Shown here: piece after piece, positions 1 to 43,998 of the stretch
Position numbering within the stretch: position 1 is the first letter of the stretch
Layout: the number at the start of each line of letters is the position of its first letter
Source of the DNA: a virus
Taxonomy: Duplodnaviria > Heunggongvirae > Uroviricota > Caudoviricetes
Direction: 5' to 3' (one strand)
IMG/VR virus record: IMGVR_UViG_2671180473_000007
Length of the DNA: 43,998 nucleotides
Translations under genes and position numbers: made by a program
The notes under the pieces: model-generated
What the model was told of the DNA's origin: nothing
What the model saw: only the letters and a program-made list of their open reading frames with translations
Databases searched by the model: none

Positions 1-13
1 GTCCAATGTGCAT

Positions 14-51
14 AAAAAAATCCGGAAACAAGTGAGCGTTTCCGGATTCTT
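14..51. terminator. Rho-independent terminator hairpin downstream of ratB
   Basis: 9-bp perfect stem tccggaaac/gtttccgga (21-29/38-46) with 8-nt loop, preceded by A7 and followed by ttctt; on the minus strand the hairpin is followed by a U7 run, 3' of the ratB stop at 125. Confidence 0.55.
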
Positions 52-124
52 ACACAGCCACTGGATCGGTCAACTGATCCTTAACTGATCGGCATTAGCT
101 CAATGAGCACCTTTTTTCTGTCTG

Positions 125-415
125 TTATTTATTCGCTGATTTTTCTGCTCGTTGCCTGCGAAGCTCTTTCGGATCGGCAATGAGAGGGCGATAAATCTCC
201 ACCCGATCGCCATCATGCACACTATCGCTTAGTTTTGCCGGACGGCTGTAAATGCCGACTTTGTTTTTAGTTAAATCGATATCGGTACGCAATTCCAGCA
301 AGCCACTGGCGCGAATAGCTTCTTCAACCGTCGCGCCCTCCTGCAGCGTCACGCGCTGCAGGTACTGCTTCTCAGGTAGCGCATAAGCCACCTCAACGGC
401 AATTTTACCTAGCAC
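125..415 (-). CDS. ratB: RatB (YfjF, UPF0125 family) protein
   Basis: ORF track 125..499; translation from [25 protein letters not shown] onward matches my recollection of E. coli RatB. Start trimmed to GTG at 415 (AAGAGG 6 nt upstream), giving 96 aa; overlaps ratA stop by 11 nt. Confidence 0.85.
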
Positions 416-881
416 TGTAAACCTCTTTCGCACGAACCGTAAAAGCCTGGACCATATTAGACGCCAGCTCTTTAAACACGCGACCAAAGGCGAGTTCAAT
501 CAACTTATTGGTAAACTCAAAGTCGAGATGAAACTCGATACGACACGCCTCCTGGCTCAGCGGCGTAAACTTCCATCCACCAATCAATTTCTTGAACGGC
601 CCATCCACCAGATTCATAAGAATACTTTGGTTACTGGTCAACTGGTTGCGGGTAGTAAACGTTTTGCTGATCCCAGCCTTAGAGACATCTACCGCCGCAG
701 TCATCTGCCCAGGAGTGGACTCCAGAATCCGACTTCCGGTACAACCCGGCAAAAACTGAGGATAAGACTGAACGTCATTCACTAACTGATACATTTGCTC
801 CGCGCTGTAGGGTACCAGTGCGGTCCGGCTAATCTGAGGCATAACTATTTCCATCAACAAAAATCCAACAAATAATATCAT
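405..881 (-). CDS. ratA: Ribosome association toxin RatA (YfjG, SRPBCC/polyketide cyclase-like)
   Basis: 158-aa ORF; sequence and position (divergent from smpB, upstream of ratB) match the E. coli ratA locus as I recall it. Confidence 0.85.
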
Positions 882-1012
882 TTATCCTGCTGTAAAAAAA
901 ACGCTATCCCGGCGCTGGGTAACATCGGGTTCATGCTAAGATAGAGCCTTGTCCCCCGCAGGATTGATATGGGGTGTTTTCGATTTCAGATTACCGATGA
1001 TTCACGACGCTT

Positions 1013-1495
1013 ATGACGAAGAAAAAAGCACATAAACCTGGTTCAGCGACCATCGCGCTTAACAAGCGCGCCCGTCACGAATACTTTATCGAAGAAGAGT
1101 TCGAAGCGGGACTTGCCCTGCAAGGCTGGGAAGTTAAATCCCTGCGCGCAGGAAAAGCCAATATCAGCGACAGCTACGTCCTTCTGCGTGACGGAGAGGC
1201 ATTTCTGTTTGGCGCTAACATCACGCCAATGGCCGTGGCCTCCACGCATGTGGTGTGCGATCCTACCCGTACCCGCAAGTTACTTCTCAACCAGCGCGAA
1301 CTGGACTCATTGTACGGTCGCGTCAATCGAGAAGGCTATACCGTAGTGGCGCTCTCCCTGTACTGGAAAAATGCCTGGTGCAAAGTGAAAATCGGCGTCG
1401 CCAAAGGTAAAAAACAGCACGATAAACGTTCAGATATCAAAGAACGCGAATGGCAGGTGGATAAAGCACGTATCATGAAAAACGCCCACCGTTAA
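1013..1495 (+). CDS. smpB: SsrA-binding protein SmpB
   Basis: 160-aa [56 protein letters not shown]...; immediately upstream of tmRNA. Confidence 0.97.
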
Positions 1496-1709
1496 ACCTG
1501 CACTCCAATTATTGACCAGTTCCTCACCGCGCCTCCCTCTCCGGCGGCGCGAATGAACATCTTATTGGCTATCACATCCGACACAAATGTTGCCATCCCA
1601 TTGCTTAATCGAATAAAAATCAGGCTACATGGGTGCTAAATCTTTAACGATAACGCCATTGAGGCTGGTCATGGCGCTCATAAATCTGGTATACTTACCT
1701 TTACACATT

Positions 1710-2072
1710 GGGGCTGATTCTGGATTCGACGGGATTTGCGAAACCCAAGGTGCATGCCGAGGGGCGGTTGGCCTCGTAAAAAGCCGCAAAAAATAGTCGC
1801 AAACGACGAAAACTACGCTTTAGCAGCTTAATAACCTGCTTAGAGCCCTCTCTCCCTAGCCTCCGCTCTTAGGACGGGGATCAAGAGAGGTCAAACCCAA
1901 AAGAGATCGCGTGGAAGCCCTGCCTGGGGTTGAAGCGTTAAAACTTAATCAGGCTAGTTTGTTAGTGGCGTGTCCGTCCGCAGCTGGCAAGCGAATGTAA
2001 AGACTGACTAAGCATGTAGTACCGAGGATGTAGGAATTTCGGACGCGGGTTCAACTCCCGCCAGCTCCACCA
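1710..2072 (+). ncRNA. ssrA: tmRNA (SsrA), 363 nt
   Basis: Begins GGGGCTGATTCTGGATTCGACGGG and ends GGTTCAACTCCCGCCAGCTCCACCA; internal tag-peptide reading frame gcaaacgacgaaaactacgctttagcagcttaa (ANDENYALAA*) at 1799-1831. Confidence 0.96.
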
Positions 2073-2196
2073 CTTTTGACAGGACTGCAACCGGACAGAG
2101 ACTATAAAAACAGTCACTTACGGACACTGACCAGACAGTAAGCGGACCAGAAAAAGACAAAAATATACACGCAAAATGCACGTGCATTTCAAAAAA

Positions 2197-2226
2197 GCCT
2201 CTGATTATGAAGTCAGAGGCTTTTCT
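2197..2226. terminator. Rho-independent terminator hairpin between ssrA and the prophage tfa gene
   Basis: Stem gcctctga/tcagaggc (2197-2204/2213-2220), 8-nt loop, A6 upstream and ttttct downstream; bidirectional geometry, 45 nt from the tfa stop at 2271. Confidence 0.5.
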
Positions 2227-2270
2227 AGTTGTAAATAAGGGTAACAATTTAACACGATGCAGCTTACCAA

Positions 2271-2963
2271 TTACGTAACATCAAACGCTCTAATTGTTCC
2301 CAAATCCTCCAGACCACTCAGCTCCTCTTTCATTTCACGCTGACGGCGATAAATCTCATCGTTGCGATCGACCTGCGCCTGCACCATTGCTGCCGCCAGT
2401 TCTTCCAGTTCCGGCATCGACAGTTTCACCTGCTGATTATCGGCATCNNNNNNNNNNNNNNNNNNNNNNNNNNNNNNNNNNNNNNNNNNNNNNNNNNNNN
2501 NNNNNNNNNNNNNNNNNNNNNNNNNNNNNNNNNNNNNNNNNNNNNNNNNNNNNNNNNNNNNNNNNNNNNNNNNNNNNNNNNNNNNNNNNNNNNNNNNNNN
2601 NNNNNNNNNNNNNNNNNNNNNNNNNNNNNNNNNNNNNNNNNNNNNNNNNNNNNNNNNNNNNNNNNNNNNNNNNNNNTTCCATTCAAACGTGAACGGCTTC
2701 GCCTCCTGTTCTGTGCGCCATGCTTCAATTTCCTGACGTCTGGCCTCTCTGGCCGCTTCCAGCATTTCTGGTGTCACAGTGAATGGGGCTATCTCACCCC
2801 ATTTGCCACTTTGCAGTTCCTGCCAGATTCGCTGACCCGTCGGTGCGACATCATCAGCGGTGGCTGTGTAGGGGACTGCCTGGTCCCTGTCGTCAAAAAA
2901 AACGTCACAGTCTACTGCGCCACTTTCGGTATAACGGGGATTAATGATTTTTTTAATTTCCAC
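2271..2963 (-). CDS. Phage tail fibre assembly protein (Tfa-like), interrupted by an assembly gap
   Basis: ORF track 2271..3023; lies directly downstream of a side-tail-fibre gene. Start trimmed to GTG at 2963 (GAGGAA 6 nt upstream, coupled to the stf stop). Contains a run of N, so true length is unknown. Confidence 0.55.
   Translation of the reverse strand: MEIKKIINPRYTESGAVDCDVFFDDRDQAVPYTATADDVAPTGQRIWQELQSGKWGEIAPFTVTPEMLEAAREARRQEIEAWRTEQEAKPFTFEWXXXXXXXXXXXXXXXXXXXXXXXXXXXXXXXXXXXXXXXXXXXXXXXXXXXXXXXXXXXXXXXXXXXXXXXXXXXXXDADNQQVKLSMPELEELAAAMVQAQVDRNDEIYRRQREMKEELSGLEDLGTIRAFDVT
2447..2676. other. Run of ~230 N (assembly gap or masked sequence)
   Basis: Literal n characters in the sequence; translated as X in overlapping ORFs. 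Confidence 0.99.
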
Positions 2964-2973
2964 GGTGCATTCC

Positions 2974-4146
2974 TCACGATGTGCGAATAAAAAGCCCGGG
3001 CATTGCGCCAGAGACATGAGCATCCGGCACCCCGGACAGGGCGCAATATGACCCCGGTAATGAATGCTCTGAACATCCCGTAATGAAAAATTGTGGGGAT
3101 GCTATATACGTTCCGGTGGGAGTACTGGGCACTGAAATCCCCACCGGTCCCAGTCGTGAGCCTCTGTATGACTGCCCCCTGACAAGTCTGATGACTTTAT
3201 CACCGTCAGCTTCTCCCTGGTACGCAGCAATAATCAGCCCGCCAATGTCAGGGTCTCCCCATCTGTTGCAGACAGAGCTCGCCACGATTCTGTAAATAAT
3301 ATCTTCTGTGGTTATATTTATTTTCACCCAGCCAGTCAGTCTGGATATGGGCCAGTAGCAGTAGCGGGTGTGATAAATGGGGCCGTTAATGCCGTAAAAA
3401 GTAAGGGATTTGGCTCTGTACCTCGGTTCTGTTGTCTCAGGGCGTGCATCAGTCCACCGGATGCTGAGCACCCCTTCAAACCGTGTGTCGGGTATGATGA
3501 TGTCGTAGGGGCCAGCAACGGAATATTCACCTGGCAGCGCATTCCTTACCCAGGCCAGGAAATCACTCTTAGTGTCAAAACGGATAACATCTTCAGGCAG
3601 AAAAGCACACCCAAAGCCGAATGCGCCGGGTATCGCCAGACGGCCTTTTGTCCGGTCGTAAATGTCGCTCTGTGCTTCCATCGTGGCCGCACTTTTCAGC
3701 CCCAGATTATCCCGGGACTTCTGTTGTGCCTTTTCGCCTGCTGCTGCGATTTCAGACAGATGGTTAGCCGTTTTCAGAGTGCCGGTCAGCGCAGCATCAA
3801 TGTCATTTTTGGCCTGCTCTGCTGCGCGGGCATAACCTGCGGCTGCCGCCACATCCTGCGCCGTCTGCTGTGCGTTTCCGGCTGCGGCCCCGGCGCTCTG
3901 CTGCGCCTGCGCCACCATTTCCTCAAAGCGTTTGACGACATCCGGTTTCAGGTCGCCCTCATCAGGAGCAATCAGAAAGTCATTCAGCGTGCCGGGCTTT
4001 GAGTCGTCGTATACAGCAATGTCGCCAACGTTGTACTCGTTGTGCCAGCCCGGTTTCAGATACACACCATATTTTCCAGTCCGCGCATGGAAACAGTATT
4101 CACCATCGTTTCCTGTCATCACATCAGCAACAGTGTGCATCACCAC
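2974..4146 (-). pseudogene. Lambda Stf-like side tail fibre protein, apparently 5'-truncated
   Basis: 390-aa ORF with YDDSKPGTLNDF...RFEEMVAQA motif resembling the N-terminal region of lambdoid Stf. Frame is open upstream to 4203 without an RBS and runs into the IS66 terminal repeat at 4163, suggesting ~20 N-terminal codons were lost. Confidence 0.6.
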
Positions 4147-4162
4147 TTCCGGGGTGTTTACC

Positions 4163-4744
4163 GTAAGCGTGCAGCAAGAACCGTATTGACGGGAATGTGT
4201 TATTCAGTCGGCAGTGCTACGCGCCAGGGGAGCAGTTCGCCGACCCGGTTTATCGGCCAGTCGGCTATGACGTCAAGGACATAGCGGAGGTAGCTTTCTG
4301 GCTCCACTCCGTTCAGTTTGCACGTCCCGATCAGGCTGTACAGCAGCGCTCCCCGCTCTCCTCCATGATCCGAACCGAAGAACAGGTAGTTTTTGCGGCC
4401 CAGACTGACCATCCGCAACGCATTTTCAGCGATGTTATTGTCCGCCTCAGCCCAGCCATCATCTGCATAGTACGTCAGCGCCGGCCACTGGTTCAGGGCA
4501 TATGCGAACGCTTTCGCCAGTTCTGAGTGTCGCGACAGGGTTTTCATCTTTTCACGCAGCCAGCTTTCCAGGGATTTCAGCAGCGGTTTCGTTTTCAACT
4601 GACGTTCGGCAAGGCGCTGTTTCAGCAGGAAGATGTCGTCAGAAGAGATGTCGTTCATAAGCCCGTATTTTACCGGGCTTATTCTGTGACAACCAGGATA
4701 AAGAGATTTACAGCATGGTCAGGGAGGTCAGCAGCCGCTTAGGC
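4163..4744 (-). mobile_element. IS66-family element, right-end fragment (terminal repeat plus 3' part of tnpC)
   Basis: GTAAGCG at 4163-4169 (IS66 ends typically start GTAA) lies ~37 bp beyond the tnpC stop. Inner boundary with the Mu-like end is uncertain (4660-4760). Confidence 0.6.
4200..4658 (-). pseudogene. IS66-family transposase TnpC, C-terminal fragment
   Basis: 152-aa ORF with ALNQWPALTYYADDGWAEADNNIAENALRMVSLGRKNYLFFGSDHGGERGALLYSLIGTCKLNGVEPESYLRYV, characteristic of the IS66 TnpC C-terminus; roughly 370 N-terminal residues are absent. Confidence 0.8.
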
Positions 4745-4765
4745 TGTCTATAGCGCGGCGATTTT

Positions 4766-4831
4766 TTTGATACCGATTTGCATTTCATTTGATACCGCTG
4801 AAAAACGCCGATACGCAACTTATTTGATACT
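4766..4831 (+). repeat. Mom-proximal (attR-like) end: three clustered ATTTGATACCG-type repeats, putative transposase binding sites
   Basis: tttgataccga (4766-4776), atttgataccg (4787-4797), atttgatact (4822-4831); close spacing resembles Mu R1-R3. Confidence 0.6.
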
Positions 4832-4876
4832 AAATCGGCGCTTTTCTTTTGAGTTTTAGAATGAGTTTTTAAGCGT

Positions 4877-5614
4877 TCATTCACTCTCTTTCAAACCAGT
4901 TTTAACTGTTTGTGGTTTTGGGTAAGGCTGGACTTTGAATAGCTTTGTGTTAAGGCGTTTTCTGGCTCTCTTGTCCAGAAACCGGATGTAACGAAACTGA
5001 CGGAATTTATGAACACTGGCTCTGTCGATATTAGCCCGCAGATGTTCACCTCGCTGTCCTCCTCGTTTGATTGCATTCTTGCAAATCTCGTGATACCACT
5101 CGCCATCAAGTTCATAGAATGTTGTTTCATGACTGCCTACATAATCAAAATTGCTTGCCTGGTACACGACACCAAGACAGCCACAACGCTCATCTGCAAA
5201 CGACTGAACCCACTGCACCTGCGGATAAAGTTGTCTGATTAGTTTGAGCGCGTAACTGATTGCCCTTGATTCGGAGTTTCTCGGCATACAGTCATGCAGC
5301 CATAACCGGTTAAGCTCCATATATTCGCGGTTCTGCGTGCCAGTTACGACGCGTGCACCATTGTTTGGATTAAGGGCATAACCCCATTGCATTACGCCAA
5401 CCAGCTCCCGTTCTGAAAATATGCCCAGATGAAGGTAGGAATTATTTACGAAACGATGGCTGTAATGTTTATTGACGACGACCAGCCGGGCCAGCCAGCA
5501 ACTTATTGTCTCAACCCGTAACTCACGGGAGCCATAACCGACGATATTGTCGTTATAGTGAATAAGTTCAGGCGTGCTGATGATACGGGATGTAACTTGC
5601 TTTCTGTTCCCCAC
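4877..5614 (-). CDS. mom: Mom-like DNA modification protein (assignment by position)
   Basis: ORF track 4877..5809; lies immediately downstream of and overlapping a Com-like zinc-finger gene at the phage end, as in Mu. Start set to GTG at 5614 (AAGGAA upstream, just 5' of the com stop). No family motif recognised directly. Confidence 0.5.
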
Positions 5615-5768
5615 GACAGGATTTCCTTGTGTATGTGGGGTGCTCTGTGGCGCTCTGAGATGTGATTTGATTGAGGGTTTTACAGCGCGGACATTTAACT
5701 TCCAGATAACTGAAGCTGGCTCGTGCCAGTAGCTTGTTACAATGTCGGCACCGTATGTTTCGATACAT
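5568..5768 (-). CDS. com: Com-like zinc-finger translational activator
   Basis: ORF track 5568..5813 trimmed to ATG at 5768 (GGAGG 9 nt upstream); [35 protein letters not shown] has the CxxC...CxxC pattern and resembles Mu Com as I recall it. Confidence 0.7.
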
Positions 5769-5789
5769 GGCCGCATAACCTCCTGCTTT

Positions 5790-5840
5790 GTTGTTGATAT
5801 CTTTATCACTCAATCGATCGACAAAAACGATCGATTTGAT
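5790..5840 (-). promoter_or_regulatory. Putative com-mom promoter regulatory region with clustered GATC (Dam) sites
   Basis: GATC at 5816-5819 and 5829-5832 within nested atcgatcg palindromes, ~50-65 bp upstream of the com start; Mu Pmom is controlled by Dam methylation of upstream GATC sites. Confidence 0.4.
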
Positions 5841-6024
5841 TTATTTAATTGATACAACAAATAACACGAAATGTCATTAGCGAAAATTTATGAGTTTGAT
5901 CACTAATTTTAAACGGTGCTGTAACGCATAAGTGCTGAATGATTGTACATTTGAATACCGCAAAGCAAACAAATCAACTAATTTATAGAAGTCAATTGGT
6001 TAATTGCCAGCGTAAGAGGCTGCT

Positions 6025-6318
6025 ATGGACAATCATGTAACGACGAGAAATCGAAAAATGATTGAAAATGCGGAAATCTATAATGATTATTTTTCCGATT
6101 ATTCAGATGCCTGCAAATACAGTTCGAGTGCGGGAGAGTTCATATGCTTCAACTTTTTTATTAAATCTTATGTTTTTCCTCCACAGCAAGAAGATGGAGG
6201 TGTGCCACCTCCTGAAATCACTTTGCACCGTATAGCCTCCGTCTCAATGATGGAGCAACAGGCTAATGAGCTGTATAGCATTCTGGGAACGATTCTACAA
6301 AAGCGTGAATCGGACTAA
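6025..6318 (+). CDS. Hypothetical protein (97 aa) in AT-rich island, opposite strand to phage genes
   Basis: ATG with AAGAGG 7 nt upstream; sits in a markedly AT-rich block (~5820-6480) unlike the GC-rich backbone. No recognisable motif. Confidence 0.4.
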   Translation: MDNHVTTRNRKMIENAEIYNDYFSDYSDACKYSSSAGEFICFNFFIKSYVFPPQQEDGGVPPPEITLHRIASVSMMEQQANELYSILGTILQKRESD

Positions 6319-6485
6319 TGATACCGGTTCATTTGCCTGCCCGGATGGGGAAGCAGGATTGACTGCTCCATAAGCAGCTATATTTCTGAATACGAAATAC
6401 TATCCAGCGATTACATATGGCTGGATAGCGGCAAAGATGTTTTCATTAGTGTCAAACCGGCAGAGGACACCACCGGTTTGTATTG

Positions 6486-6740
6486 TTACATCATGGTACT
6501 GTCAGTTCCGGGCTGAGCCGGGTCTGGTTGCTCTGGCTGCGCGTCGGTTTTCGGCTCATTATCAGCATCACTGGCCGCAACTGCTGGCCCAATAAGTTTT
6601 GCCAGCACTTCATCAACGTAAGTGTCGATTTGTGCCTCAAAATCCTTGCGGACCTGCGCTTTCAGCAACTTATTTACTTCACCGGAATACAGTGCCTGTT
6701 TTACCAGGTCTTCAGTGACGGTGCCTTTAATTTCTGGCAT
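6486..6740 (-). CDS. Hypothetical small acidic protein (84 aa)
   Basis: ATG preceded by perfect AGGAGG at 7-nt spacing; acidic, Pro/Asp/Glu-rich C-terminus. Confidence 0.55.
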   Translation of the reverse strand: MPEIKGTVTEDLVKQALYSGEVNKLLKAQVRKDFEAQIDTYVDEVLAKLIGPAVAASDADNEPKTDAQPEQPDPAQPGTDSTMM

Positions 6741-6775
6741 GTATATCCTCCTTATGCGGGAATAAAGCCCTGCAA

Positions 6776-6958
6776 TCAGGGCTGGGTCGGGTCTTTTGGG
6801 AGCGGAGTTACCTGCGCTGTTTTACTGAGTTTTTCAGCTGCTGCGTCCTCAATTTTGCGGCGAACATAATTTCTGATGGCCTTATAACCACCACTCACCA
6901 GATATAACGCACATACTGCCGTGCAGAAATACAATAAAATAAGCTGTAAAAATGTCAT
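6776..6958 (-). CDS. Hypothetical small membrane protein (60 aa, one N-terminal TM helix)
   Basis: ORF track 6776..6970 trimmed to ATG at 6958 (GGGAGGG upstream): MTFLQLILLYFCTAVCALYLVSGGYKAIRNYVRRK, hydrophobic helix then basic region. Confidence 0.55.
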   Translation of the reverse strand: MTFLQLILLYFCTAVCALYLVSGGYKAIRNYVRRKIEDAAAEKLSKTAQVTPLPKDPTQP

Positions 6959-7054
6959 TATCCCTCCCAATTATTGACATGGTGTTGACACCGGTAATAT
7001 CTGTTAGGTAAAAAGGTGCACTGCATTTTTTGCTTTGGATATAACGATCTTTTT

Positions 7055-7097
7055 GCCGCCGGTTTCTTGTTTTCCCTTACCGGCGGCATTTTTTTAT
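7055..7097 (+). terminator. Canonical rho-independent terminator, plus-strand orientation
   Basis: 9-bp perfect GC-rich stem gccgccggt/accggcggc (7055-7063/7079-7087) followed by atttttttat; T-run only on the plus strand although flanking genes are minus-strand. Confidence 0.5.
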
Positions 7098-7102
7098 CCT
7101 GC

Positions 7103-9157
7103 TTACGCGTTATTCACTTCCACCACGATACTGTCAATCAGTACCGGGTAAGTCGCATTTTTAGTGATATCGGTCACGCGCAACTTGTCTGCCGTAAACG
7201 TGCCGACCGGAGACTGCGACAGCATGAATGGTGTCCCGTCCTTACCATCAATGACCGGCGTCACCTCAATACTGTTGTTACCGGCAAAACGGAAGCCCAG
7301 CGTATGCCATTCGTTATTAAATGCGCCGAATGACCCCAGCTTCGTGTTCTGCGCCGTGTTTCCTTTGTGATACATCACGTTAAGGTCTGTGGCATCGCTC
7401 TGTACGTAGAACGATGCCAGCAGGTTATGACCGGCATTTCCTTCCAGAGTAACCCCTTGCGGCAGGGCAGAAACCGGCCAGTACAGCGCCAGTGCGTACT
7501 GATTAGCCGTAAGCGCGCCATCGAGTTTAAAACGACAACTGACAAGACCACCTTTACCCAGCAGGTCCGCACCATTACCAGCATCATGCTCAAGGTACCA
7601 GGGGGCTCTTCCTGTTTCCTTGGTCAGTTTCATTGCCTTACCCCCGCTGGCTCCGGCATCATCCACGATTTGAGCCTTGCCACCTCCGGCAGCCCAACCC
7701 TGTGGTGTCAACCGTCCTTCAGACTCAGATGCCCGGTAAGCAAATAGCGTACTCATCGTCGTGGTGTCTGCGGGTGGCGTGGACGGTTTTGATGGTGTAT
7801 CAGGTGACGGCTTCTCATCCGGTGGTGTCACGGTCTGCCCACGCATCAGTTCAGCCGTGCGCCCTGCATGGAGCATAATAGCTGAGGCCAGACGGTCTGA
7901 AATGACGCCCCTGCGTGCCCATGAGCTGAAATGGCTGTCACGCTGTGTCGAAACAAAACTGCCCTGGGTTCGGGATGCTGCACCGTAATACCCGACAGCC
8001 ACAATATCCGGGTCTTCCGCCGGAGCATTCGTTGGCGTGCTCTGTCCATTCTCATCCGTCAGGAACGGTACAAAGAAAATTTTCTGTGCTTCCTTGCCTT
8101 TGTAGCCACCGTATACTGCCTCATATTTATCGGTGCCAGCGTTTTTCCAGTAATACGTGGTATCACCGCAAATCCACGGCACCGTGGTGGCATTTCCACT
8201 CACGCACTGCGCAGCAAGCGGAGCCAGGTCAGTTCTGAACTGCTGAACCATGGCCGTGAATAAACTATTATGCTGCTGGCTTCCTGAGGCAAGGTCTGCC
8301 TCTCCCTGCATCCAGACCACAGCCAGAAGTTTGTTTTTCGGGTTTTTCGCCAGCGCGACTTTGGTGCGGCTTACCAGGTCCTGATACAGAGGTTTACCGG
8401 CCCCCCAGCGTGAAGAATCAGCGGAAGCACCGCTGGCCTCACTGAATGAGCCGTCGGCTCCAGTGGTGAATGCTGACCCGCCACGACAACAGGGCACCAG
8501 AAGTATCCCGGCATTCTGTGGGATATAGGGAAGCAGTTTTTTGGCAATATGCAACCCCTGACCGACAGTCCCGTACTGGCCTTTTGCCAGATCAGCTTTC
8601 GGGTGGTTTATCCCGCTCATATCCTGAACATCATGCAGGCAGTGGTCTGCCGGAATGATGTCGTTGTATGTACACGACGTACCGTTGGGCGTTACCGTAC
8701 TGCGGCGTGCCAGTTGCTTAATGCGTGGGTCCGGGCGGTCAAACGAATCCGGTAACGGCAGCCCCTCGCCGTAGGCCATGCCATTTGACTGACCCGCGAG
8801 AATGACAACAAAGTAATATTCCGGCTCTGAACTGCTGCCATTCGTGCTACCGGAAGGCCCGGCGTTATCCGGTGCATTCCAGTCGGAGGGCGTGAGCGTT
8901 CCGGCCACGTCAGATGTGATTGGAATGATGCCAGTCACGCCTGAACTGGTGATTTCTGCACTGGGATTACCGGATACCGGCATTACCCATAATGGCTCTT
9001 TCGTGCTGAAGCGGATCACGCAGTCTGCGAAGGTGATCCCCCCTTTATTACCCGAAGGGCGGAAAGGGCTTTCAATAAATGCCACCGTGCCACCGGCAAC
9101 CTTGACTGAAAACTCTCCGGGCATGGCGGAGAGCATTTTCCACTTGGAGTCTGACAT
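7103..9157 (-). CDS. SASA/SGNH-family carbohydrate esterase (prophage NanS-p-like sialate O-acetylesterase candidate) with C-terminal lectin-like domain
   Basis: 684-aa ORF; VILAGQSNGMAYGEG resembles the GQSNM catalytic block of sialate O-acetylesterase-type domains, with WMQGEAD and DHCLHD further on. Sits between gin and mom, where Mu has no gene. Confidence 0.6.
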   Translation of the reverse strand: MSDSKWKMLSAMPGEFSVKVAGGTVAFIESPFRPSGNKGGITFADCVIRFSTKEPLWVMPVSGNPSAEITSSGVTGIIPITSDVAGTLTPSDWNAPDNAGPSGSTNGSSSEPEYYFVVILAGQSNGMAYGEGLPLPDSFDRPDPRIKQLARRSTVTPNGTSCTYNDIIPADHCLHDVQDMSGINHPKADLAKGQYGTVGQGLHIAKKLLPYIPQNAGILLVPCCRGGSAFTTGADGSFSEASGASADSSRWGAGKPLYQDLVSRTKVALAKNPKNKLLAVVWMQGEADLASGSQQHNSLFTAMVQQFRTDLAPLAAQCVSGNATTVPWICGDTTYYWKNAGTDKYEAVYGGYKGKEAQKIFFVPFLTDENGQSTPTNAPAEDPDIVAVGYYGAASRTQGSFVSTQRDSHFSSWARRGVISDRLASAIMLHAGRTAELMRGQTVTPPDEKPSPDTPSKPSTPPADTTTMSTLFAYRASESEGRLTPQGWAAGGGKAQIVDDAGASGGKAMKLTKETGRAPWYLEHDAGNGADLLGKGGLVSCRFKLDGALTANQYALALYWPVSALPQGVTLEGNAGHNLLASFYVQSDATDLNVMYHKGNTAQNTKLGSFGAFNNEWHTLGFRFAGNNSIEVTPVIDGKDGTPFMLSQSPVGTFTADKLRVTDITKNATYPVLIDSIVVEVNNA

Positions 9158-9233
9158 CGTCTTTTCTGCCTGTTTCTGAATTAAACAGAGTCAGAATAGC
9201 GACCGCTGAAAAATATGTGTTTTGCGGAAATTC

Positions 9234-9262
9234 AAAAAAGCGTCACGGTACTTTTGGTGACG
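9234..9262 (-). terminator. Rho-independent terminator at the 3' end of the invertase gene
   Basis: Stem cgtcac/gtgacg (9241-9246/9257-9262) overlapping the invertase stop, followed on the minus strand by a U6 run (plus-strand aaaaaa 9234-9239). Confidence 0.45.
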
Positions 9263-9815
9263 GAGCTGGTGAGGCAGGAAAATAACGATAAAGGGTGGAA
9301 AGGCCAATATCAAATATCAGTGCGATTTGTTTACGGGACTCGCCATTAGCCAGCAAACGGGCGATTTGCTCCCGCTCTTTCTCTGTCAGTTTCTGAGGTC
9401 TGCCGCCATGACGCCCCTGAGCACGGGCAGCAGCAAGACCCGCGCGTGTACGTTCAATAATGAGTTCCCGCTCCATTTCCGCCAGCGCGCCCATTATATG
9501 GAAAAAGAAACGTCCCATGGGAGTGGATGTATCAATATTGTCCGTAATGCTGCGGAAGTTAACGCCGCGTTGCCGGAGTTCTTCTGTTAAAAGGACAAGG
9601 TGCTGCATACTGCGTCCAAGGCGATCCAGTTTCCAGACCAGCAGGGTATCCCCTGGCCGGAGTCGCTTTAATGCGCGTTTAAGTCCGGGACGCTCCCTTG
9701 TCTTACCGCTTATTCTGTCTTCGAAAAACAGCTCACATCCTGCACATTCCAGCGCATTTCTTTGTAGCGCCGTATTCTGGTCATTTGTTGACACCCTGAT
9801 ATACCCAATCAGCAT
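9243..9815 (-). CDS. gin: Serine-recombinase DNA invertase (Gin/Pin/Cin/Hin family)
   Basis: 190-aa ORF MLIGYIRVSTNDQNTALQRNALECAGCELFFEDRISGKTRERPGLKRALKRLRPGDTLLVWKLDRLGRSM..., near-colinear with Mu Gin as I recall it; adjacent to a gix-like site and the invertible segment. Confidence 0.93.
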   Translation of the reverse strand: MLIGYIRVSTNDQNTALQRNALECAGCELFFEDRISGKTRERPGLKRALKRLRPGDTLLVWKLDRLGRSMQHLVLLTEELRQRGVNFRSITDNIDTSTPMGRFFFHIMGALAEMERELIIERTRAGLAAARAQGRHGGRPQKLTEKEREQIARLLANGESRKQIALIFDIGLSTLYRYFPASPAPSPKVP

Positions 9816-9880
9816 ACGATTTCCTTATTATAAAAAGCCGGAATTGTCGCATGAGGAATAAAACAGAGTTAATCCTGGCT

Positions 9881-9906
9881 TTCCTGAAAACCTCGGTTTA
9901 CGGGAA
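9881..9906. other. gix-like recombination site (left crossover site of invertible segment)
   Basis: TTCCTGAAAACCTCGGTTTACGGGAA: 26-bp imperfect dyad closely resembling the Gin/Hin-family crossover-site consensus; 66 bp from the invertase start. Confidence 0.7.
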
Positions 9907-10018
9907 ACGGTAAACAGGGCGGCGAATGCTCTGCCATCGGACGGCACCGCCGTTGCCGCGAATAGACTCGCCACCCCAAGAAATATTAATGGGGTTCCCT
10001 TTGACGGGACGCAGGACA
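9894..10018 (+). repeat. Inverted repeat, left copy (~125 bp)
   Basis: Near-identical to the reverse complement of 11087-11211 with one divergent central patch; encodes ...[24 protein letters not shown]...[12 protein letters not shown] in both copies. Confidence 0.85.
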
Positions 10019-10254
10019 TAAACATCACTTCTGGTATAACACAGCAGGATGCGGATTCCCGATATATCCAGGATATCAGGCTGGGAGCAGAGAACAGGCA
10101 GGTAATGTACGGTGGGGCATATTACTCTGCGTACGGTAATGTTATGGCAGGCCTGCAGATTGACAGTAAAGTTGATGCTTCAAACGATTTTATAGCATTC
10201 AGACCCCTGCAAAAATTAGTCGGAGGTACATGGATTACGGTATCTCAGTTATAA
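9894..10254 (+). other. Silent alternative tail-fibre C-terminal cassette (Sv'-like), promoterless in current orientation
   Basis: Plus-strand frame continuing from the inverted repeat: ...[89 protein letters not shown], stop at 10252-10254; no start codon of its own. Confidence 0.7.
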
Positions 10255-10305
10255 ATAGTCAGTAAATAATATATTTTAAAACAGATTTATTTCCAGGAGG
10301 ATTTT

Positions 10306-10827
10306 ATGGAACTAAAAAATATAACCCGTTATTATCCTGAAAATATGCCATATGGTAATAATGTTCAGTATTTCCAGAGTGAAGATGGTAAGGATTTCTA
10401 CGAATCCCTGCCATTATTCACCAAAAAATATAAACTTTGCATAACACCTGACAGCGGCGTTATCTGCTCAATATCACAGGACGCCTCGGCGCTGTATCCT
10501 GCGGGGTTTTCTGTGGTTGAGGTCGATGAACTCCCTGAAGGCACGGATATTTCAGGAAACTGGAAGTTTGATAATGGCATAATCTCCCGTATTCCGGTTA
10601 ACTACGCAAGAAAACTGGAAGCAATGCGCCAGTCATATCTTAATCAGGCATATGAAAAAATTAATGACTGGAGAACGGAGCTACAACTGGGCACCATCAG
10701 CGATGAAGACAGAGCAGCACTTACCCAATGGATGGCATACATCAGTCAGGTGAAGAAAATGGAACTACCCGCCATTAAAACAGAAGCTGAATTTAACGCC
10801 ATTAAATGGCCTGAGCAGCCACAGTAA
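10306..10827 (+). CDS. Tail fibre assembly protein (U'/Tfa-like) inside the invertible segment
   Basis: 173-aa ORF with AGGAGG RBS; C-terminus ...EAEFNAIKWPEQPQ typical of Tfa chaperones; follows the Sv' cassette on the same strand. Confidence 0.75.
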   Translation: MELKNITRYYPENMPYGNNVQYFQSEDGKDFYESLPLFTKKYKLCITPDSGVICSISQDASALYPAGFSVVEVDELPEGTDISGNWKFDNGIISRIPVNYARKLEAMRQSYLNQAYEKINDWRTELQLGTISDEDRAALTQWMAYISQVKKMELPAIKTEAEFNAIKWPEQPQ

Positions 10828-10831
10828 TAAA

Positions 10832-10849
10832 GAAGGCCGGAAGGCCTTC
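10832..10849. terminator. Bidirectional terminator hairpin between convergent tfa and tail-fibre genes
   Basis: Stem gaaggcc/ggccttc with ggaa loop, flanked by A/T-rich tracts on both sides. Confidence 0.5.
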
Positions 10850-10858
10850 TGAATATCA

Positions 10859-11740
10859 TTATATACTTGCAGCCGTCACCCATGCTCCATTTAACAGATA
10901 CTGCAACGGCCGGTAATACACGCCGCCGACGTTATCTGCCGTATTCTTACCGACATCCTGTACTTTAATTCCGGTAAGAACATTGCCGCCCCCCAGATTC
11001 AGATCCCAGCTTTCCCATGTTCCGGGCATATGTGCGGTCACCGACCCCAGTCTTATGGCGGTTACTGTTCCTGATGAGATAGTGATATCCTGCGTCCCGT
11101 CAAAGGGAACACCATTAATTGTGTGGGCATTTGCCAGCCTGTTCGCGGCAACGGCGGTGCCGTCCGATGGCAGGGCATTCGCCGCCCTGTTTACCGTTTC
11201 CCGTAAACCGACGTTATCGATAAAAGCCCCTTTATCCGGAATGTCTGCGCCGTTCTGCTCCCTGCGCAGGTAACGGTTATCACCTTCGCTTTTGCTGTAA
11301 ACATCCAGATTATTACGGGCGGTTCCCTTATTCTCCAGGTCGGCGAGATTCTGATCCTTCGCCAGGGCATTAACGTCAGCGGGACCAAGACTGTTTTTTG
11401 TGGCAAGCGTCCCCAGACCAAGATAACCACGGGCCAGACGCTGGGCCTCCGCACCGGCATCAGCAATTTCTTTCAGGTTATTTTTCCGGGAAAAGGCATT
11501 CGCAGCGATAATGGCTTTAATGGACAGCGTAAGCTGGTTTAACTGCGCCTTATCCGGCTGAATACTGGCTTCAGCCAGAATATTCAGCAGTTCGGCCTGG
11601 AGAATATTCAGCCAGTCCTGACCAATCCAGCTGATACCTTTTTGTCCGTCACCTTCGGTAAACCAGGTGGTGGTATTACTCTGCGCCGGTGCCAGCGCAG
11701 GCATATTCGCCACGCCGGAATTATTATCAACATGAAACAT
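10859..11740 (-). CDS. Tail fibre protein (S-like): constant N-terminal part plus currently expressed variable C-terminus
   Basis: 293-aa ORF; residues ~177-218 are encoded by the right inverted repeat and the last ~75 aa lie inside the invertible segment; start overlaps the upstream baseplate gene stop (TAATG). Confidence 0.85.
11087..11211 (-). repeat. Inverted repeat, right copy (~125 bp)
   Basis: Reverse complement of 9894-10018 with a few mismatches. Confidence 0.85.
11198..11223. other. gix-like recombination site (right crossover site)
   Basis: TTCCCGTAAACCGACGTTATCGATAA, 26-bp imperfect dyad related to the left site, at the outer edge of the right inverted repeat. Confidence 0.65.
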
Positions 11741-12300
11741 TAAATAGTCTCCTCTTCATGGCTGTTTGCATAAACGTAAATAAACGTCTGCCATGCAGGC
11801 TTATAACGGTTCAGAATACATTCCAGCGCACCGCCTTCATAAATACGCAGCGGCGTGAGAATATCATCCAGCACATTCATATTCCGGTAGCCGGTTTCAC
11901 TGTTAATCGTGACAATACTGACCCACTGCGAATCCGGTGAGGGCTGAATGTCAATCTGATAACCAAACTCCGCCGCAAACCGGATATAAAATTCACGGTT
12001 CAGCGAGGGCTTCATCCGGTATTTATTTCCGGCATAACGCTGTCGCTCCGTGAGGGTGGCTCCGGCCATATCACACTCGGGAAGCCCGAGATAACGCTCC
12101 CAGTCTTCCAGCAGCAGGCGCGACGTGTCAGGGAAACGCTCGGCAAGCAGCTGTTTACCCGTCCAGGATACACGCGCTGTCGAATGACTGAGGCCCAGAC
12201 ATAATGATGCCAGTACGGATGACGGACGCTTGTCCCATGCCAGCCCGTCAGGCAGTAACTGCAACAGGGCGCGCTGATGCGGGGTCAGGGTTACAGCCAT
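11740..12300 (-). CDS. Baseplate/tail protein (Mu gp48-like)
   Basis: 186-aa ORF immediately upstream of the tail fibre gene, as in Mu; assignment by position. Confidence 0.6.
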
Positions 12301-13373
12301 GTGATTTCTCCTACCGTCAGCAGCTCACTGTCTCCCGCCTGAACTGACGTCAGCGGACTGCGCACTTCAAAATCCTCCAGATTTTTCACCCCTGCCACCG
12401 CCCGCCAGAAAGACGACGGCAGAACCAGACCGCCGGGCCGGGATTCGTTATACAACAGGTCGGTCAGCGCCTGTTTTACGGCCGCCTGATTCTCCGGTGT
12501 TTTCGGGATGATCCTGATGCTGAAGGGCACCGGCTTATTGGTCAGTTTAAACACGGTCACCGTCGGCCCCAGAGGCTGTCCGACAGGCTGGCCGGTCGCC
12601 GGATCATCATGACTGCGGATATAATCCGCCACCCGCTGAACATCACCGTCACCGGGGAAAATATCCGGGTTATTATCCTGAACAAACGTTACCCCCACGC
12701 TGCCCGCCTGCGGCCATTCCGGGCGGCACCATGCCCGCGTCACGCCCGGCACTTCACGCGCCCAGCGTTCAAAATCATACTGCGTGCCGCCGGACGGTGG
12801 ATTCTGCACCCGGAAAACCAGACGGGAAAGCAGCTCCGGCACGGTTTCCACATCCGCACCACCGGTGATCCCCGTTCCGGTCACCGTGGCCGTCTGGTTG
12901 ATCCCCGCCTGCGGTGTGATAAATGTCAGTTTTGTCCCTGCCGGGGCATTCCCCGCACGACCGGCACTTTCGGCTTCCACACTGACATTCAGCGTACCGG
13001 CCTTACCGGTCAGGGAGGTGGTGATACGGTAAACCACGCCATCACTTCGCTGGAGAAGCACACCTTCCTTGATCCCCGCATCCGTGGTCAGCATCAGCTG
13101 AACCGGCCCGTCCCCCCGAGAGGCAGGCTTACGCATGACGCCCCAGAATGCACAGTGTTTCAGCAGTTCGGCTTCATCGGCTTCGGTCGGGATGATCTGA
13201 CGCGCAATCCAGGCCAGATGCTCATGCTCCTGAGCAGATAACCCTGCCTGAGCGTAAGCAATGGCATTCAGGGTGGTTTCATTCACACCCGGCTGCGAGC
13301 CGGGCAGGCGCTGGCTGATATCCTGCTGTGTCTGCGTGATTAACTGTGCCAGCGGTAAAGGCTGATAAGGCAT
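12291..13373 (-). CDS. Baseplate J-like protein (Mu gp47-like)
   Basis: 360-aa ORF in the baseplate gene block; assignment by size and position. Confidence 0.65.
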   Translation of the reverse strand: MPYQPLPLAQLITQTQQDISQRLPGSQPGVNETTLNAIAYAQAGLSAQEHEHLAWIARQIIPTEADEAELLKHCAFWGVMRKPASRGDGPVQLMLTTDAGIKEGVLLQRSDGVVYRITTSLTGKAGTLNVSVEAESAGRAGNAPAGTKLTFITPQAGINQTATVTGTGITGGADVETVPELLSRLVFRVQNPPSGGTQYDFERWAREVPGVTRAWCRPEWPQAGSVGVTFVQDNNPDIFPGDGDVQRVADYIRSHDDPATGQPVGQPLGPTVTVFKLTNKPVPFSIRIIPKTPENQAAVKQALTDLLYNESRPGGLVLPSSFWRAVAGVKNLEDFEVRSPLTSVQAGDSELLTVGEITWL

Positions 13374-13810
13374 TACTCCCCCTTAAGATCAGCATAAAAA
13401 ATCATGGGCCTCACTGAACCATCAGGCAGGGTTATGCGCACCGAAAGCGCCAGCCGCGCGTGTCCCACACGTTCTGCATGACAGACCACGGATGACGCCA
13501 CGCCATCCTGACTGAGCCAGCCCAGCGCCTCATCCGCGTAAGCACGGGCACGGCTTATCACCGAGGCCAGCGTTTTTTCCCGGCTGAGAAGCCACAGACG
13601 GGAGCCAATGGGGCGCGGGCGAAAACTGTCTCCCCACCATCCCCGGCGGTCGCGCGTACCGTCAGGGATTTCATCCGATGCCAGCGCCCGGCGGTCAGTA
13701 AACAGCGAAATCAGAACGGCCGTCAGCAGACTGTCATCCGTCAGCAAGTCGGCACCGTTCAGTTGCAGCGAACCGCACCCCTGATCCCATACAATTGCAA
13801 TATCAGCCAT
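13373..13810 (-). CDS. Baseplate protein (Mu gp46-like)
   Basis: ORF track 13373..13954 trimmed to the ATG at 13810 (MADIAIVWDQG...), which overlaps the upstream stop as ATGGCTGA. Confidence 0.55.
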   Translation of the reverse strand: MADIAIVWDQGCGSLQLNGADLLTDDSLLTAVLISLFTDRRALASDEIPDGTRDRRGWWGDSFRPRPIGSRLWLLSREKTLASVISRARAYADEALGWLSQDGVASSVVCHAERVGHARLALSVRITLPDGSVRPMIFYADLKGE

Positions 13811-14417
13811 TCTCCGGCGCTCCTGTCTTACTGCCTTTGCCGTTATCCTGATGCACATGGCCGGAATAGGTGATCCCGGCAATAACGGCATCAGACATCG
13901 TGAACAGCCCGTCTGATTTACCTGTACCATCAAGCACGAAATTACCCTTAACATGCAGGTTTTTATCCACCGTCACATTGCCCGTAAAGGTGGCCTCCGG
14001 CGTATCCACCCGCATCCCCTCATCGGCGTAAATCTCCAGCATTTTGCATGTCACAATAATGCGACCATCCTTTGTTAACCGTATCCGGTGCCCCTCATGG
14101 TGATACACCCCCGTATCTCCGGCTGTGAGTCCGGTCGGGCGGCTGCGCCGGTCTTCCACCACAAGCACCACAGTCTGATCCCGCTGTCCGCCCAGACAGG
14201 CAAAAAAGGTTTCCGCACCCGGCAGGGGAACGCTGATCTGCCCGTACTGCTGGGGACGCTCCACATCATCAAAGGTTTCGCCGTCCATGCCGGTGAGCTG
14301 CACATTCTGCATTTTCAGTTCGTCATGTGTGCCGGTCAGAACGCCCCGGCCAAACAACAGGCGAATACCGCGCGTTACCGGGGCAATCAGGCGGCTGAAC
14401 ACTTCATCATTCATCAA
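13803..14417 (-). CDS. Baseplate assembly/spike protein (Mu gp45-like)
   Basis: 204-aa ORF in the baseplate block; assignment by position. Confidence 0.6.
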   Translation of the reverse strand: MMNDEVFSRLIAPVTRGIRLLFGRGVLTGTHDELKMQNVQLTGMDGETFDDVERPQQYGQISVPLPGAETFFACLGGQRDQTVVLVVEDRRSRPTGLTAGDTGVYHHEGHRIRLTKDGRIIVTCKMLEIYADEGMRVDTPEATFTGNVTVDKNLHVKGNFVLDGTGKSDGLFTMSDAVIAGITYSGHVHQDNGKGSKTGAPENG

Positions 14418-15531
14418 AGCTGATCCCCTGTTTTTTCATCTGCTGGCGAATAAAGGCATCAACATCGTCACCGGAACCACCCCGGCCCTTACTGTCCGGC
14501 TCTGCCGGAACGATAAAGCCGTCACGCGGTGCCAGTACCAGCCGGGTGACTTCCCCGTTATGTTCATCAAGTAAAAACTCCACCTGACAGACCAGCAGTT
14601 CAGTCTGTTCTATACCGAAACGCAGGGCTGAAACACCGGTCAGCAGATTGACATCCCATAACCGGCCATCATCCCGGAACCAGCCACGCACGGTGGCAGA
14701 AAACCGTTCTGAACGGGCAATCGCACGGCGCATTTCACGCAGGGCACGCTGCCGTGCACCGGTGGTGTCTGTCTGTTGATCGGCGAGGATGATTTTCGAC
14801 CGGTAGCGGCCGATCTGCTCATCACTGATGACGCCCACAGGTGCTGCCAGACGGGCGGCGGATTCGCTGTCTCCCCGTTTGCCACCACCGCGCCCGTGTC
14901 CCCGGACACGGTATTCGCTGTATCGTCCTCGCCAGTCCGTGTTGTAATCGGCATCAAGCAGGTTATCTCCCAGCACCAGTCTGTCCGTCTGCTGGCTTCC
15001 TGCCTGGGTGAACACCAGATCGCCGTCAGCATTACTGGTCACCAGCACCCCGCGATGCCGGGCAGCACGGGTCAGCGCATCCGCCACGGTTTCTGAGTTT
15101 TCCAGCGTAAAAGAGCTGAAGGGGCGTGCAGCCGTGTCGTCGTTAACCTGCCAGCGCACGGCTATCCCGAAGGGCGCACATAAATCTGCGGCAATCTGTG
15201 CCAGCGTCCGGTTGCGCCACTGGCTGCCGGGATGGATGGCGGCACAGTCCACCAGGTCGCCGGTTTTATCCCGACCGCTGATGCTGATCTGATGACGGGT
15301 TGCACTGATCCGCTGACTGACCTGATCCAGCCAGCCACTGATGACCGTCTGCCCGTTAATTCTGAGCGTCAGGGACTGACCGGTTCGCAGGGCTGAGGGG
15401 ATGCGCTCACCGGGCAGCATCAGCCCCAGTTCAAACGACCCGGCCAGATGCTCCAGCGAGCGACGGACGCTGACCGTCAGCCAGCCGGAAAAAATACTGC
15501 CACCGATATACAGTTCAATCCTGCTGCTCAC
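14407..15531 (-). CDS. Baseplate hub protein (Mu gp44/P-like)
   Basis: 374-aa ORF downstream of the N-like gene; assignment by size and position. Confidence 0.6.
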   Translation of the reverse strand: MSSRIELYIGGSIFSGWLTVSVRRSLEHLAGSFELGLMLPGERIPSALRTGQSLTLRINGQTVISGWLDQVSQRISATRHQISISGRDKTGDLVDCAAIHPGSQWRNRTLAQIAADLCAPFGIAVRWQVNDDTAARPFSSFTLENSETVADALTRAARHRGVLVTSNADGDLVFTQAGSQQTDRLVLGDNLLDADYNTDWRGRYSEYRVRGHGRGGGKRGDSESAARLAAPVGVISDEQIGRYRSKIILADQQTDTTGARQRALREMRRAIARSERFSATVRGWFRDDGRLWDVNLLTGVSALRFGIEQTELLVCQVEFLLDEHNGEVTRLVLAPRDGFIVPAEPDSKGRGGSGDDVDAFIRQQMKKQGISFDE

Positions 15532-16873
15532 TGATCACCTCCACGCTGCGGCCACCCGGAACAAAAACCGGATCGGGGATATTGTTTCTGCGGACAAAAT
15601 ACTGCCAGCGACTGCTGTTGCCGGTGGCACGGTACAGCGTGACCAGTGCCGGTTCGGTGGTGCGAACCATGACCTGAAAAGCACCGGGAAGATGCACGCT
15701 CCGTGTGGTTAAATCTTCTGTCAGCGCAAGCCCTGCATCACGTAATGCAAGGGCAGTCCCGGTATAGCCCTGTGCGGACAGATCCAGCACCTGTTGTTCC
15801 ATGGCATCGCTCAAATCCCGGTTGATACGCTGCACATCAGCAGAACTTTCCAGCCAGGCCAGTCCGCCCGAACGGTCAGTATCCTGAACGTGCGTCGTAT
15901 TCTGCCGGATGACCTGATCCAGCAGTTTTCCGAGCGTCTGTGCCTGCGACACCAGGGTTGCACTCTGCATCACGCTCCGCAGCAGACGGATATTTTTCTG
16001 TGCCGCAGGCGTCAGGCCAATCAGGCGCTGTGGATCATCCTGTTCGCTGAGGGTGTAACGCAGGGAGGAAAGTGTGCGGTACAGCTGCGGCATGGCCTGC
16101 TCTGCCATGCTGTCACGGTTTGTGGTCAGGCTGCCGGACGGCGTTCCGGCTTTTCCGGTCAGAGACAGGGAAGGATCGCCGGGCAGCCCGGTCAGCACGG
16201 CAAACATTCCGGCCAGCGATTCAGCCATGCGACGGGGCGCATTAATCAGGGCGGCGGCATTGCCTTTCAGGGCAGTAAAACTGGCCGTAAAGGCACTGAT
16301 ATCCTGCACAATCCCCATCCCCGAAACGGCATTCTCCAGTGCATCAATCTTATCGCTGATGGTGTCGGTCATGGCCTGTACATCATGCAGACCGTCTGAA
16401 ATCACCGTCCAGCCGTCTGAAAGCGTGTTAAACAGCTGATTCATTGCTGAGCCGCTTTTCTGCTCCAGCGCAGCTGCCGTATCTTCTGCCACCGCAGGGG
16501 CGGTATCGTCACTGGCGGGGATCACGTTGATCGTGAACTCAACCGTTCCCTGCTCGCTGGCGTTATAACGGCTTTCAAAGCTGTTTATCAGCACGTTTAA
16601 CGTGCCGTAATCCGGGTGCATCAGTTCACCGGCACCGGGTGCACGCAGCGCATCACGCAGGCGGCTTCGCTGTGTCTGAAGATCGTCTCCGGTCACCAGA
16701 ACCGTGAATGTGAACTCCGGGAGTTTTGGCCCCAGATCATCCGCACCGCCGCTTTCACGCAGTGGGTATTCACGGCGCACAATGTTACGTCCGCCCCGTT
16801 CCCGCTGCTCCTGATAAACCAGGAACGGTACGCCACGAAAGGAGCCACGCCCCGGCGTGTCAGTAGAGGCCAT
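15515..16873 (-). CDS. DNA circularisation protein (Mu gp43/N-like)
   Basis: 452-aa ORF directly downstream of the tape measure gene; assignment by size and position. Confidence 0.6.
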   Translation of the reverse strand: MASTDTPGRGSFRGVPFLVYQEQRERGGRNIVRREYPLRESGGADDLGPKLPEFTFTVLVTGDDLQTQRSRLRDALRAPGAGELMHPDYGTLNVLINSFESRYNASEQGTVEFTINVIPASDDTAPAVAEDTAAALEQKSGSAMNQLFNTLSDGWTVISDGLHDVQAMTDTISDKIDALENAVSGMGIVQDISAFTASFTALKGNAAALINAPRRMAESLAGMFAVLTGLPGDPSLSLTGKAGTPSGSLTTNRDSMAEQAMPQLYRTLSSLRYTLSEQDDPQRLIGLTPAAQKNIRLLRSVMQSATLVSQAQTLGKLLDQVIRQNTTHVQDTDRSGGLAWLESSADVQRINRDLSDAMEQQVLDLSAQGYTGTALALRDAGLALTEDLTTRSVHLPGAFQVMVRTTEPALVTLYRATGNSSRWQYFVRRNNIPDPVFVPGGRSVEVISEQQD

Positions 16874-18917
16874 AGTTCCCTCCGTTCCAGACGTTCACAT
16901 CCAGGCCATGCTGTGCGGTATCATCCACATCAATACTGCGCGCCCGCCAGCCTTCAGGGGCAACAAGCTCCACCCGTGCGGCGGTTTTCGCGGTGGCCTG
17001 TCCGCCGTTTTCGTCACTGCCGCCACGCAGTTTCTGCCAGGCCTGCGTCAGCCAGCCCCCCAGATAATCACCGAGATAGCTGCCCACCGTGGAACCAATG
17101 GCAACCCCGACCGGACCGGCAGCCGCCCCCAGCGCGCCACCGGCGATACTTCCGGCAAGGGAACCCACGGCACCGGCTTTATCGGCTGCACTGGCGCTGC
17201 TGTCCAGCAGTACAGGAGCCGCCATGGCACCGGCCCACAGGGCACCACCACCCAGCCGACCGGCACCACGGAACAGCCCGGCAAAACGCCCCAGCCCCAT
17301 GCGGTTTCCGGCCGCCGTTAGCAGACCACCGGCACGGCTCATCATACGACCGAAGAAGCCCTGTTTACCGGCACTCTCCGCCAGTTGCTCACCGGCAGTC
17401 ACGACGGTCGTGACACCCCGTCCACGTCCGGGGCCGCGTTTTTTACGGCCGCGCACGGTTTTGCCGTCACCGCTGACCACCACATCCCCGCCACCTGAGG
17501 CCAGGCCACCCGCAGGCCAATTGGTGACCAGCACGGGCTGAACGGCAGCCGGATTTACCCCGGTAAGGAAATTCAGGAACCGGCCAGCGCGTCCGGGCTG
17601 CGTTCCCGGTACAGTGGTCTGCGGTTTGCGGAAGGGCGACGTCAGCACGGAGGTCATCGCCATGCCATAGCGTAAGGGGGTTGCGCCGAGACGTAATGCC
17701 CCCGTCCCCGCAAACCTGAGCACCTTCAGCGCACGGGAGGCGAGATACATATACATCAGGTACTTTGCGGCGGTCTGCGCACCCTGACCAATGCGATCCA
17801 GCGCATCGCCATAACCGGCGTCGCGCAGTGCCTGAAGCGTTTCCCTGACTTTCTGAATGACCCGGTAAAAGCCGGTCGCAGCGTCTCTGGCATACTCAAA
17901 TCCCTGATTCAGGGCTGAGGCCGTCTGTGTGGCCAGCTTATCCTGTAAGCCGCTTTTCTGTGCCGCATCAGCATAATCCAGAAAGCCTTTCAGGCTCTTT
18001 TTCAGGCTGTCAAACGGTCCCTTTGCCATCACCTCGCGGGCAAATCCGTCCCAGACATCGCCCATCATGGACGTCATTCCCGTCCAGGAATTCATGGCGT
18101 TTTTCTGGGCACCTTTTGCCTGTTCGGCCATCACCTGAAATAACAGGCGAATGCTGTCCGGTCCCAGTTTTCCTTTCTCGCCTTTCTCACGGATGATCTT
18201 CTGGTTTACACCCAGCTTATCGGCCAGCAACTGGTAAACGTTAATCCCGTATCCGGTCAGAATATTGGCGTCCGCTGCCTGGATACTCTGGCGGGCAAAC
18301 ATCTGTTTGAGTTGCAGGGACGCACCCTGTGCATCTGACAGTGACCAGCCGTGATAGCCGCCCTGATCCTGAAGCATGGTAATAAAGCGACGGGCTTCCC
18401 TGTCACTCATACCGAACCCGCGACTGGAGGCGTATTCCTGCATAACCCCCGCCAGCCCCCAGGTGGTGTCTTTGGCGTTCTGTACCGCCCAGGCTTTCAC
18501 TGCTTCCGTTTTTGCCGTATCGCCATGATTAATGGCGTTGAGACGCAGAATATAGTTCTCCATCTCTGCGGCCGGGCGGATAAAGGCTTTATTAAACCCG
18601 TAGACCGCAGCCCCTCCCGCCAGCATCCCGTAAAGGTTGCTTATCCGCCCGATGGTGCCGGTAATGCTGCCCTGAAGGCGGTCAAAATCTGACGTCACCG
18701 TGCGGATACTGCCACGAACACCGGCAAGCGTTCGCTGCATACGGGAGCCGACAAGTTCTGTCTCCTGACCGGCACGACGTGCTGCATTTCCAAGACCACC
18801 CAGCCCCGTCCTGCCGGAACGGGAGAATGCCCCCAGCTCCTGTGACCACTGGCGGGATTTGGCAGAAATATTGCCGAGTAAATCGACAATCAGGGAGGCT
18901 TTCAGGTTTTTTGCCAT
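16860..18917 (-). CDS. Tail tape measure protein
   Basis: 685-aa ORF, Gly/Ala-rich C-terminal third, located between the tail chaperone and baseplate genes. Confidence 0.75.
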   Translation of the reverse strand: MAKNLKASLIVDLLGNISAKSRQWSQELGAFSRSGRTGLGGLGNAARRAGQETELVGSRMQRTLAGVRGSIRTVTSDFDRLQGSITGTIGRISNLYGMLAGGAAVYGFNKAFIRPAAEMENYILRLNAINHGDTAKTEAVKAWAVQNAKDTTWGLAGVMQEYASSRGFGMSDREARRFITMLQDQGGYHGWSLSDAQGASLQLKQMFARQSIQAADANILTGYGINVYQLLADKLGVNQKIIREKGEKGKLGPDSIRLLFQVMAEQAKGAQKNAMNSWTGMTSMMGDVWDGFAREVMAKGPFDSLKKSLKGFLDYADAAQKSGLQDKLATQTASALNQGFEYARDAATGFYRVIQKVRETLQALRDAGYGDALDRIGQGAQTAAKYLMYMYLASRALKVLRFAGTGALRLGATPLRYGMAMTSVLTSPFRKPQTTVPGTQPGRAGRFLNFLTGVNPAAVQPVLVTNWPAGGLASGGGDVVVSGDGKTVRGRKKRGPGRGRGVTTVVTAGEQLAESAGKQGFFGRMMSRAGGLLTAAGNRMGLGRFAGLFRGAGRLGGGALWAGAMAAPVLLDSSASAADKAGAVGSLAGSIAGGALGAAAGPVGVAIGSTVGSYLGDYLGGWLTQAWQKLRGGSDENGGQATAKTAARVELVAPEGWRARSIDVDDTAQHGLDVNVWNGGNYGLY

Positions 18918-18920
18918 GGG

Positions 18921-19115
18921 TTACTGCTTCGTTCTGAGAATTTTTTCGGTCTGTCGGCAGTGCCGGTAAAGCTGCGATAAGGGGAGGTTAAGCGCCCACT
19001 CCGGGCCGCTTTTTGTCACCATCCCCAGCACAATTGCGGCTTCTTCAATCTGATCCCGGCACTGCATCTGGTCGCCCCCGTTCAGCGACCAGCTTTCCGG
19101 CCATCGCGGAATCAA
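18921..19115 (-). CDS. Small ORF overlapping the tail chaperone 3' end (possible frameshift extension)
   Basis: 64-aa ORF overlapping 19045..19521 by 71 nt in another frame, in the position where tailed phages often encode a frameshifted chaperone extension. Confidence 0.3.
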   Translation of the reverse strand: MIPRWPESWSLNGGDQMQCRDQIEEAAIVLGMVTKSGPEWALNLPLSQLYRHCRQTEKILRTKQ

Positions 19116-19521
19116 GCAGGCTTACTGCCGCCATCAGTCGGGAGAGATCGCGCTCGCTGAGCTGTCCTATCTGACGCGGAGACAATGGCCCCTCAATCTG
19201 GCCGACAGCGGCAATCTGACGGCGCAGCAGCGCAATGCCGCGCAGTGCCGGTGAGGCCACAAGAACCGGACCGTTTCGGGTTTCCATAAGACGCTCGGCC
19301 TCGCTCTCCGCATCAATGCTGTCTTTTGCCGTCAGTTCGCGGAAGGTGACGCGGTATTCACGGGATTCCCCGAACGGCAGACCGTCGAGCAGATCCACAT
19401 AGCCGTTCGCCAGTTGTTCAGCCAGCCCGGCGGTGCGGGGATCGCCGTCTTCAAGTGCATCCCGGATAGCCTCCATCACGGCCTCGTCAGAAACCGCCGT
19501 TTTTTTCTTACGTGTGCTCAT
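19045..19521 (-). CDS. Putative tail assembly chaperone (Mu gp41-like)
   Basis: 158-aa acidic protein between tail tube and tape measure genes. Confidence 0.5.
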   Translation of the reverse strand: MSTRKKKTAVSDEAVMEAIRDALEDGDPRTAGLAEQLANGYVDLLDGLPFGESREYRVTFRELTAKDSIDAESEAERLMETRNGPVLVASPALRGIALLRRQIAAVGQIEGPLSPRQIGQLSERDLSRLMAAVSLLDSAMAGKLVAERGRPDAVPGSD

Positions 19522-19535
19522 TACATTTTTCCTGA

Positions 19536-19901
19536 TTACTGGACACGGGTACTGGTGGCGCTGGCGAACTTCGCGGAGATATCACCACCACCGTCAAGCG
19601 AGGCCGGTTCACTGCTCCAGGCCTTCGTCATCATGTGGACTTCACCGGTATCGGCCACGAACTCAATCGTGACCGCAGTCCAGGTGTTGATTTCATCGGC
19701 AGCCGGTGAACCTTCTCCGCCCGCCGGGAATTTACAGTCCAGCGTCGCCTCACGGGGTTTCTCGCGATAGCCGTAAACTTTCGCGCCTTTCACCACTTCA
19801 CGCTCAAAGCCGGACGGGGAGAACGTGGCCCCCTCAAGGGTGTCGTACTCCTGCCCGTTCACACGGATGGTGGCCGTGCCCTGATACTGTTTTCCGCTCA
19901 T
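19536..19901 (-). CDS. Tail tube protein
   Basis: 121-aa ORF immediately downstream of the sheath gene. Confidence 0.7.
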   Translation of the reverse strand: MSGKQYQGTATIRVNGQEYDTLEGATFSPSGFEREVVKGAKVYGYREKPREATLDCKFPAGGEGSPAADEINTWTAVTIEFVADTGEVHMMTKAWSSEPASLDGGGDISAKFASATSTRVQ

Positions 19902-19909
19902 GCCTTACC

Positions 19910-21412
19910 TCACAAAATGAAACGGATCTGCGCGGCCATGAAGCGGAACTGGTTAACCAGATCCGGTGTACACATCACATCCAGACGGTTACGGTCTTTT
20001 GTGTTGCGCTCCACGAGCAGATTCTTTTTAAAGGTGTCCAGATTTTCGACCAGTCCCAGATCCACCCATTCTTCCCCCAGCGAAATTAACTGAAGTTTCA
20101 TGATCTCCGGTGTCACGATATTCTGACCGGCACGAACGGGCGTCCCGTCATCAGCCAGTTTATGGCGCGGAAAACGCTGCGTGATAAAGGTGCGCAGGGA
20201 ATAACGCAGATATGACAGGGTGTAGATGGTTTCCACATCCAGATAGCTGGGATCGATTTCGCCGTATGCATTCTGACGGTACATCGTCACCTGACGTTCA
20301 ATCTGCACCACATCCGCGGCCGCGACGGTCACCGTGGACATGCCGGTATAAAGCAGGCTGTTTCGCTCTTCCCGCGTCAGACGATCCGGTGCTTCAGGTG
20401 CCATACGGGCAGGCAGCGCCAGTGTCTGTAATGGTCGGGCCGGATCCGTTGACAGGGAGGGCGCACAGACCGCACAAATGGAGGCAGCCCAGACATAATC
20501 CGGCTCTGGTGCTTTAGGAATAGAAGTGCAGGTAAACAGGAAGTCATTACGGGATTCACCAAAACTGGTTGCCGTACCGAAGGTGCCGGTATGCGCCATC
20601 CAGACCATACCGTCCGACATTTTTACCGGTCCCCAGCGTTTCAGCAGTTCATCCGCCAGAATTTTGAGATTTGCCGCATCCTTATAGGGCATGACGATGT
20701 AGTTGTACTGACGATTCCCCATCCCTGAGACGCTACGGGTGATATCGGGGTTTGTTGCCTTCTGTGTTGGCGCGACGAGCTCCAGCGTAAGACCGGCCGG
20801 TGTAGTTTCACCGTCATAATAGTTCACCCGTAAATCATGAGCTGAGCATTCACCGATAAAGCGGGCGTTAACCCCCATGCTGCCTTTAAGTCCTTCAGCA
20901 TTATCACCACTGACTTCAGCTGCGATAGCAGTGAATGGCGCATCAGTGTCAGCGTTAATGACCTTAGCCAGCTCTTCCACAAGCTCTTTACCTTTTTTCC
21001 CCTTACTGACGGGCAGGAGGTAACGGCGACCGCCGATGTAAACACTTAACACCCCGTCTGCCAATGCTGTTCCAATGATATTCATCACGCATGCCCTGGA
21101 CTGACCTGTTCCAGCCCCCTGTGCAATGGCATATAACTCTGTGTCAGGGTTAATGGCGATAAATTCCTCTACCATCAGTGCAATCATGGAACCTCGCCCC
21201 CAGAGTTCTCTTGCTTGTGAAGCTCGGGTAATACGTACTGGTACATCAAGCTGACCGCGCCCCTGAATGGTAGTGTCTTTCATTGCAGCCTGACCAAACA
21301 ACAGTACCGCCTGACGCTGTGGTGGAGTGCCGGTCACGGCCATTGAATTATTGATTTCAATCTGTACCAGCGGAATGCGATTGTTATCGCCGATATAATC
21401 AAAGTTAATCAT
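19910..21412 (-). CDS. Contractile tail sheath protein
   Basis: 500-aa ORF upstream of the tube gene; size and position as Mu L. Confidence 0.8.
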   Translation of the reverse strand: MINFDYIGDNNRIPLVQIEINNSMAVTGTPPQRQAVLLFGQAAMKDTTIQGRGQLDVPVRITRASQARELWGRGSMIALMVEEFIAINPDTELYAIAQGAGTGQSRACVMNIIGTALADGVLSVYIGGRRYLLPVSKGKKGKELVEELAKVINADTDAPFTAIAAEVSGDNAEGLKGSMGVNARFIGECSAHDLRVNYYDGETTPAGLTLELVAPTQKATNPDITRSVSGMGNRQYNYIVMPYKDAANLKILADELLKRWGPVKMSDGMVWMAHTGTFGTATSFGESRNDFLFTCTSIPKAPEPDYVWAASICAVCAPSLSTDPARPLQTLALPARMAPEAPDRLTREERNSLLYTGMSTVTVAAADVVQIERQVTMYRQNAYGEIDPSYLDVETIYTLSYLRYSLRTFITQRFPRHKLADDGTPVRAGQNIVTPEIMKLQLISLGEEWVDLGLVENLDTFKKNLLVERNTKDRNRLDVMCTPDLVNQFRFMAAQIRFIL

Positions 21413-21690
21413 CAGGACGTCCCCTTATCTGATGCTGCGGTTTTTTCAGCCACCGCCGCAGTTTTTTCTGCTACCGCTCCCGCTGGTTTTGCCGCCGCGC
21501 CGGTATTAGCAGTTGTGGCAGCCGGGGCAGGCTCCGCCGTTTTATCCACCACAATGACGTCGCCATCATTAAGACGGCGGCACCAGAACGGAGTGAAGGG
21601 TTTCTCTTCCCCGTCCTGAGAGAGCGGAGTCATCGTGTCGGGATCGCGGATCAGGCATCCCGGCGCAGGTTTAATAAAAATGGTTGTCAT
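21412..21690 (-). CDS. Small Ala-rich hypothetical protein
   Basis: 92-aa ORF with Ala-rich C-terminus, between head-completion and sheath genes. Confidence 0.5.
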   Translation of the reverse strand: MTTIFIKPAPGCLIRDPDTMTPLSQDGEEKPFTPFWCRRLNDGDVIVVDKTAEPAPAATTANTGAAAKPAGAVAEKTAAVAEKTAASDKGTS

Positions 21691-21693
21691 CTG

Positions 21694-22257
21694 TTATTCC
21701 TCTGACAGTCCGGCGTTTTCACCGGCGGCAGTTGCACCAGGCAGACGGATGTGTGCCTTAAATTCCGGCGTGCCTTCCGGTTCGGTAAAGGTTTCGTAAT
21801 GGCGCAGGAAATCATCCAGCGAGCTGATATCCGTCAGCGGGTCGATCATTTCCTCGCATGAGAAATACAGGGCGTACATCACGGCACCGCTGCCTGCCTG
21901 CGTTTCGGTGTAACCGTTGACCGCCTTTTCAAAGTAAAGCGGTGAGGTTTTTTCTGCTCTGAAGCCGTCCAGCACGGTAATCAGGCGGGCCACAATCTGA
22001 TAAAGCCCGGGACGGCTGACCTCACGGCCATTGAGCATGTCGCCGATGACGTAGAACACCCAGTGACTGACCAGACGCCCACGGGTACGCCCTTCACCGG
22101 CACCCAGCCAGGCAACATAGATAGCCGGGGCGTTAATCAGCATGGTGCGCAGTACGCTGTCGCTCCAGTCGCCGGGATGTGTGTCAACAGACACCAGTTC
22201 ATTCCCGAAATACTCACGGATACGGGCGATGTACGCCTGCTCGGTTTCCGTAATCAT
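21694..22257 (-). CDS. Head-tail joining protein (Mu gp37-like)
   Basis: 187-aa ORF; assignment by position. Confidence 0.5.
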   Translation of the reverse strand: MITETEQAYIARIREYFGNELVSVDTHPGDWSDSVLRTMLINAPAIYVAWLGAGEGRTRGRLVSHWVFYVIGDMLNGREVSRPGLYQIVARLITVLDGFRAEKTSPLYFEKAVNGYTETQAGSGAVMYALYFSCEEMIDPLTDISSLDDFLRHYETFTEPEGTPEFKAHIRLPGATAAGENAGLSEE

Positions 22258-22673
22258 ATAAAGCCCTTCTGGTTGCGCCCGAACACCGCCGCATCAGACT
22301 GCACCTGCGGTAAATCCCCGGATTCAGGGGCCGCACCGTCTGTATCCACGCCGACCGGCACGTTACCGTTCATGACATCTTTCAGCCAGGCCAGCGCCTC
22401 ACGGTAACGGTCACGCGCCTGATCGGATGCCCGCTGATCGCACAGGTAATAAAAGGCAATCGTGCAGCAATGCTGAACAAGGACCGCCGGAACCACCGCC
22501 AGCGGCAGCGTGTAACGGGAAGACAGATAGCTGTCGATAAGGGCAGACGCGTCCGTCAGTGCCCGGTTCAGCTTGCGCGTGTCCGGTTCATCCGAACGGG
22601 GCACGGCCAGTAATGGCCTGAGCAAATCCTCGCGGTAACGTGCCCGCATATCGGTTTCGGTGGCGTAATTCAT
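22254..22673 (-). CDS. Head completion protein (Mu gp36-like)
   Basis: 139-aa ORF; assignment by position. Confidence 0.5.
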   Translation of the reverse strand: MNYATETDMRARYREDLLRPLLAVPRSDEPDTRKLNRALTDASALIDSYLSSRYTLPLAVVPAVLVQHCCTIAFYYLCDQRASDQARDRYREALAWLKDVMNGNVPVGVDTDGAAPESGDLPQVQSDAAVFGRNQKGFI

Positions 22674-23029
22674 GCGCGCGCCTTTTTCGCCTGTCTGGCG
22701 TTATTGCCGGTCTTTTTCCGGGGAGCATCCTGTACGGTTTCGGCTTCGGCTAAATCTGCACCGGTCTCTGCATGAACCACACCCGCCACGGCTCCCGCAT
22801 CATCACCAGGCGTCTGTAGTATTCGTACAGTGAGGCATGGCTCCGCTTCCAGTCGGGCAAGCTGCTCCGGGGTGACGTCAACCTGCTGGCGTCCCCGCAT
22901 GAACAGGAACCCCGCACGACGAAAATGCGTACGACTGCAACGCACTTCTGCCAGTACCGTGACAGGACTGTCACCACTGACCTGAAGGCCTGAATCATCT
23001 GTTGCTGCCACAGTGTGATGTTCATTCAT
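22670..23029 (-). CDS. Hypothetical head-associated protein
   Basis: 119-aa ORF immediately downstream of the major capsid gene. Confidence 0.45.
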   Translation of the reverse strand: MNEHHTVAATDDSGLQVSGDSPVTVLAEVRCSRTHFRRAGFLFMRGRQQVDVTPEQLARLEAEPCLTVRILQTPGDDAGAVAGVVHAETGADLAEAETVQDAPRKKTGNNARQAKKARA

Positions 23030-23072
23030 ATTTGCCCTCCGCAGGGGCCGGGCCGTAAGCCCGGCTCACCGT

Positions 23073-24020
23073 TTACAGATAATCCGCGACAACCAGCTCC
23101 AGCTTGCCCTTCATCTCGTTAGAGACTGTGGCGTTACCGTCTGCGAACAGCTCGCGCTCCAGCAGCTGCACCGCCTGTTTTTCCAGCGAGGTGGGGACAA
23201 CAATATGGGTGGGTTTGATGCCGAGTTTGCGGCCACCGTCAGCCTTAAAGTCACGCATGGCTGACCAGCCGTGCCACAGCGCATCCAGCGTCAGCGGTGA
23301 CTGCATCATGTAGGCCATCTGCCAGAAGCCGTAGCCCACATTGCGACGGGCGGAAGCACCGAACACAAACTCGTTATCAGTAAACGCACGGCCTTCATCG
23401 ACTTTTGTCTGGGCAACCAGTTCGGCTTTGCGGCGATCCTGATAAATCAGCGGTTTTACCGCGCGGGAGCAGTCAAGCAGATACCAGGCCGGGCCGCTGT
23501 AATCCGCCTGTGCACCGACAGAGCCGGTTTTTGCCACAAACATATTGCTGACCATCTGTGCATCACCGGAGCCATCCACTTTGGGGTAAACAGGGTGTTC
23601 GGTATCAAAGAAGTTCTGGCCGTCATAGCAGGCCGCATTCAGACCATCACGCAGTGCAGCAAAGACCAGTTCATCCGGTTGTGCCGCAGCGGCACGACCC
23701 ATTTCCTGGAATAACGGGGAGTAGATGCCGAGATTGTCGTCTTCAAAGTCATCGCGGCTAATGGCAACGGTGCCTTCAAAGGTTTTGTTCACGATGGCGT
23801 AGCCATAGGCTTTCATCTTCTCGATGACGCGGGAGCCGATCCACTCACGGAACTGCGGGAACTGCCCCAGCCAGCCGTAGGTGTTGGATTTCGAGGTGGA
23901 CGGCACGGTCATCGCAATTTTCTGGTACTGCGACGGAGCCATGGACATCCCGGCCTGAAAATCAGAACGGTAGCCCGTCATCAGGGCGGTGATCATCGCC
24001 GGTGTAATCGGGGTAGGCAT
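23073..24020 (-). CDS. Major capsid protein (Mu T-like)
   Basis: 315-aa ORF directly downstream of the protease/scaffold gene. Confidence 0.8.
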   Translation of the reverse strand: MPTPITPAMITALMTGYRSDFQAGMSMAPSQYQKIAMTVPSTSKSNTYGWLGQFPQFREWIGSRVIEKMKAYGYAIVNKTFEGTVAISRDDFEDDNLGIYSPLFQEMGRAAAAQPDELVFAALRDGLNAACYDGQNFFDTEHPVYPKVDGSGDAQMVSNMFVAKTGSVGAQADYSGPAWYLLDCSRAVKPLIYQDRRKAELVAQTKVDEGRAFTDNEFVFGASARRNVGYGFWQMAYMMQSPLTLDALWHGWSAMRDFKADGGRKLGIKPTHIVVPTSLEKQAVQLLERELFADGNATVSNEMKGKLELVVADYL

Positions 24021-25153
24021 TATTGCATTTCCTCTTTCATTTTCAGGAACTCGGCTTCGGTTTTACCCAACAGACGTGCGGCGGCGATATCTTCAGCCGA
24101 CAGCACAGCGGTGGCGGTCTTTTTATCCGGCACGGTTACGGTGTCGGTCTGAAGAGTGGTCAGAGCCGCAACCGGCTGGCGGGCGTCAAGCTGTGCAGAA
24201 AGTGCCGCGACGCCAATCTGTTGTCCGAGTCCTTCCATGTATCCGCGTTCGCTTTTGAAAATGCGTCCTTCGGACTCGGCCTTATCCAGCAACTGCTCCA
24301 GCGTGGTGCTGCCGTGTTGTGCCGACAGCGCGGCATATTCGGTACGCAGGGCGTTATACGTCTCAACGGGCACATATTTCGTCAGATCAATAGTGCCGCC
24401 AGTTGGTGTGCCTTTTGCGGTTTCCAGTTCTGCCGACAGGCTGGCAACCTGCGTTTTCAGGGTGTCGTGCGCATCCGCACGGGTTTTGATCCCGGTAAGG
24501 GCAGACAGCGCCGCCGTGCCCAGTTCCGGTGTAAATTCGTCACCGTCAGCCACGGTCAGACCGAGCGCCGTCAGCAACTGGCGTAATTGCTCATTCATGG
24601 GGGATTGCTCCTGAGAAGGGGAAACGACATAGAGATCATCAGCACTGAGTGCCGCGACAGGGTTCATACCCGTAATACCCGGATCATTCGTCAGGGAAGC
24701 CATGCGCAACAGGTAGGGTTCCCCGGTGTCAGCGAAATAATGCATATATGCAGACAGATAGGCATATTCACGGTCATCAATATGTTTTTGTGCCTGTGGT
24801 GTCCATTCAGGTTTAATGAAAATCCCCTGACCCTCACGCCATTCGATGTTTTCCGGCTTAACCCATCCTGCAGCAATAGCCTTGAATCCGTTTTTCTGCG
24901 CATTCACGGAGTGATGGTCATAATCAATCAGTAACGGCTGATGCAGGGCGGAAAGCCCGGCTTTCATCCGGTTACAGGCGGATTCGTTAATCAGCCAGCC
25001 TTCAGTCGGTTTTTCCGGGCGACCGTCACGGGCCTTTACCCGACCGGCTGGCAGTAACTGACACCATCCGTCGCCGGATGCAGTCAGCGAAGCTGAAAGC
25101 ACGGCTAAACCGGAGGGGCGATTTGCGTCTTTTGGGTGATTTTCTGTCTTCAT
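24020..25153 (-). CDS. Head maturation protease/scaffold protein (Mu I-like)
   Basis: 377-aa ORF with Ala/Leu-rich coiled-coil-like C-terminal half, immediately upstream of the capsid gene. Confidence 0.7.
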   Translation of the reverse strand: MKTENHPKDANRPSGLAVLSASLTASGDGWCQLLPAGRVKARDGRPEKPTEGWLINESACNRMKAGLSALHQPLLIDYDHHSVNAQKNGFKAIAAGWVKPENIEWREGQGIFIKPEWTPQAQKHIDDREYAYLSAYMHYFADTGEPYLLRMASLTNDPGITGMNPVAALSADDLYVVSPSQEQSPMNEQLRQLLTALGLTVADGDEFTPELGTAALSALTGIKTRADAHDTLKTQVASLSAELETAKGTPTGGTIDLTKYVPVETYNALRTEYAALSAQHGSTTLEQLLDKAESEGRIFKSERGYMEGLGQQIGVAALSAQLDARQPVAALTTLQTDTVTVPDKKTATAVLSAEDIAAARLLGKTEAEFLKMKEEMQ

Positions 25154-25330
25154 ACCGGCAGCATAAGCCGGGTATTTTTGGGGCTGGTTTTGCGGGACTT
25201 CAGAAAGTGCTGACAGGGGGGGAATGAGAAAGGCGCTTCACGCAGATTTTAAAGCCCGTTAAATACAGGTTAGAAAATCACGACACGCGCCTGAAGGGGG
25301 TAAGGTAATACGTTTGCATACCTTAAACCA

Positions 25331-25804
25331 TTACGGCGTTTCTGTGGCCTTTTTAAAGCGTTTTCTGATTTCGTCCATGATCTCCTGTTCTGCCACCTGA
25401 TCAAAGCCCATATACGGACGTGCGCCAATGGCCGCCGGTCCCGGTGGCATACCAGGCAGGCCACCCCACTGATGAATGGCTGCATAAGGTTCATTTGATC
25501 CAATCAGCGCCCAGGTATCGCCATAATCCGTGGTCAGGCGGCGGGCCAGATCGCCGTTCAGCGTCAGGATTTTGCCGGGCGTGTATCCCTTACGGGTACG
25601 CCACTCACGGTAAGGATCTGACCAGTCATGCCAGCGTTCACCATCCGGCTCTTTTTCCTGCTCAAACGCCATTTCTGACGATGACAGAAGACTCGCCGCC
25701 ACACTGCGGGCCAGGTCTTTTCCGCCGCCCACAAACTGAAGCCGGGCAAACACTCGCTGGAGACGCGTAACGTCAACAACGACAGCTGCATCAATGGATG
25801 ACAT
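25331..25804 (-). CDS. Virion morphogenesis protein (Mu G-like)
   Basis: 157-aa ORF between F-like and I-like genes. Confidence 0.65.
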   Translation of the reverse strand: MSSIDAAVVVDVTRLQRVFARLQFVGGGKDLARSVAASLLSSSEMAFEQEKEPDGERWHDWSDPYREWRTRKGYTPGKILTLNGDLARRLTTDYGDTWALIGSNEPYAAIHQWGGLPGMPPGPAAIGARPYMGFDQVAEQEIMDEIRKRFKKATETP

Positions 25805-25925
25805 ATTGCCTCCGCATAAAGGATGAATATAAAATAAACAGGCGGTCAGTGTACGCTTAACTGGTAAAGTCGGTGCCTGCCTCCGGGTGGATCATGTATG
25901 CGGGTTCGACCCCCGCCACTGACCG

Positions 25926-27257
25926 TTAATCAATTTGTCCTTCCAGCACCTCAAGCATTCCGCCCCGGATATCCGATTTCAGCTTATCCATATTGATAAC
26001 CCGGTAAGCATTCACAATCACATCCAGTTTGTCGGGCTGACGTTTCAGACTGTACGGTGCATTAACGGCAATCTGCACACTGCCATCCTGATTTTCCACG
26101 ATATACATCAGATTGTTGTGCCGTTTGTCCCACAGTACCGCTTTTGGCCTTGCCAGCATTGCCGGTAAGCGCCCGAAGTCCTCCGGCGTCAGAGCGATGC
26201 CGTCATTCTGATGTTTCACACTGTCCGCATGGAGCACATTTTTACCGCTCATCGCCAGCAGGCGGGCCGGTGGCGTTCCCGTCCGGCTTTCCACTGCCTG
26301 CGCAATGCTTTCAGTCATAAAGCCCAGCGTGCGGATATCGTTACCACCTCGCCGGGTCTGCATGATGTTTTTTGCCCAGATGCGGAACGCCAGCTGCCGC
26401 TCCGGGCTGTTGTTCATCTCCTGAACCACCATTTCCCGTAACGCCGGGCTTTTCACCTCGATCAGTTTGCGGATCAGCGCCTGGTCTGTGCCGAACGCTG
26501 CCGAGCCGGGGTTATATGACCAGCCCACATCCGGTGTCATGGTTCTGGCGCCATCTGAATATGTGGTCACCGGCATTTCTCTGACTTCTCCGGTCTGTTT
26601 ATCCACGCCAGCCTCAACATTGCGGGTGGAGAGATGATCCTCACCGGATGAAACGGATAACCCCATTGCATCCAGACGGGCCTGAGACAATGGCCGCACA
26701 CGGCAGCGGCAGTTCCAGCCATTGGGCGGGTAGTGTGTTTTCCAGAACGGATCGTCATAGCGGAATACCAGACCGTTAAGGGCGGAATGCGACGGGCGGG
26801 TACGGCTGTCCATGACCGCCACATACTGCCAGAACGGATGCGTGTCCGTGTTGTTCATCATCTGCGTGTAACGCCCGGCATTGTAAGCCACACGGGTGTT
26901 CACGTTGTAAATCAGCGCCAGACGACGGGGACTGCCCTGCTGCACTTCTTCCGCGTTACCGTCGCTGTCCACCACAATCTGCTTTCCCCACCATCCCAGC
27001 TTTTGCAGGCGTGGCGTCAGTGTGCGGATAAATTCTTTCTGTGAAATCCCCTCATCAATGGCCCGCTGCACTTCGGCCTGTAATGTGGTTACCACATCCA
27101 GCCGTGCCGTTTTTGCTGCCGTGAATGAGCGGGCATGAACATCCGCGTCTGTTTCGAACCAGTTCCAGCTGATATGCGCCCCTTTGGCGCGGAAGTATGC
27201 CACCGTCTCTTTTGAGGGAAGCGTGGCGGCATAACCTAAATCAATCCCCTGAGCCAT
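25926..27257 (-). CDS. Head morphogenesis protein (Mu F-like)
   Basis: 443-aa ORF downstream of the portal gene. Confidence 0.7.
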   Translation of the reverse strand: MAQGIDLGYAATLPSKETVAYFRAKGAHISWNWFETDADVHARSFTAAKTARLDVVTTLQAEVQRAIDEGISQKEFIRTLTPRLQKLGWWGKQIVVDSDGNAEEVQQGSPRRLALIYNVNTRVAYNAGRYTQMMNNTDTHPFWQYVAVMDSRTRPSHSALNGLVFRYDDPFWKTHYPPNGWNCRCRVRPLSQARLDAMGLSVSSGEDHLSTRNVEAGVDKQTGEVREMPVTTYSDGARTMTPDVGWSYNPGSAAFGTDQALIRKLIEVKSPALREMVVQEMNNSPERQLAFRIWAKNIMQTRRGGNDIRTLGFMTESIAQAVESRTGTPPARLLAMSGKNVLHADSVKHQNDGIALTPEDFGRLPAMLARPKAVLWDKRHNNLMYIVENQDGSVQIAVNAPYSLKRQPDKLDVIVNAYRVINMDKLKSDIRGGMLEVLEGQID

Positions 27258-28830
27258 CCAGCATCCCCTTCATTTCCGCAGCAAACATGGCATCACTGAG
27301 CAGCGTCATCAGGCGGGAATCATCCATTTCACGGTAAAGGGCAGGCAGGTCTGCCAGTGCCTCCGCCAGCCCCCGCGTTCTGATGACATCAATGACCGGC
27401 TCCAGCACCGGATCGATGGCCTCCTGTAAGCGGCGGGCAGGCACCGCGTCCCCCATGTCGTCCAGTTCATCACGCGGCGTGTTTTTCGCTTCCGGCAGTC
27501 GGGCTGAAAGCGCCGTCTGTTCTGTCTTTTCCTGTTTTTCCGGTAGCGTTTCCCTGTCAGGCATGGCCGGTTCATTACTGCTCTGACGGACACGGAATAT
27601 GGCTTCACCGGGCGTGGGCTGTGGAATACCGGTCTGATCCCGTACCCAGGGATCAGGAATATCCATCCCCGCACTGAGTTGCATCACCGCACTGGCTATT
27701 TTGGTGATATCCCCCGGTTCTTTGGTCTGGAAACAGATACGCGGCAGGCGACGGATATCAATGGCGTGGGCGGTGTTCAGGGCATACAGCGGATACACCA
27801 GATCGCGGTTCAGGGTTGCAGCCAGCTGGCGTAAATCAGAATCCCTGATTTCCCGGCGCACCTCGTTATGCACCTCACCCAGCGAGCGCGCGCCTTTGTC
27901 TCCGGCTTCTGTGGTCAGCGTGCCGCCGAGTATTGCTTTGGAGATGGAACGCTCACCCCACGAAATCATGGTTTCAAACGGATCGGCCTGACCGTTCGCT
28001 GCCGCCTGAAACTCCAGCGACATCCCGGCCGGGATGATCCCGCCTGTACGTCGCCCGATATCCATCACCGCCCGCATCAGGGCACTTTTCTGCTCCGGTG
28101 TTGCCCCGGACGGGTATTTCCCGACCTTCATTGGCAGGCCGTACACCTCCAGAAATTCCGCCAGATCGCGCACGGAATAGTTTTTGAAAATGAACGGCCA
28201 GATAAGCGTTCTGACAAGCCCCGTCGCACCACCGTAGCCGGTGCGTGAACGCGACTGATGCACTATCCAGCCAAAGGGCTGAAACGCCACCCCGGCATGG
28301 CTGCCGTCACGCAGCCGCAGTTCGCTCAAATCATCCGGGTTAAGGCAGAAATGCCCGCTGTCACGCCAGCGGATGGCGCGGATGATGTGCATTTTACCGA
28401 GCATCCCGTGCTCAATTTCCATGCAGGAATAGCCCTTCAGGATGGCATCCGTGGCGTCAAACAGCATGGCATCAAACCAGTCTGCGGAATGCAGATATTC
28501 GTCGAGCATTTCCGCGTCCTTTTTCTCATTCGCGCTGGCGTTCGGTGGCGGCTCAATACTCCATGGCACCCCCTGAATGGCAAGACGTCGCTTGCCCAGC
28601 TCCGCAAAAAGGTGGGTGTCCTTTTCTTCAATATCAGCGGCCAGATCGGACTGGGCAATCAGATCGCCACGTTCAGCCCCGCGAAGGCACTGCGCCGCCC
28701 GGTTCGGGGTGATACCCGAAGCCGGATGTTCAATATAACGGCTGGCAATCTGCGGAATATCCAGCGCGGCACTCTGCATCTCCGGGTCAAAGGAGAAAGG
28801 TTTTCCGTCAGTATCAATGATGCGTCCCAC
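27241..28830 (-). CDS. Portal protein (Mu gp29-like)
   Basis: 529-aa ORF directly downstream of the terminase large subunit. Confidence 0.75.
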   Translation of the reverse strand: MGRIIDTDGKPFSFDPEMQSAALDIPQIASRYIEHPASGITPNRAAQCLRGAERGDLIAQSDLAADIEEKDTHLFAELGKRRLAIQGVPWSIEPPPNASANEKKDAEMLDEYLHSADWFDAMLFDATDAILKGYSCMEIEHGMLGKMHIIRAIRWRDSGHFCLNPDDLSELRLRDGSHAGVAFQPFGWIVHQSRSRTGYGGATGLVRTLIWPFIFKNYSVRDLAEFLEVYGLPMKVGKYPSGATPEQKSALMRAVMDIGRRTGGIIPAGMSLEFQAAANGQADPFETMISWGERSISKAILGGTLTTEAGDKGARSLGEVHNEVRREIRDSDLRQLAATLNRDLVYPLYALNTAHAIDIRRLPRICFQTKEPGDITKIASAVMQLSAGMDIPDPWVRDQTGIPQPTPGEAIFRVRQSSNEPAMPDRETLPEKQEKTEQTALSARLPEAKNTPRDELDDMGDAVPARRLQEAIDPVLEPVIDVIRTRGLAEALADLPALYREMDDSRLMTLLSDAMFAAEMKGMLDGSGD

Positions 28831-30497
28831 TACCAGCCCCCCCGATCAAATTCATGATATGCCTCATCGTCATCACGATAACCGCCCTCCATTGCCCGCG
28901 ACCGCTCCTGTAGCGCCTGACAGGCTGATTCATCCAGGATGAAGCCCTCCATGTATGACGCCCGGTTTGCCATACAGAGCGCCACGGCAAAATCACCATG
29001 GCGGCGGGCGTTCGCAGCCGTTGCGTTCTGGTCCTTCGTGCGCCCCTTGTCGATTTGCGGGATACCATTCACTACCTTCACATGGCGCAAATCATCAAGC
29101 GTGGTCTGATGGCGGGCGACGAGGATATTCTGATCTTCAAACTCGGCTTTCAGTTTTGGCATCCACTCGCCGTACCACTTCGGCGACAACATCACGCAGT
29201 CGATGATGTCCGGGCCAAAGGCCAGCAGTGCGGCCTCTGCCAGATAGCCGCCGTTACCGGTGGCGTCGAACGCCGCACCGACCAGCGCCGGAACGCGGGT
29301 CAGGATGTACATCATCACCTGTTCCTGCTGGGCATACGGCAGGTTGCGCAGCTCCACGCGAAACACCTCGCGCTTTGCCAGGGATTCGGTGATTTCCAGC
29401 AGCACAAAGCAGGACAGGTCACCGGTGCGGGCAAAGTCTTCCCCGAAGCTGAAGCGGGAACGGGGATTTAATTTCTCTAAAAGCGGTTTTAAATGTTCTT
29501 CACACCAGGTTAAAACTTCCGATTCACGCAGCCATGCGGCACGGCTGATGAAGTTGTCCGGGGCTTCAAACGTCAGAATCGGGATGTCGCGGATCATCGC
29601 CATTTCAATAAGCGCGTGGGGGATATAGGCACCGCCGGATTTTTTCGGGATACAGCCGTATTCCTCGTCGGCATCCTCACGGGTCGGGGCGTTTTTGTAG
29701 AGATCATCACGCCATTTCTGCTCGCTTTCCGGTGACCATTCCTGATCGGTGACGTAACAGATACGACGGTACAGCCCGTCCGCAATGGCATCATCCAGGG
29801 TTATGCGGTGGACGCTGTAATCCTTGCGCCCCTCGCGGGCTTCCTGAATGTACTGATTAAACAGATTATCGACGCCGTTATGCGTGGAGATAATACGCAC
29901 GCGCGCGCCCCACATAGTGAGCGCCATTGCCGCCTTGAGAAGCTCATCCAGTGACTCGTGGAACGCGGCTTCATCAATCACCACATCCCCCTGAAGGCCG
30001 CGCAGGTTTGACGGACGGGAAGACAATGCCTGAATTTTGAATCCACTGTTCGGAAAGCGGATCATGTAGGTCAAAATTTCTTCTTTTTTATCCCGATCCC
30101 AGAATGTCTGCTCATACACATCAGCATCTGCCAGCTGGTTAAAGGCACGGGAGAACAGCGCGCAGGCAGAAATATATTCCAGCGCCATCTCCTGCTTTGA
30201 TCCCACATAAAACACATTGCGGCCACCACGACGCTTCGGTTTTGCAGCAGTAATGACGTTACGCCCGGCTTCCGCCCAGGTAAGACCGGTGCGGCGGGAT
30301 TTCTCCGCGATGCAGACCTGACTTTCATCTGCAAACCAGCGGGCCTGATAATCCAGAAACACCGGCATATCACCGGGCAAATCAAGGCTGTCCGGCACAT
30401 CCACGCCCAGCAGGGCTTTTTCACCTGACAGATCAATTTTGCGGGGAGGCGTCATTTGCATCAGTGAAGGCGACGTTTCTCTGGCTTTGTTCATCAT
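28830..30497 (-). CDS. Terminase large subunit
   Basis: 555-aa ORF with a VFYVGSKQE P-loop-like segment and acidic blocks, followed by the portal gene. Confidence 0.8.
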   Translation of the reverse strand: MMNKARETSPSLMQMTPPRKIDLSGEKALLGVDVPDSLDLPGDMPVFLDYQARWFADESQVCIAEKSRRTGLTWAEAGRNVITAAKPKRRGGRNVFYVGSKQEMALEYISACALFSRAFNQLADADVYEQTFWDRDKKEEILTYMIRFPNSGFKIQALSSRPSNLRGLQGDVVIDEAAFHESLDELLKAAMALTMWGARVRIISTHNGVDNLFNQYIQEAREGRKDYSVHRITLDDAIADGLYRRICYVTDQEWSPESEQKWRDDLYKNAPTREDADEEYGCIPKKSGGAYIPHALIEMAMIRDIPILTFEAPDNFISRAAWLRESEVLTWCEEHLKPLLEKLNPRSRFSFGEDFARTGDLSCFVLLEITESLAKREVFRVELRNLPYAQQEQVMMYILTRVPALVGAAFDATGNGGYLAEAALLAFGPDIIDCVMLSPKWYGEWMPKLKAEFEDQNILVARHQTTLDDLRHVKVVNGIPQIDKGRTKDQNATAANARRHGDFAVALCMANRASYMEGFILDESACQALQERSRAMEGGYRDDDEAYHEFDRGGW

Positions 30498-30742
30498 GCT
30501 TTACCTGTCAGAATGCTTTTGATTCGGGACTCAAGCTCTTCAGTCATCACGTCCACGCCGCTCAACTCATCAGTGGCAGCCTCTGCCAGCAGCGAATGCA
30601 GTTGTTCCAGGGATATTTCCCCGGCAATGCTGAGTTCAGTCAACTCACGACATACCTTTATGGTTTCAGGAGGTAACTGTGTTGCAAGACTGAATGCTTT
30701 CTGATGGGCACTGCTCATCAGTGAGCGGTTATCTGTTGCCAT
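30494..30742 (-). CDS. Small protein resembling the C-terminus of the upstream gp27-like protein
   Basis: 82-aa ORF ending ...DELSGVDVMTEELESRIKSILTGKA, paralleling ...DELRGVDGMSEQIEFRIRQMLLGKA at the end of 30753..31334. Confidence 0.5.
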   Translation of the reverse strand: MATDNRSLMSSAHQKAFSLATQLPPETIKVCRELTELSIAGEISLEQLHSLLAEAATDELSGVDVMTEELESRIKSILTGKA

Positions 30743-30752
30743 GATTCACCTC

Positions 30753-31334
30753 CTACGCCTTACCCAGCAGCATCTGCCTGATACGGAATTCGATCTGCTC
30801 GCTCATGCCATCCACGCCGCGCAACTCATCGGTGACCGCATTCGCCATCTCTTCAGCAAATGCGGCCCGGATTTCTTTTTCACGCTTAATGCTGCGCTCG
30901 GCGGCACTTTCTGCACGCTGTGCCGACAGGAGGATGTCCTTAATAAGGCGCATATCCACATCGCTGTCGCTGTTCAGGGATTCGGTGGCGGCACGCAGAC
31001 GGCGGTACATCAGGGCACGGGACATCTCCAGAATCAGTGCCGTGGTTTCACCGGTCGGCTTATCCCCCAGTTCGGCCATCATGGCTTTTGTCTGCTCGCG
31101 TAAATCACGCAGATTACGGGCAATCAGCTCATTACGGGAGGCTTCCCGGCTGATGGCCGCCGGTGAGAGCTGCTGCTCTTCCGGCAGACCTGCTTCACGG
31201 ATCAGACGGTTGATTTCCTCGCGGATCTGGACCTGCGTCAGACGTTTTTCACGCAGCATTTCCAGCAGCGGCTTACGGATGCTGTCGGGGAGCAAATCCA
31301 CCTTGCGTACACGGCCACGCGCTGGCTTATCCAT
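30753..31334 (-). CDS. Putative terminase small subunit (Mu gp27-like)
   Basis: 193-aa ORF immediately upstream of the terminase large subunit. Confidence 0.55.
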   Translation of the reverse strand: MDKPARGRVRKVDLLPDSIRKPLLEMLREKRLTQVQIREEINRLIREAGLPEEQQLSPAAISREASRNELIARNLRDLREQTKAMMAELGDKPTGETTALILEMSRALMYRRLRAATESLNSDSDVDMRLIKDILLSAQRAESAAERSIKREKEIRAAFAEEMANAVTDELRGVDGMSEQIEFRIRQMLLGKA

Positions 31335-31336
31335 CG

Positions 31337-31627
31337 TTACCCCCTTGCGCGTGGTTTCTTCACACCCGGAACGGTGGCGCGGCCTTCCGCCACATCCTGA
31401 CCCCGGCCGGTCAGTTCAGCGATGAAATAACCGTTAACAAGCGTGCGCTTACGCACCAGTCCCTGCTCGGCAAGCCAGGCAATGTGGGTATGAACGGTGT
31501 CGCGGGACACGCGGTGACCGTAATCATCCAGGCAGTCCTGAAGCACGGATTCGCCCAGTTCGCCGTTGTAATCCGCCAGCGACCGCAGAATGACAAGACG
31601 CTGATCTTCAGTAATGAAATCACTCAT
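31337..31627 (-). CDS. Hypothetical protein (Mu gp26 position)
   Basis: 96-aa ORF between lysis-region genes and the terminase small subunit. Confidence 0.45.
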   Translation of the reverse strand: MSDFITEDQRLVILRSLADYNGELGESVLQDCLDDYGHRVSRDTVHTHIAWLAEQGLVRKRTLVNGYFIAELTGRGQDVAEGRATVPGVKKPRARG

Positions 31628-31931
31628 TGTGTTTTTTCCTTACAGCCTGCTCCAGCAGCAGTTCGTTCTGATGGGAGACGGATTTCAGGGTGGCATTGGT
31701 GGCCTTAAGCTCACCGCGCAGGGTGGTGATTTCGATATTGAGTCTGTTCACCTCCTGCTGCGTGGGCAGGCCGGAAATCCGGCTCTCCACCCGCTCAACC
31801 CGGTCGGAGAGTTTTTCAAAGGCCTCGCGGGGGACAAAGGTTTTGCGCATCAGCGCCATGAAGATCCCCCCGGCTGTGGCCGTTGCCGACAGGATCGGCA
31901 CGACATAATCTTTAACGATGCTGACCCACAT
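31620..31931 (-). CDS. Membrane-anchored protein (Mu gp25-like)
   Basis: 103-aa ORF with N-terminal hydrophobic helix VVPILSATATAGGIFMALM followed by a coiled-coil-like region. Confidence 0.45.
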   Translation of the reverse strand: MWVSIVKDYVVPILSATATAGGIFMALMRKTFVPREAFEKLSDRVERVESRISGLPTQQEVNRLNIEITTLRGELKATNATLKSVSHQNELLLEQAVRKKHNE

Positions 31932-32139
31932 GACCGGCCTCCATGATGTTCTGGCAGTTCACACAACGGATGGCATCCGGCACGGCAACCAGACGGGCAG
32001 CCGGAATGTCACCCCCGCAGTCCGCGCATACACGCCTGCCCGGTGTCTCCGCCACCCGGCGCTTACGTGTCAGCCGGTCACAAAGGGCGCGTTCTGTTGC
32101 ACGCTCCATGACTGCCTGAGCACAATCTGAATCATCCAT
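31912..32139 (-). CDS. TraR/DksA-family C4 zinc-finger protein
   Basis: ORF track 31912..32205 trimmed to MDDSDCAQAVMERA...; CADCGGDIPAARL...CVNC four-cysteine motif. Confidence 0.6.
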   Translation of the reverse strand: MDDSDCAQAVMERATERALCDRLTRKRRVAETPGRRVCADCGGDIPAARLVAVPDAIRCVNCQNIMEAGHVGQHR

Positions 32140-32149
32140 ACCTTTTTCC

Positions 32150-32521
32150 TTACTTCGTCTTTCCTGCCGGAACAGCAGTCGTTCCGGCCATATCAGTAAA
32201 TTCATGCTGTCGCTGTGTCTCCAGACGGCGGATGCTGGCCTTGTCCACGTTGCAGTTTTTAATCACCGCCAGCAGTTGCAGGTTGTAAGTGACCGATGCA
32301 CCAAACGTGAACGGCTGCGGCGCGGGAGGGACCAGGCAGTCAGCCAGCCATTCAGCGGGGATCGGCACCGGCTTCACCGGCACGTATTTCACAGACGGCC
32401 CGCCGCACCCGGTCAGCCACATCATCAGGCACAGGCACAGCGGCAGCAGGCACCGTTGCCAGTGACCGGCGGACAATGCTCTGCTGTTCCTCGCTGTGCT
32501 GCATGTTCTGCTGTTTTTCAT
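32150..32521 (-). CDS. Outer-membrane spanin (o-spanin, lipoprotein)
   Basis: ORF track 32150..32632; lipobox LTGC followed by a Pro-rich mature region; overlaps the 3' part of the i-spanin gene in another frame. Start uncertain. Confidence 0.55.
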   Translation of the reverse strand: MKNSRTCSTARNSRALSAGHWQRCLLPLCLCLMMWLTGCGGPSVKYVPVKPVPIPAEWLADCLVPPAPQPFTFGASVTYNLQLLAVIKNCNVDKASIRRLETQRQHEFTDMAGTTAVPAGKTK

Positions 32522-32702
32522 TCGTGGCCGCCTTGCTGATTTGTGAAATGAGTTGCAGGGTGCGTTGCTGGTTTGCCAGCACCAGACGGGCTTCGTCCCG
32601 TTCACGCACAAGCACATGATTATTGTCCTCAAGGCGCTGCGTCTTCTGGTGCATTCCCCATACCACGGCAGCCAGCACGCTCATCACCCCCAGCGCCGCC
32701 AT
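32352..32702 (-). CDS. Inner-membrane spanin (i-spanin)
   Basis: ORF track 32352..32873 trimmed to the ATG at 32702 (GGAGG 4 nt upstream): MAALGVMSVLAAVVWGM N-terminal TM then coiled-coil periplasmic domain. Confidence 0.6.
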   Translation of the reverse strand: MAALGVMSVLAAVVWGMHQKTQRLEDNNHVLVRERDEARLVLANQQRTLQLISQISKAATNEKQQNMQHSEEQQSIVRRSLATVPAAAVPVPDDVADRVRRAVCEIRAGEAGADPR

Positions 32703-32814
32703 ACAGCCTCCGGCAATCAGGGCCGGTAAGGGATTGTTCACCGCAGACACAGCACACCCCGCAGCAGCACAACGGCACACAGCAGCGCAATCATGAGCGG
32801 TCGCCAGAAGCGGT

Positions 32815-33315
32815 TCAGACTTTCGGCAAATCGTAACGACATAACCATTCATCCGCCGAACGGCGGGCCTCAAGACCGGGGAGTTTTACCCCCTTTGAAT
32901 AAATCCAGCGGATATACTGCTTACAGGACGCGGGCATCTGCCCGGCATTGATAAGGCGCAGGAGCGTGGAGTTGCGAAAGTTCGTTTCACCGGCCCAGAA
33001 AATCCAGGAGGCCAGCGCCACCGTCTGACCACGGGTAAGCGGCACCTGAACATGACGATCGATAGCCGCAAAGGCCCATTTCATGTCCTTTTCCAGCAGC
33101 TCCAGACACTCTTCATCAGTTTTTGTCATCCCCGGTTTCACATCCGGGCCGGTATGGCCGTAACAGATGGTGGGGGTGCCGGTGGGATCAATGTACGTGG
33201 TGTTTTCTTTCCCTTCCCAGTAGCCGGTGTAGTGCGTGGCAATGGTGAACGTCCCGGCTCCGGCCAGAACAAGGGCAATCAGCTTTTTACGCAGGGGTGC
33301 GGGGAGTTTTGGCAT
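32815..33315 (-). CDS. SAR-endolysin (lysozyme with N-terminal signal-anchor-release domain)
   Basis: 166-aa ORF; N-terminal weakly hydrophobic, Gly/Ala-rich segment LIALVLAGAGTFTIATHYTGYWEG followed by a lysozyme-like domain (ICYGHTG, NFRNSTLLRLINAG) resembling P21-type SAR endolysins. Confidence 0.8.
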   Translation of the reverse strand: MPKLPAPLRKKLIALVLAGAGTFTIATHYTGYWEGKENTTYIDPTGTPTICYGHTGPDVKPGMTKTDEECLELLEKDMKWAFAAIDRHVQVPLTRGQTVALASWIFWAGETNFRNSTLLRLINAGQMPASCKQYIRWIYSKGVKLPGLEARRSADEWLCRYDLPKV

Positions 33316-33386
33316 TGTTACGCTGTCTCATGGTGTTCTCTGAGTCAGCGTAACCGTGAGGAAAAGGGGGCAGGATTTGCGGAATA

Positions 33387-33809
33387 TCAGAAAAGCCGTG
33401 GCTGCGTGCGTTCCTGATGCAGGCGACGCTGGTTGCGGATAACGGAGTAAATCTGCGTCTCTGACATCTGGTAGTGGCGGCGCAGGGTTTCAATTTTTTC
33501 GCCCTGGCTCCAGCGGGAAAAAATTTCATTATTGCGCAGTTCGGTGAAAAGGGATTCACCGACCGGGAGATAATAACCACGCCCGCCCATGTACCCGGCC
33601 TGTGCGGCTGCAACCTTACGGGCAAGCATTCCCGCCTGAGCAGGTTCAATCCCCTGACGGTGCAGTTCAGCACTGATCACATCAACCAGGTCCCGCAGCG
33701 TGCCGGGCCAGTTCTTTTTCAGCTCATCATCAGGAATATCATCCAGACGGTCAATCAGCGCGTGCAGCTGTTCGCTGTCACCAAACATGCTCATCTGTGT
33801 TTCAGCCAT
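33387..33809 (-). CDS. Mor/C-family transcriptional activator (late-gene activator candidate)
   Basis: 140-aa ORF with C-terminal HTH-like region ...LRRHYQMSETQIYSVIRNQRR, directly upstream of the lysis genes. Confidence 0.7.
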   Translation of the reverse strand: MAETQMSMFGDSEQLHALIDRLDDIPDDELKKNWPGTLRDLVDVISAELHRQGIEPAQAGMLARKVAAAQAGYMGGRGYYLPVGESLFTELRNNEIFSRWSQGEKIETLRRHYQMSETQIYSVIRNQRRLHQERTQPRLF

Positions 33810-33879
33810 ACCCGCCTCCGGTCATCATTACACAGGGCAAGTTTAAAATAAAAATCCCGCGCTGTGGCGGGATTTGGGG

Positions 33880-34392
33880 TTAACGGGGGAATGATTTTTC
33901 ATACAGCCTGCAAACACGCTCATAACTCATCACTGCACGTTCCGACATATCCAGGGCTGCCAGCATTTTGCGGCGGTGCCAGCGTTTGAGACGCTCCAGC
34001 ACATCAGAGGCCAGCGCGGGTTGTTGCTCCAGCCACTGCCAGTTAGCCACACCTTCGCCGTCGTTCTGCGCGGCCGTCTGCGATTTCACCCAGCGGTTAA
34101 GGGCCGTTTCCCCGCCATCAGAGATAAATCCCTGCCGGTGCATCACTTTCCAGATGGCGCGAATTTTGGCGGTCACCGTACCCGGTTTTAAGGCCCGGTT
34201 AACCGGCTTCTGACGCACTTTAAAACCGCGTTTTTTGAAAACATCCAGCACGCGGGATAACTCACCGGGTGACATATCACGGCAACTGGATTTGCCGGTG
34301 GCTGCCAGCAGCGCGGATGTATAGGTATCATGGTCAAGCTGTAGATCGCGTTTTGCGACATGTATTAAGGTAATCAGGGAAGCGCGATTCAT
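33880..34392 (-). CDS. gemA: GemA-like regulatory protein (Mu gp16 family)
   Basis: 170-aa ORF immediately upstream of the Mor/C-family gene. Confidence 0.6.
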   Translation of the reverse strand: MNRASLITLIHVAKRDLQLDHDTYTSALLAATGKSSCRDMSPGELSRVLDVFKKRGFKVRQKPVNRALKPGTVTAKIRAIWKVMHRQGFISDGGETALNRWVKSQTAAQNDGEGVANWQWLEQQPALASDVLERLKRWHRRKMLAALDMSERAVMSYERVCRLYEKSFPR

Positions 34393-34403
34393 TATCGTGG
34401 CTC

Positions 34404-34434
34404 CATAAAAAATGGGCGGTGTTACCGCACCGCC
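34404..34434 (-). terminator. Rho-independent terminator (minus strand) inside the early region
   Basis: Perfect 7-bp stem ggcggtg/caccgcc (34415-34421/34428-34434), loop ttaccg, followed on the minus strand by auuuuuuau (plus-strand ataaaaaat 34405-34413). Confidence 0.55.
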
Positions 34435-34462
34435 ATGTCAATTAACATAAAAGGAAAAATCT

Positions 34463-34702
34463 ATGTCAGATATAAAAAATGCACTTGATGTTGCCGCATT
34501 CACAATGGCTGGAAATCTTATGGTAACCCTGTTCGATAAGGGGCTGATTTCCCGTGAGGAGGCAATACATATTATCAATCTCGCTCAAAAAAACTCTACC
34601 CCGGAAAATGCAGAAGATATCCAGGATGGCTCATATATTAATACCGACTGGCATTTCGACAATCTCCGGGCCTGTATGGGGATTACCGCTGAAAAAGATT
34701 AA
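34463..34702 (+). CDS. Hypothetical protein (79 aa), opposite strand to the phage early operon
   Basis: ATG with AAAAGGAAAAA RBS; AT-rich local composition; convergent with and overlapping 34683..34970 by 20 nt. Confidence 0.45.
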   Translation: MSDIKNALDVAAFTMAGNLMVTLFDKGLISREEAIHIINLAQKNSTPENAEDIQDGSYINTDWHFDNLRACMGITAEKD

Positions 34703-34970
34703 AAATTTTTGCATAATGTTCAGATGTAAGAATTGCTGAACCATCAACACCGAGCCTACGGCGAACGTATTCCTCGCGGGCTATTTTATTATCCAGAGAT
34801 ACAGCATCCTTAATCAGGTTAATCTCCCGCTCCATTATCAAAAGGGCTTCTCTGGCTGCAAGATTTTCTTTTATCGCATATTCGATAATGTCCCGCATAC
34901 GTTCAAGCATGCCGATTTTAGCCAGTTCTTCGTCGATAGATTTAGGCGCAAATTTGATTTCTTTTTCCAT
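34683..34970 (-). CDS. Hypothetical protein (95 aa)
   Basis: ORF track 34683..34985 trimmed to the ATG at 34970, coupled to the upstream small ORF stop (TAATATG) with AGGA upstream; AT-rich. Confidence 0.5.
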   Translation of the reverse strand: MEKEIKFAPKSIDEELAKIGMLERMRDIIEYAIKENLAAREALLIMEREINLIKDAVSLDNKIAREEYVRRRLGVDGSAILTSEHYAKIFNLFQR

Positions 34971-34971
34971 A

Positions 34972-35115
34972 TTATTCATCCTCACAATTTATACATGCAG
35001 TGTCGTCGCCCATATCGCAGTGGTTACATTTTATCTCACCACAATGTGGGCACTCTTTCAGATACTCCGGGTCCTCATTTCCACAGGTGGGACATTCAAC
35101 AATTTGCTCATCCAT
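34972..35115 (-). CDS. Small Cys-rich zinc-ribbon-like protein (47 aa), absent from the ORF track
   Basis: My translation: MDEQIVECPTCGNEDPEYLKECPHCGEIKCNHCDMGDDTACINCEDE (eight Cys in CxxC-type pairs); start overlaps upstream stop (ATGGATGA), stop overlaps downstream start. Confidence 0.5.
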   Translation of the reverse strand: MDEQIVECPTCGNEDPEYLKECPHCGEIKCNHCDMGDDTACINCEDE

Positions 35116-35440
35116 TATGTATCCCCTGTAATTCCGGCAAGGCCGAAAGATGGCACCAGTGCGTCACCTGTCCGTCCTCATCTTCAAGGCAGGCTCCGGT
35201 TTCTTCATCAATAAAAAAGCCTTCATACCCCATATGGCCGATGCGCAGTTCCTGTTGGTCACCATACTGAACAATCAGCACGACAGCCTCCATATCAGGC
35301 GGAAATGCGTCATCCAGTGAATGCCAGGGATAACCGCGCAAATCCCCGAAATAAACGCCGGTCAGCGTTCCGCCACAGAGCGGCATTCCGGCGGCACACA
35401 CAAGAGGTTCATCTGATTCAACAAATAAGGTCGTTATCAT
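35108..35440 (-). CDS. Hypothetical protein (110 aa)
   Basis: ORF in operon context, translationally coupled to the downstream small ORF. Confidence 0.5.
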   Translation of the reverse strand: MITTLFVESDEPLVCAAGMPLCGGTLTGVYFGDLRGYPWHSLDDAFPPDMEAVVLIVQYGDQQELRIGHMGYEGFFIDEETGACLEDEDGQVTHWCHLSALPELQGIHNG

Positions 35441-35988
35441 GGCGTTAACTCCCGTAATACAGCGTCCTCGGCAGTCCGGCGACGGTAATAAACTGCGTGA
35501 GCAGAATGTTCAGATATTCCAAACTTTTCGCCAATTTCCCGGAATGACAGACGGCGTGGGTAATCGGAATCACGCAGCTCACGTATAAGACGTACATCAT
35601 CATCAGATATGCGCGTGCCGGGGCGTAACTCTCCGCACTTTGTTAATCCAGCACCAATCATTCCTGCCCGACATCTGACAGAATCTTTATTACGTCCGAG
35701 ATATTCTCCCATTTGCTGGCAGGTCATTGTTCTGGCATTTTTTCGAATAAACTTATCTTCATCAGGTGTAAATCTTGGGTGTTTATATTTCAGTAACTCC
35801 GGGTATGAACTGCGCAATACACCAGTCCGGTTATATACAGCCCAGACAGTTCTTTTTATTCTGGCAGCAATATCCTTAACCGGGGTGGATGAATAAAGCG
35901 CAATCAGCAGCGCATCTTCTTCAGGTGTCCACGGACGGACATGAGCGGGGGCGCGACCTTTTAGTCCCATGGGTTGTAATTTCATCAT
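35437..35988 (-). CDS. Putative DNA-binding protein with C-terminal HTH
   Basis: 183-aa ORF; two W/FTPEED-like repeats and C-terminal LSFREIGEKFGISEHSAHAVYYRRR resembling an HTH. Confidence 0.45.
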   Translation of the reverse strand: MMKLQPMGLKGRAPAHVRPWTPEEDALLIALYSSTPVKDIAARIKRTVWAVYNRTGVLRSSYPELLKYKHPRFTPDEDKFIRKNARTMTCQQMGEYLGRNKDSVRCRAGMIGAGLTKCGELRPGTRISDDDVRLIRELRDSDYPRRLSFREIGEKFGISEHSAHAVYYRRRTAEDAVLRELTP

Positions 35989-35991
35989 GCA

Positions 35992-36507
35992 TCACCCCCT
36001 GACTCGCTTTTCAGCAGCATAAAACTCATCAGACAGTATTTCGGTCATTTTCTGTTTTGCGGGTTTTACGCCGCACTGAAGGTAAATCACATCGTCAACG
36101 CAGAACCACTTCACAGGGCCAAACAGGATTGCCGAGAAATCAATACCCAACCAGAACAACAGCGCATCGGTTCTGGCATACGTGACGGGCGAATATTCAC
36201 GCCACAGACTGTTCAGTTCATCAGAGGCAACACGCAGGGTTTTAGGGATACGTGATGTGCGCGGTGTGCAGCTCCAGCCATTCGACGCAGTCGGTTTTCG
36301 CCATAAGTCGCGATGAAAAGGATATTTGTCCTCCGTAAAACGCAGTCCCTTAAAGTAAAATCCACTGATACCGGATACAAATACCGACCGGCACGCAACA
36401 TTCAGCACGGCCTCAAGGCGTTTTGCCTCATCCTTAACTTTCTGGCAGTCCTGCTGGTATTTTTGCCACGCAGCCAGCGCGGAAGGGTTTGATGTTTTAA
36501 AGAACAT
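35992..36507 (-). CDS. Hypothetical protein (171 aa)
   Basis: ORF in the early-region operon; no recognisable motif. Confidence 0.45.
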   Translation of the reverse strand: MFFKTSNPSALAAWQKYQQDCQKVKDEAKRLEAVLNVACRSVFVSGISGFYFKGLRFTEDKYPFHRDLWRKPTASNGWSCTPRTSRIPKTLRVASDELNSLWREYSPVTYARTDALLFWLGIDFSAILFGPVKWFCVDDVIYLQCGVKPAKQKMTEILSDEFYAAEKRVRG

Positions 36508-37040
36508 TACGCCACCTCCGCAGATATCCCGGCAGGCGCTGCTGTCCGGTCAACAATCAGGTAGCGCAGAACATGTTCAGTGATATTCCAGCCGCTTAAA
36601 CCGCAGATAATGACGCCCAGGCGTATGTCGATATACGCCATCACAAACTGGGGCACGCCTTCTTTCATGGCCTGCTCATCAACTTCAGCCACCACATAAA
36701 CGGTTTCACAGGTCAGAACGCCCTGAGCAAATTCCCACGCCATCGACGGAATATCATGCCCCTCAATCCATGGCAGGGATTTTCTGAAGCCGCACCACTG
36801 AACATCATCAGCCGCAGATTCCTGGCTGCATTTGCGACGAACCGGCTGCACCGGGCGGGGACGCGGAATATCATAAAAACCGTTACATTCCGTCAGCACG
36901 CCTGCATCAACCGCATCACGCAGAAAATAAACCATGGAGGATGGCGGCATATTCATTTTTTCAGCCAGTACACCGCAGGTCAGGCGGCCATAAATACACA
37001 GCCAGTTTTTAACCCCTTCAAGCACTTTTGCATCAATCAT
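36507..37040 (-). CDS. Hypothetical protein (177 aa)
   Basis: ORF in the early-region operon; no recognisable motif. Confidence 0.45.
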   Translation of the reverse strand: MIDAKVLEGVKNWLCIYGRLTCGVLAEKMNMPPSSMVYFLRDAVDAGVLTECNGFYDIPRPRPVQPVRRKCSQESAADDVQWCGFRKSLPWIEGHDIPSMAWEFAQGVLTCETVYVVAEVDEQAMKEGVPQFVMAYIDIRLGVIICGLSGWNITEHVLRYLIVDRTAAPAGISAEVA

Positions 37041-37185
37041 GATTTATTTCCCCACCACATTATTAATGACGATATAAACGTATTTCATATTTCTTAACCC
37101 TTATTTTCTGTTTTCAGGCGCAAGCAGTCCCCTGACGCGAGCGCCATAATTAAAATGAAGTGATATTTAATTGATTAATGCGGTG

Positions 37186-37716
37186 TTATTTATTCAGTCC
37201 GGCGTCCTGTTCAAAAGGCTCGACATAAAAACTTTCAGCGCCTTTATTCACCTTGATACCGGCAATGCCTTTCACAGCATCCGGCTCCGCCAGGACGGCT
37301 TCCTTGTTCACTTCCTCTTTCGTGCGGATGAAACGCTCAAGCCCCATACGGCGCAGCATTTCAATCACACCTTCCACATCACGGCTGACGCTGCATGATG
37401 GCGTTCCCAGCCGCCATGACACCGTTCCGGTGGTCAGATTGGCTGTTTTGGTTTTGCCGCCGTTCGTCAGCTCATCACGGTTGGTTTTGCACCAGTCCTG
37501 AATCCCTTTAAAAAGCACTTTGATTTGCTTTTTAAGATTTTCAATCTGCGGCGTATAACGGGCGGTGATTTCTGCCACTTCGTCATTCATCGCCGTTTCC
37601 AGGCGCAGCGCCTCTCGCTGAATATCTCCCAGGGTGCGGATATCACGGCTGACTTCTTCCCGGGTCTGCGGTGCCGCCTCGGCTGCGGCCTTTAATTTTG
37701 TAACGCGTTTAGCCAT
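37186..37716 (-). CDS. gam: Host-nuclease inhibitor Gam (Ku-like DNA-end binding protein)
   Basis: 176-aa ORF ...DIRTLGDIQREALRLETAMNDEVAEITARY...NRDELTNGGKTKTANLTTGTVSWR..., closely parallel to Mu Gam as I recall it. Confidence 0.85.
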   Translation of the reverse strand: MAKRVTKLKAAAEAAPQTREEVSRDIRTLGDIQREALRLETAMNDEVAEITARYTPQIENLKKQIKVLFKGIQDWCKTNRDELTNGGKTKTANLTTGTVSWRLGTPSCSVSRDVEGVIEMLRRMGLERFIRTKEEVNKEAVLAEPDAVKGIAGIKVNKGAESFYVEPFEQDAGLNK

Positions 37717-37727
37717 TTTGTTTTTCC

Positions 37728-38021
37728 TTATTGCAGTGTGCCTGATGCTTTATGCACGCGGTGGCGTTTAATGATGGCATCCGCTCCAAAAGACTGTGCA
37801 GATGCCTGAAATTCCGCTGAGAGAAACTGAATAATTGCAGGACTGTGATACTGGAGAATACTTGCATAAACGTCACAGAGTGACGTCGGCCTGTTATCCG
37901 TATCACGTTCTGTTTTCACATCCACTCCAATCTTTTCATGCACTTCAACACAGTCATTGCCTGCCAACTTTTCGTCATGCGAAACATGATTAAATTCAAA
38001 AATAACGCGTACTTTGCTCAT
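37728..38021 (-). CDS. Hypothetical small protein, paralogue A
   Basis: ORF track 37728..38048 trimmed to MSKVRVIFEFNHV...; N-terminus parallels the adjacent ORF (MSKVVRIIFEYKED...). Confidence 0.45.
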   Translation of the reverse strand: MSKVRVIFEFNHVSHDEKLAGNDCVEVHEKIGVDVKTERDTDNRPTSLCDVYASILQYHSPAIIQFLSAEFQASAQSFGADAIIKRHRVHKASGTLQ

Positions 38022-38025
38022 GGAA

Positions 38026-38298
38026 TTACCCCTGTTGATTAAATTCATTACCGTTAATAACCCCGGAAGCCATGCCTCTGTCTTTCATGAATGCACTGGC
38101 TTTCATTGCCACAAACTCTGCGAAGTTTCTGCTTTCTGCCAGCATAACCACCCCAAAAATCATGGCGGGTCCATTATCTTTCTTCTTTATTCCGGTTGAA
38201 CGTATATCCAGACTTACCCCTCTGTGCGTGCTGCCATCAGAGTTTTTGCAGATAACATCTTCCTTGTATTCGAAAATAATGCGTACGACTTTACTCAT
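38026..38298 (-). CDS. Hypothetical small protein, paralogue B
   Basis: 90-aa ORF with N-terminus similar to the downstream neighbour. Confidence 0.45.
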   Translation of the reverse strand: MSKVVRIIFEYKEDVICKNSDGSTHRGVSLDIRSTGIKKKDNGPAMIFGVVMLAESRNFAEFVAMKASAFMKDRGMASGVINGNEFNQQG

Positions 38299-38576
38299 CC
38301 TCTGGTCCTCGTTCTGTTTGGATAACTGACCCGGCGTCTAACCTCACGGCAGAACCGAATCATGGCATTAAAGGCTTCTTCCTCCGTCACCGCTTCCGGT
38401 ATCCCCGGAACCAGTAACTGCTCCTGTTCATCACGTCCATGACGCGCCATAACCTCAATCACATGCCGTACCGTGGCAGGCTTTCCGGCAACTATCGGCA
38501 ATGCACCTTCCGGCAGGACGTAACCAAACTCAATAAGACCACTCGACCACGCCCATGCAATGAGATTTTTTTTCAC
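38295..38576 (-). CDS. Hypothetical protein (93 aa)
   Basis: ORF in the early operon; no recognisable motif. Confidence 0.4.
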   Translation of the reverse strand: MKKNLIAWAWSSGLIEFGYVLPEGALPIVAGKPATVRHVIEVMARHGRDEQEQLLVPGIPEAVTEEEAFNAMIRFCREVRRRVSYPNRTRTRG

Positions 38577-38577
38577 C

Positions 38578-38844
38578 TCACACCTCCCAGTAAACCGTGC
38601 AGCCGCTGATGCGGGTGGCCTTCACACGGCGGCGCAGGCCGTTGGTCTGTATGGTGATTTCAATTTCACCGGTTCCCTGCACGTTGCCTACCGGCGGCGT
38701 GGTTTTCAGTGCAAAACGTTGCGGATAGCGCTTACTGCGTTCCAGTACCGCACCGGCAAGTTCGGTCAGACGGCGCGCGCTGTTCAGGGAGTCGAATAAA
38801 TTCATTTTGTTACCGCAGGATTGCATATTCATATAACACCTCAT
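38578..38844 (-). CDS. Hypothetical protein (start uncertain; several in-frame Met)
   Basis: ORF in the early operon. Confidence 0.4.
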   Translation of the reverse strand: MRCYMNMQSCGNKMNLFDSLNSARRLTELAGAVLERSKRYPQRFALKTTPPVGNVQGTGEIEITIQTNGLRRRVKATRISGCTVYWEV

Positions 38845-39072
38845 TTAGCTGACTTGTTTCGCACCAACAGAACGGCATATTCCGCTGTAAACTTCTGTCG
38901 CACCTTCGCGATCAAGTCCGGCAGATATCACCATTCGTGTGCGGTCATTAAATTCAAAAAGTAAATCGCCACATTCTTTATTTTCGGCCAGTGAAATCAC
39001 CTTCACGTTATCGAAATTAACCAGGTAAAAGCGTCCGTAAATATCAGGAATATTAAATACCGCCATAATCAC
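38845..39072 (-). CDS. Hypothetical small protein immediately downstream of B (Mu kil position)
   Basis: 75-aa ORF whose start overlaps the B stop (GTGA). Confidence 0.4.
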   Translation of the reverse strand: MIMAVFNIPDIYGRFYLVNFDNVKVISLAENKECGDLLFEFNDRTRMVISAGLDREGATEVYSGICRSVGAKQVS

Positions 39073-40010
39073 ACCTGTGAGAGTAATTCAGGGTTGGTAT
39101 AAACCTCTTTAAAGGCCGCATTAATATGTTTTTCTGTCAGCGCCGCGCCTTCACCGCTGGCGGTGAGCCACGCCTGGTTAAGCGTATGTGTCAGAACGCG
39201 TAACGCTCCCGGCTTTTCAGCGATAGCCTGCATGACGGCCAGCTCGGCCTCACCACTGATCCCCCACGCCATGGCAATGGCCAGCACATCCGCCTTTTTG
39301 GCCTTGCGAAGTTGTTTTGTACGGGCAAGACGGCTGAACAGGCGCGATAAATCATCAAAGGCGCGGCGTCCACCTTTAAACAATCCGCGCGGGTTACCAA
39401 TAAGCACCATCCCGATCCCCGTGGCGTCCTGAATTGCCCGGAGTTGCTCCAGACCGTCAATACCAAGATGATCCGCCTCATCCACAATCACCAGTCCACG
39501 CGTTCCCATCAGGCGACGGCGGATGGCGCGGGATAATGCCCCTTTGTTCGCGCGGGTGTAATCAATCCCCAGCGCATCGGCCAGCTCCAGCAGACACTCC
39601 GTGACGCTGGAGTGCGCGGGTGACAGGGTGATCATCCAGGTGTTTGGTTGCTCCTGGCAGTAATTACGGGCAGTGGCCGTTTTACCCACACCCGGTACGC
39701 CCACAATAACGTTAATACAGCCCATCAGGCGAACCGCCTGAAACAGTGCGCGCAGCTCCTGGACTGTCTGAGTTTCCACAAACTGCGGCGGTTCCGGCAG
39801 TGCGCTTTGTTTATTCCAGTTCTCATACCAGGAGCGCAGGGAAGCAGCCACAGCAGCGTTATCGCCTTTATATTTTCCCTTACGGAAAGCCGATAATGTG
39901 CCGTCGGAAATTCCCGCCTCTCTGGCGATGGCATACTGCGTCAGTACGCCGCCATCAATAAGTTCATCAATGGTCTTGATTACATCGTTAATATCGGTCA
40001 TATTATTCAC
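39069..40010 (-). CDS. Transposition ATPase B (MuB-like, AAA+)
   Basis: 313-aa ORF with Walker A VIVGVPGVGKTATARNY and Walker B-like LVIVDEADHL, directly downstream of the transposase gene. Confidence 0.88.
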   Translation of the reverse strand: MNNMTDINDVIKTIDELIDGGVLTQYAIAREAGISDGTLSAFRKGKYKGDNAAVAASLRSWYENWNKQSALPEPPQFVETQTVQELRALFQAVRLMGCINVIVGVPGVGKTATARNYCQEQPNTWMITLSPAHSSVTECLLELADALGIDYTRANKGALSRAIRRRLMGTRGLVIVDEADHLGIDGLEQLRAIQDATGIGMVLIGNPRGLFKGGRRAFDDLSRLFSRLARTKQLRKAKKADVLAIAMAWGISGEAELAVMQAIAEKPGALRVLTHTLNQAWLTASGEGAALTEKHINAAFKEVYTNPELLSQV

Positions 40011-40083
40011 CTCGCTTGAGACAGCATTCTCCGAGACTGAAACCTCAAATAACCTGAGTCACCCCTCGGGTTATTTTTTTATT

Positions 40084-42171
40084 TCAGGCCAGCGGATCAC
40101 TTTCTTTTAATTTCGCTTCGAGCAGTTGCAATCCCCGCTGGAAATTACGCTCGTATTCTTCATCAGGTTCATCGTCAGCGACCGGTTGCTGAACGGTCAC
40201 CGTATTACCCACAGGGCGGTATATGTTTTCCAGCCAGGGCTCCTGCGGCTTGTGCTCCAGCACGTTGACAACCTCATCCTCGGCATCACGGATTTTTTCC
40301 TCTGCGCGTTTACGCATGCCTTTAAGGCGCTGCTGCTGTTTGTAGTATTCCGCGCTGACAGGGAAGGCTTCGCGTTTATTGCCGTCCCATACCGCCTCGC
40401 AAATCACGCTGCCATCCGGGCGGCGCACGGTAATTCGTTCGGCATCATGAATGTCATAGCTGATAAGTACCTTACGGCCATGCTCGTCACGCAGCTCGGG
40501 CGCGTAGTAAATATTATTCAGCCAGCGTATTTCACAGCGTCTTACAGGGCGCTCCACCATCGGCCGGAACATATCCCGCAGTTCAACATCGGACAGCCAT
40601 TCAATTTCCGTGTCCTCTTCCGCCAGGCGTTTTTTTCTGAACTCCGCCGGGCTGTAATGTTTACCGTTCGGCTTCATGGGTAATTCATCGTGCGGCCGGT
40701 TGTTGTACCACTCAACACCGTCACGAATGGCATCAATCAGTTCAGACCAGGACGGTAAATCACGCATCGCTGACTGCTGCCGGGCGTTCAGCCGTTTGCC
40801 CTGTTGCAGGGCACTGAATGCCGAGCGTAAATCGCGGTTGGTTTTACGTAACGTCTCGCGATCTGCTCCTTTCCCGAAATAGGTGCGGTATTTACGGGCT
40901 ATGCGCATCGGTAATGTGCGGTTAAGCCGTTCGATAATGCCCCGTCCCTGCGGATTACCGGCAATCCCTGTCGGGTGATTAATCCCCAGTCGTGGCAGTA
41001 TCCCCACAATCTCCTTATCCAGGACGTCGGCGGTTTCCCCGGAGCCATTATCCGAGTAATACAGAAACGGTTTGCCATGATGGCGAATACCGTGCTGTAT
41101 GGCACCGGCTACGGCGAAAACATTTTCAGCCAGGTCAAGGCTCCAGCCCACCACAAAGCGCGTGCCACCGTCGATAACAAAGGTCACTTCCGGTGCGAAT
41201 GGCCGCCCGTGAACCGGGTGCGCGCATTTCAGCTTCATGCCGTGACCGTCACCAATCCAGACATAATTCACCGGCATTCTGGACCAGTCGCGGCGCGTGA
41301 ATCCCTCAAGCTGACGGTATTCACTGCCAGTTACCCGGCCTTTTTGTTTCACCACTTCCGGCAGTTTCTTCATTGCGCGGCGAATGGTGTCATAAGAGGG
41401 CATGATATCGAGCATATAAGGCTCATCAGCGTGCCGGTGCTGCCATTCAGCAACAAAATCCTCGTAAGCCTCGGTCATTGGTCGGCCGTTTGACTGGCGA
41501 TACTGCGCCAGAAATTCGGGCAGCCAGTTAATATCTTCGGCTTTTATTTCCTGGCGTTTACCCGGTGCCAGTAAAAGCAGGCGTTCAGCGGCGTTCTGTG
41601 CCTTGTTAAAGGCCGCAATCCAGCGTTTCAGCGTGATTTCACTCAACGCGCGGCTGTTTCCCTTTTTGGCGTTCGCCGTCTCAACCATTGCCACAATGCG
41701 CTCGTCCAGTTGTGATCGTGCCAGGCTGTTAACGAGGAACCGGATAGCTTTAGCGCAGCTGAAACCGGGTTGTTGCGTGAATTTCAGCACCTCACTGACG
41801 ATCGCAATGCGTGCGTCTGCCACCTGGCGCTGGTTTTCAGTCAGGGCATTGAGGCGTTCGACCATCAGTTGTGGTGATCCGCGATATGCCTCCACCGCAT
41901 CAACCACGGCAGACGAGCGTCTGGCCTTTGTCACCACCGGAGCCGGTGATTCATCGGCTTTTTGCGTCATCAGTTGCAGGGCATAACGTTCGCGTAATGC
42001 CTGCTGTGTCACTTCAGGTAAACAGTCAATGCTGTATTCAAAACCTTTAGCGCCTTTCTTGCGGCGTCTGCTGGTTTCGCTGGTTGCATACTTCCTGATT
42101 GAATAGCGAACGCCTTGCTCCGTTCCCGGCATCCCCGGTAATCCAACCAGTTCTTTAACTGAAGCAAACAT
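40084..42171 (-). CDS. Mu-like DDE transposase (MuA family)
   Basis: 695-aa ORF; N-terminal end-binding domain resembling MuA as I recall it, central integrase-type catalytic core, followed by the B gene. Confidence 0.9.
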   Translation of the reverse strand: MFASVKELVGLPGMPGTEQGVRYSIRKYATSETSRRRKKGAKGFEYSIDCLPEVTQQALRERYALQLMTQKADESPAPVVTKARRSSAVVDAVEAYRGSPQLMVERLNALTENQRQVADARIAIVSEVLKFTQQPGFSCAKAIRFLVNSLARSQLDERIVAMVETANAKKGNSRALSEITLKRWIAAFNKAQNAAERLLLLAPGKRQEIKAEDINWLPEFLAQYRQSNGRPMTEAYEDFVAEWQHRHADEPYMLDIMPSYDTIRRAMKKLPEVVKQKGRVTGSEYRQLEGFTRRDWSRMPVNYVWIGDGHGMKLKCAHPVHGRPFAPEVTFVIDGGTRFVVGWSLDLAENVFAVAGAIQHGIRHHGKPFLYYSDNGSGETADVLDKEIVGILPRLGINHPTGIAGNPQGRGIIERLNRTLPMRIARKYRTYFGKGADRETLRKTNRDLRSAFSALQQGKRLNARQQSAMRDLPSWSELIDAIRDGVEWYNNRPHDELPMKPNGKHYSPAEFRKKRLAEEDTEIEWLSDVELRDMFRPMVERPVRRCEIRWLNNIYYAPELRDEHGRKVLISYDIHDAERITVRRPDGSVICEAVWDGNKREAFPVSAEYYKQQQRLKGMRKRAEEKIRDAEDEVVNVLEHKPQEPWLENIYRPVGNTVTVQQPVADDEPDEEYERNFQRGLQLLEAKLKESDPLA

Positions 42172-42173
42172 AA

Positions 42174-42404
42174 TTACGCGACCTTACGAATGTAGCGGCT
42201 GGGCCAAATCTCCTCGGGCGGCACCCCCAGGCATTCCGCGATAATCCCCTCATACTTGGGAACATGGCGGTATACCGCGTTGTACAGATTGTTCTGACCC
42301 ACGCCAGCTTTACGGGCCAGCGCCCTCATGCTTCCTTCTCTGGCTCTGACTTCCCCCAAAATTCTTTGAGGATGCCAATCAGGCTTAACTTCATTTCTCG
42401 CCAT
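42174..42404 (-). CDS. ner: Ner-like DNA-binding regulator
   Basis: 76-aa ORF with HTH and C-terminal ...EEIWPSRY motif as in Mu Ner; immediately upstream of the transposase and divergent from the repressor. Confidence 0.85.
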   Translation of the reverse strand: MARNEVKPDWHPQRILGEVRAREGSMRALARKAGVGQNNLYNAVYRHVPKYEGIIAECLGVPPEEIWPSRYIRKVA

Positions 42405-42589
42405 GATTCATCTATCCTAAAAAGTTACGAAATTTGATAACTAAACTTAGTTATCAAGTTTGATATAAGTATTGATCCACTTCTGCTTCATGTAAAGCAA
42501 AAAAAACATCTTTCTTTTGTCTATTGTGGATCAATGGTTGCTGACAACACTAAAAGTTAATAATTTCAAATTGATAGGAAGAAAAGAAA
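42405..42589. promoter_or_regulatory. Divergent repressor/ner control region with palindromic operator candidates
   Basis: GATAACTAA-ac-TTAGTTATC (42433-42452, perfect 9-bp arms) and inverted pair ATTGATCCAC (42469-42478) / GTGGATCAAT (42524-42533). Confidence 0.5.
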
Positions 42590-43135
42590 ATGAACAAGCA
42601 AACAACAACATCTCTTTCTTTTCCTGGTGGTAGAAAAGAAAGCATTGCTGAGCGTCTGAAAAGGCTGATTGGCTCCCGCAGCGTCAGAGCTGCAGCAAGA
42701 GATTGGGGGCTTTCATTTTCAACACTAAACAATTATCTGTCTCGTGGCACTGAGCCATCCTTAAGTGTCGCCCTTCAGATTGCGTCTATCGAAGGAGTAA
42801 GTGTTGAGTGGCTATGTGGATTCAGTGATGCATCACAAGTGAATCGGTGTGAGATCAAGGAAAATCAAGATGAAAGCAAGAAGATAATTATGACGATTAT
42901 CAGCGCACTTGATGAAAAAGACTTAGAGCAGCTATCGAAAAATTTGGTTCTGAATGGAGCCAAGTACTTAGCTCGGTTGTTAGAGCCTGAAAATCAAGAT
43001 CTAATCCGCTTAGAAGGAAGGAAAAGAATAGCTGCATTACAGCTTGAAGGTATGTCTGACGAACGCGTCAGAGAGATTTTGGAAGAAACTGAGAGAAGTC
43101 GCAAATCTAACGCGGTAGAACCAAAAGCGGGTTAA
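42590..43135 (+). CDS. Putative prophage repressor (Mu c position; HTH_XRE-type N-terminus)
   Basis: 181-aa ORF with AGGAAG RBS, divergent from ner and nearest the phage end; N-terminal ERLKRLIGSRSVRAAARDWGLSFSTLNNYLSRGTEPSLSVALQIASIEGVSVEWL resembles a Cro/CI-type HTH. Confidence 0.65.
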   Translation: MNKQTTTSLSFPGGRKESIAERLKRLIGSRSVRAAARDWGLSFSTLNNYLSRGTEPSLSVALQIASIEGVSVEWLCGFSDASQVNRCEIKENQDESKKIIMTIISALDEKDLEQLSKNLVLNGAKYLARLLEPENQDLIRLEGRKRIAALQLEGMSDERVREILEETERSRKSNAVEPKAG

Positions 43136-43207
43136 TAGCATTAGCCCGCATTTTGCACTATATCGAGTATTTCGCATTGTTTGGAACGCCTTAAAAGACT
43201 AAAACCA

Positions 43208-43371
43208 CAGTATCAAATGAGTTGCCGATTTTATAATAAATGACTAATTATTGCACAATCGGTATCAAATAGACCTTATCCGCACATCTAGCCATCACCT
43301 GTTTTATTTCAGTATCTTACAGGTGATTTCACCTCCTTTCACTAAACCCCTTGTCGGTATCAAATGATTCA
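43208..43371 (-). repeat. Repressor-proximal (attL-like) end: three spaced ATTTGATACCG-type repeats; phage terminus ...GATTCA at 43371
   Basis: Reverse-complement motif copies at 43354-43365, 43259-43270 and 43208-43219 (variant); wide spacing resembles Mu L1-L3. Confidence 0.6.
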
Positions 43372-43692
43372 CCTGGTTATATGTCGCCAGTCGATACCTT
43401 CCAGCAGCATCGCCAGCTGCGCCTGTGTAAGGAACACTTTGCCATCACGGGCTGACGGCCAGGCGAAGCGCCCACGCTCCAGCCGTTTGGTCAGGAGGCA
43501 CAGTCCGTCACTGGTGGACCACAGCAGTTTAACCTGACTGCCGCTGCGGCCCCGGAAAATGAAAACATGGCCGGACATGGGATCGTCTTTCAGCGCCGTC
43601 TGTACTTTCGCAGCCAGGCCGTTGAAGCCATTTCTCATATCGGTGATACCGGCAACCAGCCAAATTTTGATCCCGGAAGGTAACGGGATCAT
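43369..43692 (-). CDS. IS66-family TnpB (Orf2)
   Basis: 107-aa ORF with WLVAGITDMRNGFNGLAAKV...GHVFIFRGRSGSQVKLLWSTSDGLCLLTKRLERGRF, characteristic of IS66 Orf2; its stop abuts the phage terminus. Confidence 0.8.
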   Translation of the reverse strand: MIPLPSGIKIWLVAGITDMRNGFNGLAAKVQTALKDDPMSGHVFIFRGRSGSQVKLLWSTSDGLCLLTKRLERGRFAWPSARDGKVFLTQAQLAMLLEGIDWRHITR

Positions 43693-43998
43693 CGCTTCAG
43701 TTCCTGTATCAGCAGAGTCAGGAGCTTTTCGCTGACATTGCCATTGAAGCGGAGCGTCCCGTGCCGGAACGTTACCTCACAGCTGATACTGAGGGTTTTC
43801 GGGTCCTCTGCGAGCGATTCTGGCTGTTCGGCAGCTGCATCGAGAGTCACAGGAAGTAGCTGGGGGCTCTCTGAAGAAGGTAATAGCTGAGGTGTACTGG
43901 CAATAGCGGACACTACCATTTGTTCTTTTTTTAAGCAGCCATCTGATGATATTTTTCCCTGAAGGCTGCCGGGGAGATATTCCCCAGACGAGAGTGAC
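43372..43998 (-). mobile_element. IS66-family element, tnpA-tnpB portion (continues beyond window)
   Basis: tnpA and tnpB ORFs; the expected tnpC is replaced by the Mu-like prophage end at 43371. Confidence 0.7.
43689..43998 (-). CDS. IS66-family TnpA (Orf1), 5'-partial at window edge
   Basis: Track ORF 43689..43919 with frame open upstream to the window end and no RBS before the first ATG; overlaps tnpB by 4 nt as usual for IS66. Confidence 0.6.
   Translation of the reverse strand, partial: SLSSGEYLPGSLQGKISSDGCLKKEQMVVSAIASTPQLLPSSESPQLLPVTLDAAAEQPESLAEDPKTLSISCEVTFRHGTLRFNGNVSEKLLTLLIQELKR

Follow-up and report, generated by a model that had tools for sequence, protein, structure and literature searches.

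The closest described relative of the locus reported here is the com-mom operon of phage Mu (AF083977, Mu_52 and Mu_53). In Mu, com and mom are the last genes before the right end of the phage genome, and a C/Mor-family activator is encoded upstream of the lysis gene. On the Mu mRNA, the hairpin that is the target of Com adjoins a translation-inhibition hairpin, and the GUG start of mom lies within the stem of the latter; the Com recognition motif has been defined as CC-N3-GAG (PMC6483171). The Mom reaction was reconstituted with Gly-tRNA(Gly), and the structure solved, in a 2026 study (PMC13219725). In Mu-like phages such as Sp18, genes homologous to mom and to those of its regulators are located at the equivalent places (PMC3299994), and com-mom is mentioned for Sp18-type phages (PMC3299994; PMC2669165). 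A second relevant group of systems comprises gtr (phage P22, Salmonella) and agn43, in which GATC pairs 13 bp apart lie within an OxyR dimer half-site (ATAGnTnnnAnCTAT). In gtr, the proven Dam-sensitive OxyR half-sites contain GATC pairs with this spacing, Dam methylation blocks OxyR, and one of the pairs overlaps the promoter (PMC2909390).

The window analyzed here, a 43,998-nucleotide stretch of viral DNA from IMG/VR, contains a module, carried by a Mu-like transposable prophage, that is very probably orthologous to the com-mom operon of Mu and operates by the mechanism set out below. The gene identities, their overlap, the catalytic residues, the RNA motif and hairpins, the conservation of an upstream GATC pair and the position at the prophage end are all read directly here. 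The prophage spans 38.6 kb (4749–43381) and, as in Mu, com-mom forms its terminal unit, with mom ending 128 bp short of the right end; the first-pass annotation had described the 245-residue gene as terminal, in agreement with a prophage end at 4749. The right-end segment (4749–4876), directly downstream of mom, contains three TTTGATAC repeats that are putative transposase-binding sites. Three copies of this repeat are present at each prophage end in opposite orientation, and seven were found where one is expected. The boundary is seen at 4748/4749, where homology to other insertions, and to ISEc8, breaks off. The DNA between 4749 and 6000 recurs with 99.8–100% identity in 226 complete genomes of E. 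coli, inserted at many different places in the chromosome, and a homologous stretch is labelled as an inserted Mu-like phage in two Stx phage records. The window copy has inserted into an IS66-family element, with a degraded prophage alongside that adjoins ssrA, and a search of 5,426 complete genomes did not find its exact insertion junction. Gene order throughout the prophage is of the Mu type with mom last, and ~3.4 kb of other genes lie between the invertase gene and com. As in Mu, a gene for a Mor/C-family late transcription activator (33387–33809, minus strand; 140 residues) is located just upstream of the lysis gene; its product is equal in length to Mu C, shares 40% identity with it over 136 residues, and is a candidate trans-activator of com-mom.

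The mom gene (4877–5614, minus strand) starts with GTG, codes for 245 residues and is the last gene of the prophage; RefSeq lists the same protein, with the same coordinates, as WP_000528246.1. The gene had at first been called by position only. A profile search places its product in the Mom family over its full length rather than in any unrelated family: the match to PF25680 covers profile positions 1–202 of 202 (E 1.6e-77; 260.2 bits against a cut-off of 27.1; Pfam), and PHROG 1384, ‘Mom-like DNA modification protein’, is matched with an E value of 6e-83. The protein is 78% identical to Mu Mom over 233 residues (E 5e-140), matches the Mu Mom crystal-structure sequence (PDB 8BV8; E 2.4e-123), and differs from Mu Mom in carrying two extra N-terminal and 12 extra C-terminal residues. 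Pairwise alignment with Mu Mom shows that all nine activity-critical residues are kept. The essential residues R111, S124, D149 and R151 (PMC13219725) correspond to R103, S116, D141 and R143 of the window protein, and the residues that are also needed, W48, H58, Y59, Y159 and W181 (PMC13219725), correspond to W40, H50, Y51, Y151 and W173. The underlying offset of +10 in Mom numbering was deduced from an ATG that precedes the annotated GTG of Mu mom by 30 nt and, as a second basis, from the 232-residue delta-10 crystal chain. Activity also needs an HTH-like insertion in the GNAT fold at approximately residues 175–209 (PMC13219725), and residues 167–201 of the window protein, which form this insertion, align to Mu Mom without gaps. 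By homology, the mom product is predicted to be a GNAT-fold adenine-modifying enzyme, a tRNA(Gly)-dependent adenine aminoacyltransferase. A mechanical listing of open reading frames gives a 310-residue frame (4877–5809, minus strand) that encloses mom with its GTG at 5614. The corresponding long Mom isoform would include the 65 open codons that precede the GTG, beginning at an ATG located 8 nt ahead of that of com. It was considered and rejected: the open stretch is only 27 codons in a 97%-identical relative and 6 to 74 elsewhere, and the upstream ATG sits 2 nt from the Shine-Dalgarno sequence.

The com gene (5568–5768, minus strand, ATG at 5768) codes for a 66-residue CCCC zinc-finger protein (RefSeq WP_014334043.1). 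That a Com-like zinc-finger gene overlaps the start of the 245-residue gene had been proposed in the first-pass annotation, and is borne out by a match to PF10122, Zn_ribbon_Com (Pfam; E 7.5e-13; score 48.2 bits, cut-off 22.9), and by 45% identity to Mu Com. Com has four zinc-ligand cysteines (PMC3299994); those of the window protein, C7, C10, C27 and C30, align to C6, C9, C26 and C29 of Mu, and its sequence includes VKCPRCK. The two genes overlap by 47 nt (5568–5614), compared with 50 nt in Mu. A Shine-Dalgarno sequence, AGGAGG (5779–5784, minus strand), is read 10 nt before the com ATG; in the short-form relatives described below its core, GGAG, is unvarying, and CAGGAGG is present in eight of nine. 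Homology suggests that Com acts as an RNA-binding translational activator of mom.

Two RNA hairpins are identified at the start of mom. The Com-target hairpin (5640–5653, minus strand), GCGC-CACAGA-GCAC, is the gap-free homolog of Mu AUGC-CUGCGA-GCAU, and the Com recognition motif is found within it as CCACAGAG at 5643–5650 (CC-ACA-GAG in RNA). The adjacent translation-inhibition hairpin (5609–5640, minus strand) is formed by CCCCAC (5635–5640) and GUGGGG (5609–5614), the latter including the mom GUG (5612–5614). It is the counterpart of CCCAC...GUGGG in Mu, to which the window aligns without gaps, and it is present in both the MFE and centroid folds; in the predicted fold the mom Shine-Dalgarno sequence, AAGGA (5624–5628), is paired inside its loop. 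A Com-binding stem-loop had been suggested near 5600–5640, and can now be located at 5609–5653 with the backing of covariation. When 12 distinct relatives are compared, changes on both sides are seen at three of the four pairs in the Com-target stem. In the inhibition stem every cell (100%) is paired, with a change of the closing pair from U-A to C-G, and shifted-register controls collapse. One position, alignment column 18, covaries with a partner in each hairpin, the second partner being located at the base of the inhibitory stem; this pattern fits a switch between mutually exclusive pairings. The hairpin sequences fall into few clades and therefore represent few independent events, and the folding z-scores of the region are modest, between -1 and -2. 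The Com-target stem of the window lineage differs from that of Mu by one C.A mismatch, so that just two of its four pairs form in the predicted fold; an otherwise identical variant has U-A at this position. Rfam holds no family for the com-mom leader, nor for the leaders of com-less mom genes. These comparisons add covariation support to the two-hairpin Com switch, including the nucleotide common to both stems.

A mechanism can be proposed for the module as a whole. During late lytic growth, a single transcript from upstream of com would span both com and mom, and on this mRNA the ribosome-binding site and GUG start of mom would be locked in the inhibitory hairpin. Com would bind CC-N3-GAG in the adjacent small hairpin, which has one nucleotide in common with the inhibitory stem, and the start of mom would thereby be opened for translation. 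Mom would then transfer glycine from Gly-tRNA(Gly) to adenine residues of double-stranded phage DNA at N6; rearrangement of the adduct would give N6-carbamoylmethyl-adenine, and the packaged DNA would be shielded from many host restriction enzymes. Because Mom is toxic, transcription is expected to be gated as well, and the GATC pair upstream of com may be a Dam-sensitive protein site, bound in Mu by OxyR, that represses when unmethylated. We infer the enzyme activity, the activation by Com and the anti-restriction function by homology, and control by Dam and OxyR, like the identity and position of the promoter, is proposed on the basis of the sequence comparisons that follow.

The two Dam sites lie in a perfect inverted repeat, AATCGATCG-N7-CGATCGATT (5812–5836), a candidate Dam-sensitive OxyR half-site. 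The GATC sequences occupy 5816–5819 and 5829–5832, and each is nested in overlapping ATCGAT and CGATCG palindromes. They start 51 and 64 nt before the com ATG, in keeping with the ~50–65 bp given in the first-pass annotation, and they are homologous to sites in Mu. The pair aligns to Mu AATCGATC-N9-GATCGATT with a start-to-start spacing of 13 bp in both phages, and the flanks that match Mu, CAATTAAAT...CGATCG...GATCGATT, mark the two sites as homologs of Mu sites 2 and 3, which in Mu are likewise spaced by 13 bp within an inverted repeat. Among 33 distinct com-upstream sequences drawn from genomes and viral contigs, 26 have the 13-bp spacing, including relatives in which the surroundings are otherwise unalignable. 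The window contains eight GATC pairs no more than 15 bp apart, so that the spacing alone is within chance, and as a whole it has fewer GATC sites than expected (132 against 170); the pair is judged non-random on the strength of its homology to Mu and its recurring spacing, not of the spacing by itself. A third GATC, at 5898–5901, is no homolog of Mu site 1. The latter site is positioned at the 3’ end of gin in Mu and has been lost in the window, where gin is not adjacent and the upstream sequence is different. Two other roles for the repeat were considered. It is flagged as an intrinsic terminator on the plus strand, which we treat as incidental since no plus-strand gene runs into it and the conserved element is the GATC pair; and binding by the late activator was rejected, as the region upstream of the lysis gene contains neither GATC nor a similar repeat.

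Comparison of the region between the GATC pair and com reveals where the window departs from Mu. The com-proximal GATC is separated from the com ATG by 51 nt in the window and by 78 nt in Mu, and the 27 bp that are absent comprise the C-box, poor -35 element and T6 run of Mu. The first-pass description of the overlap between com and mom as exactly that of Mu therefore holds at the coding and RNA levels and fails at the level of the promoter, where two of the three Mu GATC sites are kept, 27 bp nearer to com, and there is no Mu C-box. A search of 5769–6024 for the C-box TTAT-N6-ATAA gave no match with one mismatch allowed. The Mu C-box TTATgccccaATAA is unrecognizable in the window, and the ATAACC box, the T6 run and the TAAGAT -10 of Mu are not recognizable between the GATC pair and com. 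No consensus sigma-70 promoter was found on the com-mom strand, as expected if the promoter is activator-dependent. Candidate activator boxes were also sought in the late regions (lysis, protease and baseplate), where common ATATTCC, ATTCCCC and ATATCCCC-like motifs resemble Mu ATAAcCCC. A weak look-alike, ATATCAACA, is present upstream of com, but its position would place the -10 element inside com. A search with CATAACCCC gave no more matches than chance.

With ~33 nt between the com-proximal GATC and the com Shine-Dalgarno sequence, the promoter must overlap the GATC pair or lie upstream of it, and the Mu layout, with the promoter downstream of the pair, is geometrically impossible. The shortened region and missing C-box imply that the Dam-sensitive site either overlaps the core promoter or sits in the leader; together with the lack of a consensus promoter, they indicate that the transcriptional scheme of Mu is not simply transferable. 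The short form is not a private deletion. It is represented by 14 distinct sequences, compared with 11 of the Mu-like long form, and occurs in E. coli, Edwardsiella and uncultivated phages.

These observations raise the possibility that the same enzymes are served by rewired transcription, in which the OxyR-type half-site is placed over the -35 element and spacer, not upstream of a C-box, methylation gates RNA polymerase directly, as in gtr or agn43, and C-dependent recruitment is absent or located elsewhere. We consider this possible, though it is not the account that we favor. The 51-nt spacing and the geometry that it imposes, the prevalence of the short form and the outcome of the C-box search are each in its favor, as are the mere 40% identity of the C homolog to Mu C and the precedent of the gtr pair, with its 13-bp spacing, that overlaps a promoter (PMC2909390). 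In diverged short-form relatives, moreover, a -10-like hexamer, TATACT or TATAGT, is kept 7–9 bp downstream of the GATC pair. The putative -10 element in the window, GATAAA (5802–5807, minus strand), aligns with TATACT, TATAGT and GATAGA in short-form relatives; however, it lacks the key T6, close relatives have GAGAAA, and a sigma-70-like ATGACA-17-TATCAA upstream of the pair would instead put the GATC repeat in the leader. Of these two placements, we take coverage of the -35 and spacer region by the Dam-sensitive site to be the likelier one for the com-mom promoter in this lineage. The more general proposal, that there is a widespread short-form control region in which the C-box has been lost and a Dam-sensitive OxyR-type half-site lies directly on the core promoter, is doubtful and is offered tentatively. 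Were it true, mom would be gated by the methylation state of its promoter, as are the gtr and agn43 switches, and its expression may not depend on the late activator, or may vary between individual cells.

Set in register with the OxyR dyad ATAG-N7-CTAT, the GATC pair of the window has the sequence ATCG-N7-CGAT. Its geometry equals that of the GATC pairs in the proven OxyR half-sites of gtr (PMC2909390), and its score against the two-half-site OxyR consensus is 13/20, equal to that of Mu; the consensus is weak, with 15-mers scoring at least 7 occurring at 1.7 per kb per strand. The resemblance of the window pair to an OxyR site is suggestive only. Alternatively, the pair may be an inherited relic, with control exerted by the late activator and Com alone. 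In favor of a relic are the weak OxyR match, the loss of one of the three Mu sites, the replacement of the upstream half of the Mu OxyR-protected region by unrelated sequence, and the fact that the window has several other GATC pairs as tightly spaced. It is nonetheless unlikely, since the pair and its 13-bp spacing are invariant in short-form relatives despite almost fully diverged flanks, the arms of the repeat are 9 bp long compared with 8 bp in Mu and hence more symmetric, and the com and mom coding sequences are free of GATC, the nearest site on the mom side being at 4367. Least probable of all, and in our view highly unlikely, is the chemistry proposed earlier for Mom, a ‘methylcarbamoylation’ that depends on acetyl-CoA and iron, in place of glycyl transfer from tRNA(Gly), for although PMC7261163 reports binding of acetyl-CoA and Fe by Mu Mom and earlier RefSeq names of the same protein follow that model, the reconstitution with Gly-tRNA(Gly) and the structure (PMC13219725) argue against it, as does the current RefSeq name, which follows the Gly-tRNA(Gly) model, the window sequence itself being unable to discriminate between the two.

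The reading that we prefer, an operon orthologous to com-mom of Mu, describes a system that is already known and is named in public annotation and in the literature. Reading of the raw sequence sufficed to recognize it correctly, and a textbook Mu anti-restriction operon has little discovery value in itself. Relative to Mu, the window is alike in gene order, in the placement of the mom GTG in the inhibitory hairpin and in the CC-N3-GAG motif. In RefSeq, E. coli prophages contain identical proteins with the same gene limits, annotated as ‘tRNA(Gly)-dependent adenine aminoacyltransferase Mom’ and ‘Com family’, and these annotated Mu-like prophages differ from the window in insertion site alone.

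Comparisons with more distant systems delimit what is particular to this operon. First, in FluMu (HI1523), Pnm1 (NMA1821), Hia5 and phage B3, Com is likewise directly upstream of an anti-restriction adenine-modifying gene at a Mu-like right end (PMC3299994). However, the enzyme in these cases is an AdoMet-dependent m6A methyltransferase unrelated to Mom, whereas the window encodes a true Mom. Second, Mom proteins without Com, examples being those of Aeromonas phage pAEv1818 and of many loci of Yersinia and Serratia type, are full length and 62–70% identical to that of the window. Their loci contain neither a Com open reading frame nor the GATC pair, with mom preceded by an antiterminator Q gene or by another, also conserved, leader, and their regulation therefore differs. 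Third, gtr and agn43 have the GATC spacing of the window, but these systems use two or three half-sites to bring about heritable ON/OFF switching of a bacterial surface trait. The window has one clear half-site and a weak neighbor, and its mom, unlike gtr and agn43, is a lytic-phase phage function for which no phase variation is known. The sole non-trivial finding is the short regulatory layout, a variant of the known scheme. Operons of the com-mom type show two regulatory layouts, the long one as in Mu and the short one as in the window, and the latter provides a test case for Dam and OxyR acting directly at the promoter of a toxic phage gene.

Many Mom homologues at 62–70% identity are encoded at loci with neither com nor the GATC pair, the two Dam sites that precede com in the Mu-like prophage and in phage Mu. 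These com-less loci (L013–L016, L019 and L072–L105 among the relatives compared) share a conserved leader in the ~110 nt upstream of mom, which contains a GC-rich hairpin, gccccggaaag...ctccggggc, and additional blocks such as ggtcacgagtacacc and ttattggagtac. No Rfam family matches this leader. In Aeromonas phage pAEv1818, mom follows the gene for antiterminator Q. The leader looks like a different, so far unstudied way of controlling this toxic enzyme. Two other relatives, L005 and L008, also have com-less mom loci, yet they retain a cluster of three GATC sites that includes the 13-bp pair; the Dam-site cluster can therefore be maintained in the absence of com. In L005 the cluster lies directly 3’ of a gin-like invertase gene, as it does in Mu.

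The RefSeq product name for com (5568–5768), ‘Com family DNA-binding transcriptional regulator’, is misleading because Mu Com has been characterised as an activator of translation that binds RNA (PMC6483171). Upstream of com in the close relative L043, the AACAAC repeat that separates the com Shine-Dalgarno sequence from the GATC pair is expanded (caacaacaacaacaaag), which moves the pair from −64/−51 to −70/−57. With this expansion, the presumptive promoter or leader is polymorphic in length. The dyad of the Mu C-box, TTAT-N6-ATAA, has a single perfect match in the window (TTATGCGGGAATAA), at 6752–6765, within the 35-nt gap from the DUF1378 gene to the DUF826 gene. Read on the gene strand it is TTATTCCCGCATAA, which is similar to ATATTCCGCA, a motif upstream of the lysis gene.

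An 80-nt tRNA-like sequence, matched by the Rfam tRNA model, is present on the plus strand at 25845–25924. It is antisense to the phage genes, with virion-morphogenesis and minor-head genes on either side. The match scores 31 bits against a gathering score of 29, under permissive filters only; the sequence has good acceptor and T arms and an excess of 6 nt in the anticodon-arm region. ARAGORN makes no tRNA call at this position, and RefSeq labels the sequence tRNA-OTHER. Its presence in one phage with Mom, an enzyme that uses Gly-tRNA(Gly), is a curious co-occurrence only.

The first 4748 nt of the window are host and older mobile DNA, including smpB (1013–1495), tmRNA (1710–2072), a degraded prophage with genes for a tail fibre and tail-fibre assembly, and an open reading frame at 2271–3023 with an internal run of N (~190 codons). 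A truncated IS66-family transposase gene (4200–4658) is the insertion target of the Mu-like prophage, whose termini lie at 4749 and 43381. The IS66-family flanks, 4744–4748 and 43382–43386, have only the 4 bp TGTC in common, and a clean 5-bp target duplication was not found there. The prophage ends, TATAGCG... and TATAACC..., differ from the TG...CA ends of Mu. Another difference lies between the invertase gene (9243–9815, minus strand) and com, which are separated by ~3.4 kb of cargo (6025–9157): a divergent 97-aa open reading frame (6025–6318, plus strand), the small DUF1378 and DUF826 proteins, and a 684-aa DUF6645 protein (7103–9157, minus strand). In Mu, by contrast, the interval from the invertase gene to com holds no cargo.

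Follow-up and report, generated by a model that had tools for sequence, protein, structure and literature searches.

A solo relative of the lead gene of Panacea-associated three-gene cassettes lies in an exchangeable slot beside the mom promoter of an Escherichia coli Mu-like prophage

Comparison of related prophages identifies the AT-rich island upstream of the mom operon of an Escherichia coli Mu-like prophage as an exchangeable moron slot, bounded on one side by the 95-bp mom regulatory region and on the other by the terminator of the DUF826 operon. The island was analysed within a 43,998-nt stretch of DNA (IMG/VR record IMGVR_UViG_2671180473_000007; hereafter the window), in which the prophage is read from its right end. 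Here the slot carries ORF97 (6025-6318, plus strand), encoding an acidic protein of 97 aa (pI 4.7) that is a solo member of a family of small proteins found elsewhere as the first product, A, of three-gene cassettes designated A-B-C. We assign a probability of about 0.5 to the composite reading in which the island is such a slot, ORF97 is a real gene, and its product is an A-family helper acting as an orphan.

Genes for MuA, MuB, GemA, a Mor/C-family activator and Gin were identified in the window by Pfam, and the prophage element is closed by two minus-strand genes, com and mom. The former (5568-5768, 66 aa; Pfam Zn_ribbon_Com, E=1.3e-12; 'Com family' in PGAP) encodes the translational activator of mom, and the latter (4877-5614, 245 aa according to PGAP, with coordinates taken from the identical copy L001; Pfam Mom, PF25680, E=1.6e-77) is the last gene of the prophage. 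The gap between gin and com is 95 bp in phage Mu (gin end at 35673, com start at 35768), whereas it amounts to about 3.4 kb here and comprises a 684-aa esterase-like gene with DUF6645 (E=7e-68) and SASA (E=1.5e-13) domains (7103-9157), a DUF1378 gene (6776-6970; E=1.2e-31) and a DUF826 gene (6486-6740; E=6.4e-16; phrog_311), all on the minus strand, followed by the AT-rich region, in which ORF97 is convergent with the DUF826 gene. The sequence-only reading had placed the island between the mom promoter and a group of cargo genes, and this position was correct, com, mom and the SASA+DUF6645, DUF1378 and DUF826 genes all being confirmed by Pfam. The latter trio (6486-9157), a combination typical of lambdoid and Stx phages, may represent a larger imported block between gin and com. 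To the left of mom, an ORF is present on the minus strand at 4200-4658, and the DNA at about 2260-4160 matches genes for tail fibres found in other prophages of E. coli (tail fiber N-terminal domain, DUF4376), so that the Mu-like element appears to sit within or beside another prophage. In E. coli 2013C-4081, a DNA cytosine methyltransferase gene is annotated downstream of com in place of mom (L020, 2363-3415), and a different DNA-modification enzyme may be under the control of Com in that strain.

Windowed GC calculation confirmed that the island contrasts with a GC-rich backbone. The GC content of 5820-6485 was 39.0% compared to 53.4% for the whole window, and only 0.7% of the N-free windows of 666 bp were as GC-poor (z=-2.7), all of them located here or near 42.3-43.1 kb; the earlier description of the island as strongly AT-rich was nevertheless somewhat generous. 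The ranking left out a run of 229 N at 2448-2676, which corresponds to the apparently deepest GC dip of the window (about 2450-2680, apparent GC of 11.7%) and is a masked region or assembly gap and not a real AT-rich island. Within 5820-6485, the lowest GC was found in the com-proximal non-coding DNA (33-35%), and ORF97 itself has a GC content of 39.8%. The sole other natural low-GC island in the window (about 42300-43100, about 38% GC) lies at the repressor/early-operator end and adjoins a 181-aa ORF (42590-43135, plus strand) without a Pfam match.

The limits of the slot were obtained by aligning five variants of the region, namely those of the window, CI5, FORC_069, 2013C-4081 and M18. All five have in common the 95 bp that precede the com ATG (5769-5863, 33.7% GC; the same length as the gin-com interval of Mu), and divergence begins directly after '...TTGATACAACAAATA'. 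Homology to the other Mu-like prophages resumes at a hairpin (6454-6479), which is likewise shared by all five variants together with the end of the DUF826 gene, while the DNA between the two junctions carries unrelated genes, mostly on the plus strand. We therefore consider the 590 bp from 5864 to 6453 to be an exchangeable moron cassette, read on the plus strand, with a GC content of 39.4% against the 53.4% of the window. Of 5426 complete E. coli genomes, 18 carry the variant present in the window, among them copies with 96.6% and 84% identity, and more than 200 further E. coli genomes match the com side only. The prophage lineage was found at no fewer than six distinct chromosomal insertion sites, with the ORF97 gene kept.

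Like known phage morons, the cassette is swapped or absent among close relatives at fixed junctions, differs in composition from its conserved surroundings (39% vs 53% GC), and carries a gene oriented against the flanking late operons that ends at a terminator-like hairpin; unlike them, the terminator is shared backbone, and the promoter is perhaps borrowed from the mom control region. The earlier suggestion of a separately acquired moron was thus supported by five variants with unrelated inserts, by the atypical composition and by purifying selection on the gene (see below). Of the interval originally regarded as cargo, 5864-6453 stands, whereas the leftmost 45 bp or so (5820-5863) turned out to be conserved mom regulatory DNA. 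By eye, the FORC_069 slot (L003, 4476-4881) and the Salmonella locus described below (L012, 8837-9227) contain a similar small convergent gene pair, encoding 68-74 aa on the plus strand and 46-78 aa on the minus strand, which hints that variable regions swap modules across genera.

The hairpin is terminator-like on both strands, with the stronger fold on the minus strand (dG -16.7 kcal/mol, z=-2.9) and the weaker one on the plus strand (dG -12.6 kcal/mol, z=-1.8); the values for CI5 were -18.9/-16.6 (z about -4.6). The U-tract is better on the plus strand, and in the window and FORC_069 full pairing is reached only as minus-strand RNA, via G-U pairs. Since five variants with different cassettes keep the hairpin through compensatory and wobble changes, and since it begins 6 nt past the DUF826 stop and folds better on the minus strand, we interpret it primarily as the terminator of the DUF826 operon, belonging to the backbone and not to the ORF97 cargo. 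Hence, the weak hairpin that had been noted behind the ORF is present, but as a backbone terminator fitting the opposite strand better it is not the ORF's own.

Several lines of comparison indicated that ORF97 is a real gene under purifying selection. Its ATG at 6025 is preceded, at a distance of 5 nt, by the Shine-Dalgarno sequence AAGAGG (6014-6019; GAGAGG/AAGAGG in CI5 and M3), confirming the earlier call of a 97-aa plus-strand ORF with a good ribosome binding site. Between ORF97 and its CI5 ortholog (87% nucleotide and 79% amino-acid identity), dN/dS was 0.36 (0.30 in residues 12-94), compared to 0.63 and 1.17 in the other two frames, with a deficit of non-synonymous changes (binomial p=0.006) and a 6-nt indel that leaves the frame intact. 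Moreover, all six distinct alleles that were fetched keep the 6025 ATG and an intact frame of 97-100 aa. PGAP annotates only 86 aa, starting from an internal ATG at 6058, and this start was not supported, as that ATG is missing in CI5 whereas the 6025 ATG is present in all six alleles. Some strains carry IS-disrupted or frameshifted alleles (4 of 14 protein clusters are truncated or IS-disrupted), and ORF97 is therefore dispensable in these strains. In two of the truncated E. coli alleles, P0011 and P0014, the protein breaks at residues 57 and 37, respectively, and continues into the same foreign peptide, GNDSNLLIVFYVQIMPDD..., which suggests that the same insertion element struck ORF97 twice.

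It could be argued that the ORF is spurious and that the island consists of mom regulatory DNA, with sites for the activator, OxyR/Dam or Fis, or encodes a non-coding RNA, but we find this very improbable. The mom control region of Mu is crowded with binding sites (PMC3378877), the regulatory DNA at 5769-5863 is invariant, and conservation is higher over 5864-5960 than over the ORF (94% vs 87%), all of which would agree with a regulatory role. However, such a role would account neither for the frame-specific substitution pattern nor for collinear homologs of the same length (57%, 31% and about 25% identity) in unrelated DNA contexts of Salmonella, Yersinia, Klebsiella and Enterobacter, and relatives swap out all of 5864-6453 yet retain mom. 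In addition, no RNA element was matched in Rfam above noise, and the leader gave no fold signal (z=+0.5). The sequence-only reading had named, as the outcome that would speak against it, an unconserved ORF in conserved non-coding promoter DNA; DNA of this kind was found over 5769-5863 only, and not over 5864-6318.

No match to ORF97 or its relatives was obtained in Pfam (E<=1), PHROG, NCBIfam or PADLOC, and a sequence-profile search of the PDB returned nothing for either. Word-indexed searches recovered only Escherichia/Shigella copies and one Salmonella protein (P0016, 57% identical), and an exhaustive HMMER search of 1.8 billion representative proteins added one remote relative, P0015 of Yersinia enterocolitica (97 aa, 31% identical, E=1.4e-4); these relatives are also acidic. 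The lead genes of A-B-C cassettes, encoding about 98 aa, align collinearly with ORF97 at the same length, and an HMM built from 14 ABC-type A proteins, leaving out the window and Salmonella sequences, matched ORF97 as the sole hit among the 345 ORFs of the window (E=5.7e-17; 3e-10 at Z=1.8e9). The previous assignment as a 97-aa protein of unknown function could thus be narrowed to a solo member of the A-B-C lead-gene family. Two AlphaFold2 runs with different alignments gave unreliable models (pLDDT 53 and 51) with conflicting secondary structure. Further A-family members were found neither among GTDB species representatives nor on plasmids, only E. coli-type copies were found in IMG/VR, and isolated phages yielded no members except remote relatives in vB_EcoS-733R5 and 716R3; ORF97 is rare and uncharacterised. 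At the Salmonella P0016 locus, A is followed by an unrelated, overlapping gene whose basic product of 126 aa contains a coiled coil and, at its C-terminus, a hydrophobic helix, and A again lies opposite a SASA/DUF6645 gene.

In Yersinia, P0015 is encoded in lambdoid prophages directly downstream of a cI-type repressor gene, the position of rexAB in lambda, and is the first product of a coupled trio of genes encoding 97, 95 and 123 aa. The A-B-C trio was also found in E. coli phage vB_EcoS-733R5 and in Klebsiella, near a retron-type RT, as well as in Enterobacter lambdoid prophages, between tape-measure and minor-tail genes. The three genes overlap by 1-4 nt and occur together in Yersinia, Klebsiella, Enterobacter and IMG/VR contigs. 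Gene C belongs to a family of about 80 clusters from Gammaproteobacteria and gave no Pfam or PDB match. In Pseudidiomarina and at most of 80 IMG/VR loci, the gene immediately upstream of C encodes a SocA_Panacea protein of 180-213 aa (PF13274, E=1e-19 to 1e-21) with a C-terminal tail. Panacea proteins are described as type II antitoxins with many unrelated toxins as binding partners (PMC8832971), and gene C probably encodes a toxin, since it is paired with SocA/Panacea antitoxins at these other loci. Across 31 diverse members of the C family (e.g., L008, 8580-8951), residues H70, Y71, H72, G74, S89, H94, Y95, H111, P112 and P113 are invariant, and the motif LWHYHxG ... HY ... HPPF is suggestive of an active site. 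A proposed likeness of C to the toxin YafO was not upheld (hhalign against K-12 YafO, probability 0.2%). The short B protein matches only the tail of the Panacea antitoxins, corresponding to their last 44 residues or so (hhalign 97.9%, E=4.8e-13), and would be a Panacea-less antitoxin that has kept just the C-terminal tail of PanA.

The two forms of the gene upstream of C differ in what precedes them. Counted over non-redundant loci, a coupled upstream gene was present at 26 of the 28 loci with the short Panacea-less B (14 of the A family, 7 of a CxxC zinc-ribbon family and 5 of other types, so that 12 of the 26 are non-A), compared to 2 of the 27 loci with the long Panacea form, both of other types (Fisher p=4e-11). 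Panacea can be an accessory domain, in which case a separate C-terminal element neutralises the toxin and needs stabilising once isolated (PMC10440598), and conserved third 'accessory' genes are known in TA loci (PMC8832971). The association of short B with an upstream gene fits the published accessory role of Panacea, and on the most economical reading A would be a free-standing helper of the short antitoxin. We propose that A would bind protein and contribute in trans the function that Panacea contributes in cis, thereby supporting or controlling B. The argument that A replaces Panacea is purely positional, as the A family is homologous to neither Panacea nor B (hhalign probability <=0.2%). 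A split Panacea antitoxin made up of A and B was considered, as the summed lengths fit, but was rejected since A gave only 0.1-0.2% against the Panacea region and only B matches the tail. Similarly, the proteins of about 104 aa upstream of other short B genes are not distant relatives of A (hhalign 0.2%) but form the separate CxxC zinc-ribbon family, which may be a second free-standing Panacea substitute. Examples of these zinc-ribbon-like proteins, with two CxxC pairs, are encoded at L071 2626-2940, L073/L077/L078 2921-3235, L098 2916-3230 and L106 2872-3174.

Neither B nor C, nor a remnant of them, was detected by tblastn in the 44-kb window (all E>0.1). ORF97 shows full-length homology to the cassette lead gene and is not followed by coupled B and C genes; it has no PF13274 domain, and the next gene downstream is the convergent DUF826 gene, with no adjacent cognate toxin. 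As B and C are lacking from the prophage, A most likely is an orphan here, which would act on related modules encoded elsewhere, in an anti-addiction or anti-abortive-infection role, or on another partner. The 11 E. coli genomes that carry an ABC cassette and the 18 solo-A genomes have none in common.

ORF97 might also be a leftover from a once-complete TA-like operon that lost its downstream partner, A persisting without a role of its own, a reading that we regard as rather unlikely. In line with such a loss, the Salmonella homolog has a coupled downstream gene, disrupted and frameshifted alleles exist, and an ATG overlapping the ORF97 stop (TAATGA) opens an ORF of only 14 codons, so that this overlap may mark where a coupled partner was lost. 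The 134 bp that follow (3' spacer, 6319-6453) are poorly conserved and form the fastest-evolving segment, with 63% identity to CI5 compared to 87% for ORF97 (p=1.6e-7). On the other hand, no partner remnant was detectable in the spacer (tblastn for B or C, none with E<0.1), and a gene without a role would not be expected to show purifying selection (dN/dS 0.36, p=0.006) between sequences that differ at about 13% of nucleotides and by an indel that keeps the frame, to be full length in six of six alleles, or to be kept by a mobile lineage at at least six insertion sites.

The linkage within the cassettes bears on another alternative, in which ORF97 would be a stand-alone lysogenic-conversion or superinfection-exclusion protein unrelated to TA and the A-B-C association would reflect co-transfer of neighbouring morons. 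A occurs in three downstream arrangements, followed by B-C, by the 126-aa membrane protein or by nothing, it is always found at sites typical of morons (behind cI, among tail genes and beside mom), and the PADLOC v2 defence models gave no match for ORF97, P0015, P0016, B or C. We nevertheless doubt this explanation, as A, B and C overlap by a few nucleotides and travel together across genera, and a coupled upstream gene accompanies Panacea-less B in nearly all cases (p=4e-11), which would be unexpected for independent morons.

For the orphan A-family helper of the composite reading, the position beside mom would also offer a route to expression. In Mu, the mom region contains the divergent promoters momP1 and momP2, and RNAP is located at momP2 without C and shifts to momP1 with C (PMC4287176, PMC3378877). 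As in Mu, the prophage studied here combines a com-mom operon with a Mor/C-family activator (Pfam Com, Mom and Mor), a weak, activator-dependent promoter and a cluster of GATC sites upstream. The plus-strand cargo is placed along the expected path of a P2-type transcript, and in every slot variant the cargo lies on the strand that such a transcript would read, whereas P2 of Mu reads into the end of gin without known cargo. A promoter-like sequence facing the cassette, TTGATA-17-TGTCAT (5849-5877, plus strand; 9/12 in a relaxed scan), has its -35 in the shared backbone, with TTGATA invariant in all variants, and is a candidate momP2-type divergent promoter of weak consensus. A further promoter-like candidate, TCGACA-16-TTTATT (5818-5845), also scored 9/12, and a strict scan found no strong sigma-70 promoter for ORF97 above chance. 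From the use of P2 without C in Mu and the strand of the cargo in all variants, we infer that ORF97 would be expressed when the late activator is absent, i.e., in lysogeny or early infection, and would be off once C activates mom; this timing is also suggested by the orientation of ORF97 against all late genes and by its place immediately downstream of where momP2 lies in Mu.

The same regulatory region contains a perfect palindrome, AATCGATCG-N7-CGATCGATT (5812-5836), a 9-bp inverted repeat that is invariant in the five variants, includes two GATC (Dam) sites, at 5816 and 5829, and precedes the com ATG by only about 45-65 nt. It is a candidate site for the late activator or for a methylation-sensitive regulator. 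Together with a third GATC at 5898, the sites upstream of mom form an arrangement unlike that of the three sites of Mu, which lie much farther from com than the GATCs of the palindrome, so that methylation may control mom in a different manner in this lineage.

The A-B-C cassettes resemble PanA-PanT (SocA/Panacea) pairs in that the C family is mostly preceded by a Panacea antitoxin and B shares the antitoxin tail (PMC8832971, PMC10440598), whereas ORF97 has neither a Panacea domain nor homology to it (<=0.2%) and the window contains neither antitoxin B nor toxin C. With tripartite TA systems such as paaR-paaA-parE and toxin-antitoxin-chaperone modules (cited in PMC8832971), the cassettes share a coupled three-gene operon, a small extra protein and a location on prophages. 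A differs from the third components of those systems in being acidic and in lacking signatures of an HTH regulator or of a SecB-like chaperone (no Pfam match), and it is solo in the window. Orphan or solo antitoxins exist, as do phage anti-toxin factors, in the form of anti-addiction modules and Dmd of T4. By analogy with these, ORF97 would be a neutraliser-side component carried without a toxin on a mobile element, and could act in trans; in contrast to them, no target cassette co-occurs in the solo-A genomes. A fully specified scenario can also be drawn up, in which ORF97 is a trans neutraliser or decoy derived from the helper of a tripartite PanT-type cassette, is expressed from a momP2-type promoter only without the late activator, and shields the phage or lysogen from the abortive-infection and addiction modules of rival prophages, with the A and Zn-ribbon families replacing the Panacea domain. 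Taken with all of its parts, this scenario is distinctly unlikely.

In conclusion, accessory genes of E. coli Mu-like prophages are exchanged at a fixed point in the DNA just upstream of the mom promoter, and this site is thus a place to seek functions expressed in lysogeny. Even if the helper reading fails, the analysis provides the correct 97-aa gene where PGAP has 86 aa. An orphan E. coli protein is tied to an undescribed three-gene form of Panacea-associated TA systems, in which Panacea is missing and a separate small protein is present instead; A, B and C now allow a direct test of the published view that Panacea is an accessory module that can be replaced. A transposable phage that carries the helper gene by itself would harbour a candidate anti-toxin or anti-defence factor.

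Follow-up and report, generated by a model that had tools for sequence, protein, structure and literature searches.

Phage Mu has a spacer of 94 bp between its invertase gene gin and the com/mom pair. Which genes fill the much longer interval at this place in a Mu-like prophage of Escherichia coli, and what might they do for the phage or its host? The window, i.e. the whole stretch of 43,998 nucleotides analysed here (IMG/VR record IMGVR_UViG_2671180473_000007), holds a complete Mu-like E. coli prophage, which encodes MuA, MuB, portal, protease, and gpT (23073-24020). The upstream boundary of the extra segment is formed by a gin-type DNA invertase gene (9243..9815, minus strand; Pfam Resolvase and HTH_7). 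The downstream boundary is formed by com (5568-5768) and mom (4877-5614), which together span 4877..5768 on the minus strand and were identified by the Pfam families Zn_ribbon_Com and Mom and by RefSeq. DNA identity to Mu is 72% for gin and 72% for mom.

Gene content of the gin-com interval

The distance from the gin stop (9243) to the com start (5768) is approximately 3.47 kb in the window versus 94 bp in Mu, in agreement with the insertion of about 3.4 kb proposed in an earlier, sequence-only reading of this DNA. The GATC block, which is com-proximal in the Mu gin-com spacer, still adjoins com in the window prophage. Three intact genes, all on the minus strand, were found at positions 6486-9157, exactly where that reading had placed them. 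The first one (7103..9157, stop included; ATG start) encodes a 684-aa protein with Pfam, PHROG, and PDB matches to NanS-p-type sialate O-acetylesterases. It follows directly after the block of tail-fibre genes, G segment, and gin; in relatives lacking gin, it follows the fibre-assembly gene.

The second gene (6776..6958, minus strand) encodes a single-pass membrane protein of 60 aa from the family DUF1378 (Pfam E 1e-31; pI 9.3). The corresponding ORF (6776-6970) would encode 64 aa from a TTG codon, but the ATG at 6958 is located behind a GGGAGGG motif and yields the 60-aa protein annotated in RefSeq. A single hydrophobic stretch comprises residues 3-21 and is followed by basic residues. The third gene (6486..6740, minus strand) encodes an acidic protein of 84 aa from the family DUF826 (Pfam E 6e-16; pI 4.2) and is preceded by AAGGAGG. 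In the DUF826 alignment, the N-terminal half is conserved, the tail is rich in Pro, Gln, and Glu, and the terminal ..MM/ML is again conserved. The Shine-Dalgarno sequences are readable directly in the sequence; the description of a small membrane protein and a small acidic protein, both with strong ribosome-binding sites, thus held. DUF1378 of the window is 72% identical to the copy in the O157 Mu-like prophage and 51-71% identical to lambdoid copies. The dN/dS values relative to the O157 lineage are 0.32 for DUF1378 and 0.22 for DUF826. The K-12 protein YdfR, considered as a possible DUF826 member from a lysis cassette, was rejected as a lead since it belongs to DUF1327.

The three ORFs represent real genes and not chance ORFs, as shown by their intact state in hundreds of genomes and by dN/dS values of 0.09-0.32 relative to the O157 lineage. 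The remainder of the extra segment is filled by an 86-aa ORF on the plus strand (6058..6318; RefSeq hypothetical protein), which is variable, acidic, and low in G+C (0.36-0.42), and which lies outside the conserved trio. It had no match in Pfam, NCBIfam, PHROG, or PADLOC. In the O157 lineage, a 154-aa ORF occupies its slot, and FORC_069 has other ORFs there. PADLOC and NCBIfam scans of all four proteins of the segment gave nothing meaningful, with one sub-threshold PADLOC match (E 0.0076). Scans of the locus for promoters and terminators gave nothing above shuffled controls.

Domain organisation of the esterase

The 684-aa protein is clearly a relative of NanS-p and is predicted to be a sialate O-acetylesterase. 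Pfam assigned it to SASA (E 1.5e-13; 51 bits, above the gathering score of 24.8) and DUF6645 (E 7e-68), and PHROG 143 covered residues 71-684 (E 1.7e-296). The SGNH/SASA catalytic domain (residues 112-430; 7868..8824, minus strand) matched the NanS structure 3pt5 over residues 110-428 (E 1.8e-117). It contains GQSN at 122-125 (Ser124), QGE at 284-286, and RDSH from residue 406 (His409), so that the catalytic Ser and His are kept; all three motifs are invariant among 30 homologues. GQSN, QGE, and R-x-S-H correspond to SGNH blocks I, III, and IV as described for NanS-p (PMC10462455). The C-terminal part (residues 469-684; 7106..7753, minus strand) is a lectin-like jelly-roll domain (DUF6645), which matched PDB 6yp6 over residues 469-683 (E 7e-98). 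A GQSN-type esterase with a lectin-like C-terminal domain and a resemblance to NanS-p, as had been read from the sequence, was thereby recovered by profile and structure matches. Identity to NanS-p of phage 933W is 65% over the aligned residues ~94-683 and about 70% within the catalytic domain; with these values, substrate specificity could differ from that of the tested lambdoid enzymes. Neither a signal peptide or membrane anchor, as read from the sequence, nor a trimeric-fibre or beta-helix signature was detected in the esterase.

The catalytic domain is preceded by an acidic linker rich in Ser, Gly, and Pro (residues 83-111; 8825..8911, minus strand), predicted as disordered (AF2 pLDDT <50), and by an N-terminal domain of about 82 aa (residues 1-82; 8912..9157, minus strand). 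In the AF2 model of this domain, residues 11-70 have a pLDDT of about 77-88 and form strands throughout, suggesting an all-beta fold. Modelling of the full-length esterase with 30 close homologues gave a mean pLDDT of 37.6 and no usable model.

The N-terminal domain is where the protein departs from the known NanS-p enzymes. DUF1737 (PF08410), whose profile had been proposed for a check of the protein, gave no Pfam match on the window esterase, and an alignment showed no credible similarity; residues 1-82 had no match to any Pfam family. In precomputed Pfam annotations, PF08410 is listed for the lambdoid homologues and not for the Mu-type ones. Accordingly, lambdoid NanS-p proteins and other phage-record matches align from residue ~94 onward only, Mu-like inserts excepted. 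Fold searches with the domain model returned generic cupin-like barrels only (Foldseek against PDB, best E 0.05; BFVD, best E 0.015), with no decoration-protein fold among the matches. No similarity to this domain was revealed elsewhere in the prophage, including the baseplate and fibre proteins.

A word-index sequence search with the N-terminal domain recovered fragments only, and a scan of genome contigs gave no match. An exhaustive HMMER search (E <= 0.001) yielded four matches, i.e. two E. coli protein fragments, the Salmonella protein P0006, and one spurious match; P0006 is a real distant relative. A Salmonella Mu-like prophage carries a copy with 30% identity in the same place, after its invertase. 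All 34 of the 34 IMG/VR contigs bearing the domain have Mu-like neighbours, and in intact contexts the domain was encountered exclusively within Mu-like prophages from E. coli and Salmonella. Relative to the O157 lineage, dN of the domain is 0.29 and dS is saturated. As judged from these comparisons, the domain is unrelated to DUF1737, conserved, and under purifying selection. This different type of N-terminus is the only unusual feature of the locus. We found no description of this variant of NanS-p in the literature within reach of our search. We read the cassette as a known esterase unit with a new N-terminal variant.

Relatives in lambdoid phages and distribution in E. coli

The combination of three genes is not new and is already known from lambdoid phages. 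The order esterase, DUF1378, DUF826 precedes holin gene S in 933W, where DUF1378 and DUF826 are located between L0105 and S, and in further lambdoid phages. The prophage of strain M3 displays the order Q ... esterase, DUF1378, DUF826, holin, lysozyme. Both small genes occur less than 900 bp downstream of the esterase gene in 45 of 46 distinct esterase-downstream sequences (18 Mu-type, 25 DUF1737-type, and two with an unclassified N-terminus). Since they are co-inherited with the esterase and not with the lysis genes, DUF1378 and DUF826 most likely serve the esterase, in a putative role.

The DNA homology to the lambdoid allele begins at 8825. Positions 8825..6824 of the window, from esterase codon ~111 into DUF1378, share 87% DNA identity over 2 kb with a lambdoid locus (L044), so the enzyme body is still being exchanged between lambdoid and Mu-like phages. 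At the protein level, DUF1737-type enzymes are 89-91% identical to the window esterase over residues ~94-684. Among the DUF1737 subtypes, a occurs with the 933W set of head genes, c, d, and e occur with lambda GpA-type sets, and b occurs with three different sets. This covariation weakly favours matching between adaptor and capsid; the occurrence of subtype b with three terminase/portal sets means that lambdoid N-terminal domains do not pair strictly with a single type of head. Hybrid Mu/lambdoid contigs are present in the IMG/VR draft assemblies. The sole hybrid junction searched for (L086) was found in none of the 5,426 complete E. coli genomes. This speaks against real recombinants, and the hybrid contigs probably arose during assembly as chimeras joined through the 2-kb body that both phage types share.

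The com/mom type of the window prophage was detected in 233 of the 5,426 complete E. coli genomes (about 4%), and the Mu-type N-terminal domain of the esterase in 28 + 205 of them. The cassette is thus fixed in E. coli Mu-like prophages of the Sakai Sp18 type: the matching counts indicate that essentially every one of them carries it. The carriers of the Mu-like version include the O157:H7 genomes inspected as well as E. coli HH35 and FORC_069, and this prophage family occupies at least five different insertion sites. In Mu itself, with its 94-bp spacer, the cassette is absent. The idea of a cargo insert therefore stands relative to Mu, yet the insert is not sporadic; and, although the trio comes close to a core component by being fixed in the Sp18 type, it is not part of the core genome of all Mu-like phages, given that Mu lacks it.

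Possible functions and comparison with known systems

The best explanation overall, to which we assign a probability of roughly 0.7, is that the segment represents a phage NanS-p cassette carried by a Mu-like prophage. NanS-p activity and late, induction-dependent expression have been described (PMC8065619; PMC10462455), and the de-O-acetylation of Neu5,9Ac2 and mucin sialic acid is experimental for lambdoid alleles only (PMC8065619). By extension from these orthologues, the Mu-like enzyme would be made in the cytoplasm and would meet its substrate at lysis of the induced cell. There it would de-O-acetylate the Neu5,9Ac2 of mucin glycans, with the C-terminal domain keeping the enzyme on the glycan.

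A further, weakest step concerns the N-terminal domain. In phage phi24B, DUF1737 is the capsid-binding domain of gp84, which docks NanS-p on the capsid; this orthologue is an abundant structural protein, with its N-terminal domain on the capsid hexons (bioRxiv 10.64898/2026.04.10.717836). By analogy, the replacement domain might act as an adaptor fixing the esterase to the Mu-like virion, a proposal that we regard as possible but on balance doubtful. Put more broadly and just as tentatively, NanS-p esterases may be modular virion-display enzymes with an exchangeable adaptor, DUF1737 for lambdoid heads and the beta domain for the Mu-like (gpT) head or tail, while DUF1378 and DUF826 would be needed for enzyme loading or maturation. 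The tie between N-terminal domain and phage type can also be explained neutrally, because homologous recombination swaps only the homologous enzyme body and leaves the N-terminal domain with its backbone.

That neutral account lends support to a purely nutritional role in lysogenic conversion, to which we give somewhat less than an even chance. Here, lysis of some lysogens would free the esterase, the survivors would use 9-O-acetylated sialic acid from mucus, and the N-terminal domain would have no part in the virion, serving solubility, oligomerisation, or regulation instead. Such a role agrees with the conservation of the catalytic and lectin-like domains and with the published function of NanS-p in EHEC, which requires nanS-p alleles to grow on Neu5,9Ac2 (PMC8065619). 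It is harder to reconcile with the structural abundance of the phi24B orthologue (bioRxiv 10.64898/2026.04.10.717836) and with an N-terminal domain that is under purifying selection in the E. coli and Salmonella lineages, always forms the N-terminus of the enzyme, and is followed by a flexible linker, an arrangement typical of anchoring modules. The nutritional role and virion docking are compatible with each other. Some phages employ SGNH-esterase tailspikes, which act on the bacterial surface and help the phage to reach its receptor. A tail-associated adsorption enzyme of this kind, acting on O-acetylated O-antigen, K antigen, or colanic acid, would fit the position of the gene beside the tail-fibre/G-segment/gin block or, in gin-less relatives, the fibre-assembly gene. 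Among proteins annotated as tail components, some also contain a SASA domain (PHROG 25867 'tail protein' was matched with E 1e-6, and a minor tail protein of an Arthrobacter phage is a further case), and O-antigen de-acetylation was raised in a review as an open possibility (PMC8065619). We consider this role unlikely, since the catalytic body can be swapped with that of lambdoid alleles shown to act on sialic acids (PMC8065619), the N-terminal domain has no detectable similarity to the baseplate, fibre, or remaining proteins of the prophage, and the fibre and beta-helix signatures are missing.

Many of the accessory genes that prophages carry near phage ends serve exclusion. The sequence-only reading had offered a joint function of the three genes in surface-glycan modification or superinfection exclusion in the lysogen, for which this location and the membrane protein DUF1378 may be adduced. 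The esterase, however, has neither signal peptide nor membrane anchor, and Pfam recognised only SASA/DUF6645, DUF1378, and DUF826 in the trio, therefore no Gtr, Oac, acyltransferase, transferase, or flippase domain; PADLOC gave no family apart from the sub-threshold match. In lambdoid phages, moreover, the trio belongs to a late, lysis-proximal operon that is induced with stx and lies outside the lysogen-expressed regions (PMC8065619; PMC10462455). We abandoned this proposal as very improbable. Hardly credible at all is the view that the trio lacks a function and is a remnant of recombination of a lambdoid with a Mu-like prophage: recombination with lambdoid alleles is clear, and hybrid contigs exist in draft assemblies, but 233 complete genomes, with many insertion sites among them, carry the ORFs intact, all parts show dN/dS of 0.09-0.32, and the tested hybrid junction is absent from the complete genomes.

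To our knowledge, work on NanS-p esterases has so far been confined to lambdoid phages and has treated these enzymes as fitness factors of Shiga-toxin E. coli. The Mu-like version represents a natural domain-swap experiment, in which a shared enzyme body is joined to a different, conserved N-terminal domain. If this domain docks on Mu-like particles, selection would have led phages of unrelated architecture to converge on the display of a mucus-glycan esterase, and any tally of the nanS-p alleles in a strain should include the Mu-like type. If it does not, the decoration role would be specific to some lambdoid heads. With modular display, the particles of a transposable phage with a contractile tail would likewise bear a mucin-glycan esterase. 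For DUF1378 and DUF826, the strict linkage of the three genes on both backbones is a first clue to function.

Within the phage collection, no isolated phage possesses this esterase; full-length matches were Mu-like inserts inside Stx prophage records only. Compared with Mu, the gin, com, and mom genes are homologous and the GATC block is kept beside com, but the window prophage family has about 3.4 kb and four genes in place of the 94-bp spacer. The gin-mom region of SfMu measures 1.5 kb according to its authors' PCR design (PMC4406740), which we take to mean that SfMu also lacks the insert. The chromosomal NanS (YjhS; PDB 3pt5) shares the catalytic domain, with the GQSN serine and the R-x-S-H histidine aligned. 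It consists, however, of one domain only (about 330 residues) and lacks the N-terminal and the lectin-like C-terminal domains. T4 Hoc and phi24B gp84, which are glycan-binding capsid decoration proteins, are similar in layout only, their enzyme or binding module being tethered through a flexible linker to a small domain used for anchoring.

The closest relatives are the NanS-p proteins of Stx and other lambdoid phages (933W L0105 / z1466; phi24B gp84 = vb_24B_21). They share with the Mu-like protein the SASA domain, the 6yp6-type C-terminal domain, the downstream DUF1378 and DUF826 genes, and the absence of a signal peptide. The lambdoid genes lie between Q/stx and the holin gene, whereas the Mu-like gene lies between gin and com/mom and is followed by no holin gene. 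The DUF1737 domain of the lambdoid enzymes is replaced in the Mu-like protein by the unrelated all-beta domain of ~82 aa, the predicted fold of which is a small cupin-like barrel, whereas DUF1737 was described as a helix plus three-strand fold (bioRxiv 10.64898/2026.04.10.717836).

Prophage organization around gin, com and mom

The DNA of the window is 100% identical to that of several complete E. coli genomes and contains a complete Mu-like prophage on the minus strand, in which the genes for MuA, MuB, GemA, portal, MuF, protease I and the gpT head protein are followed by tail and baseplate genes. Read in minus-strand order, the right end of the prophage comprises a tail fibre gene (10859-11740); a short invertible-segment remnant (9881-10827) with two plus-strand genes, one for fibre assembly (10306-10827) and one for a partial fibre (9881-10255); gin (9243-9815); the genes for a 684-aa esterase (7103-9157), a 60-aa DUF1378 protein (6776-6958) and an 84-aa DUF826 protein (6486-6740); a divergent, plus-strand ORF of 86 aa (6058-6318); com (5568-5768); and mom (4877-5614), with gin, the esterase trio, com and mom all on the minus strand. 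Re-reading of the ORFs bore out all coordinates, lengths and ribosome-binding sites of the sequence-only reading. The distance from the gin stop to com is 94 bp in Mu and ~3.47 kb here, while a GATC-containing block from the Mu gin-com spacer still adjoins com. The extra DNA is thus placed after gin and before the mom control region.

The G-like invertible segment (9828-10860) is reduced to the two plus-strand genes, which are convergent with the short 293-aa fibre gene; this arrangement is frozen in gin-less relatives. An inverted repeat (CGTCAC...GTGACG; 9221-9262, minus strand) with CTTTTTT behind it overlaps the stop codon of gin. By its sequence it looks like a putative gin terminator, left uncalled in the terminator scan because of its 10-nt loop; if real, the esterase gene would need its own, non-consensus promoter within the next ~60 bp. 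A G+C-rich hairpin (GCCGCCGGT...ACCGGCGGC) just past the esterase stop (7040-7100), with A-runs on both sides on the coding strand, would serve as a terminator only for antisense (plus-strand) transcription.

The 86-aa product of the ORF divergent from com (G+C 0.36-0.42) is acidic and had no match in Pfam, NCBIfam, PHROGs or PADLOC. Its slot is variable, being occupied by a 154-aa ORF in the O157 lineage and by other small ORFs in FORC_069, and has the look of an accessory-gene hot spot beside the mom control region. The prophage ends at ~4750. It is bordered by a fragment of an IS66-family transposase (4200-4658), a tail-fibre gene remnant of another prophage (2974-4146) and DNA of very high A+T content (G+C 0.28 at 2250-2750), which suggests that the Mu-like phage inserted into an older mobile-element graveyard.

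The esterase and its companion genes

Pfam analysis identified SASA (residues 117-312) and DUF6645 (residues 533-650) domains in the esterase. In comparisons with solved structures, E. coli NanS (3pt5) matched residues 110-428 (E 1.8e-117) and the NanS-p C-terminal domain (6yp6) matched residues 469-683 (E 7e-98). The catalytic motifs, namely Ser124 in GQSN, QGE (284-286) and His409 in RDSH, are retained and invariant in 30 homologues; in the scheme described for NanS-p (PMC10462455), these are SGNH blocks I, III and IV. No signal peptide was recognized in the esterase sequence. Lambdoid NanS-p enzymes, which are induced along with the late genes, have proven de-O-acetylating activity on Neu5,9Ac2 and mucin glycans (PMC8065619; PMC10462455). 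By analogy with these orthologues, the window enzyme would be made in the cytoplasm, be released at lysis and de-O-acetylate the sialic acids of mucus glycans, to the benefit of surviving lysogens and perhaps of the phage.

The same three genes occur in lambdoid phages. Downstream of the 933W esterase, L0105, come a 59-aa DUF1378 ORF, a DUF826 ORF concealed within annotated L0106, and then holin S; the order in a lambdoid prophage of strain M3 is Q ... esterase, DUF1378, DUF826, holin, lysozyme, Rz. Both small genes were located within 900 bp downstream of the esterase in 45 of 46 distinct sequences (18 with the Mu-type N-terminal domain, 25 with DUF1737 and 2 with an unclassified N-terminus), the remaining one having DUF1378 only. 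Since both are kept in this way and, in contrast to lambdoid phages, no holin follows the trio in Mu-like prophages, they travel with the esterase and not with the lysis cassette. This linkage points to a role in handling of the esterase. DUF1378 has one membrane helix followed by a basic stretch, taken to be cytoplasmic; DUF826 is an acidic protein whose N-terminal half and hydrophobic C-terminus are conserved. Comparison of the two E. coli Mu-like lineages, that of the window and that of O157, shows purifying selection on the whole trio, with dN/dS values of 0.09 (SASA domain), 0.18 (C-terminal domain), 0.32 (DUF1378) and 0.22 (DUF826).

Distribution and mosaic history

The com/mom type of the window prophage was found in 233 of 5,426 complete E. 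coli genomes (285 places). In the same set, the Mu-type N-terminal domain was present in the window's form in 28 genomes and in an O157/Sp18-type form in 205 genomes (246 places). These totals agree, by counts rather than genome by genome, so that essentially every family member carries the cassette; this contradicts the view of it as sporadic cargo. Some relatives without gin keep the cassette as well. The host insertion sites differ (a diguanylate cyclase gene, a fimbrial usher gene downstream of elfD, bcsA, flgL and nadB), as expected from an active transposable phage. Sakai Sp18 is an apparently intact Mu-like prophage (PMC2669165); no mention of its esterase was found in the searchable literature. 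An intact NanS-p-type esterase with a lectin-like domain and two constant companions is fixed in an active Mu-like prophage family.

Divergence between the two E. coli Mu-like lineages, judged by comparing window 4877-9815 with L005, is mosaic: mom has 97% protein identity and a dS of 0.23, whereas gin, with a dS of 1.5, and the esterase, whose dS is saturated, are far more diverged; in some relatives the esterase C-terminal domain is just 40% identical. Judged from these sequences, the cassette appears to have a history different from that of the flanking phage genes. One lambdoid locus shares 87% DNA identity with window 8825..6824, from codon ~111, at the first catalytic-domain residues, to two thirds through DUF1378. 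The Mu-like esterase body is still exchanged with lambdoid alleles.

Three IMG/VR contigs (L086:1-5200, L087:9700-13947 and L015) are half Mu-like and half lambdoid, and the changeover spans exactly the esterase body that both phage types share. In one, the order is gin, esterase with Mu-type N-terminus, lambdoid DUF1378, holin, lysozyme; a reciprocal one reads Q...DUF1737 esterase, Mu DUF1378, DUF826, com, mom. The L086 junction was present in none of the 5,426 complete E. coli genomes. These contigs probably arose by chimeric assembly across a ~2-kb repeat; real recombination between prophages would be a rare source of them.

The N-terminal domain and virion display

Alignment of the 933W NanS-p with the window protein begins only at residue ~94 (65% identity), and the same holds for other lambdoid alleles (up to 89-91%). 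Upstream of this shared body, lambdoid proteins have DUF1737, whereas the window protein has ~82 residues without a Pfam match. This domain is predicted to be all-beta (pLDDT about 77-88 at residues 11-70) and leads into an acidic linker that is predicted to be disordered (residues 83-111). The two E. coli forms of the domain share 59% identity (dN 0.29, dS saturated). When 1.84 billion representatives were scanned exhaustively with HMMER, one further relative emerged (30% identity), located in a Salmonella enterica Mu-like prophage directly past the fibre genes and invertase and fused to a SASA domain; two more variants occur in Salmonella. Neither a paralogue elsewhere in the prophage nor an informative structural match to the domain model was found.

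All 34 IMG/VR contigs carrying this domain have Mu-like neighbours around it. By analogy with phi24B, the replacement domain may be an adaptor for the Mu-type particle, through which the esterase would be attached to it; because the evidence is circumstantial, we give this tentative reading roughly one chance in three. The same association of N-domain and phage types is expected under neutral recombination, which can exchange nothing but the homologous enzyme body. Among lambdoid phages, DUF1737 subtypes a, c, d and e each occur with one terminase/portal set, but subtype b is spread over three different sets, which counts against the adaptor reading. If the esterase does dock on the capsid, a small, head-proximal ORF of 119 aa with a FluMu_N domain (22670-23029, minus strand), directly downstream of the gpT major head gene, is a candidate partner.

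The module noticed in the sequence-only reading is confirmed, and its interpretation is supported only in part: Pfam and PADLOC scans lent no support to an exclusion or surface-modification unit. The NanS-p cassette is a known element; new is the Mu-like backbone with a replaced N-terminal domain. According to a 2026 preprint (bioRxiv 10.64898/2026.04.10.717836), the NanS-p gp84 of phi24B is an abundant virion protein, whose DUF1737 hexamer binds the capsid hexon centre and from which the enzyme part is subsequently cleaved. The Mu-like cassette offers a direct test of this new virion-display model for NanS-p esterases and is of moderate interest mainly for that.

Follow-up and report, generated by a model that had tools for sequence, protein, structure and literature searches.

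The closest described counterpart of the locus presented here is the G segment of bacteriophage Mu, a 3 kb stretch in the gene order gp47-gp48-S(Sc)|Sv ... Sv′|gin, with com/mom further on. In Mu, the variable parts of the fibre are about 330 aa long, two chaperone genes (U and U′) are arranged one per cassette (S-U / U′-S′), and inverted repeats of 34–41 nt include the whole 26 bp recombination site. The plasmid prophages P1 and P7 carry a 4-kb segment in which either orientation has its chaperones (U′, Ua/Ub), and their sites have a TT/AA core; the repeats of the P1 C segment are around 0.6 kb long, and in P7 a 198-nt, 87% identical inverted repeat starts at cix and encodes a shared stretch of the fibre. 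The P segment of e14 (PinE, E. coli K-12) and the segments of P2-like pro483 and Cartapus are compact (1.4–1.9 kb), with short fibre cassettes, 12-2-12 sites with a TT/AA core and, in those examined in detail, two convergent chaperone genes. Finally, Salmonella Hin/hix, compared here by description, involves the same recombinase subfamily and a like enhancer arrangement: the invertase gene carries Fis sites at its 5′ end, about 100 bp from the recombination site (PMC3798978). Hin moves a promoter, whereas the switch described below exchanges the 3′-terminal coding part of a gene.

Here we analyse a 43,998-nt stretch of viral DNA (IMG/VR record IMGVR_UViG_2671180473_000007; hereafter, the window), which contains an apparently intact, 38.6 kb Mu-like prophage of E. 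coli at about 4749–43381, its structural genes intact. We are highly confident that one region of this prophage is an invertible 'G segment', flipped by a Gin-like invertase at two inverted sites. The segment shares the gene order of Mu but spans 1.3 kb, with variable parts of about 120 aa, resembling in its compactness the segments of e14, pro483 and Cartapus, elements with another type of virion module. Unlike the P1 and P7 segments, it belongs to a transposable phage and, unlike in Mu, three extra genes (DUF6645/SASA, DUF1378 and DUF826) lie between its invertase and com/mom. The switch is an ordinary member of a well-known invertase family and involves no new mechanism.

Recombination sites, invertase and fibre cassettes

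Two 26-bp sites face each other in inverted orientation, each consisting of two imperfectly inverted half-sites of 12 bp that flank a 2-bp core, with matching cores (TC/GA). Site L, on the invertase side, occupies 9881–9906 (TTCCTGAAAACC-TC-GGTTTACGGGAA, core TC at 9893–9894), and site R, on the fibre side, occupies 11198–11223 (12-2-12, TTCCCGTAAACC-GA-CGTTATCGATAA, core GA at 11210–11211). With a weight matrix built only from the half-sites of Mu gix, P7 cix and e14 pix, site L ranks first (25.3 bits) and site R second (22.7 bits) among the 26-mers of the entire 44-kb window, compared with a best score of 16.3 bits among 40 shuffles of the window. The sole other 26-mer scoring above the shuffles lies 23 kb away and has an incompatible GC core, and the same scan found no third recombination site, as in a multi-inversion, shufflon-like system, inside or near the segment. 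The preliminary description of this DNA had placed two gix-like sites at the outer edges of the repeats, at exactly these coordinates, and had proposed aligning them to the known sites; they do align with gix, cix and pix. The TC/GA core is that of Mu, as opposed to the TT/AA of P1, P7, e14, pro483 and Cartapus, and the inner half-site with the next 14 nt is nearly identical to that of Mu (GGTTTAC.GGAAACGGTAAACAGGGC). The outer half-sites of L and R, by contrast with the fully repeated site of Mu, differ from each other at 5 of 12 positions; an AAACG outer half-site like that of site R also occurs among the sites of the e14, pro483 and Cartapus group.

The invertase gene, correctly described earlier as adjacent to the switch, lies on the minus strand at 9243–9815, leaving a gap of 65 bp to site L. 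It encodes a 190-aa small serine recombinase (Pfam Resolvase, 1.6e-51; HTH_7, 4.9e-15) that shares 74% identity with Mu Gin in a gap-free alignment of 184 aa and 72–74% with the Cin proteins of P1 and P7, and that matches the Gin crystal structures PDB 4m6f (E 2.5e-88) and 3uj3 with E about 1e-88. The catalytic residues of serine recombinases, S9 and the D64/R65/R68 cluster, are kept in the alignment with Gin. In a numbering that, for Gin too, is one below that of Hin, the protein has Q150, R153, L154, K46, R47 and K50 at the positions corresponding to Fis/enhancer contacts. The Hin counterparts, Q151/R154/L155 and basic residues at 47/48/51, are conserved uniquely in Fis/enhancer-dependent invertases (PMC3798978).

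The invertase gene also contains, near its start, a putative Fis-dependent recombinational enhancer (nt 19–86 of the gene; 9730–9797, minus strand), homologous to the stretch of P7 cin annotated 'enhancer', which likewise covers nt 19–86. Within it, two Fis-like 15-mers at 9780–9794 (GTGTCAACAAATGAC) and 9731–9745 (GTGCAGGATGTGAGC) are 49 bp apart, and the centre of the nearer one is about 106 bp away from the site L core; for hin, the enhancer-to-site distance is quoted as '~100 bp' (PMC3798978). Both 15-mers have the form G-N13-C and are conserved in gin, cin and pin; this conservation is confounded with constraint on the protein, since the coding stretch at this point (RVSTNDQ...) is the most conserved, and the strict Fis pattern GNNYRNNWNNYRNNC is matched by only one site. 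An alternative pair of Fis sites spaced by 48 bp, at gin nt 46 and 94, was dropped, since the P7 annotation puts the enhancer at nt 19–86.

As in Mu-type G segments, a constant 5′ part of the fibre gene lies outside the segment and two opposed, in-frame 3′ parts lie inside it. The constant part, Sc (codons 1–176/177 of S; 11212–11740, minus strand), is 47% identical to Mu S residues 1–191 and matches PDB 5yvq and 8ju3 (Mu tail fibre S) and phrog_1833 tail fiber protein. In the window orientation, the fibre open reading frame (10859–11740) runs from Sc into Sv(A) (10859–11211, minus strand), which comprises 47 conserved codons, a 69-aa tip and a stop codon. The silent alternative, Sv′(B) (9893–10254, plus strand), has no start codon and comprises 47 conserved codons, a 72-aa tip and a stop codon; after inversion, it joins Sc in frame to give a 296-aa fibre, annotated as WP_032184567.1 in flipped genomes. 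Public genomes carry annotations for the 293-aa product as well. The exchanged DNA, from GLRETV to the stop codon, encodes 116 and 119 residues, the first 47 near-identical, and the swap of a C-terminal ~75 aa proposed in the preliminary description is accurate for the part that changes, that is, for the divergent tips. The crossover falls at homologous S codons in the two phages, in the peptide GLRETVNRA of the window fibre and GLQETVNRA of Mu S. Tip A is 45–52% identical to the tips of P1, SfMu S′ and P2 H, and tip B about 42% identical to tips of P2-like gpH; all tips compared end in the C-terminal motif YYRP.Q...G.W.T..S.

The inverted repeats, initially described as ~125 bp long and as encoding the same fibre peptide, are real, and their arms lie at 9893–10034 and 11070–11211, both in frame with the fibre coding sequence and sharing the 47 conserved codons. 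Their extent, however, is about 150 nt, and they are imperfect, consisting of two blocks instead of a single one of ~125 nt: an 86-nt block, 93% identical (9886–9971/11133–11218), and a 50-nt block, 84% identical (9985–10034/11070–11119), separated by about 13 divergent nt. Identical runs inside the repeat reach 32 nt. The repeats do exceed those of Mu in length, as first noted, but this is no departure from the family: long repeats are not novel, as the P7 repeat at cix is a precedent, likewise encoding a shared fibre stretch. Beyond the core, the arms are 84% identical over 141 nt (47 codons), with dN of 0.08 and dS of 0.57. Concerted evolution of the arms was considered and rejected, as arms from the same genome (73–84% identical, varying among relatives) are no more alike than orthologous arms from different genomes (86–94%). 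These identities, together with the dS of 0.57, make conservation of the protein the best explanation for repeat length, and fit the view that the long repeats would be a by-product of conserved fibre coding sequence rather than a mechanistic feature. That the repeats are an assembly duplication or other artefact, an outcome named at the outset as one that would undo the switch, can be dismissed with near certainty: the same architecture occurs in 16 IMG/VR contigs and in complete genomes from more than 20 independent assemblies, and the arms are both in frame and diverged.

Precise inversion in natural E. coli

Both orientations are present in sequenced isolates. Complete E. coli genomes covering the locus at 80% or more comprise 20 in the orientation of the window (A) and 6 in the opposite one (B), and the IMG/VR contigs of the lineage comprise 12 and 4, respectively. 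In the cleanest pair, FORC_029 and NCCP 13983, 0 differences remain across a locus of 18,601 bp once the segment is flipped in silico at the cores. The exchange is limited to 19 bp, TCGGTTTACGGGAAACGGT, starting at the core dinucleotide, and does not involve a longer block of identity, 32 bp, that lies deeper in the repeat. With the segment flipped, the copies in DLI.5a and TOE17 differ at 1 position in 4,600 bp, located outside the segment, and comparison of the window with FORC_043 maps the exchange to 9893–9931. Flipping at the core dinucleotides in silico reproduces the flipped near-identical prophages exactly. These comparisons between genomes show that precise inversion at these sites has taken place repeatedly in natural E. 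coli, and the combination of exact inversion with an exchange within 19 bp of the core points to site-specific rather than homologous recombination. Together with the gix-like sites and a recombinase at 74% identity to Gin, the two orientations bear out the original proposal of a Gin-type invertible tail-fibre switch.

By homology with known serine invertases, dimers of the Gin-like protein would bind both inverted 26-bp sites and, on supercoiled DNA, assemble with the putative enhancer at the start of the invertase gene, bound by Fis; both sites would then be cut at the 2-bp core, half of the tetramer would rotate by 180 degrees and religation would leave 9895–11209 flipped. The same homology predicts dependence on negative supercoiling, cleavage with a 2-nt stagger and a 5′-phosphoserine link. 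In orientation A, Sc is fused to Sv(A) in the 293-aa fibre; in orientation B, it is fused in frame to Sv′(B), and tfa, the chaperone gene discussed below, would be co-transcribed behind it. A lysogen population would in this way release phage with two receptor-binding tips and hence two host ranges. We infer that this protein catalyses the inversion, that the reaction depends on Fis and that host range changes as a consequence.

A competing account of the inversions is RecA-dependent homologous recombination between the ~150-nt repeats, with the gix-like sites and the invertase as bystanders. The repeats are long enough for this in principle, given the 93% identity of the 86-nt block and the identical runs, and flipped copies with a disrupted invertase gene exist: in those of DLI.5a and TOE17, the gene has lost 1 nt from a run of T. 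The invertase encoded in cis may thus not be the catalyst in these copies; their state could be explained by the action in trans of a resident Pin-type invertase, by inversion before the frameshift arose or by a sequencing error. Nevertheless, we consider homologous recombination highly improbable as the source of the inversions. First, the FORC_029/NCCP 13983 exchange lies in the outermost 19 bp at the core and not in the longer identical block that homologous recombination would favour, and both DLI.5a/TOE17 and the window/FORC_043 pair fit only an exchange at the outer edge. Second, the outer half-sites, which lie outside the repeat, both still match the family consensus. Third, the invertase is under purifying selection (dN/dS 0.06–0.10). 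Both arms, tip A and tfa are also under purifying selection, in keeping with a G segment.

Site-specific inversion could also have been lost in this particular genome, leaving a frozen relic whose parts look intact. The window itself gives no sign of switching, and some relatives have decayed, their invertase frameshifted or deleted. Against this, the window encodes a full-length invertase identical to WP_000904914.1, the protein of FORC_029 and NCCP 13983, which differ only by the inversion; its sites are identical to those of flipped copies, and the structural genes of its prophage are intact. We therefore regard a relic as very unlikely and a working switch as the better account.

One chaperone gene in a segment with two fibre tips

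The one-chaperone-per-cassette layout of Mu is absent from the segment, which has a single gene for tail-fibre assembly (a chaperone), tfa (10306–10827, plus strand; Pfam Caudo_TAP, 4.8e-19; phrog_136). This gene runs in the same direction as Sv′(B) and towards Sv(A), its product is 28–32% identical to Mu U and U′, and its dN/dS is 0.16–0.25. Between tfa and Sv(A) lies a G+C-rich, terminator-like hairpin (AGAAGGCC TTCC GGCCTTCT; 10831–10850), which could act as a terminator in either orientation. The presence of a chaperone beside one cassette only had escaped the preliminary description.

Two chaperone genes are found in Mu, P7, e14, pro483, Cartapus and Chris1. A single one, however, is also found in 8–9 of 33 other Gin-type segments surveyed (about a quarter), so two chaperones are typical of such segments but not strictly defining. 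Across this prophage lineage the single-chaperone layout is constant.

One reading of this layout is an ON/OFF device, in which fibres would be assembled in orientation B alone, where tfa follows the fibre gene, and the fibre of orientation A would be unchaperoned and non-functional. The lone tfa is convergent with Sv(A), and the related tips of Mu S, P2 H and P1 S normally have a chaperone gene next to them. Further, a sigma-70-like consensus scan found no promoter-like site for tfa on its own strand upstream of the gene, in a background in which total sites were not above chance. Other observations speak for a functional tip A. Tip A retains 94–96% amino acid identity, with dN/dS of 0.07–0.09 at dS of about 0.47, across lineages in which tip B has been wholly replaced; A is the commoner state in both datasets (20:6 and 12:4); and variants fixed in A, without the invertase and Sv′(B), still have an intact tfa. 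The C-terminal motif shared by all tips also makes it plausible that one chaperone serves both. An ON/OFF device is therefore unlikely.

We tentatively propose instead, as a possibility falling short of an even chance, that the layout represents a functionally distinct version of the G segment. One Tfa would serve both tips (and, lineage-wide, many interchangeable ones) and would be expressed independently of orientation; or else tip A would fold without a chaperone. Tfa identity between lineages follows tip A and not the co-oriented tip B, and the spacer before tfa, which is not conserved between the window and its relatives, measures 51–120 bp, compared with 0–3 bp in Mu, P7 and e14. The long spacer and the tracking of tip A by Tfa, together with the purifying selection on tip A and the prevalence of orientation A, favour this functional variant. 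If it is correct, the rule of 'one tip, one cognate chaperone' that is assumed for fibres of the Mu, P1 and P2 type would not be obligatory; the biological question raised is how a two-tip switch manages on one chaperone gene.

Distribution of the prophage family

The prophage family is widespread in E. coli, with relatives in O157:H7 and other STEC strains. The window prophage is 99.06% identical to the copy in JE86-ST05, including a 2.6 kb stretch at 100%, and the flanks differ; tail genes that are frameshifted in the JE86-ST05 assembly are intact in the window. Copies of the prophage that are 99% identical occupy different chromosomal sites in different strains, indicating that the family was recently mobile. 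A literature search found no description of the switch of this prophage or of single-chaperone segments.

A widespread family of Mu-like prophages in E. coli thus carries what we infer to be a host-range switch, flipping on the timescale of strain divergence, which is relevant to host-range engineering with such fibres. The switch also has practical consequences for genome analysis. Annotation pipelines list the fibre as a hypothetical protein and take the silent cassette for a truncated pseudogene, and in strain comparisons the inversion appears as about 800 spurious mismatches.

Anatomy of the switch

The tail-fibre gene (10859-11740, minus strand, 293 aa), which comes after a baseplate J gene (12291-13373) and one for a Mu gp48-like protein (11740-12300), crosses the right-hand recombination site. 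A silent frame without a start codon (9883-10254, plus strand) begins at the left-hand site. It opens with the same peptide as the expressed fibre (38 letters) and diverges thereafter, in agreement with the preliminary description, which had the repeats encode one tail-fibre peptide. The adjacent invertase proposed there is a 190-aa protein with Resolvase and HTH_7 domains (9243-9815, minus strand), 65 bp from the left site. Downstream of the silent frame lies the tail-fibre assembly gene tfa (10306-10827, plus strand, 173 aa, Caudo_TAP), and a G+C-rich hairpin (10831-10850) sits between the convergent ends of tfa and the fibre gene. This region is very probably an active Gin-type site-specific inversion switch alternating two receptor-binding tips. 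It shares mechanism, gene order and site core with phage Mu, and the system belongs to a well-known kind; our literature search returned no paper on the switch of this prophage. Annotation pipelines do not recognise it: the silent cassette is labelled 'phage tail protein, incomplete', and the fibre receives only the name 'hypothetical protein'.

Two 26-bp gix-like sites had been placed at the outer edges of the inverted repeat, and we find them at the same coordinates, as 12-2-12 sequences inverted relative to each other with complementary cores: TTCCTGAAAACC-TC-GGTTTACGGGAA at 9881-9906 (left) and TTCCCGTAAACC-GA-CGTTATCGATAA at 11198-11223 (right). When the whole 43,998-bp window was scanned with a weight matrix built only from the half-sites of Mu gix, P7 cix and e14 pix, these two ranked first and second (25.3 and 22.7 bits), above the maximum of 16.3 bits in 40 window shuffles. 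Aligned from outer to inner half, the left site (TTCCTGAAAACC TC GGTTTACGGGAA) and the right site (TTATCGATAACG TC GGTTTACGGGAA) have a core identical to that of Mu gix (TTATCCAAAACC TC GGTTTACAGGAA), whereas P7 cixL (CAATCCTAAACC TT GGTTTAAGAGAA) and e14 pix (CTCTCGAAAACC TT GGTTTGGGAGAA) carry TT. Because the TC core supplies bases 2 and 3 of a codon for Leu or Val, the reading frame is kept across the fusion, and the fibre encoded after an in-silico flip has 296 aa. A third gix-like 26-mer, CACTTTAAAACC GC GTTTTTTGAAAA, occurs 23 kb away from the switch, within the early region (34216-34241). At 18.3 bits it scores just over the best of the 40 shuffles; as a GC core cannot recombine with TC/GA, a chance match or pseudo-site is the probable explanation.

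The inverted repeat, previously described as ~125 bp long, is present but imperfect and divided into two blocks, 9886-9971/11133-11218 (86 nt, 93% identity) and 9985-10034/11070-11119 (50 nt, 84%). Its length had been thought unusual by comparison with the Mu G segment; we see no departure from the family, as P7 has a 198-nt, 87% repeat starting from cix and a further 129-nt block, and the repeats of the P1 C segment are ~0.6 kb. Within single genomes of the lineage (the close relatives of this prophage) the arms are 73-84% identical, compared with 86-94% for orthologous arms of different genomes, and dS between the window's own arms is 0.57. Because arms within a genome are no closer than orthologous arms, the repeat is best read as conserved fibre coding sequence common to both cassettes, and it seems neither to be needed for recombination nor to result from homogenisation.

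Over an ungapped alignment of 184 residues, the recombinase shares 74% identity with Mu Gin. Its match to the sequences of the Gin crystal structures has an E-value of about 1e-88, and its identity to the Cin proteins of P7 and D6 and to invertases from a large number of P2-like phages is 72-79%. Residues 1-191 of the fibre share 47% identity with Mu S, and the crossover falls at a homologous peptide (FIQNLGLQETVNRA in Mu, the corresponding 14-residue stretch in the window). Inversion would be catalysed by this enzyme with the help of Fis: residues conserved only in Fis/enhancer-dependent invertases (PMC3798978) are all found in it (Q150, R153, L154, K46, R47 and K50). The cin enhancer annotated in the P7 record (nt 19-86 of cin) corresponds to 9730-9797, which aligns with gin, cin and pin without gaps and holds two G-N13-C 15-mers kept in all three (nt 22-36, GTGTCAACAAATGAC; nt 71-85, GTGCAGGATGTGAGC). 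The nearer of these Fis-like 15-mers is centred ~106 bp from the left-site core; about 100 bp is quoted for the enhancer-to-site distance in hin (PMC3798978). Since the putative enhancer also encodes the catalytic motif, DNA conservation alone is no proof of its function.

Inversion in natural genomes

Precise inversions at the cores have occurred naturally. First, we surveyed 5,426 complete E. coli genomes with a 2.6-kb query (coverage of at least 80%) and a synthetic version flipped at the cores: 20 genomes carry the window's orientation (A) and 6 match the flipped query (B). IMG/VR contigs of the lineage divide into 12 A and 4 B, and FORC_043 matches the window at 99% with the interior reversed. 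That the repeats or the segment are an assembly artefact has next to no probability beside these independent records of both arrangements.

Second, FORC_029 and NCCP 13983 differ at 819 positions over 18,601 bp, all between the sites, and at 0 positions once one is flipped in silico at the core dinucleotides. Arm-diagnostic differences confine this exchange to 19 bp, TCGGTTTACGGGAAACGGT, starting at the core. Homologous recombination between the repeats could also invert the segment, and a longer identical block of 32 bp, further inside the repeat, offers it a substrate; this block was passed over, as site-specific but not homologous recombination predicts, and we consider the homologous route very unlikely. 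Third, both DLI.5a and TOE17 have the element twice, once per orientation, and after a flip a DLI.5a copy differs from a TOE17 copy at 1 position in 4,600 bp, outside the segment.

Rearranged or deleted prophage copies (L096 and L097 in DLI.5a; L098 in TOE17) have lost 1 nt from a T5 run in their invertase gene (nt 310; window ~9506) and are present in both orientations. Another invertase acting in trans, a frameshift that arose after the inversion, or a sequencing error in the homopolymer could account for them; resident Pin-type invertases can stand in for each other.

Orientations are skewed ~3:1 in both surveys (20:6 and 12:4, counts that ignore strain relatedness) towards the arrangement with tfa antisense. 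If real, this skew may reveal which tip infects E. coli; switching tips would alter host range.

One chaperone gene, two tips

Mu, P7, e14, pro483, Cartapus and Chris1 have a chaperone gene behind each of their two cassettes, whereas the window and every lineage relative examined (80-100% identity) have one, the only true deviation of this switch from its kind. This sole tfa (10306-10827) runs in the direction of the silent cassette (9893-10254) and converges with the expressed one (10859-11211). No promoter-like site that could serve tfa turned up on the gene's own strand, and the spacer 5′ of it is 51 bp in the window and 80-120 bp in relatives, with no sequence conservation; Mu, P7 and e14 have 0-3 bp there. 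Such a layout could belong to an ON/OFF device in which orientation A is non-productive, a reading we regard as doubtful. Between lineages with a replaced tip B, tip A is 94-96% identical with dN/dS of 0.07-0.09 at dS ~0.47, as expected of functional coding sequence. Judged from these comparisons, Tfa identity follows tip A and not the co-oriented tip B: tip-A identities of 98.5%, 95% and 46% between lineages correspond to Tfa identities of 89%, 85% and 61%. Chaperones of this type bind the fibre through their N-terminal domain, and their C-terminal helices bring about trimerisation (PMC9608196).

In three relatives' loci (L004, L005 and L006) each sub-lineage has its own tip cassette in the silent slot (equivalent to 10036-10254), with 28-30% identity to that of the window, and one of these cassettes resembles the Mu S tip. 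Silent-slot tips have been replaced while the adjoining tfa and tip A were conserved, so tips are exchanged as modules. All tips of both slots, and Mu S and S', keep the C-terminal motif YYRP.Q...G.W.T..S.

Variants fixed in orientation A exist: E. coli M3 (L007) and M1, M18 and CI5, mouse strains, are missing the entire silent cassette together with most of the invertase gene (equivalent to 9310-10284) and retain tfa intact on the opposite strand. A switch likewise frozen as a relic in the window's own strain, where invertase and silent cassette are both in place, is unlikely.

Among 33 other Gin-type segments in IMG/VR, 21 have two chaperone genes, 9 have one, 1 has three and 2 have none; a more sensitive profile detected a second-gene remnant in 1 of the 9. 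With one-chaperone segments making up about a quarter of the survey, the layout is recurrent, not unique.

The host prophage

The prophage that harbours the switch is Mu-like, spans about 38.6 kb (~4749-43381) and appears to be complete, with Mu transposase A, a B-like ATPase, Gam and Mor, then lysis, head, tail and baseplate genes, followed by S, the invertible segment, the invertase and lastly com/mom. Unlike in Mu, the invertase is separated from com/mom by genes for a 684-aa SASA (sialate-O-acetylesterase-type) and DUF6645 protein (phrog_143; 7103-9157, minus strand) and small DUF1378 (6776-6970) and DUF826 (6486-6740) proteins, both also on the minus strand, a trio that may resemble the nanS-p esterase region of Stx phages.

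For the JE86-ST05 copy (L010), the PGAP annotation reports frameshifts in the genes for tape measure, sheath, tube and DNA circularisation (15515-21417); the matching window ORFs (15515-21412) are intact, at 452, 685, 121 and 500 aa. A PGAP 'tRNA-OTHER' at 25850-25929 in JE86-ST05 was not found in the window by ARAGORN. The two prophages are 99.06% identical and their flanks differ: the window's left flank carries smpB and the tmRNA gene ssrA (tag ANDENYALAA; 1013-2072), then a 229-base N run (2448-2676), and the JE86-ST05 insertion interrupts rhsC, that of FORC_029 a fimbrial usher gene. Two copies are present in some genomes. Near-identical (99%) prophages at different sites, sometimes in duplicate, indicate that the family transposed recently in the manner of Mu.

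Follow-up and report, generated by a model that had tools for sequence, protein, structure and literature searches.

The closest described systems to the locus analysed here are the G segment of phage Mu, the P segment of prophage e14 in E. coli K-12 and prophage Sp18 of E. coli O157:H7 Sakai. The original prediction compared the locus with Mu as a carrier of two fibre-tfa pairs, and the Mu genome indeed shows S-U and U′-S′; Grundy and Howe (1984) reportedly described a dependence of S on U and of S′ on U′. The compact e14 segment (stfP-tfaP / tfaE-stfE), which is inverted by a Pin invertase (PinE) and lies downstream of a YmfQ-family gene, also has two tfa genes, one per fibre end. The tail-fibre chaperone is usually viewed as the private partner of the fibre gene directly upstream, and this pairing assumption steers annotation as well as host-range engineering, in which fibre and tfa are moved together. 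Here, we analysed an Sp18-like, Mu-like E. coli prophage that lies complete within a 44-kb window (the whole stretch of DNA under study). The family to which it belongs breaks the pairing rule: a single Tfa is encoded between two homologous alternative fibre tips and mostly opposes the fibre gene. Sp18 and its relatives have the same architecture as the window and a fibre constant part that is 95-99% identical, whereas the tip alleles of the window are distinct and its Tfa shares only 61-65% identity with the STEC type. The literature that we could search mentions neither the single-tfa feature nor the orientation bias, nor the invertase-less derivative of this family described below.

Of 5426 complete E. 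coli genomes, 237 (~4%) contain relatives of the region. Scans of GTDB representative genomes for Tfa or fibre alignments yielded no relatives, a result that says little about taxonomic range because the back-translated patterns used were very allele-specific.

The invertible segment is of the Gin/Pin type, spans about 1.3 kb (about 9895-11209) and adjoins its invertase gene. The parts required for recombination are as follows.

9243..9815, minus strand: serine DNA invertase of the Pin/Gin family, 190 aa (Pfam Resolvase 1.6e-51 and HTH_7 4.9e-15)
9881..9906: crossover site R, gix-like and invertase-proximal, TTCCTGAAAACC-TC-GGTTTACGGGAA (read from the sequence)
11198..11223: crossover site L, gix-like and inside the fibre gene, reverse complement TTATCGATAACG-TC-GGTTTACGGGAA (read from the sequence)

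The invertase combines a resolvase catalytic domain at its N-terminus with an HTH at its C-terminus and shares 74% identity with Mu Gin and 72% with e14 Pin. Sites R and L comprise 26 bp each, are mutually inverted around the common core TC (TC/GA), which is also the core dinucleotide of gix, and match Mu gixL and gixR. Two inverted repeats of 150 bp (9886-10034 / 11070-11218), 84-93% complementary, have these sites at their outer ends. Simulated inversion at the core TC reproduced the natural allele L004 in a single gapless 2601-bp alignment with 99.73% identity and joined the silent cassette in frame to the constant part, giving a 296-aa fusion protein that is annotated in the natural inverted genomes. 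Inversion breakpoints in natural alleles lie at the predicted sites and both orientations occur naturally. The segment anatomy of the original prediction thus stood up to comparison, but the boundary of the variable tip had to be moved from 11086 to near 11069, and the invertible DNA reaches 9895 and 11209.

The fibre gene and its two alternative 3′ ends are arranged around the segment as listed.

11740..12300, minus strand: baseplate wedge protein of the Mu gp48 / YmfQ family (Pfam Phage_Mu_Gp48 7.5e-22)
10859..11740, minus strand: in-frame tail-fibre gene, 293 aa (phrog_1833, 6.7e-141)
11212-11740, minus strand: constant shaft of the fibre, part of the 293-aa ORF
11070-11218, minus strand: fibre stretch encoded by the inverted repeat, part of the 293-aa ORF
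10859-11069, minus strand: alpha tip, in frame in the window (from the tip alignment)
9880..10254, plus strand: silent 3′ cassette of the fibre gene (from its translation, the in-frame fusion after inversion and the natural fused form)
10035-10254, plus strand: beta tip, ending FRPLQKLVGGTWITVSQL (aligns with the Mu S/S′ tips; PHROG tail-fibre families)

The baseplate gene, annotated as YmfQ family in identical genomes, lies directly upstream of the fibre gene and ties the locus to the late tail operon. The fibre ORF spans site L, and over residues 1-191, the Mu gp49-type baseplate-attachment region, its product is homologous to Mu S and S′ (PDB 5yvq_A, 8ju3_A; about 1e-46). Inversion exchanges the last ~120 fibre codons, of which ~47 are encoded by the repeat and near-identical in both forms (the silent cassette likewise starts with the common 47-aa stretch from 9886-10034 before entering the beta tip), while the last 70-75 constitute the variable tip. 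Either alpha or beta is thereby placed on a constant shaft of 176 aa. According to an alignment of eight tips, alpha, beta, the O157 tips and the tips of Mu S and S′ belong to one domain of ~75 aa with the common motif RLG...G.V.TG...YYRP.Q...NG.W.T. The window, O157 and Mu S/S′ tips match the same PHROG families; direct HMMER matches of the tip to the Mu S/S′ C-termini are weak. The alpha tip carries no extra C-terminal domain or extension, and its ORF is intact across alleles.

The likeness to the Mu G segment extends beyond invertase, core dinucleotide, fibre N-terminus and tip domains. It includes the gene order (baseplate gp47/gp48 - fibre - segment - invertase), the homologous coding sequence just inside the site (GGAAACGGTAAACAGGGC), a Tfa homologous to U and U′, and an AAGGCC hairpin between Mu U and U′ that is analogous to the hairpin of the window (see below). 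The two segments differ in several respects: the segment measures 3 kb in Mu and 1.3 kb in the window, the fibre is 504 aa long in Mu and 293 aa in the window, where ~200 aa of shaft between constant part and tip are absent, and the inverted repeats of 34 bp in Mu are replaced by repeats of 150 bp lying inside the segment. Most relevant for this work, Mu has two tfa genes and the window has one, with the equivalent of U′ being precisely absent. The central part of the segment is organised as given here.

10255..10305, plus strand: AT-rich tfa leader, 51 nt; AGGAGG, 7 nt upstream of the ATG, is a strong Shine-Dalgarno sequence
10306..10827, plus strand: tfa (tail-fibre assembly), 173 aa (Pfam Caudo_TAP, PF02413, 4.8e-19)
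10831..10850: GC-rich hairpin AGAAGGCC-GGAA-GGCCTTCT, terminator-like on the minus strand

The assignment of tfa is clear: it scores 69.2 bits against Caudo_TAP (cut-off 22.1), matches phrog_136 (4.7e-56) and is a homologue of Mu U (PDB 5yvq_B, 4e-16), with an identity of 28% to U and 32% to U′. In the window orientation, the gene is co-oriented with the silent beta cassette only and convergent with the in-frame fibre gene; it comes to lie directly downstream of, and co-oriented with, the fibre gene only after inversion. The ORF list, PHROG matches and tblastn all confirmed the prediction that the segment has one tfa, which shares the strand of the silent cassette, while the in-frame tip has no tfa of its own. 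The suggested search for a minus-strand gene was carried out down to ORFs of 30 aa and returned only ORFs of 32-66 aa in the segment, antisense to tfa or the cassette, with no PHROG match and no second tfa among them. Likewise, the entire 44-kb window yielded no second tfa in tblastn when queried with its own Tfa and with U and U′ of Mu (next best E = 0.4). Only 31 nt, filled by the hairpin, separate the tfa stop (10827) from the fibre stop codon (10859-10861), and a minus-strand tfa cannot fit between them.

The original prediction had implied an oddity of a single locus. Comparison with related segments corrected this, as the one-tfa layout was present in every Sp18-like locus inspected, including O157:H7 and other STEC; it is a conserved architecture of the family and not decay. 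Orientation was then counted in consensus assemblies of related genomes. The convergent arrangement was found in 20 and the inverted one in 5 E. coli genomes of the window type (the five inverted forms at 97.5-99.9% identity), and for STEC-type alleles the numbers were 184 and 16. Taken together, about 91% of genomes (204/225) hold tfa antisense to the fibre gene. Among IMG/VR loci, 18 were convergent and 7 had the other orientation. Three genomes (DLI.5a, TOE17 and AST46) have one copy in each orientation. In STEC2017-197, where the arrangement is convergent, the invertase gene carries a frameshift. A biased inversion equilibrium without functional meaning could explain such a bias. The family also includes a derivative, here termed class B, in which both the invertase and the beta cassette are absent and tfa is kept convergent to the fibre gene. 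Eight IMG/VR loci and seven E. coli genomes carry it, with two different alpha-tip alleles; strain M3 is one example. Its tfa occurs in six distinct alleles, all intact with 173 codons; dS reaches 0.43 and dN/dS is 0.10-0.23, values that point to purifying selection. However, since tfa is visibly mosaic, its 5′ end going with the leader upstream and its 3′ end with the tip downstream, this signal could have been imported via recombination with invertible relatives.

But, which chaperone would then serve the alpha tip? We favour the reading that one Tfa serves both tips and is transcribed whatever the orientation, to which we assign a probability of roughly 0.55. The locus would accordingly act as a compact host-range switch of the Gin/Pin type, in which inversion puts alpha or beta on the constant shaft and a single Mu-U-like Tfa presumably chaperones both of these mutually homologous tips. 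As tfa inverts with the segment, it would be co-transcribed with the fibre gene in the beta state only. In the alpha state, which is that of the window and the commoner of the two, tfa and the fibre gene converge with the hairpin in between, and tfa would have to be transcribed from a putative promoter of its own, independent of orientation, in or upstream of the leader. Use of the opposite-orientation chaperone was among the options of the original prediction and proved to be the best supported one: in class B, tfa is intact at the low dN/dS given above although the sole adjacent fibre gene is convergent. The reading also draws on the kinship of the tips as one domain family: in the non-invertible phages L041-L050, an alpha-like tip has, ~17 nt downstream, a tfa whose product shares 58-62% identity with that of the window. 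Moreover, the Tfa looks generic for tips of this kind, judging from sequence comparison. The same beta tip, at 99% identity, occurs together with Tfa alleles that share only 65% identity, and the fibre-binding N-terminal half of Tfa is better conserved (73-91%) than the remainder (46-91%). Tfa has been described as modular with an N-domain that binds the fibre tip (PMC9608196, which cites North 2019 for this point), and the tfa genes of phages PY54 and P840 were reported to be interchangeable (PMC10612081). If one Tfa serves both tips, the specificity of Tfa is broader than the pairing rule implies. The locus would then offer a minimal and tractable system for mapping Tfa recognition (a 1.3-kb switch, a 293-aa fibre and a 173-aa Tfa) and would expose a chaperone promoter that acts independently of the late operon.

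Such a promoter did not emerge from our searches. A sigma-70 scan of the window gave no plus-strand site in 9100-11800, scans of the class B and O157 loci gave sites at chance level only, and inspection by eye of leaders and putative late-promoter gaps disclosed no common motif. Since no promoter was found, transcription of tfa in the convergent state lacks support from the sequence. We also considered a site for the Mu C protein. The pattern TTAT-N6-ATAA of Pmom, taken as a putative form of this site, occurs in the Mu sequence. Its single match in the window (6752-6765) is distant from tfa and at chance level (33/100 shuffles), and it was rejected as a candidate.

An unlikely alternative is that the alpha tip folds without Tfa, as the original prediction had also considered, and that the single tfa serves beta only and is silent in the window orientation. 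The missing promoter and the co-orientation of tfa with the beta cassette only would be in line with this, and a tip without its own tfa also exists in P2-like contigs. In these Pin-linked segments (L182/L192 and L229/L236), the order is the same as here, tip1 - tfa - convergent tip2 - invertase, and both orientations are seen in the pair L229/L236; their fibres are unrelated, with a Phage_tail_fib N-terminus and Gp53-like_C or Collar tips. From a set of 80 Pin-linked loci, only the tfa counts upstream of the invertase were used, as the automated site detection was too strict and assigned crossover sites in no more than 30 of them. In addition, some Mu-like fibres have no Tfa homologue at all (Sf14, PMC11821841). 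However, alpha is a member of the ~75-aa domain family that includes the tips of Mu S and S′. In the Mu genome, a co-oriented tfa of its own comes directly after each of those two, and alpha has no C-terminal extension able to act as an intramolecular chaperone. Outside the Sp18-like family, 64 of 64 such tips directly precede a co-oriented tfa at -7 to +4 nt, a survey that covers the whole tip-domain family and retrieved mostly true Mu-type S tips rather than alpha specifically, and in which one locus was assigned by manual re-reading after the script had labelled it 'none'. Class B, finally, has no beta tip for tfa to serve, and its tfa is nevertheless intact with the low dN/dS mentioned. 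Chaperone independence is thus disfavoured. Should the alpha tip be Tfa-independent after all, comparison of the two homologous tips of ~75 aa would pinpoint the residues that determine chaperone dependence.

A further and more doubtful possibility concerns what Tfa does once the fibre is assembled. Mu Tfa itself is reported to bind the host surface (North and Davidson, 2021). The locus could be a two-layer switch of tip and Tfa co-production, in which alpha particles would carry little or no Tfa, beta particles would be capped by it, and host range would be set by tip and cap jointly; or else a dedicated, orientation-independent late tfa promoter may reside within the invertible DNA, which would be an arrangement undescribed for G-type segments. 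Persistence of Tfa on the fibre tip of the virion is documented for Mu (PMC9608196).

We consider it improbable that the orientation of the window is OFF or defective, with an alpha fibre that misfolds for want of a co-transcribed chaperone and infectious particles arising in the flipped state only. This would agree with Mu and e14, both of which give each tip a co-oriented tfa of its own while alpha has none, and a fibre non-functional in this orientation had been one of the predicted outcomes. The distribution of orientations speaks against it: alpha is the predominant natural state (about 91% of genomes), it is fixed in the diversified invertase-less class B lineage, and its tip ORFs are intact across alleles. 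In addition, if inversion proceeds as slowly as it does in Mu (PMC10434027), the infecting particle would pass its orientation on to each new lysogen, and the functional state would be favoured.

Slightly more improbable still is a supply in trans, with tfa genes of co-resident prophages chaperoning the alpha fibre and its own tfa being dispensable in this orientation. Sequence ~93% identical to the E-type tfa leader plus tfa 5′ end does occur in about 55 E. coli genomes, with many STEC among them; it is annotated there as tfa genes, which may lie in other prophages, and the reported interchangeability of Tfa genes (PMC10612081) would permit such a loan. Yet it leaves unexplained both the productive infection of naive hosts and the conservation of the own, convergent tfa in class B, and several strains with the window type do not belong to the heavily polylysogenic STEC. 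A second, unrecognised chaperone for alpha elsewhere in the segment or prophage is very improbable, as nothing was found in its favour, and the mere 31 nt beyond the alpha tip, the short antisense ORFs without PHROG match and the tblastn result with three Tfa proteins all argue against it, although remote or novel chaperone types are conceivable.

Two further points relate to the invertase gene and its flank. Because the invertase is highly identical to gin, a Fis-dependent recombinational enhancer in the 5′ part of its gene is plausible. Downstream of the invertase, the window encodes a NanS-p-like esterase, whereas Mu carries com/mom at this position.

The window carries a complete Mu-like prophage, which lies on the minus strand from transposase-size ORFs through the tail genes, with a fibre cassette and the tail-fibre assembly gene (tfa; product Tfa) placed between fibre and invertase.

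Features of the prophage and its invertible segment
40084-42171 and 39069-40010, minus strand, transposase-size ORFs (identity by size and position only)
12291-13373, minus strand, baseplate J
11740-12300, minus strand, Mu gp48 / YmfQ family protein
10859-11740, minus strand, tail fibre, 293 aa
11198-11223, gix-like site L, 26-mer, reverse complement TTATCGATAACG-TC-GGTTTACGGGAA
9886-10034 and 11070-11218, inverted repeats of 150 bp, 84-93% complementary, with the gix-like 26-mers as outer ends
10306-10827, plus strand, Caudo_TAP gene (tfa), 173 aa, score 69.2 bits (cut-off 22.1)
9880-10254, plus strand, open fibre 3' cassette
9881-9906, gix-like site R, 26-mer, TTCCTGAAAACC-TC-GGTTTACGGGAA
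9243-9815, minus strand, serine invertase, 74% identity to Gin
7103-9157, minus strand, SASA/DUF6645 protein, 684 aa

At its N-terminus, the fibre resembles Mu S and S' over residues 1-191 (PDB 5yvq_A, 8ju3_A; about 1e-46), the window Tfa matches Mu U (PDB 5yvq_B, 4e-16), and Mu gixL and gixR are closely similar to the window sites R and L. After simulated inversion at the core dinucleotide, the constant 176 aa of the fibre continued in frame into the silent cassette. The inverted form is present in five complete E. coli genomes (97.5-99.9% identity) and the window form in about 20. Given these natural inverted forms and a single gapless match of the simulated inverted sequence (2601 bp) to strain NCCP 13983 at 99.73% identity, the segment is an active invertible element of 1.3 kb. 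Strains DLI.5a, TOE17 and AST46 contain two copies each, one per orientation (genome-search hits H14/H30, H20/H31 and H9/H34), which fits a transposable Mu-like phage whose switch is active. Judged by its sequence, the segment is a predicted Gin/Pin-type host-range switch; all structural features of this type that we tested were found, except one tfa per fibre end.

The original prediction that the segment holds one tfa and none for the in-frame tip was borne out. Only 31 nt separate the tfa stop (10827) from the fibre stop codon (10859-10861), and this gap is filled by a hairpin (10831-10850) that is terminator-like on the minus strand. A second tfa on the minus strand, which would speak against the prediction, was searched for and not found: the minus-strand ORFs of the segment (32-66 aa; antisense to tfa or cassette) matched no PHROG family, and the window Tfa, Mu U and Mu U' as tblastn queries detected no further homologue in the 44 kb (next best E = 0.4). 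In contrast, Mu has S-U and U'-S', as predicted for the two-pair comparison, and e14 has stfP-tfaP and tfaE-stfE. The window segment resembles a Mu G segment that is reduced in two ways: each fibre is shorter by about 200 aa of shaft, and exactly the U' equivalent is absent. The hairpin, which in Mu likewise lies between the convergent genes U and U', adjoins the tip stop codon in the window.

Of 5426 complete E. coli genomes, 237 contain relatives of the region. The order invertase, co-oriented tip, tfa, convergent tip and constant fibre part is found again, with other tip and Tfa alleles, in O157:H7 and other STEC loci, as well as in about 30 IMG/VR loci. These loci are Sp18-like prophages (relatives of O157:H7 Sakai prophage Sp18), and the layout is characteristic of this family rather than accidental. 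Within the family, the convergent slot holds 'alpha' tips (...SADNxGGVYYRPxQ...; 10859-11069 in the window) without exception, and the co-oriented slot holds 'beta' tips (10035-10254) of three allele types, one of them very near the Mu S tip. Two convergent tfa genes were the norm among 80 Pin-linked IMG/VR loci surveyed. Since the one-tfa order occurs both in Sp18-like loci and, with unrelated fibre families, in the P2-like IMG/VR contigs L182/L192 and L229/L236 (the latter two being two orientations of one type), the layout is recurrent. These P2-like segments, also Pin-linked, have one detectable tfa, and their fibres have a Phage_tail_fib N-terminus and Gp53-like_C or Collar tips. In the searchable literature, we found neither a mention of the single tfa of Sp18-like prophages nor a description of the layout. 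PGAP misses the intact 295-aa fibre ORF of O157:H7 ECP19-198 (locus L005, 5001-5888), calling just a 67-aa 'tail fiber protein' (5685-5888); it lists the window-type fibre (locus L001, 4660-5541) as 'hypothetical protein' and the silent cassette as a partial pseudogene, and the switch is therefore hidden by annotation.

Which orientation is usual? In complete E. coli genomes, tfa was convergent with the fibre gene in 20 and co-oriented in five window-type alleles, and convergent in 184 and co-oriented in 16 STEC-type alleles; the IMG/VR loci gave 18 and seven. The convergent state, i.e. an in-frame fibre without co-transcribed chaperone, is thus the predominant one, at about 91% of complete genomes, though the samples are not independent and assemblies give a consensus, so that a biased inversion equilibrium is a possible explanation of the counts. 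Such a prevalence is hard to reconcile with a dead convergent state, which the original prediction had listed as an option. A naturally locked variant exists in STEC2017-197 (locus L003, 3050-3540), in which the invertase is frameshifted and the segment stands in the convergent orientation.

It was also proposed that the expressed fibre is chaperone-independent, which appears unlikely given tip homology and tfa pairing. The tips of the window, of O157, of Mu S and S' and an alpha-like tip of one non-invertible phage align as a single domain of about 75 aa with motifs in common, and they match the same PHROG tip families. The alpha tip lacks a C-terminal extension able to serve as intramolecular chaperone. 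Among 80 IMG/VR loci with tips of this domain family, 64 outside the Sp18-like group were evaluable, many of them true Mu G segments, and in all 64 a co-oriented tfa starts between -7 and +4 nt relative to the stop of the tip (one, scored 'none' by the script, was counted since the tfa ORF there overlaps with the end of the tip); one further locus was too near a contig edge to judge. Convergent tfa, 35 nt away, was confined to 15 Sp18-like loci. In non-invertible phages (L041-L050), an alpha-like tip is followed after about 17 nt by a Tfa 58-62% identical to that of the window.

The remaining option, use of the opposite-orientation chaperone, gains support from an invertase-less derivative (class B). 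Invertase and beta cassette are both absent from eight IMG/VR loci (L002, 2957-3260; L018; L022-L027) and seven of 5426 E. coli genomes, the equivalent of window positions 9310-10305 being deleted with a common junction and tfa remaining convergent. Their tfa leader of about 110 nt is that of invertible loci with a Mu-S-like beta tip. The alpha tip has two alleles among them and tfa has six, the latter all intact at 173 codons, with pairwise dS up to 0.43 and dN/dS of 0.10-0.23, a range shared with invertible loci. In class B, tfa can never be co-transcribed with a fibre gene, and the alpha fibre is the sole client next to it. This conservation is the strongest evidence, at the level of sequence, that the convergent tfa may be expressed and used; as tfa is mosaic, part of the selection signal could stem from invertible relatives through recombination.

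Can one Tfa serve two tips? Mu U and U' share 57% identity, and in the Sp18-like family one and the same beta tip (99% identity) is paired with Tfa alleles whose mutual identity is only 65%. Conservation across alleles is higher in the N-terminal half (73-91%) than in the C-terminal half (46-91%); a summary of North et al. 2019 (PMC9608196) places the fibre-binding domain of TfaMu in the N-terminal half. The tfa genes of two Yersinia phages are reported to be interchangeable (PMC10612081). The segment is a compact natural system to ask what a Tfa recognises, and also how a chaperone gene within invertible DNA gets expressed. The expression route is one we infer: if tfa serves the alpha fibre, transcription against the late operon would be required. 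The tfa Shine-Dalgarno sequence is strong (AGGAGG). A promoter scan found no plus-strand sigma-70-like site in 9100-11800, scans of relatives gave chance-level sites only, and tfa leaders had no motif in common with putative late-promoter gaps. As late promoters of phages are often activator-dependent, the missing promoter is weak evidence. A Mu C-site-like pattern was rejected as tfa promoter, its single window match (6752-6765) being at chance level (33/100 shuffles). This palindrome, TTATGCGGGAATAA, has the form TTAT-N6-ATAA of the Mu C-protein site in Pmom and is found a short way upstream of the DUF826 gene.

E-type tfa leaders, together with the initial ~30 nt of tfa, have matches of about 93% identity elsewhere in STEC chromosomes (hits H72-H81, about 55 E. 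coli genomes). These matches sit upstream of other tfa genes, which suggests that tfa 5' modules are exchanged between prophages. Downstream of the invertase, where Mu has com/mom, the 684-aa protein (7103-9157, minus strand) is a NanS-p-like 9-O-acetyl-sialic-acid esterase with SASA domain and DUF6645, matching PDB 3pt5 NanS (1.8e-117) and 6yp6 NanS-p (7e-98); DUF1378 and DUF826 genes come next. Stx and lambdoid prophages are known to carry NanS-p; in the window, the esterase belongs to a Mu-like prophage.

Follow-up and report, generated by a model that had tools for sequence, protein, structure and literature searches.

Does a gene that points against the early operon of a Mu-like phage mark a recent insertion, or does it belong to the regular content of such operons, and what could it do there? 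This question is raised by positions 34404-35440 of IMGVR_UViG_2671180473_000007, a Mu-like prophage sequence of 43,998 nt whose full length is referred to here as the window. The four open reading frames (ORFs) of this region, their coordinates, the overlap between the convergent pair and the terminator were all found to be present as the initial annotation had described them. The features of the locus and its neighbourhood are as follows:

35437-35988, upstream 183-aa HTH gene, coupled to the 110-aa gene
35108-35440, minus strand, 110-aa ORF
34972-35115, minus strand, 47-aa ORF with four CxxC pairs (8 Cys)
34683-34970, minus strand, 95-aa ORF
34463-34702, plus strand, 79-aa ORF
34434-34415 (stem), minus strand, terminator hairpin from the terminator scan, with tail CATTTTTTAT to 34405, 13 nt before the gemA start (34392)
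33880-34392, minus strand, gemA (gp16 family), the context gene 3' of the hairpin (Pfam GemA, E = 1.8e-28)
33875-33852, minus strand, second terminator-like hairpin, between gemA and the Mor/C-family gene (z-score -4.1)
33387-33809, single Mor/C-family activator gene, after the second terminator-like hairpin

Read along the phage-forward strand, which is the minus strand of the window, the gene order is 110-aa gene, gp13/E14-type gene (47 aa), gp14/E15-type gene (95 aa), opposite-strand gp15-type gene (79 aa), hairpin and gemA. An early (Pe) operon of Mu type has its distal end here and meets the gemA-mor unit, and the 95-aa gene is the final gene of the co-directional early run. GC content is 0.39-0.43 over 34400-35150, against 0.50-0.58 in the flanks. 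The junctions between the minus-strand genes fit translational coupling: the 110-aa stop and the 47-aa start are joined by an 8-nt overlap (ATGGATGA), and the 47-aa stop and the 95-aa start form the junction TAA-T-ATG (the 95-aa ORF also has an alternative GTG start at 34985, which would extend it to 100 aa). Coupling had been proposed for three genes, a count that has to be raised to four because the 183-aa HTH gene overlaps the 110-aa start by 4 nt. On the opposite strand, the 79-aa ORF is preceded by the Shine-Dalgarno sequence AAGGA at 34451-34455 and meets the 95-aa gene tail to tail with an overlap of 20 nt (34683-34702).

All four ORFs are real genes, judging by their dN/dS, a PHROG family match for each (E = 1e-26 to 1e-51) and a good ribosome-binding site for each. 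The dN/dS values were 0.11-0.37 for the 110-, 47- and 95-aa ORFs; the 79-aa ORF had values of 0.17-0.33 when read in its own frame, which ranked lowest or close to lowest among the six frames. As was originally proposed, the plus-strand ORF is a true gene that converges on its neighbour and carries a ribosome-binding site of its own. PGAP annotations of E. coli genomes carry the 79-, 95- and 110-aa ORFs as hypothetical proteins and leave the 47-aa ORF out.

The 110-aa gene is lineage-specific, Mu having nothing comparable between gp12 and gp13, and is common to 144 of 5426 complete E. coli genomes. Its product is acidic, belongs to phrog_6925 and has a weak DUF551-like C-terminus; its dN/dS is 0.11-0.18. 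The two genes that follow have relatives in Mu, where gp13 (E14) and gp14 (E15) are uncharacterised early proteins. The 47-aa protein is 88% identical to residues 20-60 of Mu gp13 (tblastn), falls into phrog_5584 (E = 3e-26; Pfam zinc-ribbon matches are weak only) and has a dN/dS of 0.17-0.26, and all eight cysteines are kept in the four zinc-ribbon-bearing sequences of the gp13-type alignment. We identify this ORF, first picked out as an eight-cysteine protein, as a gene for the zinc-ribbon C-terminal core of Mu gp13/E14, and its four CxxC pairs are predicted to bind two zinc ions. The 95-aa protein is 49% identical to Mu gp14 over 94 aa (tblastn) and belongs to phrog_6075 (E = 5e-44), for which a family alignment was built; its AF2 model is all-helical (pLDDT 87). 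We assign it as the Mu gp14/E15 homologue. On the one hand, the order of gp13 and gp14 and their TAA-T-ATG coupling junction are the same in Mu as in the window. On the other hand, Mu gp13 has a 17-residue N-terminal extension that its homologue in the window lacks, and the window has two inserted genes (183-aa HTH and 110 aa) between the gp12 and gp13 homologues that are both lacking in Mu.

The opposite-strand 79-aa ORF belongs to phrog_32893 (E = 1.3e-45). Direct pairwise BLAST of this ORF against Mu gp15 was not significant, and the link needs either the family profile or the L011 intermediate, which is 41% identical to Mu gp15. At the profile level, hhalign aligned the window-type family with the Mu/SfMu/L011 gp15 type over 56 columns (probability 96.9%, E = 1.7e-10), and Foldseek matched the 79-aa model to Mu F-134/Q38493 (TMq 0.60). 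On these comparisons, the ORF is identified as a divergent allele of Mu gp15 (Mup15). The N-terminal ~56 residues of the two proteins are homologous and both are small helical proteins, whereas their C-terminal halves are unrelated, with a ..dWHxDNL.. motif in the window type that the Mu type lacks. They also differ in length (79 aa in the window versus 88 aa in Mu) and in their overlap with gp14 (20 nt versus 62 nt); in relatives the overlap ranges over 32-98 nt. The gp15-type family as a whole spans 67-119 aa, with 9 representatives among 1.84 billion proteins in which the motifs are conserved. Conservation lies in the N-terminal ~45-55 residues, with the motif fD.aAF.l.GN.L..L..KG.i...eA..I, and the C-terminus is variable. 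All variants have a Shine-Dalgarno sequence 6-9 nt 5' of the ATG. The AF2 model of the 79-aa protein has four helices (pLDDT 79), and the predicted folds of the locus are generic helical bundles. The protein has a pI of 4.5, a net charge of -7 and a maximum 19-residue hydropathy of 1.27. A membrane protein was considered and rejected: maxima of 1.27-1.54 stay below the ~1.6 to be expected of a transmembrane helix, and only ~16 residues form the hydrophobic run.

Structure prediction and remote homology, the checks that the initial annotation had suggested for the four proteins, led to homology with Mu gp13, gp14 and gp15 and to helical models of the 95- and 79-aa proteins, but to no functional family or PDB match. 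The matched PHROG families are all of 'unknown function', scans of all locus proteins against Pfam, NCBIfam and PADLOC gave no match above threshold that would supply a function, and profile searches of locus proteins against PDB sequences gave no significant match. The literature searched on Mup15/gp15, the gem operon and Mu antisense transcription yielded no functional or expression data. A scan of 33700-35600 with Rfam returned sub-threshold chance matches only, and a search of genome contigs for a wider host range found no relatives.

In Mu, gp15 (Mup15, NP_050619.1; complement 7896-8162 of NC_000929, 'F-134' in M64097) lies in reverse orientation between gp14 and gemA, with a tail-to-tail gp14 overlap and the same conserved hairpin before gemA as in the window. 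The annotations of NC_000929, of SfMu and of the Yersinia phage Tongde all place it on the reverse strand. The gp14-gp15 arrangement was compared across Mu, D108, SfMu, Yersinia Mu-like phages, E. coli prophages, metagenomic contigs and 18 IMG/VR loci. In every lineage examined that has a gp14 homologue, a reverse gp15-type gene follows and overlaps its 3' end, the sole exceptions being two Yersinia phages; the arrangement is the same in L016, where a DUF2786 gene stands downstream in place of gemA. The two exceptions, vB_YpM_23 and vB_YpM_3, are plaque-forming phages in which gp15 has been cleanly deleted between TGAT repeats and gp14 is intact, so plaque formation does not require gp15. In many E. 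coli relatives, an unrelated colinear gene replaces the unit. It would have counted against the convergent gene, as stated at the outset, if orthologous phages coded colinearly on the minus strand through 34463-34702; in 9 lineages no forward-strand frame was open across the gp15 region, and the reverse ORF was intact in 9 of 9.

Since homologues occur in Mu and gp15 is reverse there too, the unit is ancestral Mu-type early content rather than a recent insert. The reverse gene is a normal, fast-evolving feature of Mu-type phages, and the earlier view that a plus-strand gene is unusual within a Mu-type early operon has to be given up: Mu gp15 itself is reverse and the arrangement recurs. As to a prophage moron, an insert with its own promoter and terminator, the observations point both ways: the locus is AT-rich and replaced in many relatives, but the reverse gene, which is ancestral in Mu, D108 and SfMu alike, showed neither a consensus promoter nor a terminator on its own strand. 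The backward gene of the window is mostly ordinary, being the local allele of a gene already listed as a 'hypothetical protein' in the Mu RefSeq record and in E. coli genomes.

One further feature emerged from comparing near-identical phages:

34465-34850, hypervariable allelic cassette with near-identical flanks, comprising the 3' half of the gp14 homologue and the whole gp15 homologue

Between the window and L011/L012, identity is 28-57% inside the cassette and 90-100% outside it, and the gp15 alleles of the window and L011 are ~24% identical beside a spacer and gemA that are 100% identical. The same pattern of cassette substitution separates Mu from D108, and at least four or five allelic types occur in Escherichia, Shigella and Yersinia Mu-like phages. 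In these alignments the gp14 3' half and gp15 behave as one swappable cassette between otherwise near-identical phages. The initial proposal of an accessory module is sustained to the extent that gp15 is dispensable, the unit replaceable and the cassette hypervariable; its more specific suggestions of exclusion, anti-defence or a toxin-antitoxin pair found no PADLOC, Pfam or NCBIfam match. In a model phage such as Mu, the gp14 C-terminal half together with gp15 offers a rational target in the search for a function in conflict or of another accessory kind. That the gp14 C-terminus and gp15 co-vary is partly trivial, since both ends share the same DNA.

On the other side of gp15, the strong minus-strand terminator that had been noted before gemA was recovered by the scan, and its stem is conserved with compensatory changes. 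The hairpin (GGCGGTG...CACCGCC, 7 pairs, 6 of them G-C) has a T-rich tail and lies just 5' of the gemA ribosome-binding site. In the covariation analysis 95.7% of cells were paired, compensatory changes were found in 3 pairs, and the score was reached by 0 of 500 shuffles. Most relatives have a T-rich tail, but that of Mu and that of L009 are weak. Placed where the early operon meets the gem unit, the hairpin looks like a terminator or attenuator, and its covariation bears on the insulation of gemA and mor from Pe. It recalls the Mu operon-boundary terminators (t9.2 at Pm and the one before Plys), in which a G+C-rich hairpin with a T tail likewise sits where two temporal transcription units meet. 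Unlike these, the gemA hairpin leaves only ~10-20 nt before the gemA ribosome-binding site, too little for a promoter to fit 3' of it, and the annotated promoter is upstream or overlapping: AF083977.1 places a 'Semi-early promoter' feature at Mu 8151-8217. The idea that the hairpin is where an activator acts on a promoter 3' of it, the situation at Pm and Plys, was rejected because there is no room before gemA. For the reverse gene, no sigma-70 consensus promoter was found 5' of it in the window, Mu, L009 or L013, and no terminator was found 3' of it on its own strand. The lone plus-strand promoter match lies inside gemA (34302-34331) and does not look conserved in Mu (gemA 5' sequences, compared by eye).

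We consider it fairly probable that this locus is a Mu-type gp13-gp14-gp15 boundary with convergent antagonism and hairpin attenuation, for which expression and timing are what we infer. Transcription of gp15 would start in the ~70-bp gp15-gemA spacer and run counter to the early operon. With Pe on, early transcription would run antisense across all of gp15 up to the hairpin, and gp15 and early (gp14) expression would antagonize each other through transcriptional interference and their complementary 3' ends. gp15 would then be made mainly while the prophage is repressed or at a pre-early stage. The hairpin would partly terminate or attenuate read-through from Pe before gemA, with the gem unit served by its own promoter in the spacer, as in the Mu record. 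The gp15 product may be a small, acidic and soluble helical bundle that most likely binds another protein, either gp14 through its variable C-terminal half or a factor of the host or of a competitor phage, and its function would be accessory and rapidly diversifying rather than part of core replication. Our best guess is therefore worded narrowly: gp15 may be an accessory protein whose expression opposes that of the early operon. The reality of gp15, the function of the cassette and the insulation by the hairpin are all cheaply testable in the Mu genetic system.

A bolder version, which we regard as speculative and rather unlikely, makes the gp14/gp15 pair an expression toggle with a hypervariable specificity determinant, in which gp15 is made by the prophage, silenced by Pe and confers allele-specific exclusion or protection (against related transposable phages or host defence). 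If true, it would explain why the cassette belongs to the small number of blocks in which Mu and D108 differ, and it would give a function to a gene deleted from the current Mu reference annotation.

A related possibility is that gp15, alone or with the gp14 C-terminal half, determines superinfection exclusion, anti-defence or defence, and that diversifying selection drives the swapping of its alleles. The sharp mosaic boundaries of the cassette, its substitution between Mu and D108 and its several allelic types across the three genera speak for such a determinant, as do a small acidic protein, a dispensable gene and an AT-rich locus. Opposite-strand overlapping genes are moreover known to mediate exclusion in the transposable Pseudomonas phage Fc02, where the olg1/gene 10 pair lies next to the repressor and ner genes and its exclusion activity has been demonstrated (PMC9936078). 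The geometry is shared, with opposite-strand overlapping genes in a Mu-like early/regulatory region, one of them prophage-expressed in Fc02 (PMC9936078), but the two pairs have no sequence similarity. Against this possibility, the cassette proteins have no PADLOC match and no likeness to a known anti-defence or exclusion protein, and the dN/dS of 0.17-0.33 within allelic types indicates purifying and not positive selection. We judge it a tentative alternative of low probability. By likeness to Fc02, the convergent arrangement would imply reciprocal expression.

That the gp14-like 95-aa and gp15-like 79-aa proteins are a cognate toxin and antidote, with their ratio set by convergence, seems improbable. 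The near-obligate co-occurrence of the genes, their tail-to-tail overlap in all lineages and the joint inheritance of the gp14 C-terminal half and gp15 fit such a pair, and type II and type I toxin-antitoxin modules likewise consist of two small, adjacent, co-inherited genes, with a 3' overlap like the txpA/RatA-type geometry. However, the persistence of gp14 without gp15 in the viable phages vB_YpM_23 and vB_YpM_3 weakens the toxin-antitoxin idea put forward initially, as gp15 cannot be a required antidote there, and a Pe-repressed lysogen should make no gp14. Toxin-antitoxin pairs are normally co-transcribed, whereas these genes are convergent. Both proteins are also of ordinary composition, match no toxin-antitoxin or defence family, and have models that resemble no known toxin fold. 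The Yersinia deletions exclude gp15 as an obligatory antidote and are compatible with gp15 as a toxin.

Equally doubtful is a role of gp15 as a regulator of the divergent gemA-mor unit or of the hairpin, for example by binding the palindrome or hairpin or by controlling termination. gp15 always adjoins, and is divergent from, the gemA leader with its conserved dyad/hairpin, it keeps this position in L016 despite the DUF2786 gene there, its conserved part is the N-terminal domain, and the Mu record puts a promoter in the spacer. Yet no helix-turn-helix or RNA-binding motif can be recognised in this acidic protein, phages in which it is deleted are viable, and the strongly diverged alleles of the window and L011 lie beside identical spacer and gemA sequences. 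A DNA-binding regulator was rejected on the acidity, the lack of a helix-turn-helix motif and the divergence of alleles next to identical spacer DNA.

Finally, it is highly improbable that the plus-strand ORF is not a gene and the site instead holds a non-coding leader, an antisense RNA or a forward small ORF: the revised Mu record AF083977.1 does replace gp15 by a forward 55-aa ORF (Mu_54), the D108 records annotate nothing at the gp15 site, the reverse gene lacks a consensus promoter and some variants are frameshifted, but the reverse ORF and its Shine-Dalgarno sequence are intact in ~12 divergent lineages with protein identity down to ~25-40%, dN/dS is lowest in its own frame, no forward frame is open across the region, and relatives yielded no significant homologue of Mu_54 (E >= 0.08). 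The frameshifted gp15 variants are rare, with frameshifts at several different sites, and could reflect weak constraint in some prophages or assembly errors; programmed frameshifting at the A7 run (34587-34593) was rejected for this rarity and scatter. The conservation described here argues strongly for Mu gp15 as a real, conserved reverse-strand gene, and both the forward Mu_54 of the revised Mu record and the empty D108 annotation are probably wrong.

A complete Mu-like prophage lies at ~4742-43381 of the window, in which the minus strand is the phage-forward direction; a prophage of E. coli HH35 matches it at 99.5% identity. The gene cluster preceding gemA was described in the initial annotation as AT-rich, which agrees with a GC content of 0.39-0.43 over 34400-35150 versus 0.50-0.58 in the flanks. 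The four ORFs described there were recovered at exactly the same coordinates, and the features of the region are as follows:

35108-35440, minus strand: 110-aa ORF (hypothetical protein in PGAP)
34972-35115, minus strand: 47-aa ORF with four CxxC pairs (omitted by PGAP)
34683-34970, minus strand: 95-aa ORF (hypothetical protein in PGAP)
34463-34702, plus strand: 79-aa ORF with an AAGGA Shine-Dalgarno (hypothetical protein in PGAP)
34434-34415, minus strand: stem of a terminator-like hairpin found by scan, with tail CATTTTTTAT
33880-34392: gemA (Pfam GemA, E 1.8e-28)
33875-33852, minus strand: second strong terminator-like hairpin, between gemA and the sole Mor/C-family activator gene (33387-33809)

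The 79-aa and 95-aa genes are arranged tail-to-tail with a 20-nt overlap, and the former has its own ribosome-binding site, as had been claimed. One gene junction is an 8-nt overlap (ATGGATGA) and the other reads TAA-T-ATG, both of which fit the proposed translational coupling, while the start of the 110-aa gene is overlapped by 4 nt by an upstream 183-aa HTH gene. Compared with Mu, this 183-aa protein (35437-35988, minus strand; Myb/HTH-like, phrog_323, 'transcriptional regulator, D5-like') and the 110-aa protein, which is acidic, are extra genes between the gp12 and gp13 homologues, and two further small genes are found at 35441 in two related loci (L010 and L011).

Judged from their conservation, all four ORFs are genes. 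In its own frame, the plus-strand 79-aa ORF had dN/dS values of 0.17-0.33 against close relatives, the lowest or near-lowest among the six frames, and the three minus-strand ORFs had values of 0.11-0.37. All four matched PHROG families of unknown function (E 1e-26 to 1e-51). The family of the 79-aa protein is small, with only 9 members when 1.84 billion representatives were scanned in full with HMMER and 17 clusters in a profile-based search of 5.8 billion sequences; its N-terminal domain is conserved (fD.aAF.l.GN.L..L..KG.i...eA..I) and most members carry a ..dWHLDNL.. motif. Frameshifts interrupt five rare database variants of the 79-aa protein (P0005, P0007-P0010); their positions differ and include the A7 run at 34587-34593. 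Four of these variants enter an alternative frame open to 34739, and the shifts may be assembly errors or real decay.

The 47-aa ORF, the eight-cysteine protein noted as missing from the ORF track, corresponds to the zinc-ribbon core of Mu gp13/E14, to which it is 88% identical, and the 95-aa ORF corresponds to Mu gp14/E15, with 49% identity. At the place equivalent to the 79-aa ORF, Mu has an 88-aa reverse-strand ORF (7896-8162), named Mup15 (gp15) in RefSeq NC_000929 and 'F-134' in the 1991 left-end record. SfMu carries the gp15-type gene as SfMu_16, and in Yersinia phage Tongde its product is annotated as a hypothetical protein. Three results link the window type to the Mu type: an intermediate allele (the 92-aa ORF of L011, 41% identical to Mu gp15), a profile-profile comparison (96.9% probability, E 1.7e-10, 56 columns) and a Foldseek match of the AF2 model to Mu Q38493 (TMq 0.60). 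The window copy adds a divergent new member to families that are known but uncharacterised. The reverse gene is retained in the NC_000929, SfMu and Tongde records, whereas the revised GenBank record AF083977.1 annotates in its place (minus strand, 3897-4163 of our Mu locus L020) a forward 55-aa ORF, Mu_54, which matched nothing significantly among the relatives (E >= 0.08). No forward-strand frame was open across the gp15 region in any lineage examined, so the colinear minus-strand coding through 34463-34702 that would have counted against the initial annotation was not seen. In D108 (GQ357916 ~7853-8212; L046 811-1170), a 119-aa reverse ORF with the gp15-family domain occupies a site at which the D108 records have no annotation. 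By these comparisons, the revised Mu record and the D108 records are probably misannotated here.

A plus-strand gene within a Mu-type early operon had been considered unusual. Genomic contexts of divergent members of the 79-aa family revealed instead that the gene is always on the strand opposite to the early operon, always convergent with a 95-121-aa gene whose 3' end it overlaps, and usually directly upstream of gemA; the 95-121-aa partners are homologous to one another. Of 18 IMG/VR loci encoding a gp14 homologue, 16 have that gene followed directly by an opposite-strand ORF that HMM searches assign to the gp15 family, and a reverse ORF with the same motif was recognised by eye in the remaining two. 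Escherichia-type phages have the zinc-ribbon gene alongside, two more distant lineages do not, and the constant core is therefore the convergent gp14/gp15 pair. The order gp13-gp14-gp15-hairpin-gemA, present in Mu itself, is therefore the normal, ancestral organisation of Mu-type phages and not an unusual insert.

The unit is nevertheless not universal. It is absent altogether from many E. coli relatives, in which an unrelated 103-aa colinear gene (phrog_17269) is coupled to gemA. In three such prophages (L005-L007; E. coli CP55_Sichuan, M3 and STEC2018-607), different reverse-strand genes of 140 or 113 aa, with no family matches, lie between gemA and mor, so the gemA neighbourhood is a place where opposite-strand cargo recurs. 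A search of 5426 complete E. coli genomes found part of the interval in 144, chiefly the 110-aa gene, and at least 80% of it in only 14.

In a sliding-window comparison, the window and the related loci L011 and L012 have flanks 90-100% identical on both sides, with a sharp fall to 28-57% identity from ~34850 (mid-gp14) to 34465 (the gp15 start codon) and 100% identity in the spacer and gemA beyond. Likewise, Mu and D108 are 30-56% identical across gp14 and gp15 (Mu 7650-8200) and 96-100% in the flanks. On this alignment evidence, a hypervariable cassette made up of the 3' half of gp14 and the entire gp15 has sharp recombination boundaries. There are at least four or five allelic types, with purifying selection within each type, and gp15 is the fastest to diverge (down to ~24% identity where gp13 is still 88%).

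Twelve variants have the G+C-rich hairpin, at a distance of 25-35 nt from the start codon of gp15 and 5-12 nt from the Shine-Dalgarno of gemA; among them is L016, in which the distance to the gp15 start codon is ~53 nt and a DUF2786 gene takes the place of gemA. Pairing is kept by four different stem sequences (GGCGGTG/CACCGCC, GGCYGCGC/GCGYGGCC, GGCGGCT/AGCCGCC and GGTGGCGG/CCGCCGCC). Across 10 sequences, 95.7% of cells were paired, three pairs had compensatory changes, and 0 of 500 shuffles reached the covariation score; an Rfam scan found nothing. The hairpin reported before gemA stands. On the phage-forward strand its tail is T-rich in most variants but weak in Mu and L009 (a related locus), so its probable role is that of a partial terminator or of an attenuator. 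In most variants its left arm is directly abutted on the forward strand by an AT-rich, -10-like hexamer (TAAATT, TAATAT, TAAAAT or TAAATA; 34436-34450, minus strand, in the window; equivalent positions in Mu, L011, L013, L039 and L042). This hexamer may be the 'semi-early'/gem promoter of Mu, in whose record a 'semi-early promoter' feature spans the gp15-gemA spacer; any transcripts that start inside the left arm would be expected to escape termination. Together with a title cited in PMC3820752 on constitutive gem operon expression in lysogens, that feature locates the reverse gene at the boundary of an operon, not deep within one. Whereas Mu has overlapping gemA and mor genes and separate Mor and C proteins, the window prophage apparently has only one activator, with a terminator on either side.

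We propose that transcription of gp15 would start in the gp15-gemA spacer and run against the early operon, although no sigma-70 consensus promoter was detected upstream of the reverse gene in four lineages. Firing of the early promoter Pe would then drive antisense transcription across the whole of gp15 before the hairpin, and the two mRNAs would be complementary at their 3' ends. gp15 and the distal early genes would thus antagonise each other's expression, so that gp15 would be produced mainly in the prophage state. Two Yersinia Mu-like phages that form plaques, vB_YpM_23 (L026 1450-1510) and vB_YpM_3, have lost gp15 through a clean natural deletion between short TGAT repeats and retain gp14, the hairpin and gemA, so gp15 is dispensable for lytic growth and gp14 can do without it. 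The 79-aa protein is acidic (pI 4.5, net charge -7), with a maximum 19-residue hydropathy of 1.27 versus the ~1.6 expected of a transmembrane helix, and AF2 predicted four helices (pLDDT 79, >90 over residues 11-40); the 95-aa protein was predicted as all-helical with one long helix (pLDDT 87). For a small, soluble helical bundle that evolves fast, is dispensable and is swapped between phages as one cassette together with the gp14 C-terminus, the most plausible role is an accessory one, exerted by binding another protein (gp14, or a host or competitor-phage factor).

A conflict cassette for exclusion or anti-defence overlaps with this accessory-binding role. A toxin-antitoxin-like pair is weakened by the natural gp15 deletions and by the lack of a family signal, and regulation of the gem leader by the acidity of the protein and by the fact that divergent gp15 alleles adjoin identical spacers. 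Reading the gp15 site as non-coding or as a forward ORF conflicts with how deeply the reverse frame is conserved at the protein level. No match indicating function for the cluster proteins came from PDB sequence profiles, Pfam, NCBIfam or PADLOC, and the searchable literature yielded no expression or functional data for gp15. Accordingly, the genes and convergent arrangement of the initial annotation are upheld, none of its proposed functions (exclusion, anti-defence, toxin-antitoxin) was borne out, and the remaining interest lies in the hypervariable cassette, the covarying hairpin and the probable misannotation of Mu and D108.

Elsewhere in the HH35 copy, PGAP placed a 'tRNA-OTHER' between head-morphogenesis genes (equivalent to window ~25845-25924), where ARAGORN found no tRNA in the window. 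The prophage flanks in the window are unlike those of that near-identical copy: on the left are smpB, the ssrA tmRNA (tag ANDENYALAA; 1710-2072, plus strand) and an island with tail-fibre remnants, and on the right (43382-43998) is an IS66-family element.

Follow-up and report, generated by a model that had tools for sequence, protein, structure and literature searches.

Genes and features of the locus

The DNA analyzed here (43,998 nt; "the window" refers to this whole stretch) carries a complete Sp18-type, Mu-like transposable prophage of 38,633 bp (5'-TATAGCG...GGTTATA-3'; 4749..43381, minus strand), which was delimited by comparative alignment. The phage map runs from right to left in the window. 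At the right, a repressor gene (42590..43135, plus strand) of the HTH_3/CI type and not the Mu c type reads toward the prophage end. It is accompanied by a Ner-like early regulator (42174..42404, minus strand; Pfam HTH_35), a 695-aa MuA-family DDE transposase (40084..42171, minus strand; recognized by MuA alignment, hhalign, and Pfam), and a 313-aa MuB-like AAA+ target-selection ATPase (39069..40010, minus strand; Pfam Phage-MuB_C and AAA_22). At the far left, the DNA modification gene mom (4877..5614, minus strand; identified by Pfam Mom and by the annotation of an identical region elsewhere) likewise reads toward the end and is overlapped by com (5568-5768). Given that the repressor, ner, and transposase genes lie at the right and com and mom at the far left, the right end is the repressor end and the left end the mom end. 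The same polarity had been assumed in a preliminary description of this DNA, and it agrees with the gene layout.

Near the mom end (7103-9815), the prophage encodes a protein of 684 aa in which a sialate-O-acetylesterase-like (SASA) domain and DUF6645 were recognized. A Gin/Hin-type invertase (9243-9815) and tail-fiber assembly genes adjoin it, which points to an invertible host-range region.

The prophage lies within an IS66-family element, 35 nt upstream of the tnpB stop codon. The left part of this target (4163..4748, minus strand) comprises the final tnpB codons, the adjoining intergenic DNA, and a tnpC with an internal deletion of approximately 1.07 kb, and the right part (43382..43887, minus strand) contains tnpB and part of tnpA. 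On the tnpA side the element is truncated at approximately 43888 by a copy of IS600 (IS3 family), so that the mobile elements are nested (4163-4748 and 43382-43998). The chromosomal context consists of a ratA-like gene (405-881), smpB (1013-1495), and the tmRNA gene ssrA (1710-2072; tag ANDENYALAA). After ssrA come low-GC tail-fiber remnants (2271-4146), apparently what is left of a degenerate prophage that used ssrA as an integration hotspot.

Prophage termini and target-site duplication

Prophage ends were mapped by aligning the window with copies of this prophage that lie in bcsA, sgrR, qor, sorM (Sakai), and the lateral-flagellar gene motA. Across six independent insertions, including the one in IS66 here, homology breaks off at 4749 and 43381 every time and the outer base varies; the element is therefore 38,633 bp long. 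The repressor-side end (attL equivalent; 43208..43381, minus strand) contains three widely spaced repeats and the mom-side end (attR equivalent; 4749..4832, plus strand) three clustered ones. The preliminary description had allowed that comparative alignment might place the ends elsewhere. The aligned ends enclose all six repeats, and it is the right boundary proposed there (43371) that has to be moved, being 10 nt short of the mapped repressor-side end at 43381 (the mom-side end is at 4749).

Both ends are bordered by TGTC (4745..4748 and 43382..43385), and comparison with the uninterrupted IS66-family element, which reads CTTAGGCTGTCGCCAG, identifies these copies as a 4-bp target-site duplication. 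A duplication of 4 bp was recovered in all six insertions (TGTC, CGTC, TGTT, CAGA, TAAA, and GGGG, of which TAAA belongs to Sakai Sp18 in sorM), with the uninterrupted target compared for the IS66, bcsA, and qor insertions. When the identical procedure was applied as a control to the Mu prophage in E. coli W, it returned a 5-bp duplication (GCCGC). Reading the Sp18-type duplications as 5 bp by shifting the boundary 1 nt was also tried and rejected; such a shift works for qor or bcsA alone and is contradicted by IS66, sgrR, sorM, and motA. The TOE17 insertion was left out of the count, given that the mom end is absent where the 38.6-kb length predicts it.

The terminal bases at the mom end are TA in all relatives examined (four). 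At the repressor end they are TA in the window and the Yersinia phage, and TG in Sp18, strain 102651, and the Klebsiella phage. Mu duplications measure 5 bp and B3 duplications 6 bp, and TG-CA ends were conserved in all described Mu- and B3-like phages until TA-TA prophages were found in Leptospira (PMC8705779). The 2021 survey of transposable prophages reported only 5- and 6-bp scars and treated TA ends as new (PMC8705779), so the 4-bp repeat of this family falls outside the lengths given for transposable phages. No description of a 4-bp duplication in Mu-like phages was found in the searchable literature, which does not extend to older subscription papers.

End-proximal repeats

A motif search across the 44-kb window located three copies of the 11-base motif ATTTGATACCG near each prophage end, the two sets being mutually inverted. 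At the mom end, on the plus strand, these are R1 (TTTTGATACCG, one mismatch; 4765-4775, nt 17-27 from the terminus), R2 (exact; 4787-4797, nt 39-49), and R3 (ATTTGATACTA, two mismatches; 4822-4832, nt 74-84), with R3 oriented as R1 and R2. At the repressor end, on the minus strand, these are L1 (exact; 43355-43365, nt 17-27 from the terminus), L2 (exact; 43260-43270, nt 112-122), and L3 (ATTTGATACTG, one mismatch; 43208-43218, nt 164-174). All six cores run from outside to inside, and the outermost site starts at nt 17 from the terminus at both ends. The three inverted copies per end that had been proposed earlier are thus borne out, with the proviso that only three of the six are exact and the others carry one or two mismatches. 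The proposed contrast between wide spacing at the repressor end and tight spacing at the mom end also holds, with start-to-start distances of 95 and 52 nt at the former and 22 and 35 nt at the latter.

When up to one mismatch was allowed, ATTTGATACCG matched the window six times against an expected 0.61 ± 0.86, and none of 100 shuffles reached six. Five of these matches lie no more than 175 nt from the prophage termini, so the motif is not spread over the genome at similar density, an outcome that would have spoken against the earlier proposal. The sole internal near-copy (CTTTGATACCG; 23600-23610, minus strand) lies within a head-protein ORF and is probably due to chance.

Conservation of the repeats in related phages

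Ends were compared among six relatives: the window, Sakai Sp18, an O157 strain with the qor prophage, strain 102651, Yersinia phage vB_YpM_5, and Klebsiella phage Kp4866-3. In tblastn comparisons, the Yersinia transposases fell within 80-90% identity and the Klebsiella transposase reached 57%. Across these E. coli, Yersinia, and Klebsiella relatives, TTGATAC is invariant in 30 of 30 sites (25 distinct; 2.0 bits per position), and information content drops to approximately 0.2 bits in the DNA between and flanking the sites. The extended consensus is approximately GG.AAAT.ATTTGATACYGA, with weak conservation on the terminus side of the core. Strong conservation is limited to the 11-bp core, and any 22-bp site would be weakly conserved in its end-proximal part.

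Site positions are also shared. At the mom end the sites start at 17, 39, and 74 in all relatives examined, except that the third is at 73 in Klebsiella. At the repressor end, L1 starts at nt 17 in six of six relatives, and L2 and L3 start at 112 and 164 in the E. coli prophages, 121 and 163 in Yersinia, and 87 and 129 in Klebsiella. Alignment with the ends of other Mu-like prophages had been suggested as a check on the repeats, and in these six relatives it places sites at matching positions around an invariant core. Phage SuMu, whose transposase is 43% identical, has a different repeat (TTTTGCATAG); its ends could not be fixed because the record includes host flanks and shows this different repeat.

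Transposase

The transposase is colinear with MuA (residues 1-685 against 3-655; 23% identity, E = 1e-13), and hhalign gave a probability of 97.8%. Pfam searches recognized HTH_Tnp_Mu_1 and Mu-transpos_C and returned no match to the I-gamma domain (HTH_Tnp_Mu_2) or to DDE_2. When compared with solved structures, residues 2-62 match the enhancer-binding I-alpha domain of MuA (1TNS, E = 7e-6) and the core matches RSV/ASV integrase. D308, D374, and E414 probably form the catalytic triad.

MuA end sites are bound by the I-beta and I-gamma domains (PMC3362531), and the corresponding region of the transposase encoded here is predicted to be helical. An AlphaFold2 model built from a 13-sequence alignment (79-93% identical) had a mean pLDDT of 43 and was confident only for residues 1-67. 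Because this model was unusable, it is the colinear alignment that points to the candidate end-binding domains. The closest relatives of the transposase among isolated phages are Yersinia vB_YpM_5 and vB_YpM_6, Klebsiella Kp4866-3, SuMu, and D3112-like phages; identity is 43% for SuMu/FluMu and 30% for D3112.

Comparison with Mu

Mu sites were computed by scoring NC_000929 with the 22-bp MuA consensus, which was checked against the Mu sequence. This placed L1 at 6-27, L3 at 151-172, R1 at 6-27, R2 at 28-49, and an inverted R3 at 56-77; L2, near nt 112, scored weakly, within about 109-141. Each Mu end is known to contain three MuA sites with differing spacings (PMC3145075). The prophage resembles Mu in having three sites at each end, the outermost ones at equal distances from the two termini, a 22-bp period from R1 to R2, and a long L1-L2 spacer at the repressor end followed by L3. 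The genetic layout is also alike, with c, ner, A, and B beside one end and com and mom beside the other, the transposase being colinear with MuA and a MuB homologue being present.

Several properties differ. The site consensus is ATTTGATACYG as opposed to TGNTTCAYTNNAARYRCGAAAA in Mu, and only the TCAYTTGA part aligns, approximately 5 bp further from the terminus. R3 is direct in the window and inverted in Mu, the termini are TA...TA and not TG...CA, the duplication is 4 bp and not 5, the repressor is not of the Mu c type, and the transposase is just 23% identical to MuA. The preliminary description had likened the arrays to Mu L1-L3 and R1-R3; the likeness stands for site number, spacing pattern, and the 22-bp period, but the third mom-end site departs from it by being direct. 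It had also stated that the motif differs from the Mu consensus. The 22-bp MuA consensus is indeed not matched, but the two are not wholly unrelated, as is visible when the Yersinia left end is aligned with that of Mu: aTCATTTGA pairs with TTCACTTGA (the TTCAYTTGA part of Mu L1), again approximately 5 bp further from the terminus. The core in the window ends at nt 27, as does Mu L1, and the register of the sites relative to Mu is uncertain. Four properties that define Mu in the narrow sense were looked for and not found, namely its consensus, TG/CA termini, a 5-bp duplication, and an inverted R3, and the element therefore falls outside strict Mu.

The outermost dozen bases at the mom end are G+C-rich (TATAGCGCGGCGA, 4749-4761) and resemble the last 13 nt of the Mu right terminus (TGAAGCGGCGCAC), a likeness that hints at common descent of the right-end tip or at a requirement common to both phages.

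The Sp18 family and other transposable elements

The element is clearly an Sp18-type prophage. Sakai Sp18 has a 94% identical transposase, genes in the same order, a mom end without differences in its first 120 nt, and a c end that is approximately 91% identical with the sites at the same positions; the 4-bp duplication is also shared. The two differ at the c end (TGTAACC in Sp18, TATAACC in the window) and in the repressor allele, which is 42% identical. Sp18 has been described as Mu-like, intact, not circularized, and efficiently packaged (PMC2669165), and as occupying different sites in different O157 strains (PMC7430833). A description of Sp18 end sites or of its duplication length was not found in the searchable literature. 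Among 5,426 complete E. coli genomes, 233 contain members of the family; these account for 284 places spread over many loci, with as many as four in one genome, and the family is mobile.

Taken broadly, the MuA-family transposable phages also clearly include this prophage, which has a MuA-homologous DDE transposase and a MuB-like AAA+ ATPase beside the repressor-side end. With the B3/Tn552-type phages, including the Leptospira TA-TA prophages, it has in common that these are transposable, approximately 38 kb long, and in some cases bounded by TA termini (PMC8705779). Those phages make 6-bp duplications and have no enhancer-binding domain, whereas the prophage in the window makes a 4-bp duplication and its transposase has an I-alpha-like N-terminus (1TNS). 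On both of these grounds it falls outside the B3/Tn552 type.

A looser parallel may be drawn with Tn7, whose ends contain multiple TnsB sites that are spaced at the left and contiguous at the right (PMC9308760). By analogy only, both would be DDE elements with asymmetric arrays of transposase sites and an AAA+ target selector. Tn7 differs in its transposase family and consensus, duplicates 5 bp, and is not a phage.

Alternative explanations for the repeats

The repeats have been considered above chiefly as sites for the transposase. Of the other explanations, the one that survives best, though it is improbable, is that they are bending sites for IHF, HU, or Fis, or a packaging signal (pac). 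Mu requires HU in its L1-L2 spacer and has pac in its left end, and the reverse complement of the core, TATCAAA, includes the IHF core WATCAA, so some copies could be used by a host factor. However, the 3' TTR of the IHF consensus is absent at five of the six copies, and the conserved TTGATAC with its flanks exceeds what IHF requires. A pac site is required at one end only, but the motif is symmetric and equidistant from both termini. Furthermore, in the Yersinia and Klebsiella relatives the spacer is filled by a separate Mu-like segment: the L1-L2 spacers of vB_YpM_5 (approximately 2265-2310 of the sequence compared) and Kp4866-3 (26-65) are clearly homologous to Mu left-end nt 28-67 (CCGGGAGGA..TGGAT..CGGGAT..GATGGGAT), the region where Mu pac maps. 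Given that this Mu-like spacer is flanked by Sp18-type transposase sites, the ends of these two phages are mosaic.

The L1-L2 spacer of the window contains a hairpin (43294..43327) with a 9-bp stem (ATCACCTGT/ACAGGTGAT) and a 16-nt loop, which is kept in E. coli relatives only. CAGGTGA occurs three times between the terminus and L2 (43369-43375, 43294-43301, and 43320-43326), also in E. coli relatives only. For the hairpin and the CAGGTGA copies, possible roles are termination of c, packaging (pac), and DNA bending.

It is more improbable still that the repeats are operators of the repressor or Ner, or regulatory sites controlling c or mom. The Mu repressor and transposase have a common DNA-binding domain, and the intergenic region between c and ner in the window contains a near-perfect palindrome (AAATTTGATAACTAA/TTAGTTATCAAGTTT, 42430-42461) that has TTTGATA in common with the end motif. 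Both arrays, however, lie outside promoter regions because they are downstream of genes that read toward the ends (c on the plus strand and mom on the minus strand). The repressor of the window is of the HTH_3 type, without similarity to the N-terminus of the transposase, and the palindrome is restricted to this immunity type, with no counterpart in Sakai, Balcarce, or Yersinia. The end motifs are the same in relatives that have different repressors, as between the window and Sakai, and c-ner intergenic regions that are unrelated among the compared phages, which argues against an operator role. As far as sequence comparison goes, the end motif tracks the transposase and not immunity.

The palindrome itself is probably the operator of the repressor of the window. 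At least three repressor types occur among prophages with approximately 94%-identical transposases: that of the window is HTH_3/CI-like, and that of the O157 prophage inserted in qor has a Mu c-like winged-helix N-terminal DNA-binding domain. This variety would indicate modular exchange of immunity regions. A Mu-type transpositional enhancer was not identified in the c-ner intergenic region, where the only TTTGATA element is the immunity-type-specific palindrome.

Chance, or low-complexity AT-rich repetition in intergenic DNA, would account for the abundance of loose matches (22 against 11 expected at two mismatches) but is refuted, with a probability close to nil, by the shuffles at up to one mismatch and by a core that does not vary between the E. 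coli, Yersinia, and Klebsiella relatives even though the neighboring DNA diverges, and it also leaves the identical offset from both termini unaccounted for.

Proposed function of the repeats

The six repeats very likely serve as the sites at which the prophage's own MuA-family transposase binds the ends, and would be equivalent to those in attL and attR. The Mu-like reading is supported because the TTGATAC core is invariant in relatives whose flanks and repressors diverge, and because a full-length MuA homologue followed by a MuB-like ATPase lies nearby. The original suggestion that these are transposase-binding repeats is thus strengthened, at the level of sequence, by their position inside the mapped termini, their inverted arrangement, their invariant core, and their tracking of the MuA-like transposase. 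Direct observations are the sites themselves with their conservation and their symmetry about the mapped termini, the insertions at multiple loci, the 4-bp duplication, and the homology between the transposase and MuA. Searchable papers were screened for binding or footprinting data on the Sp18-type lineage, and none were found.

Under the transposase-site reading, monomers would bind each site using the helical segment that separates the I-alpha-like N-terminal domain from the DDE core, and the asymmetric arrays (17/112/164 and 17/39/74) would pair both ends into a transpososome. Subunits on the outermost sites would then introduce nicks at the ...TA-3' termini and connect these to target phosphates on a 4-bp stagger, the target being delivered by the adjacent MuB-like ATPase, and repair or replication would leave the 4-bp duplication. 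We infer the physical binding, the stoichiometry, the identity of the catalyzing subunits, and the cause of the 4-bp stagger in this scheme.

Implications for the Sp18-type family

End sites are expected in any Mu-like phage, and the site arrangement is ordinary for such a phage. The main gain is an exact map of a widespread prophage family, one that is present in approximately 4% of complete E. coli genomes and that includes Sp18 of O157. With exact ends, a site consensus, and a duplication length, members can be annotated precisely and their insertion sites called. Sp18-type ends are also candidate ends for an orthogonal mini-transposon tool.

What is modestly novel is that 4 bp are duplicated, that the termini are TA, and that the site register is altered. 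We lean toward the view that Sp18-type phages are a natural MuA-family lineage with a 4-bp stagger (as opposed to 5 in Mu and 6 in B3), which accepts ...TA-3' instead of the near-universal ...CA-3' and has end sites approximately 5 bp further from the cleavage point than those of Mu. The 4-bp duplication, TA termini, direct R3, and shifted register, occurring with a transposase that is colinear with MuA, provide a natural comparison for studies of how the architecture of the transpososome determines stagger and end recognition. If previously undescribed, such a 4-bp/TA lineage would offer a comparative handle on what fixes the stagger in DDE transpososomes and what governs their requirement for a particular terminal nucleotide.
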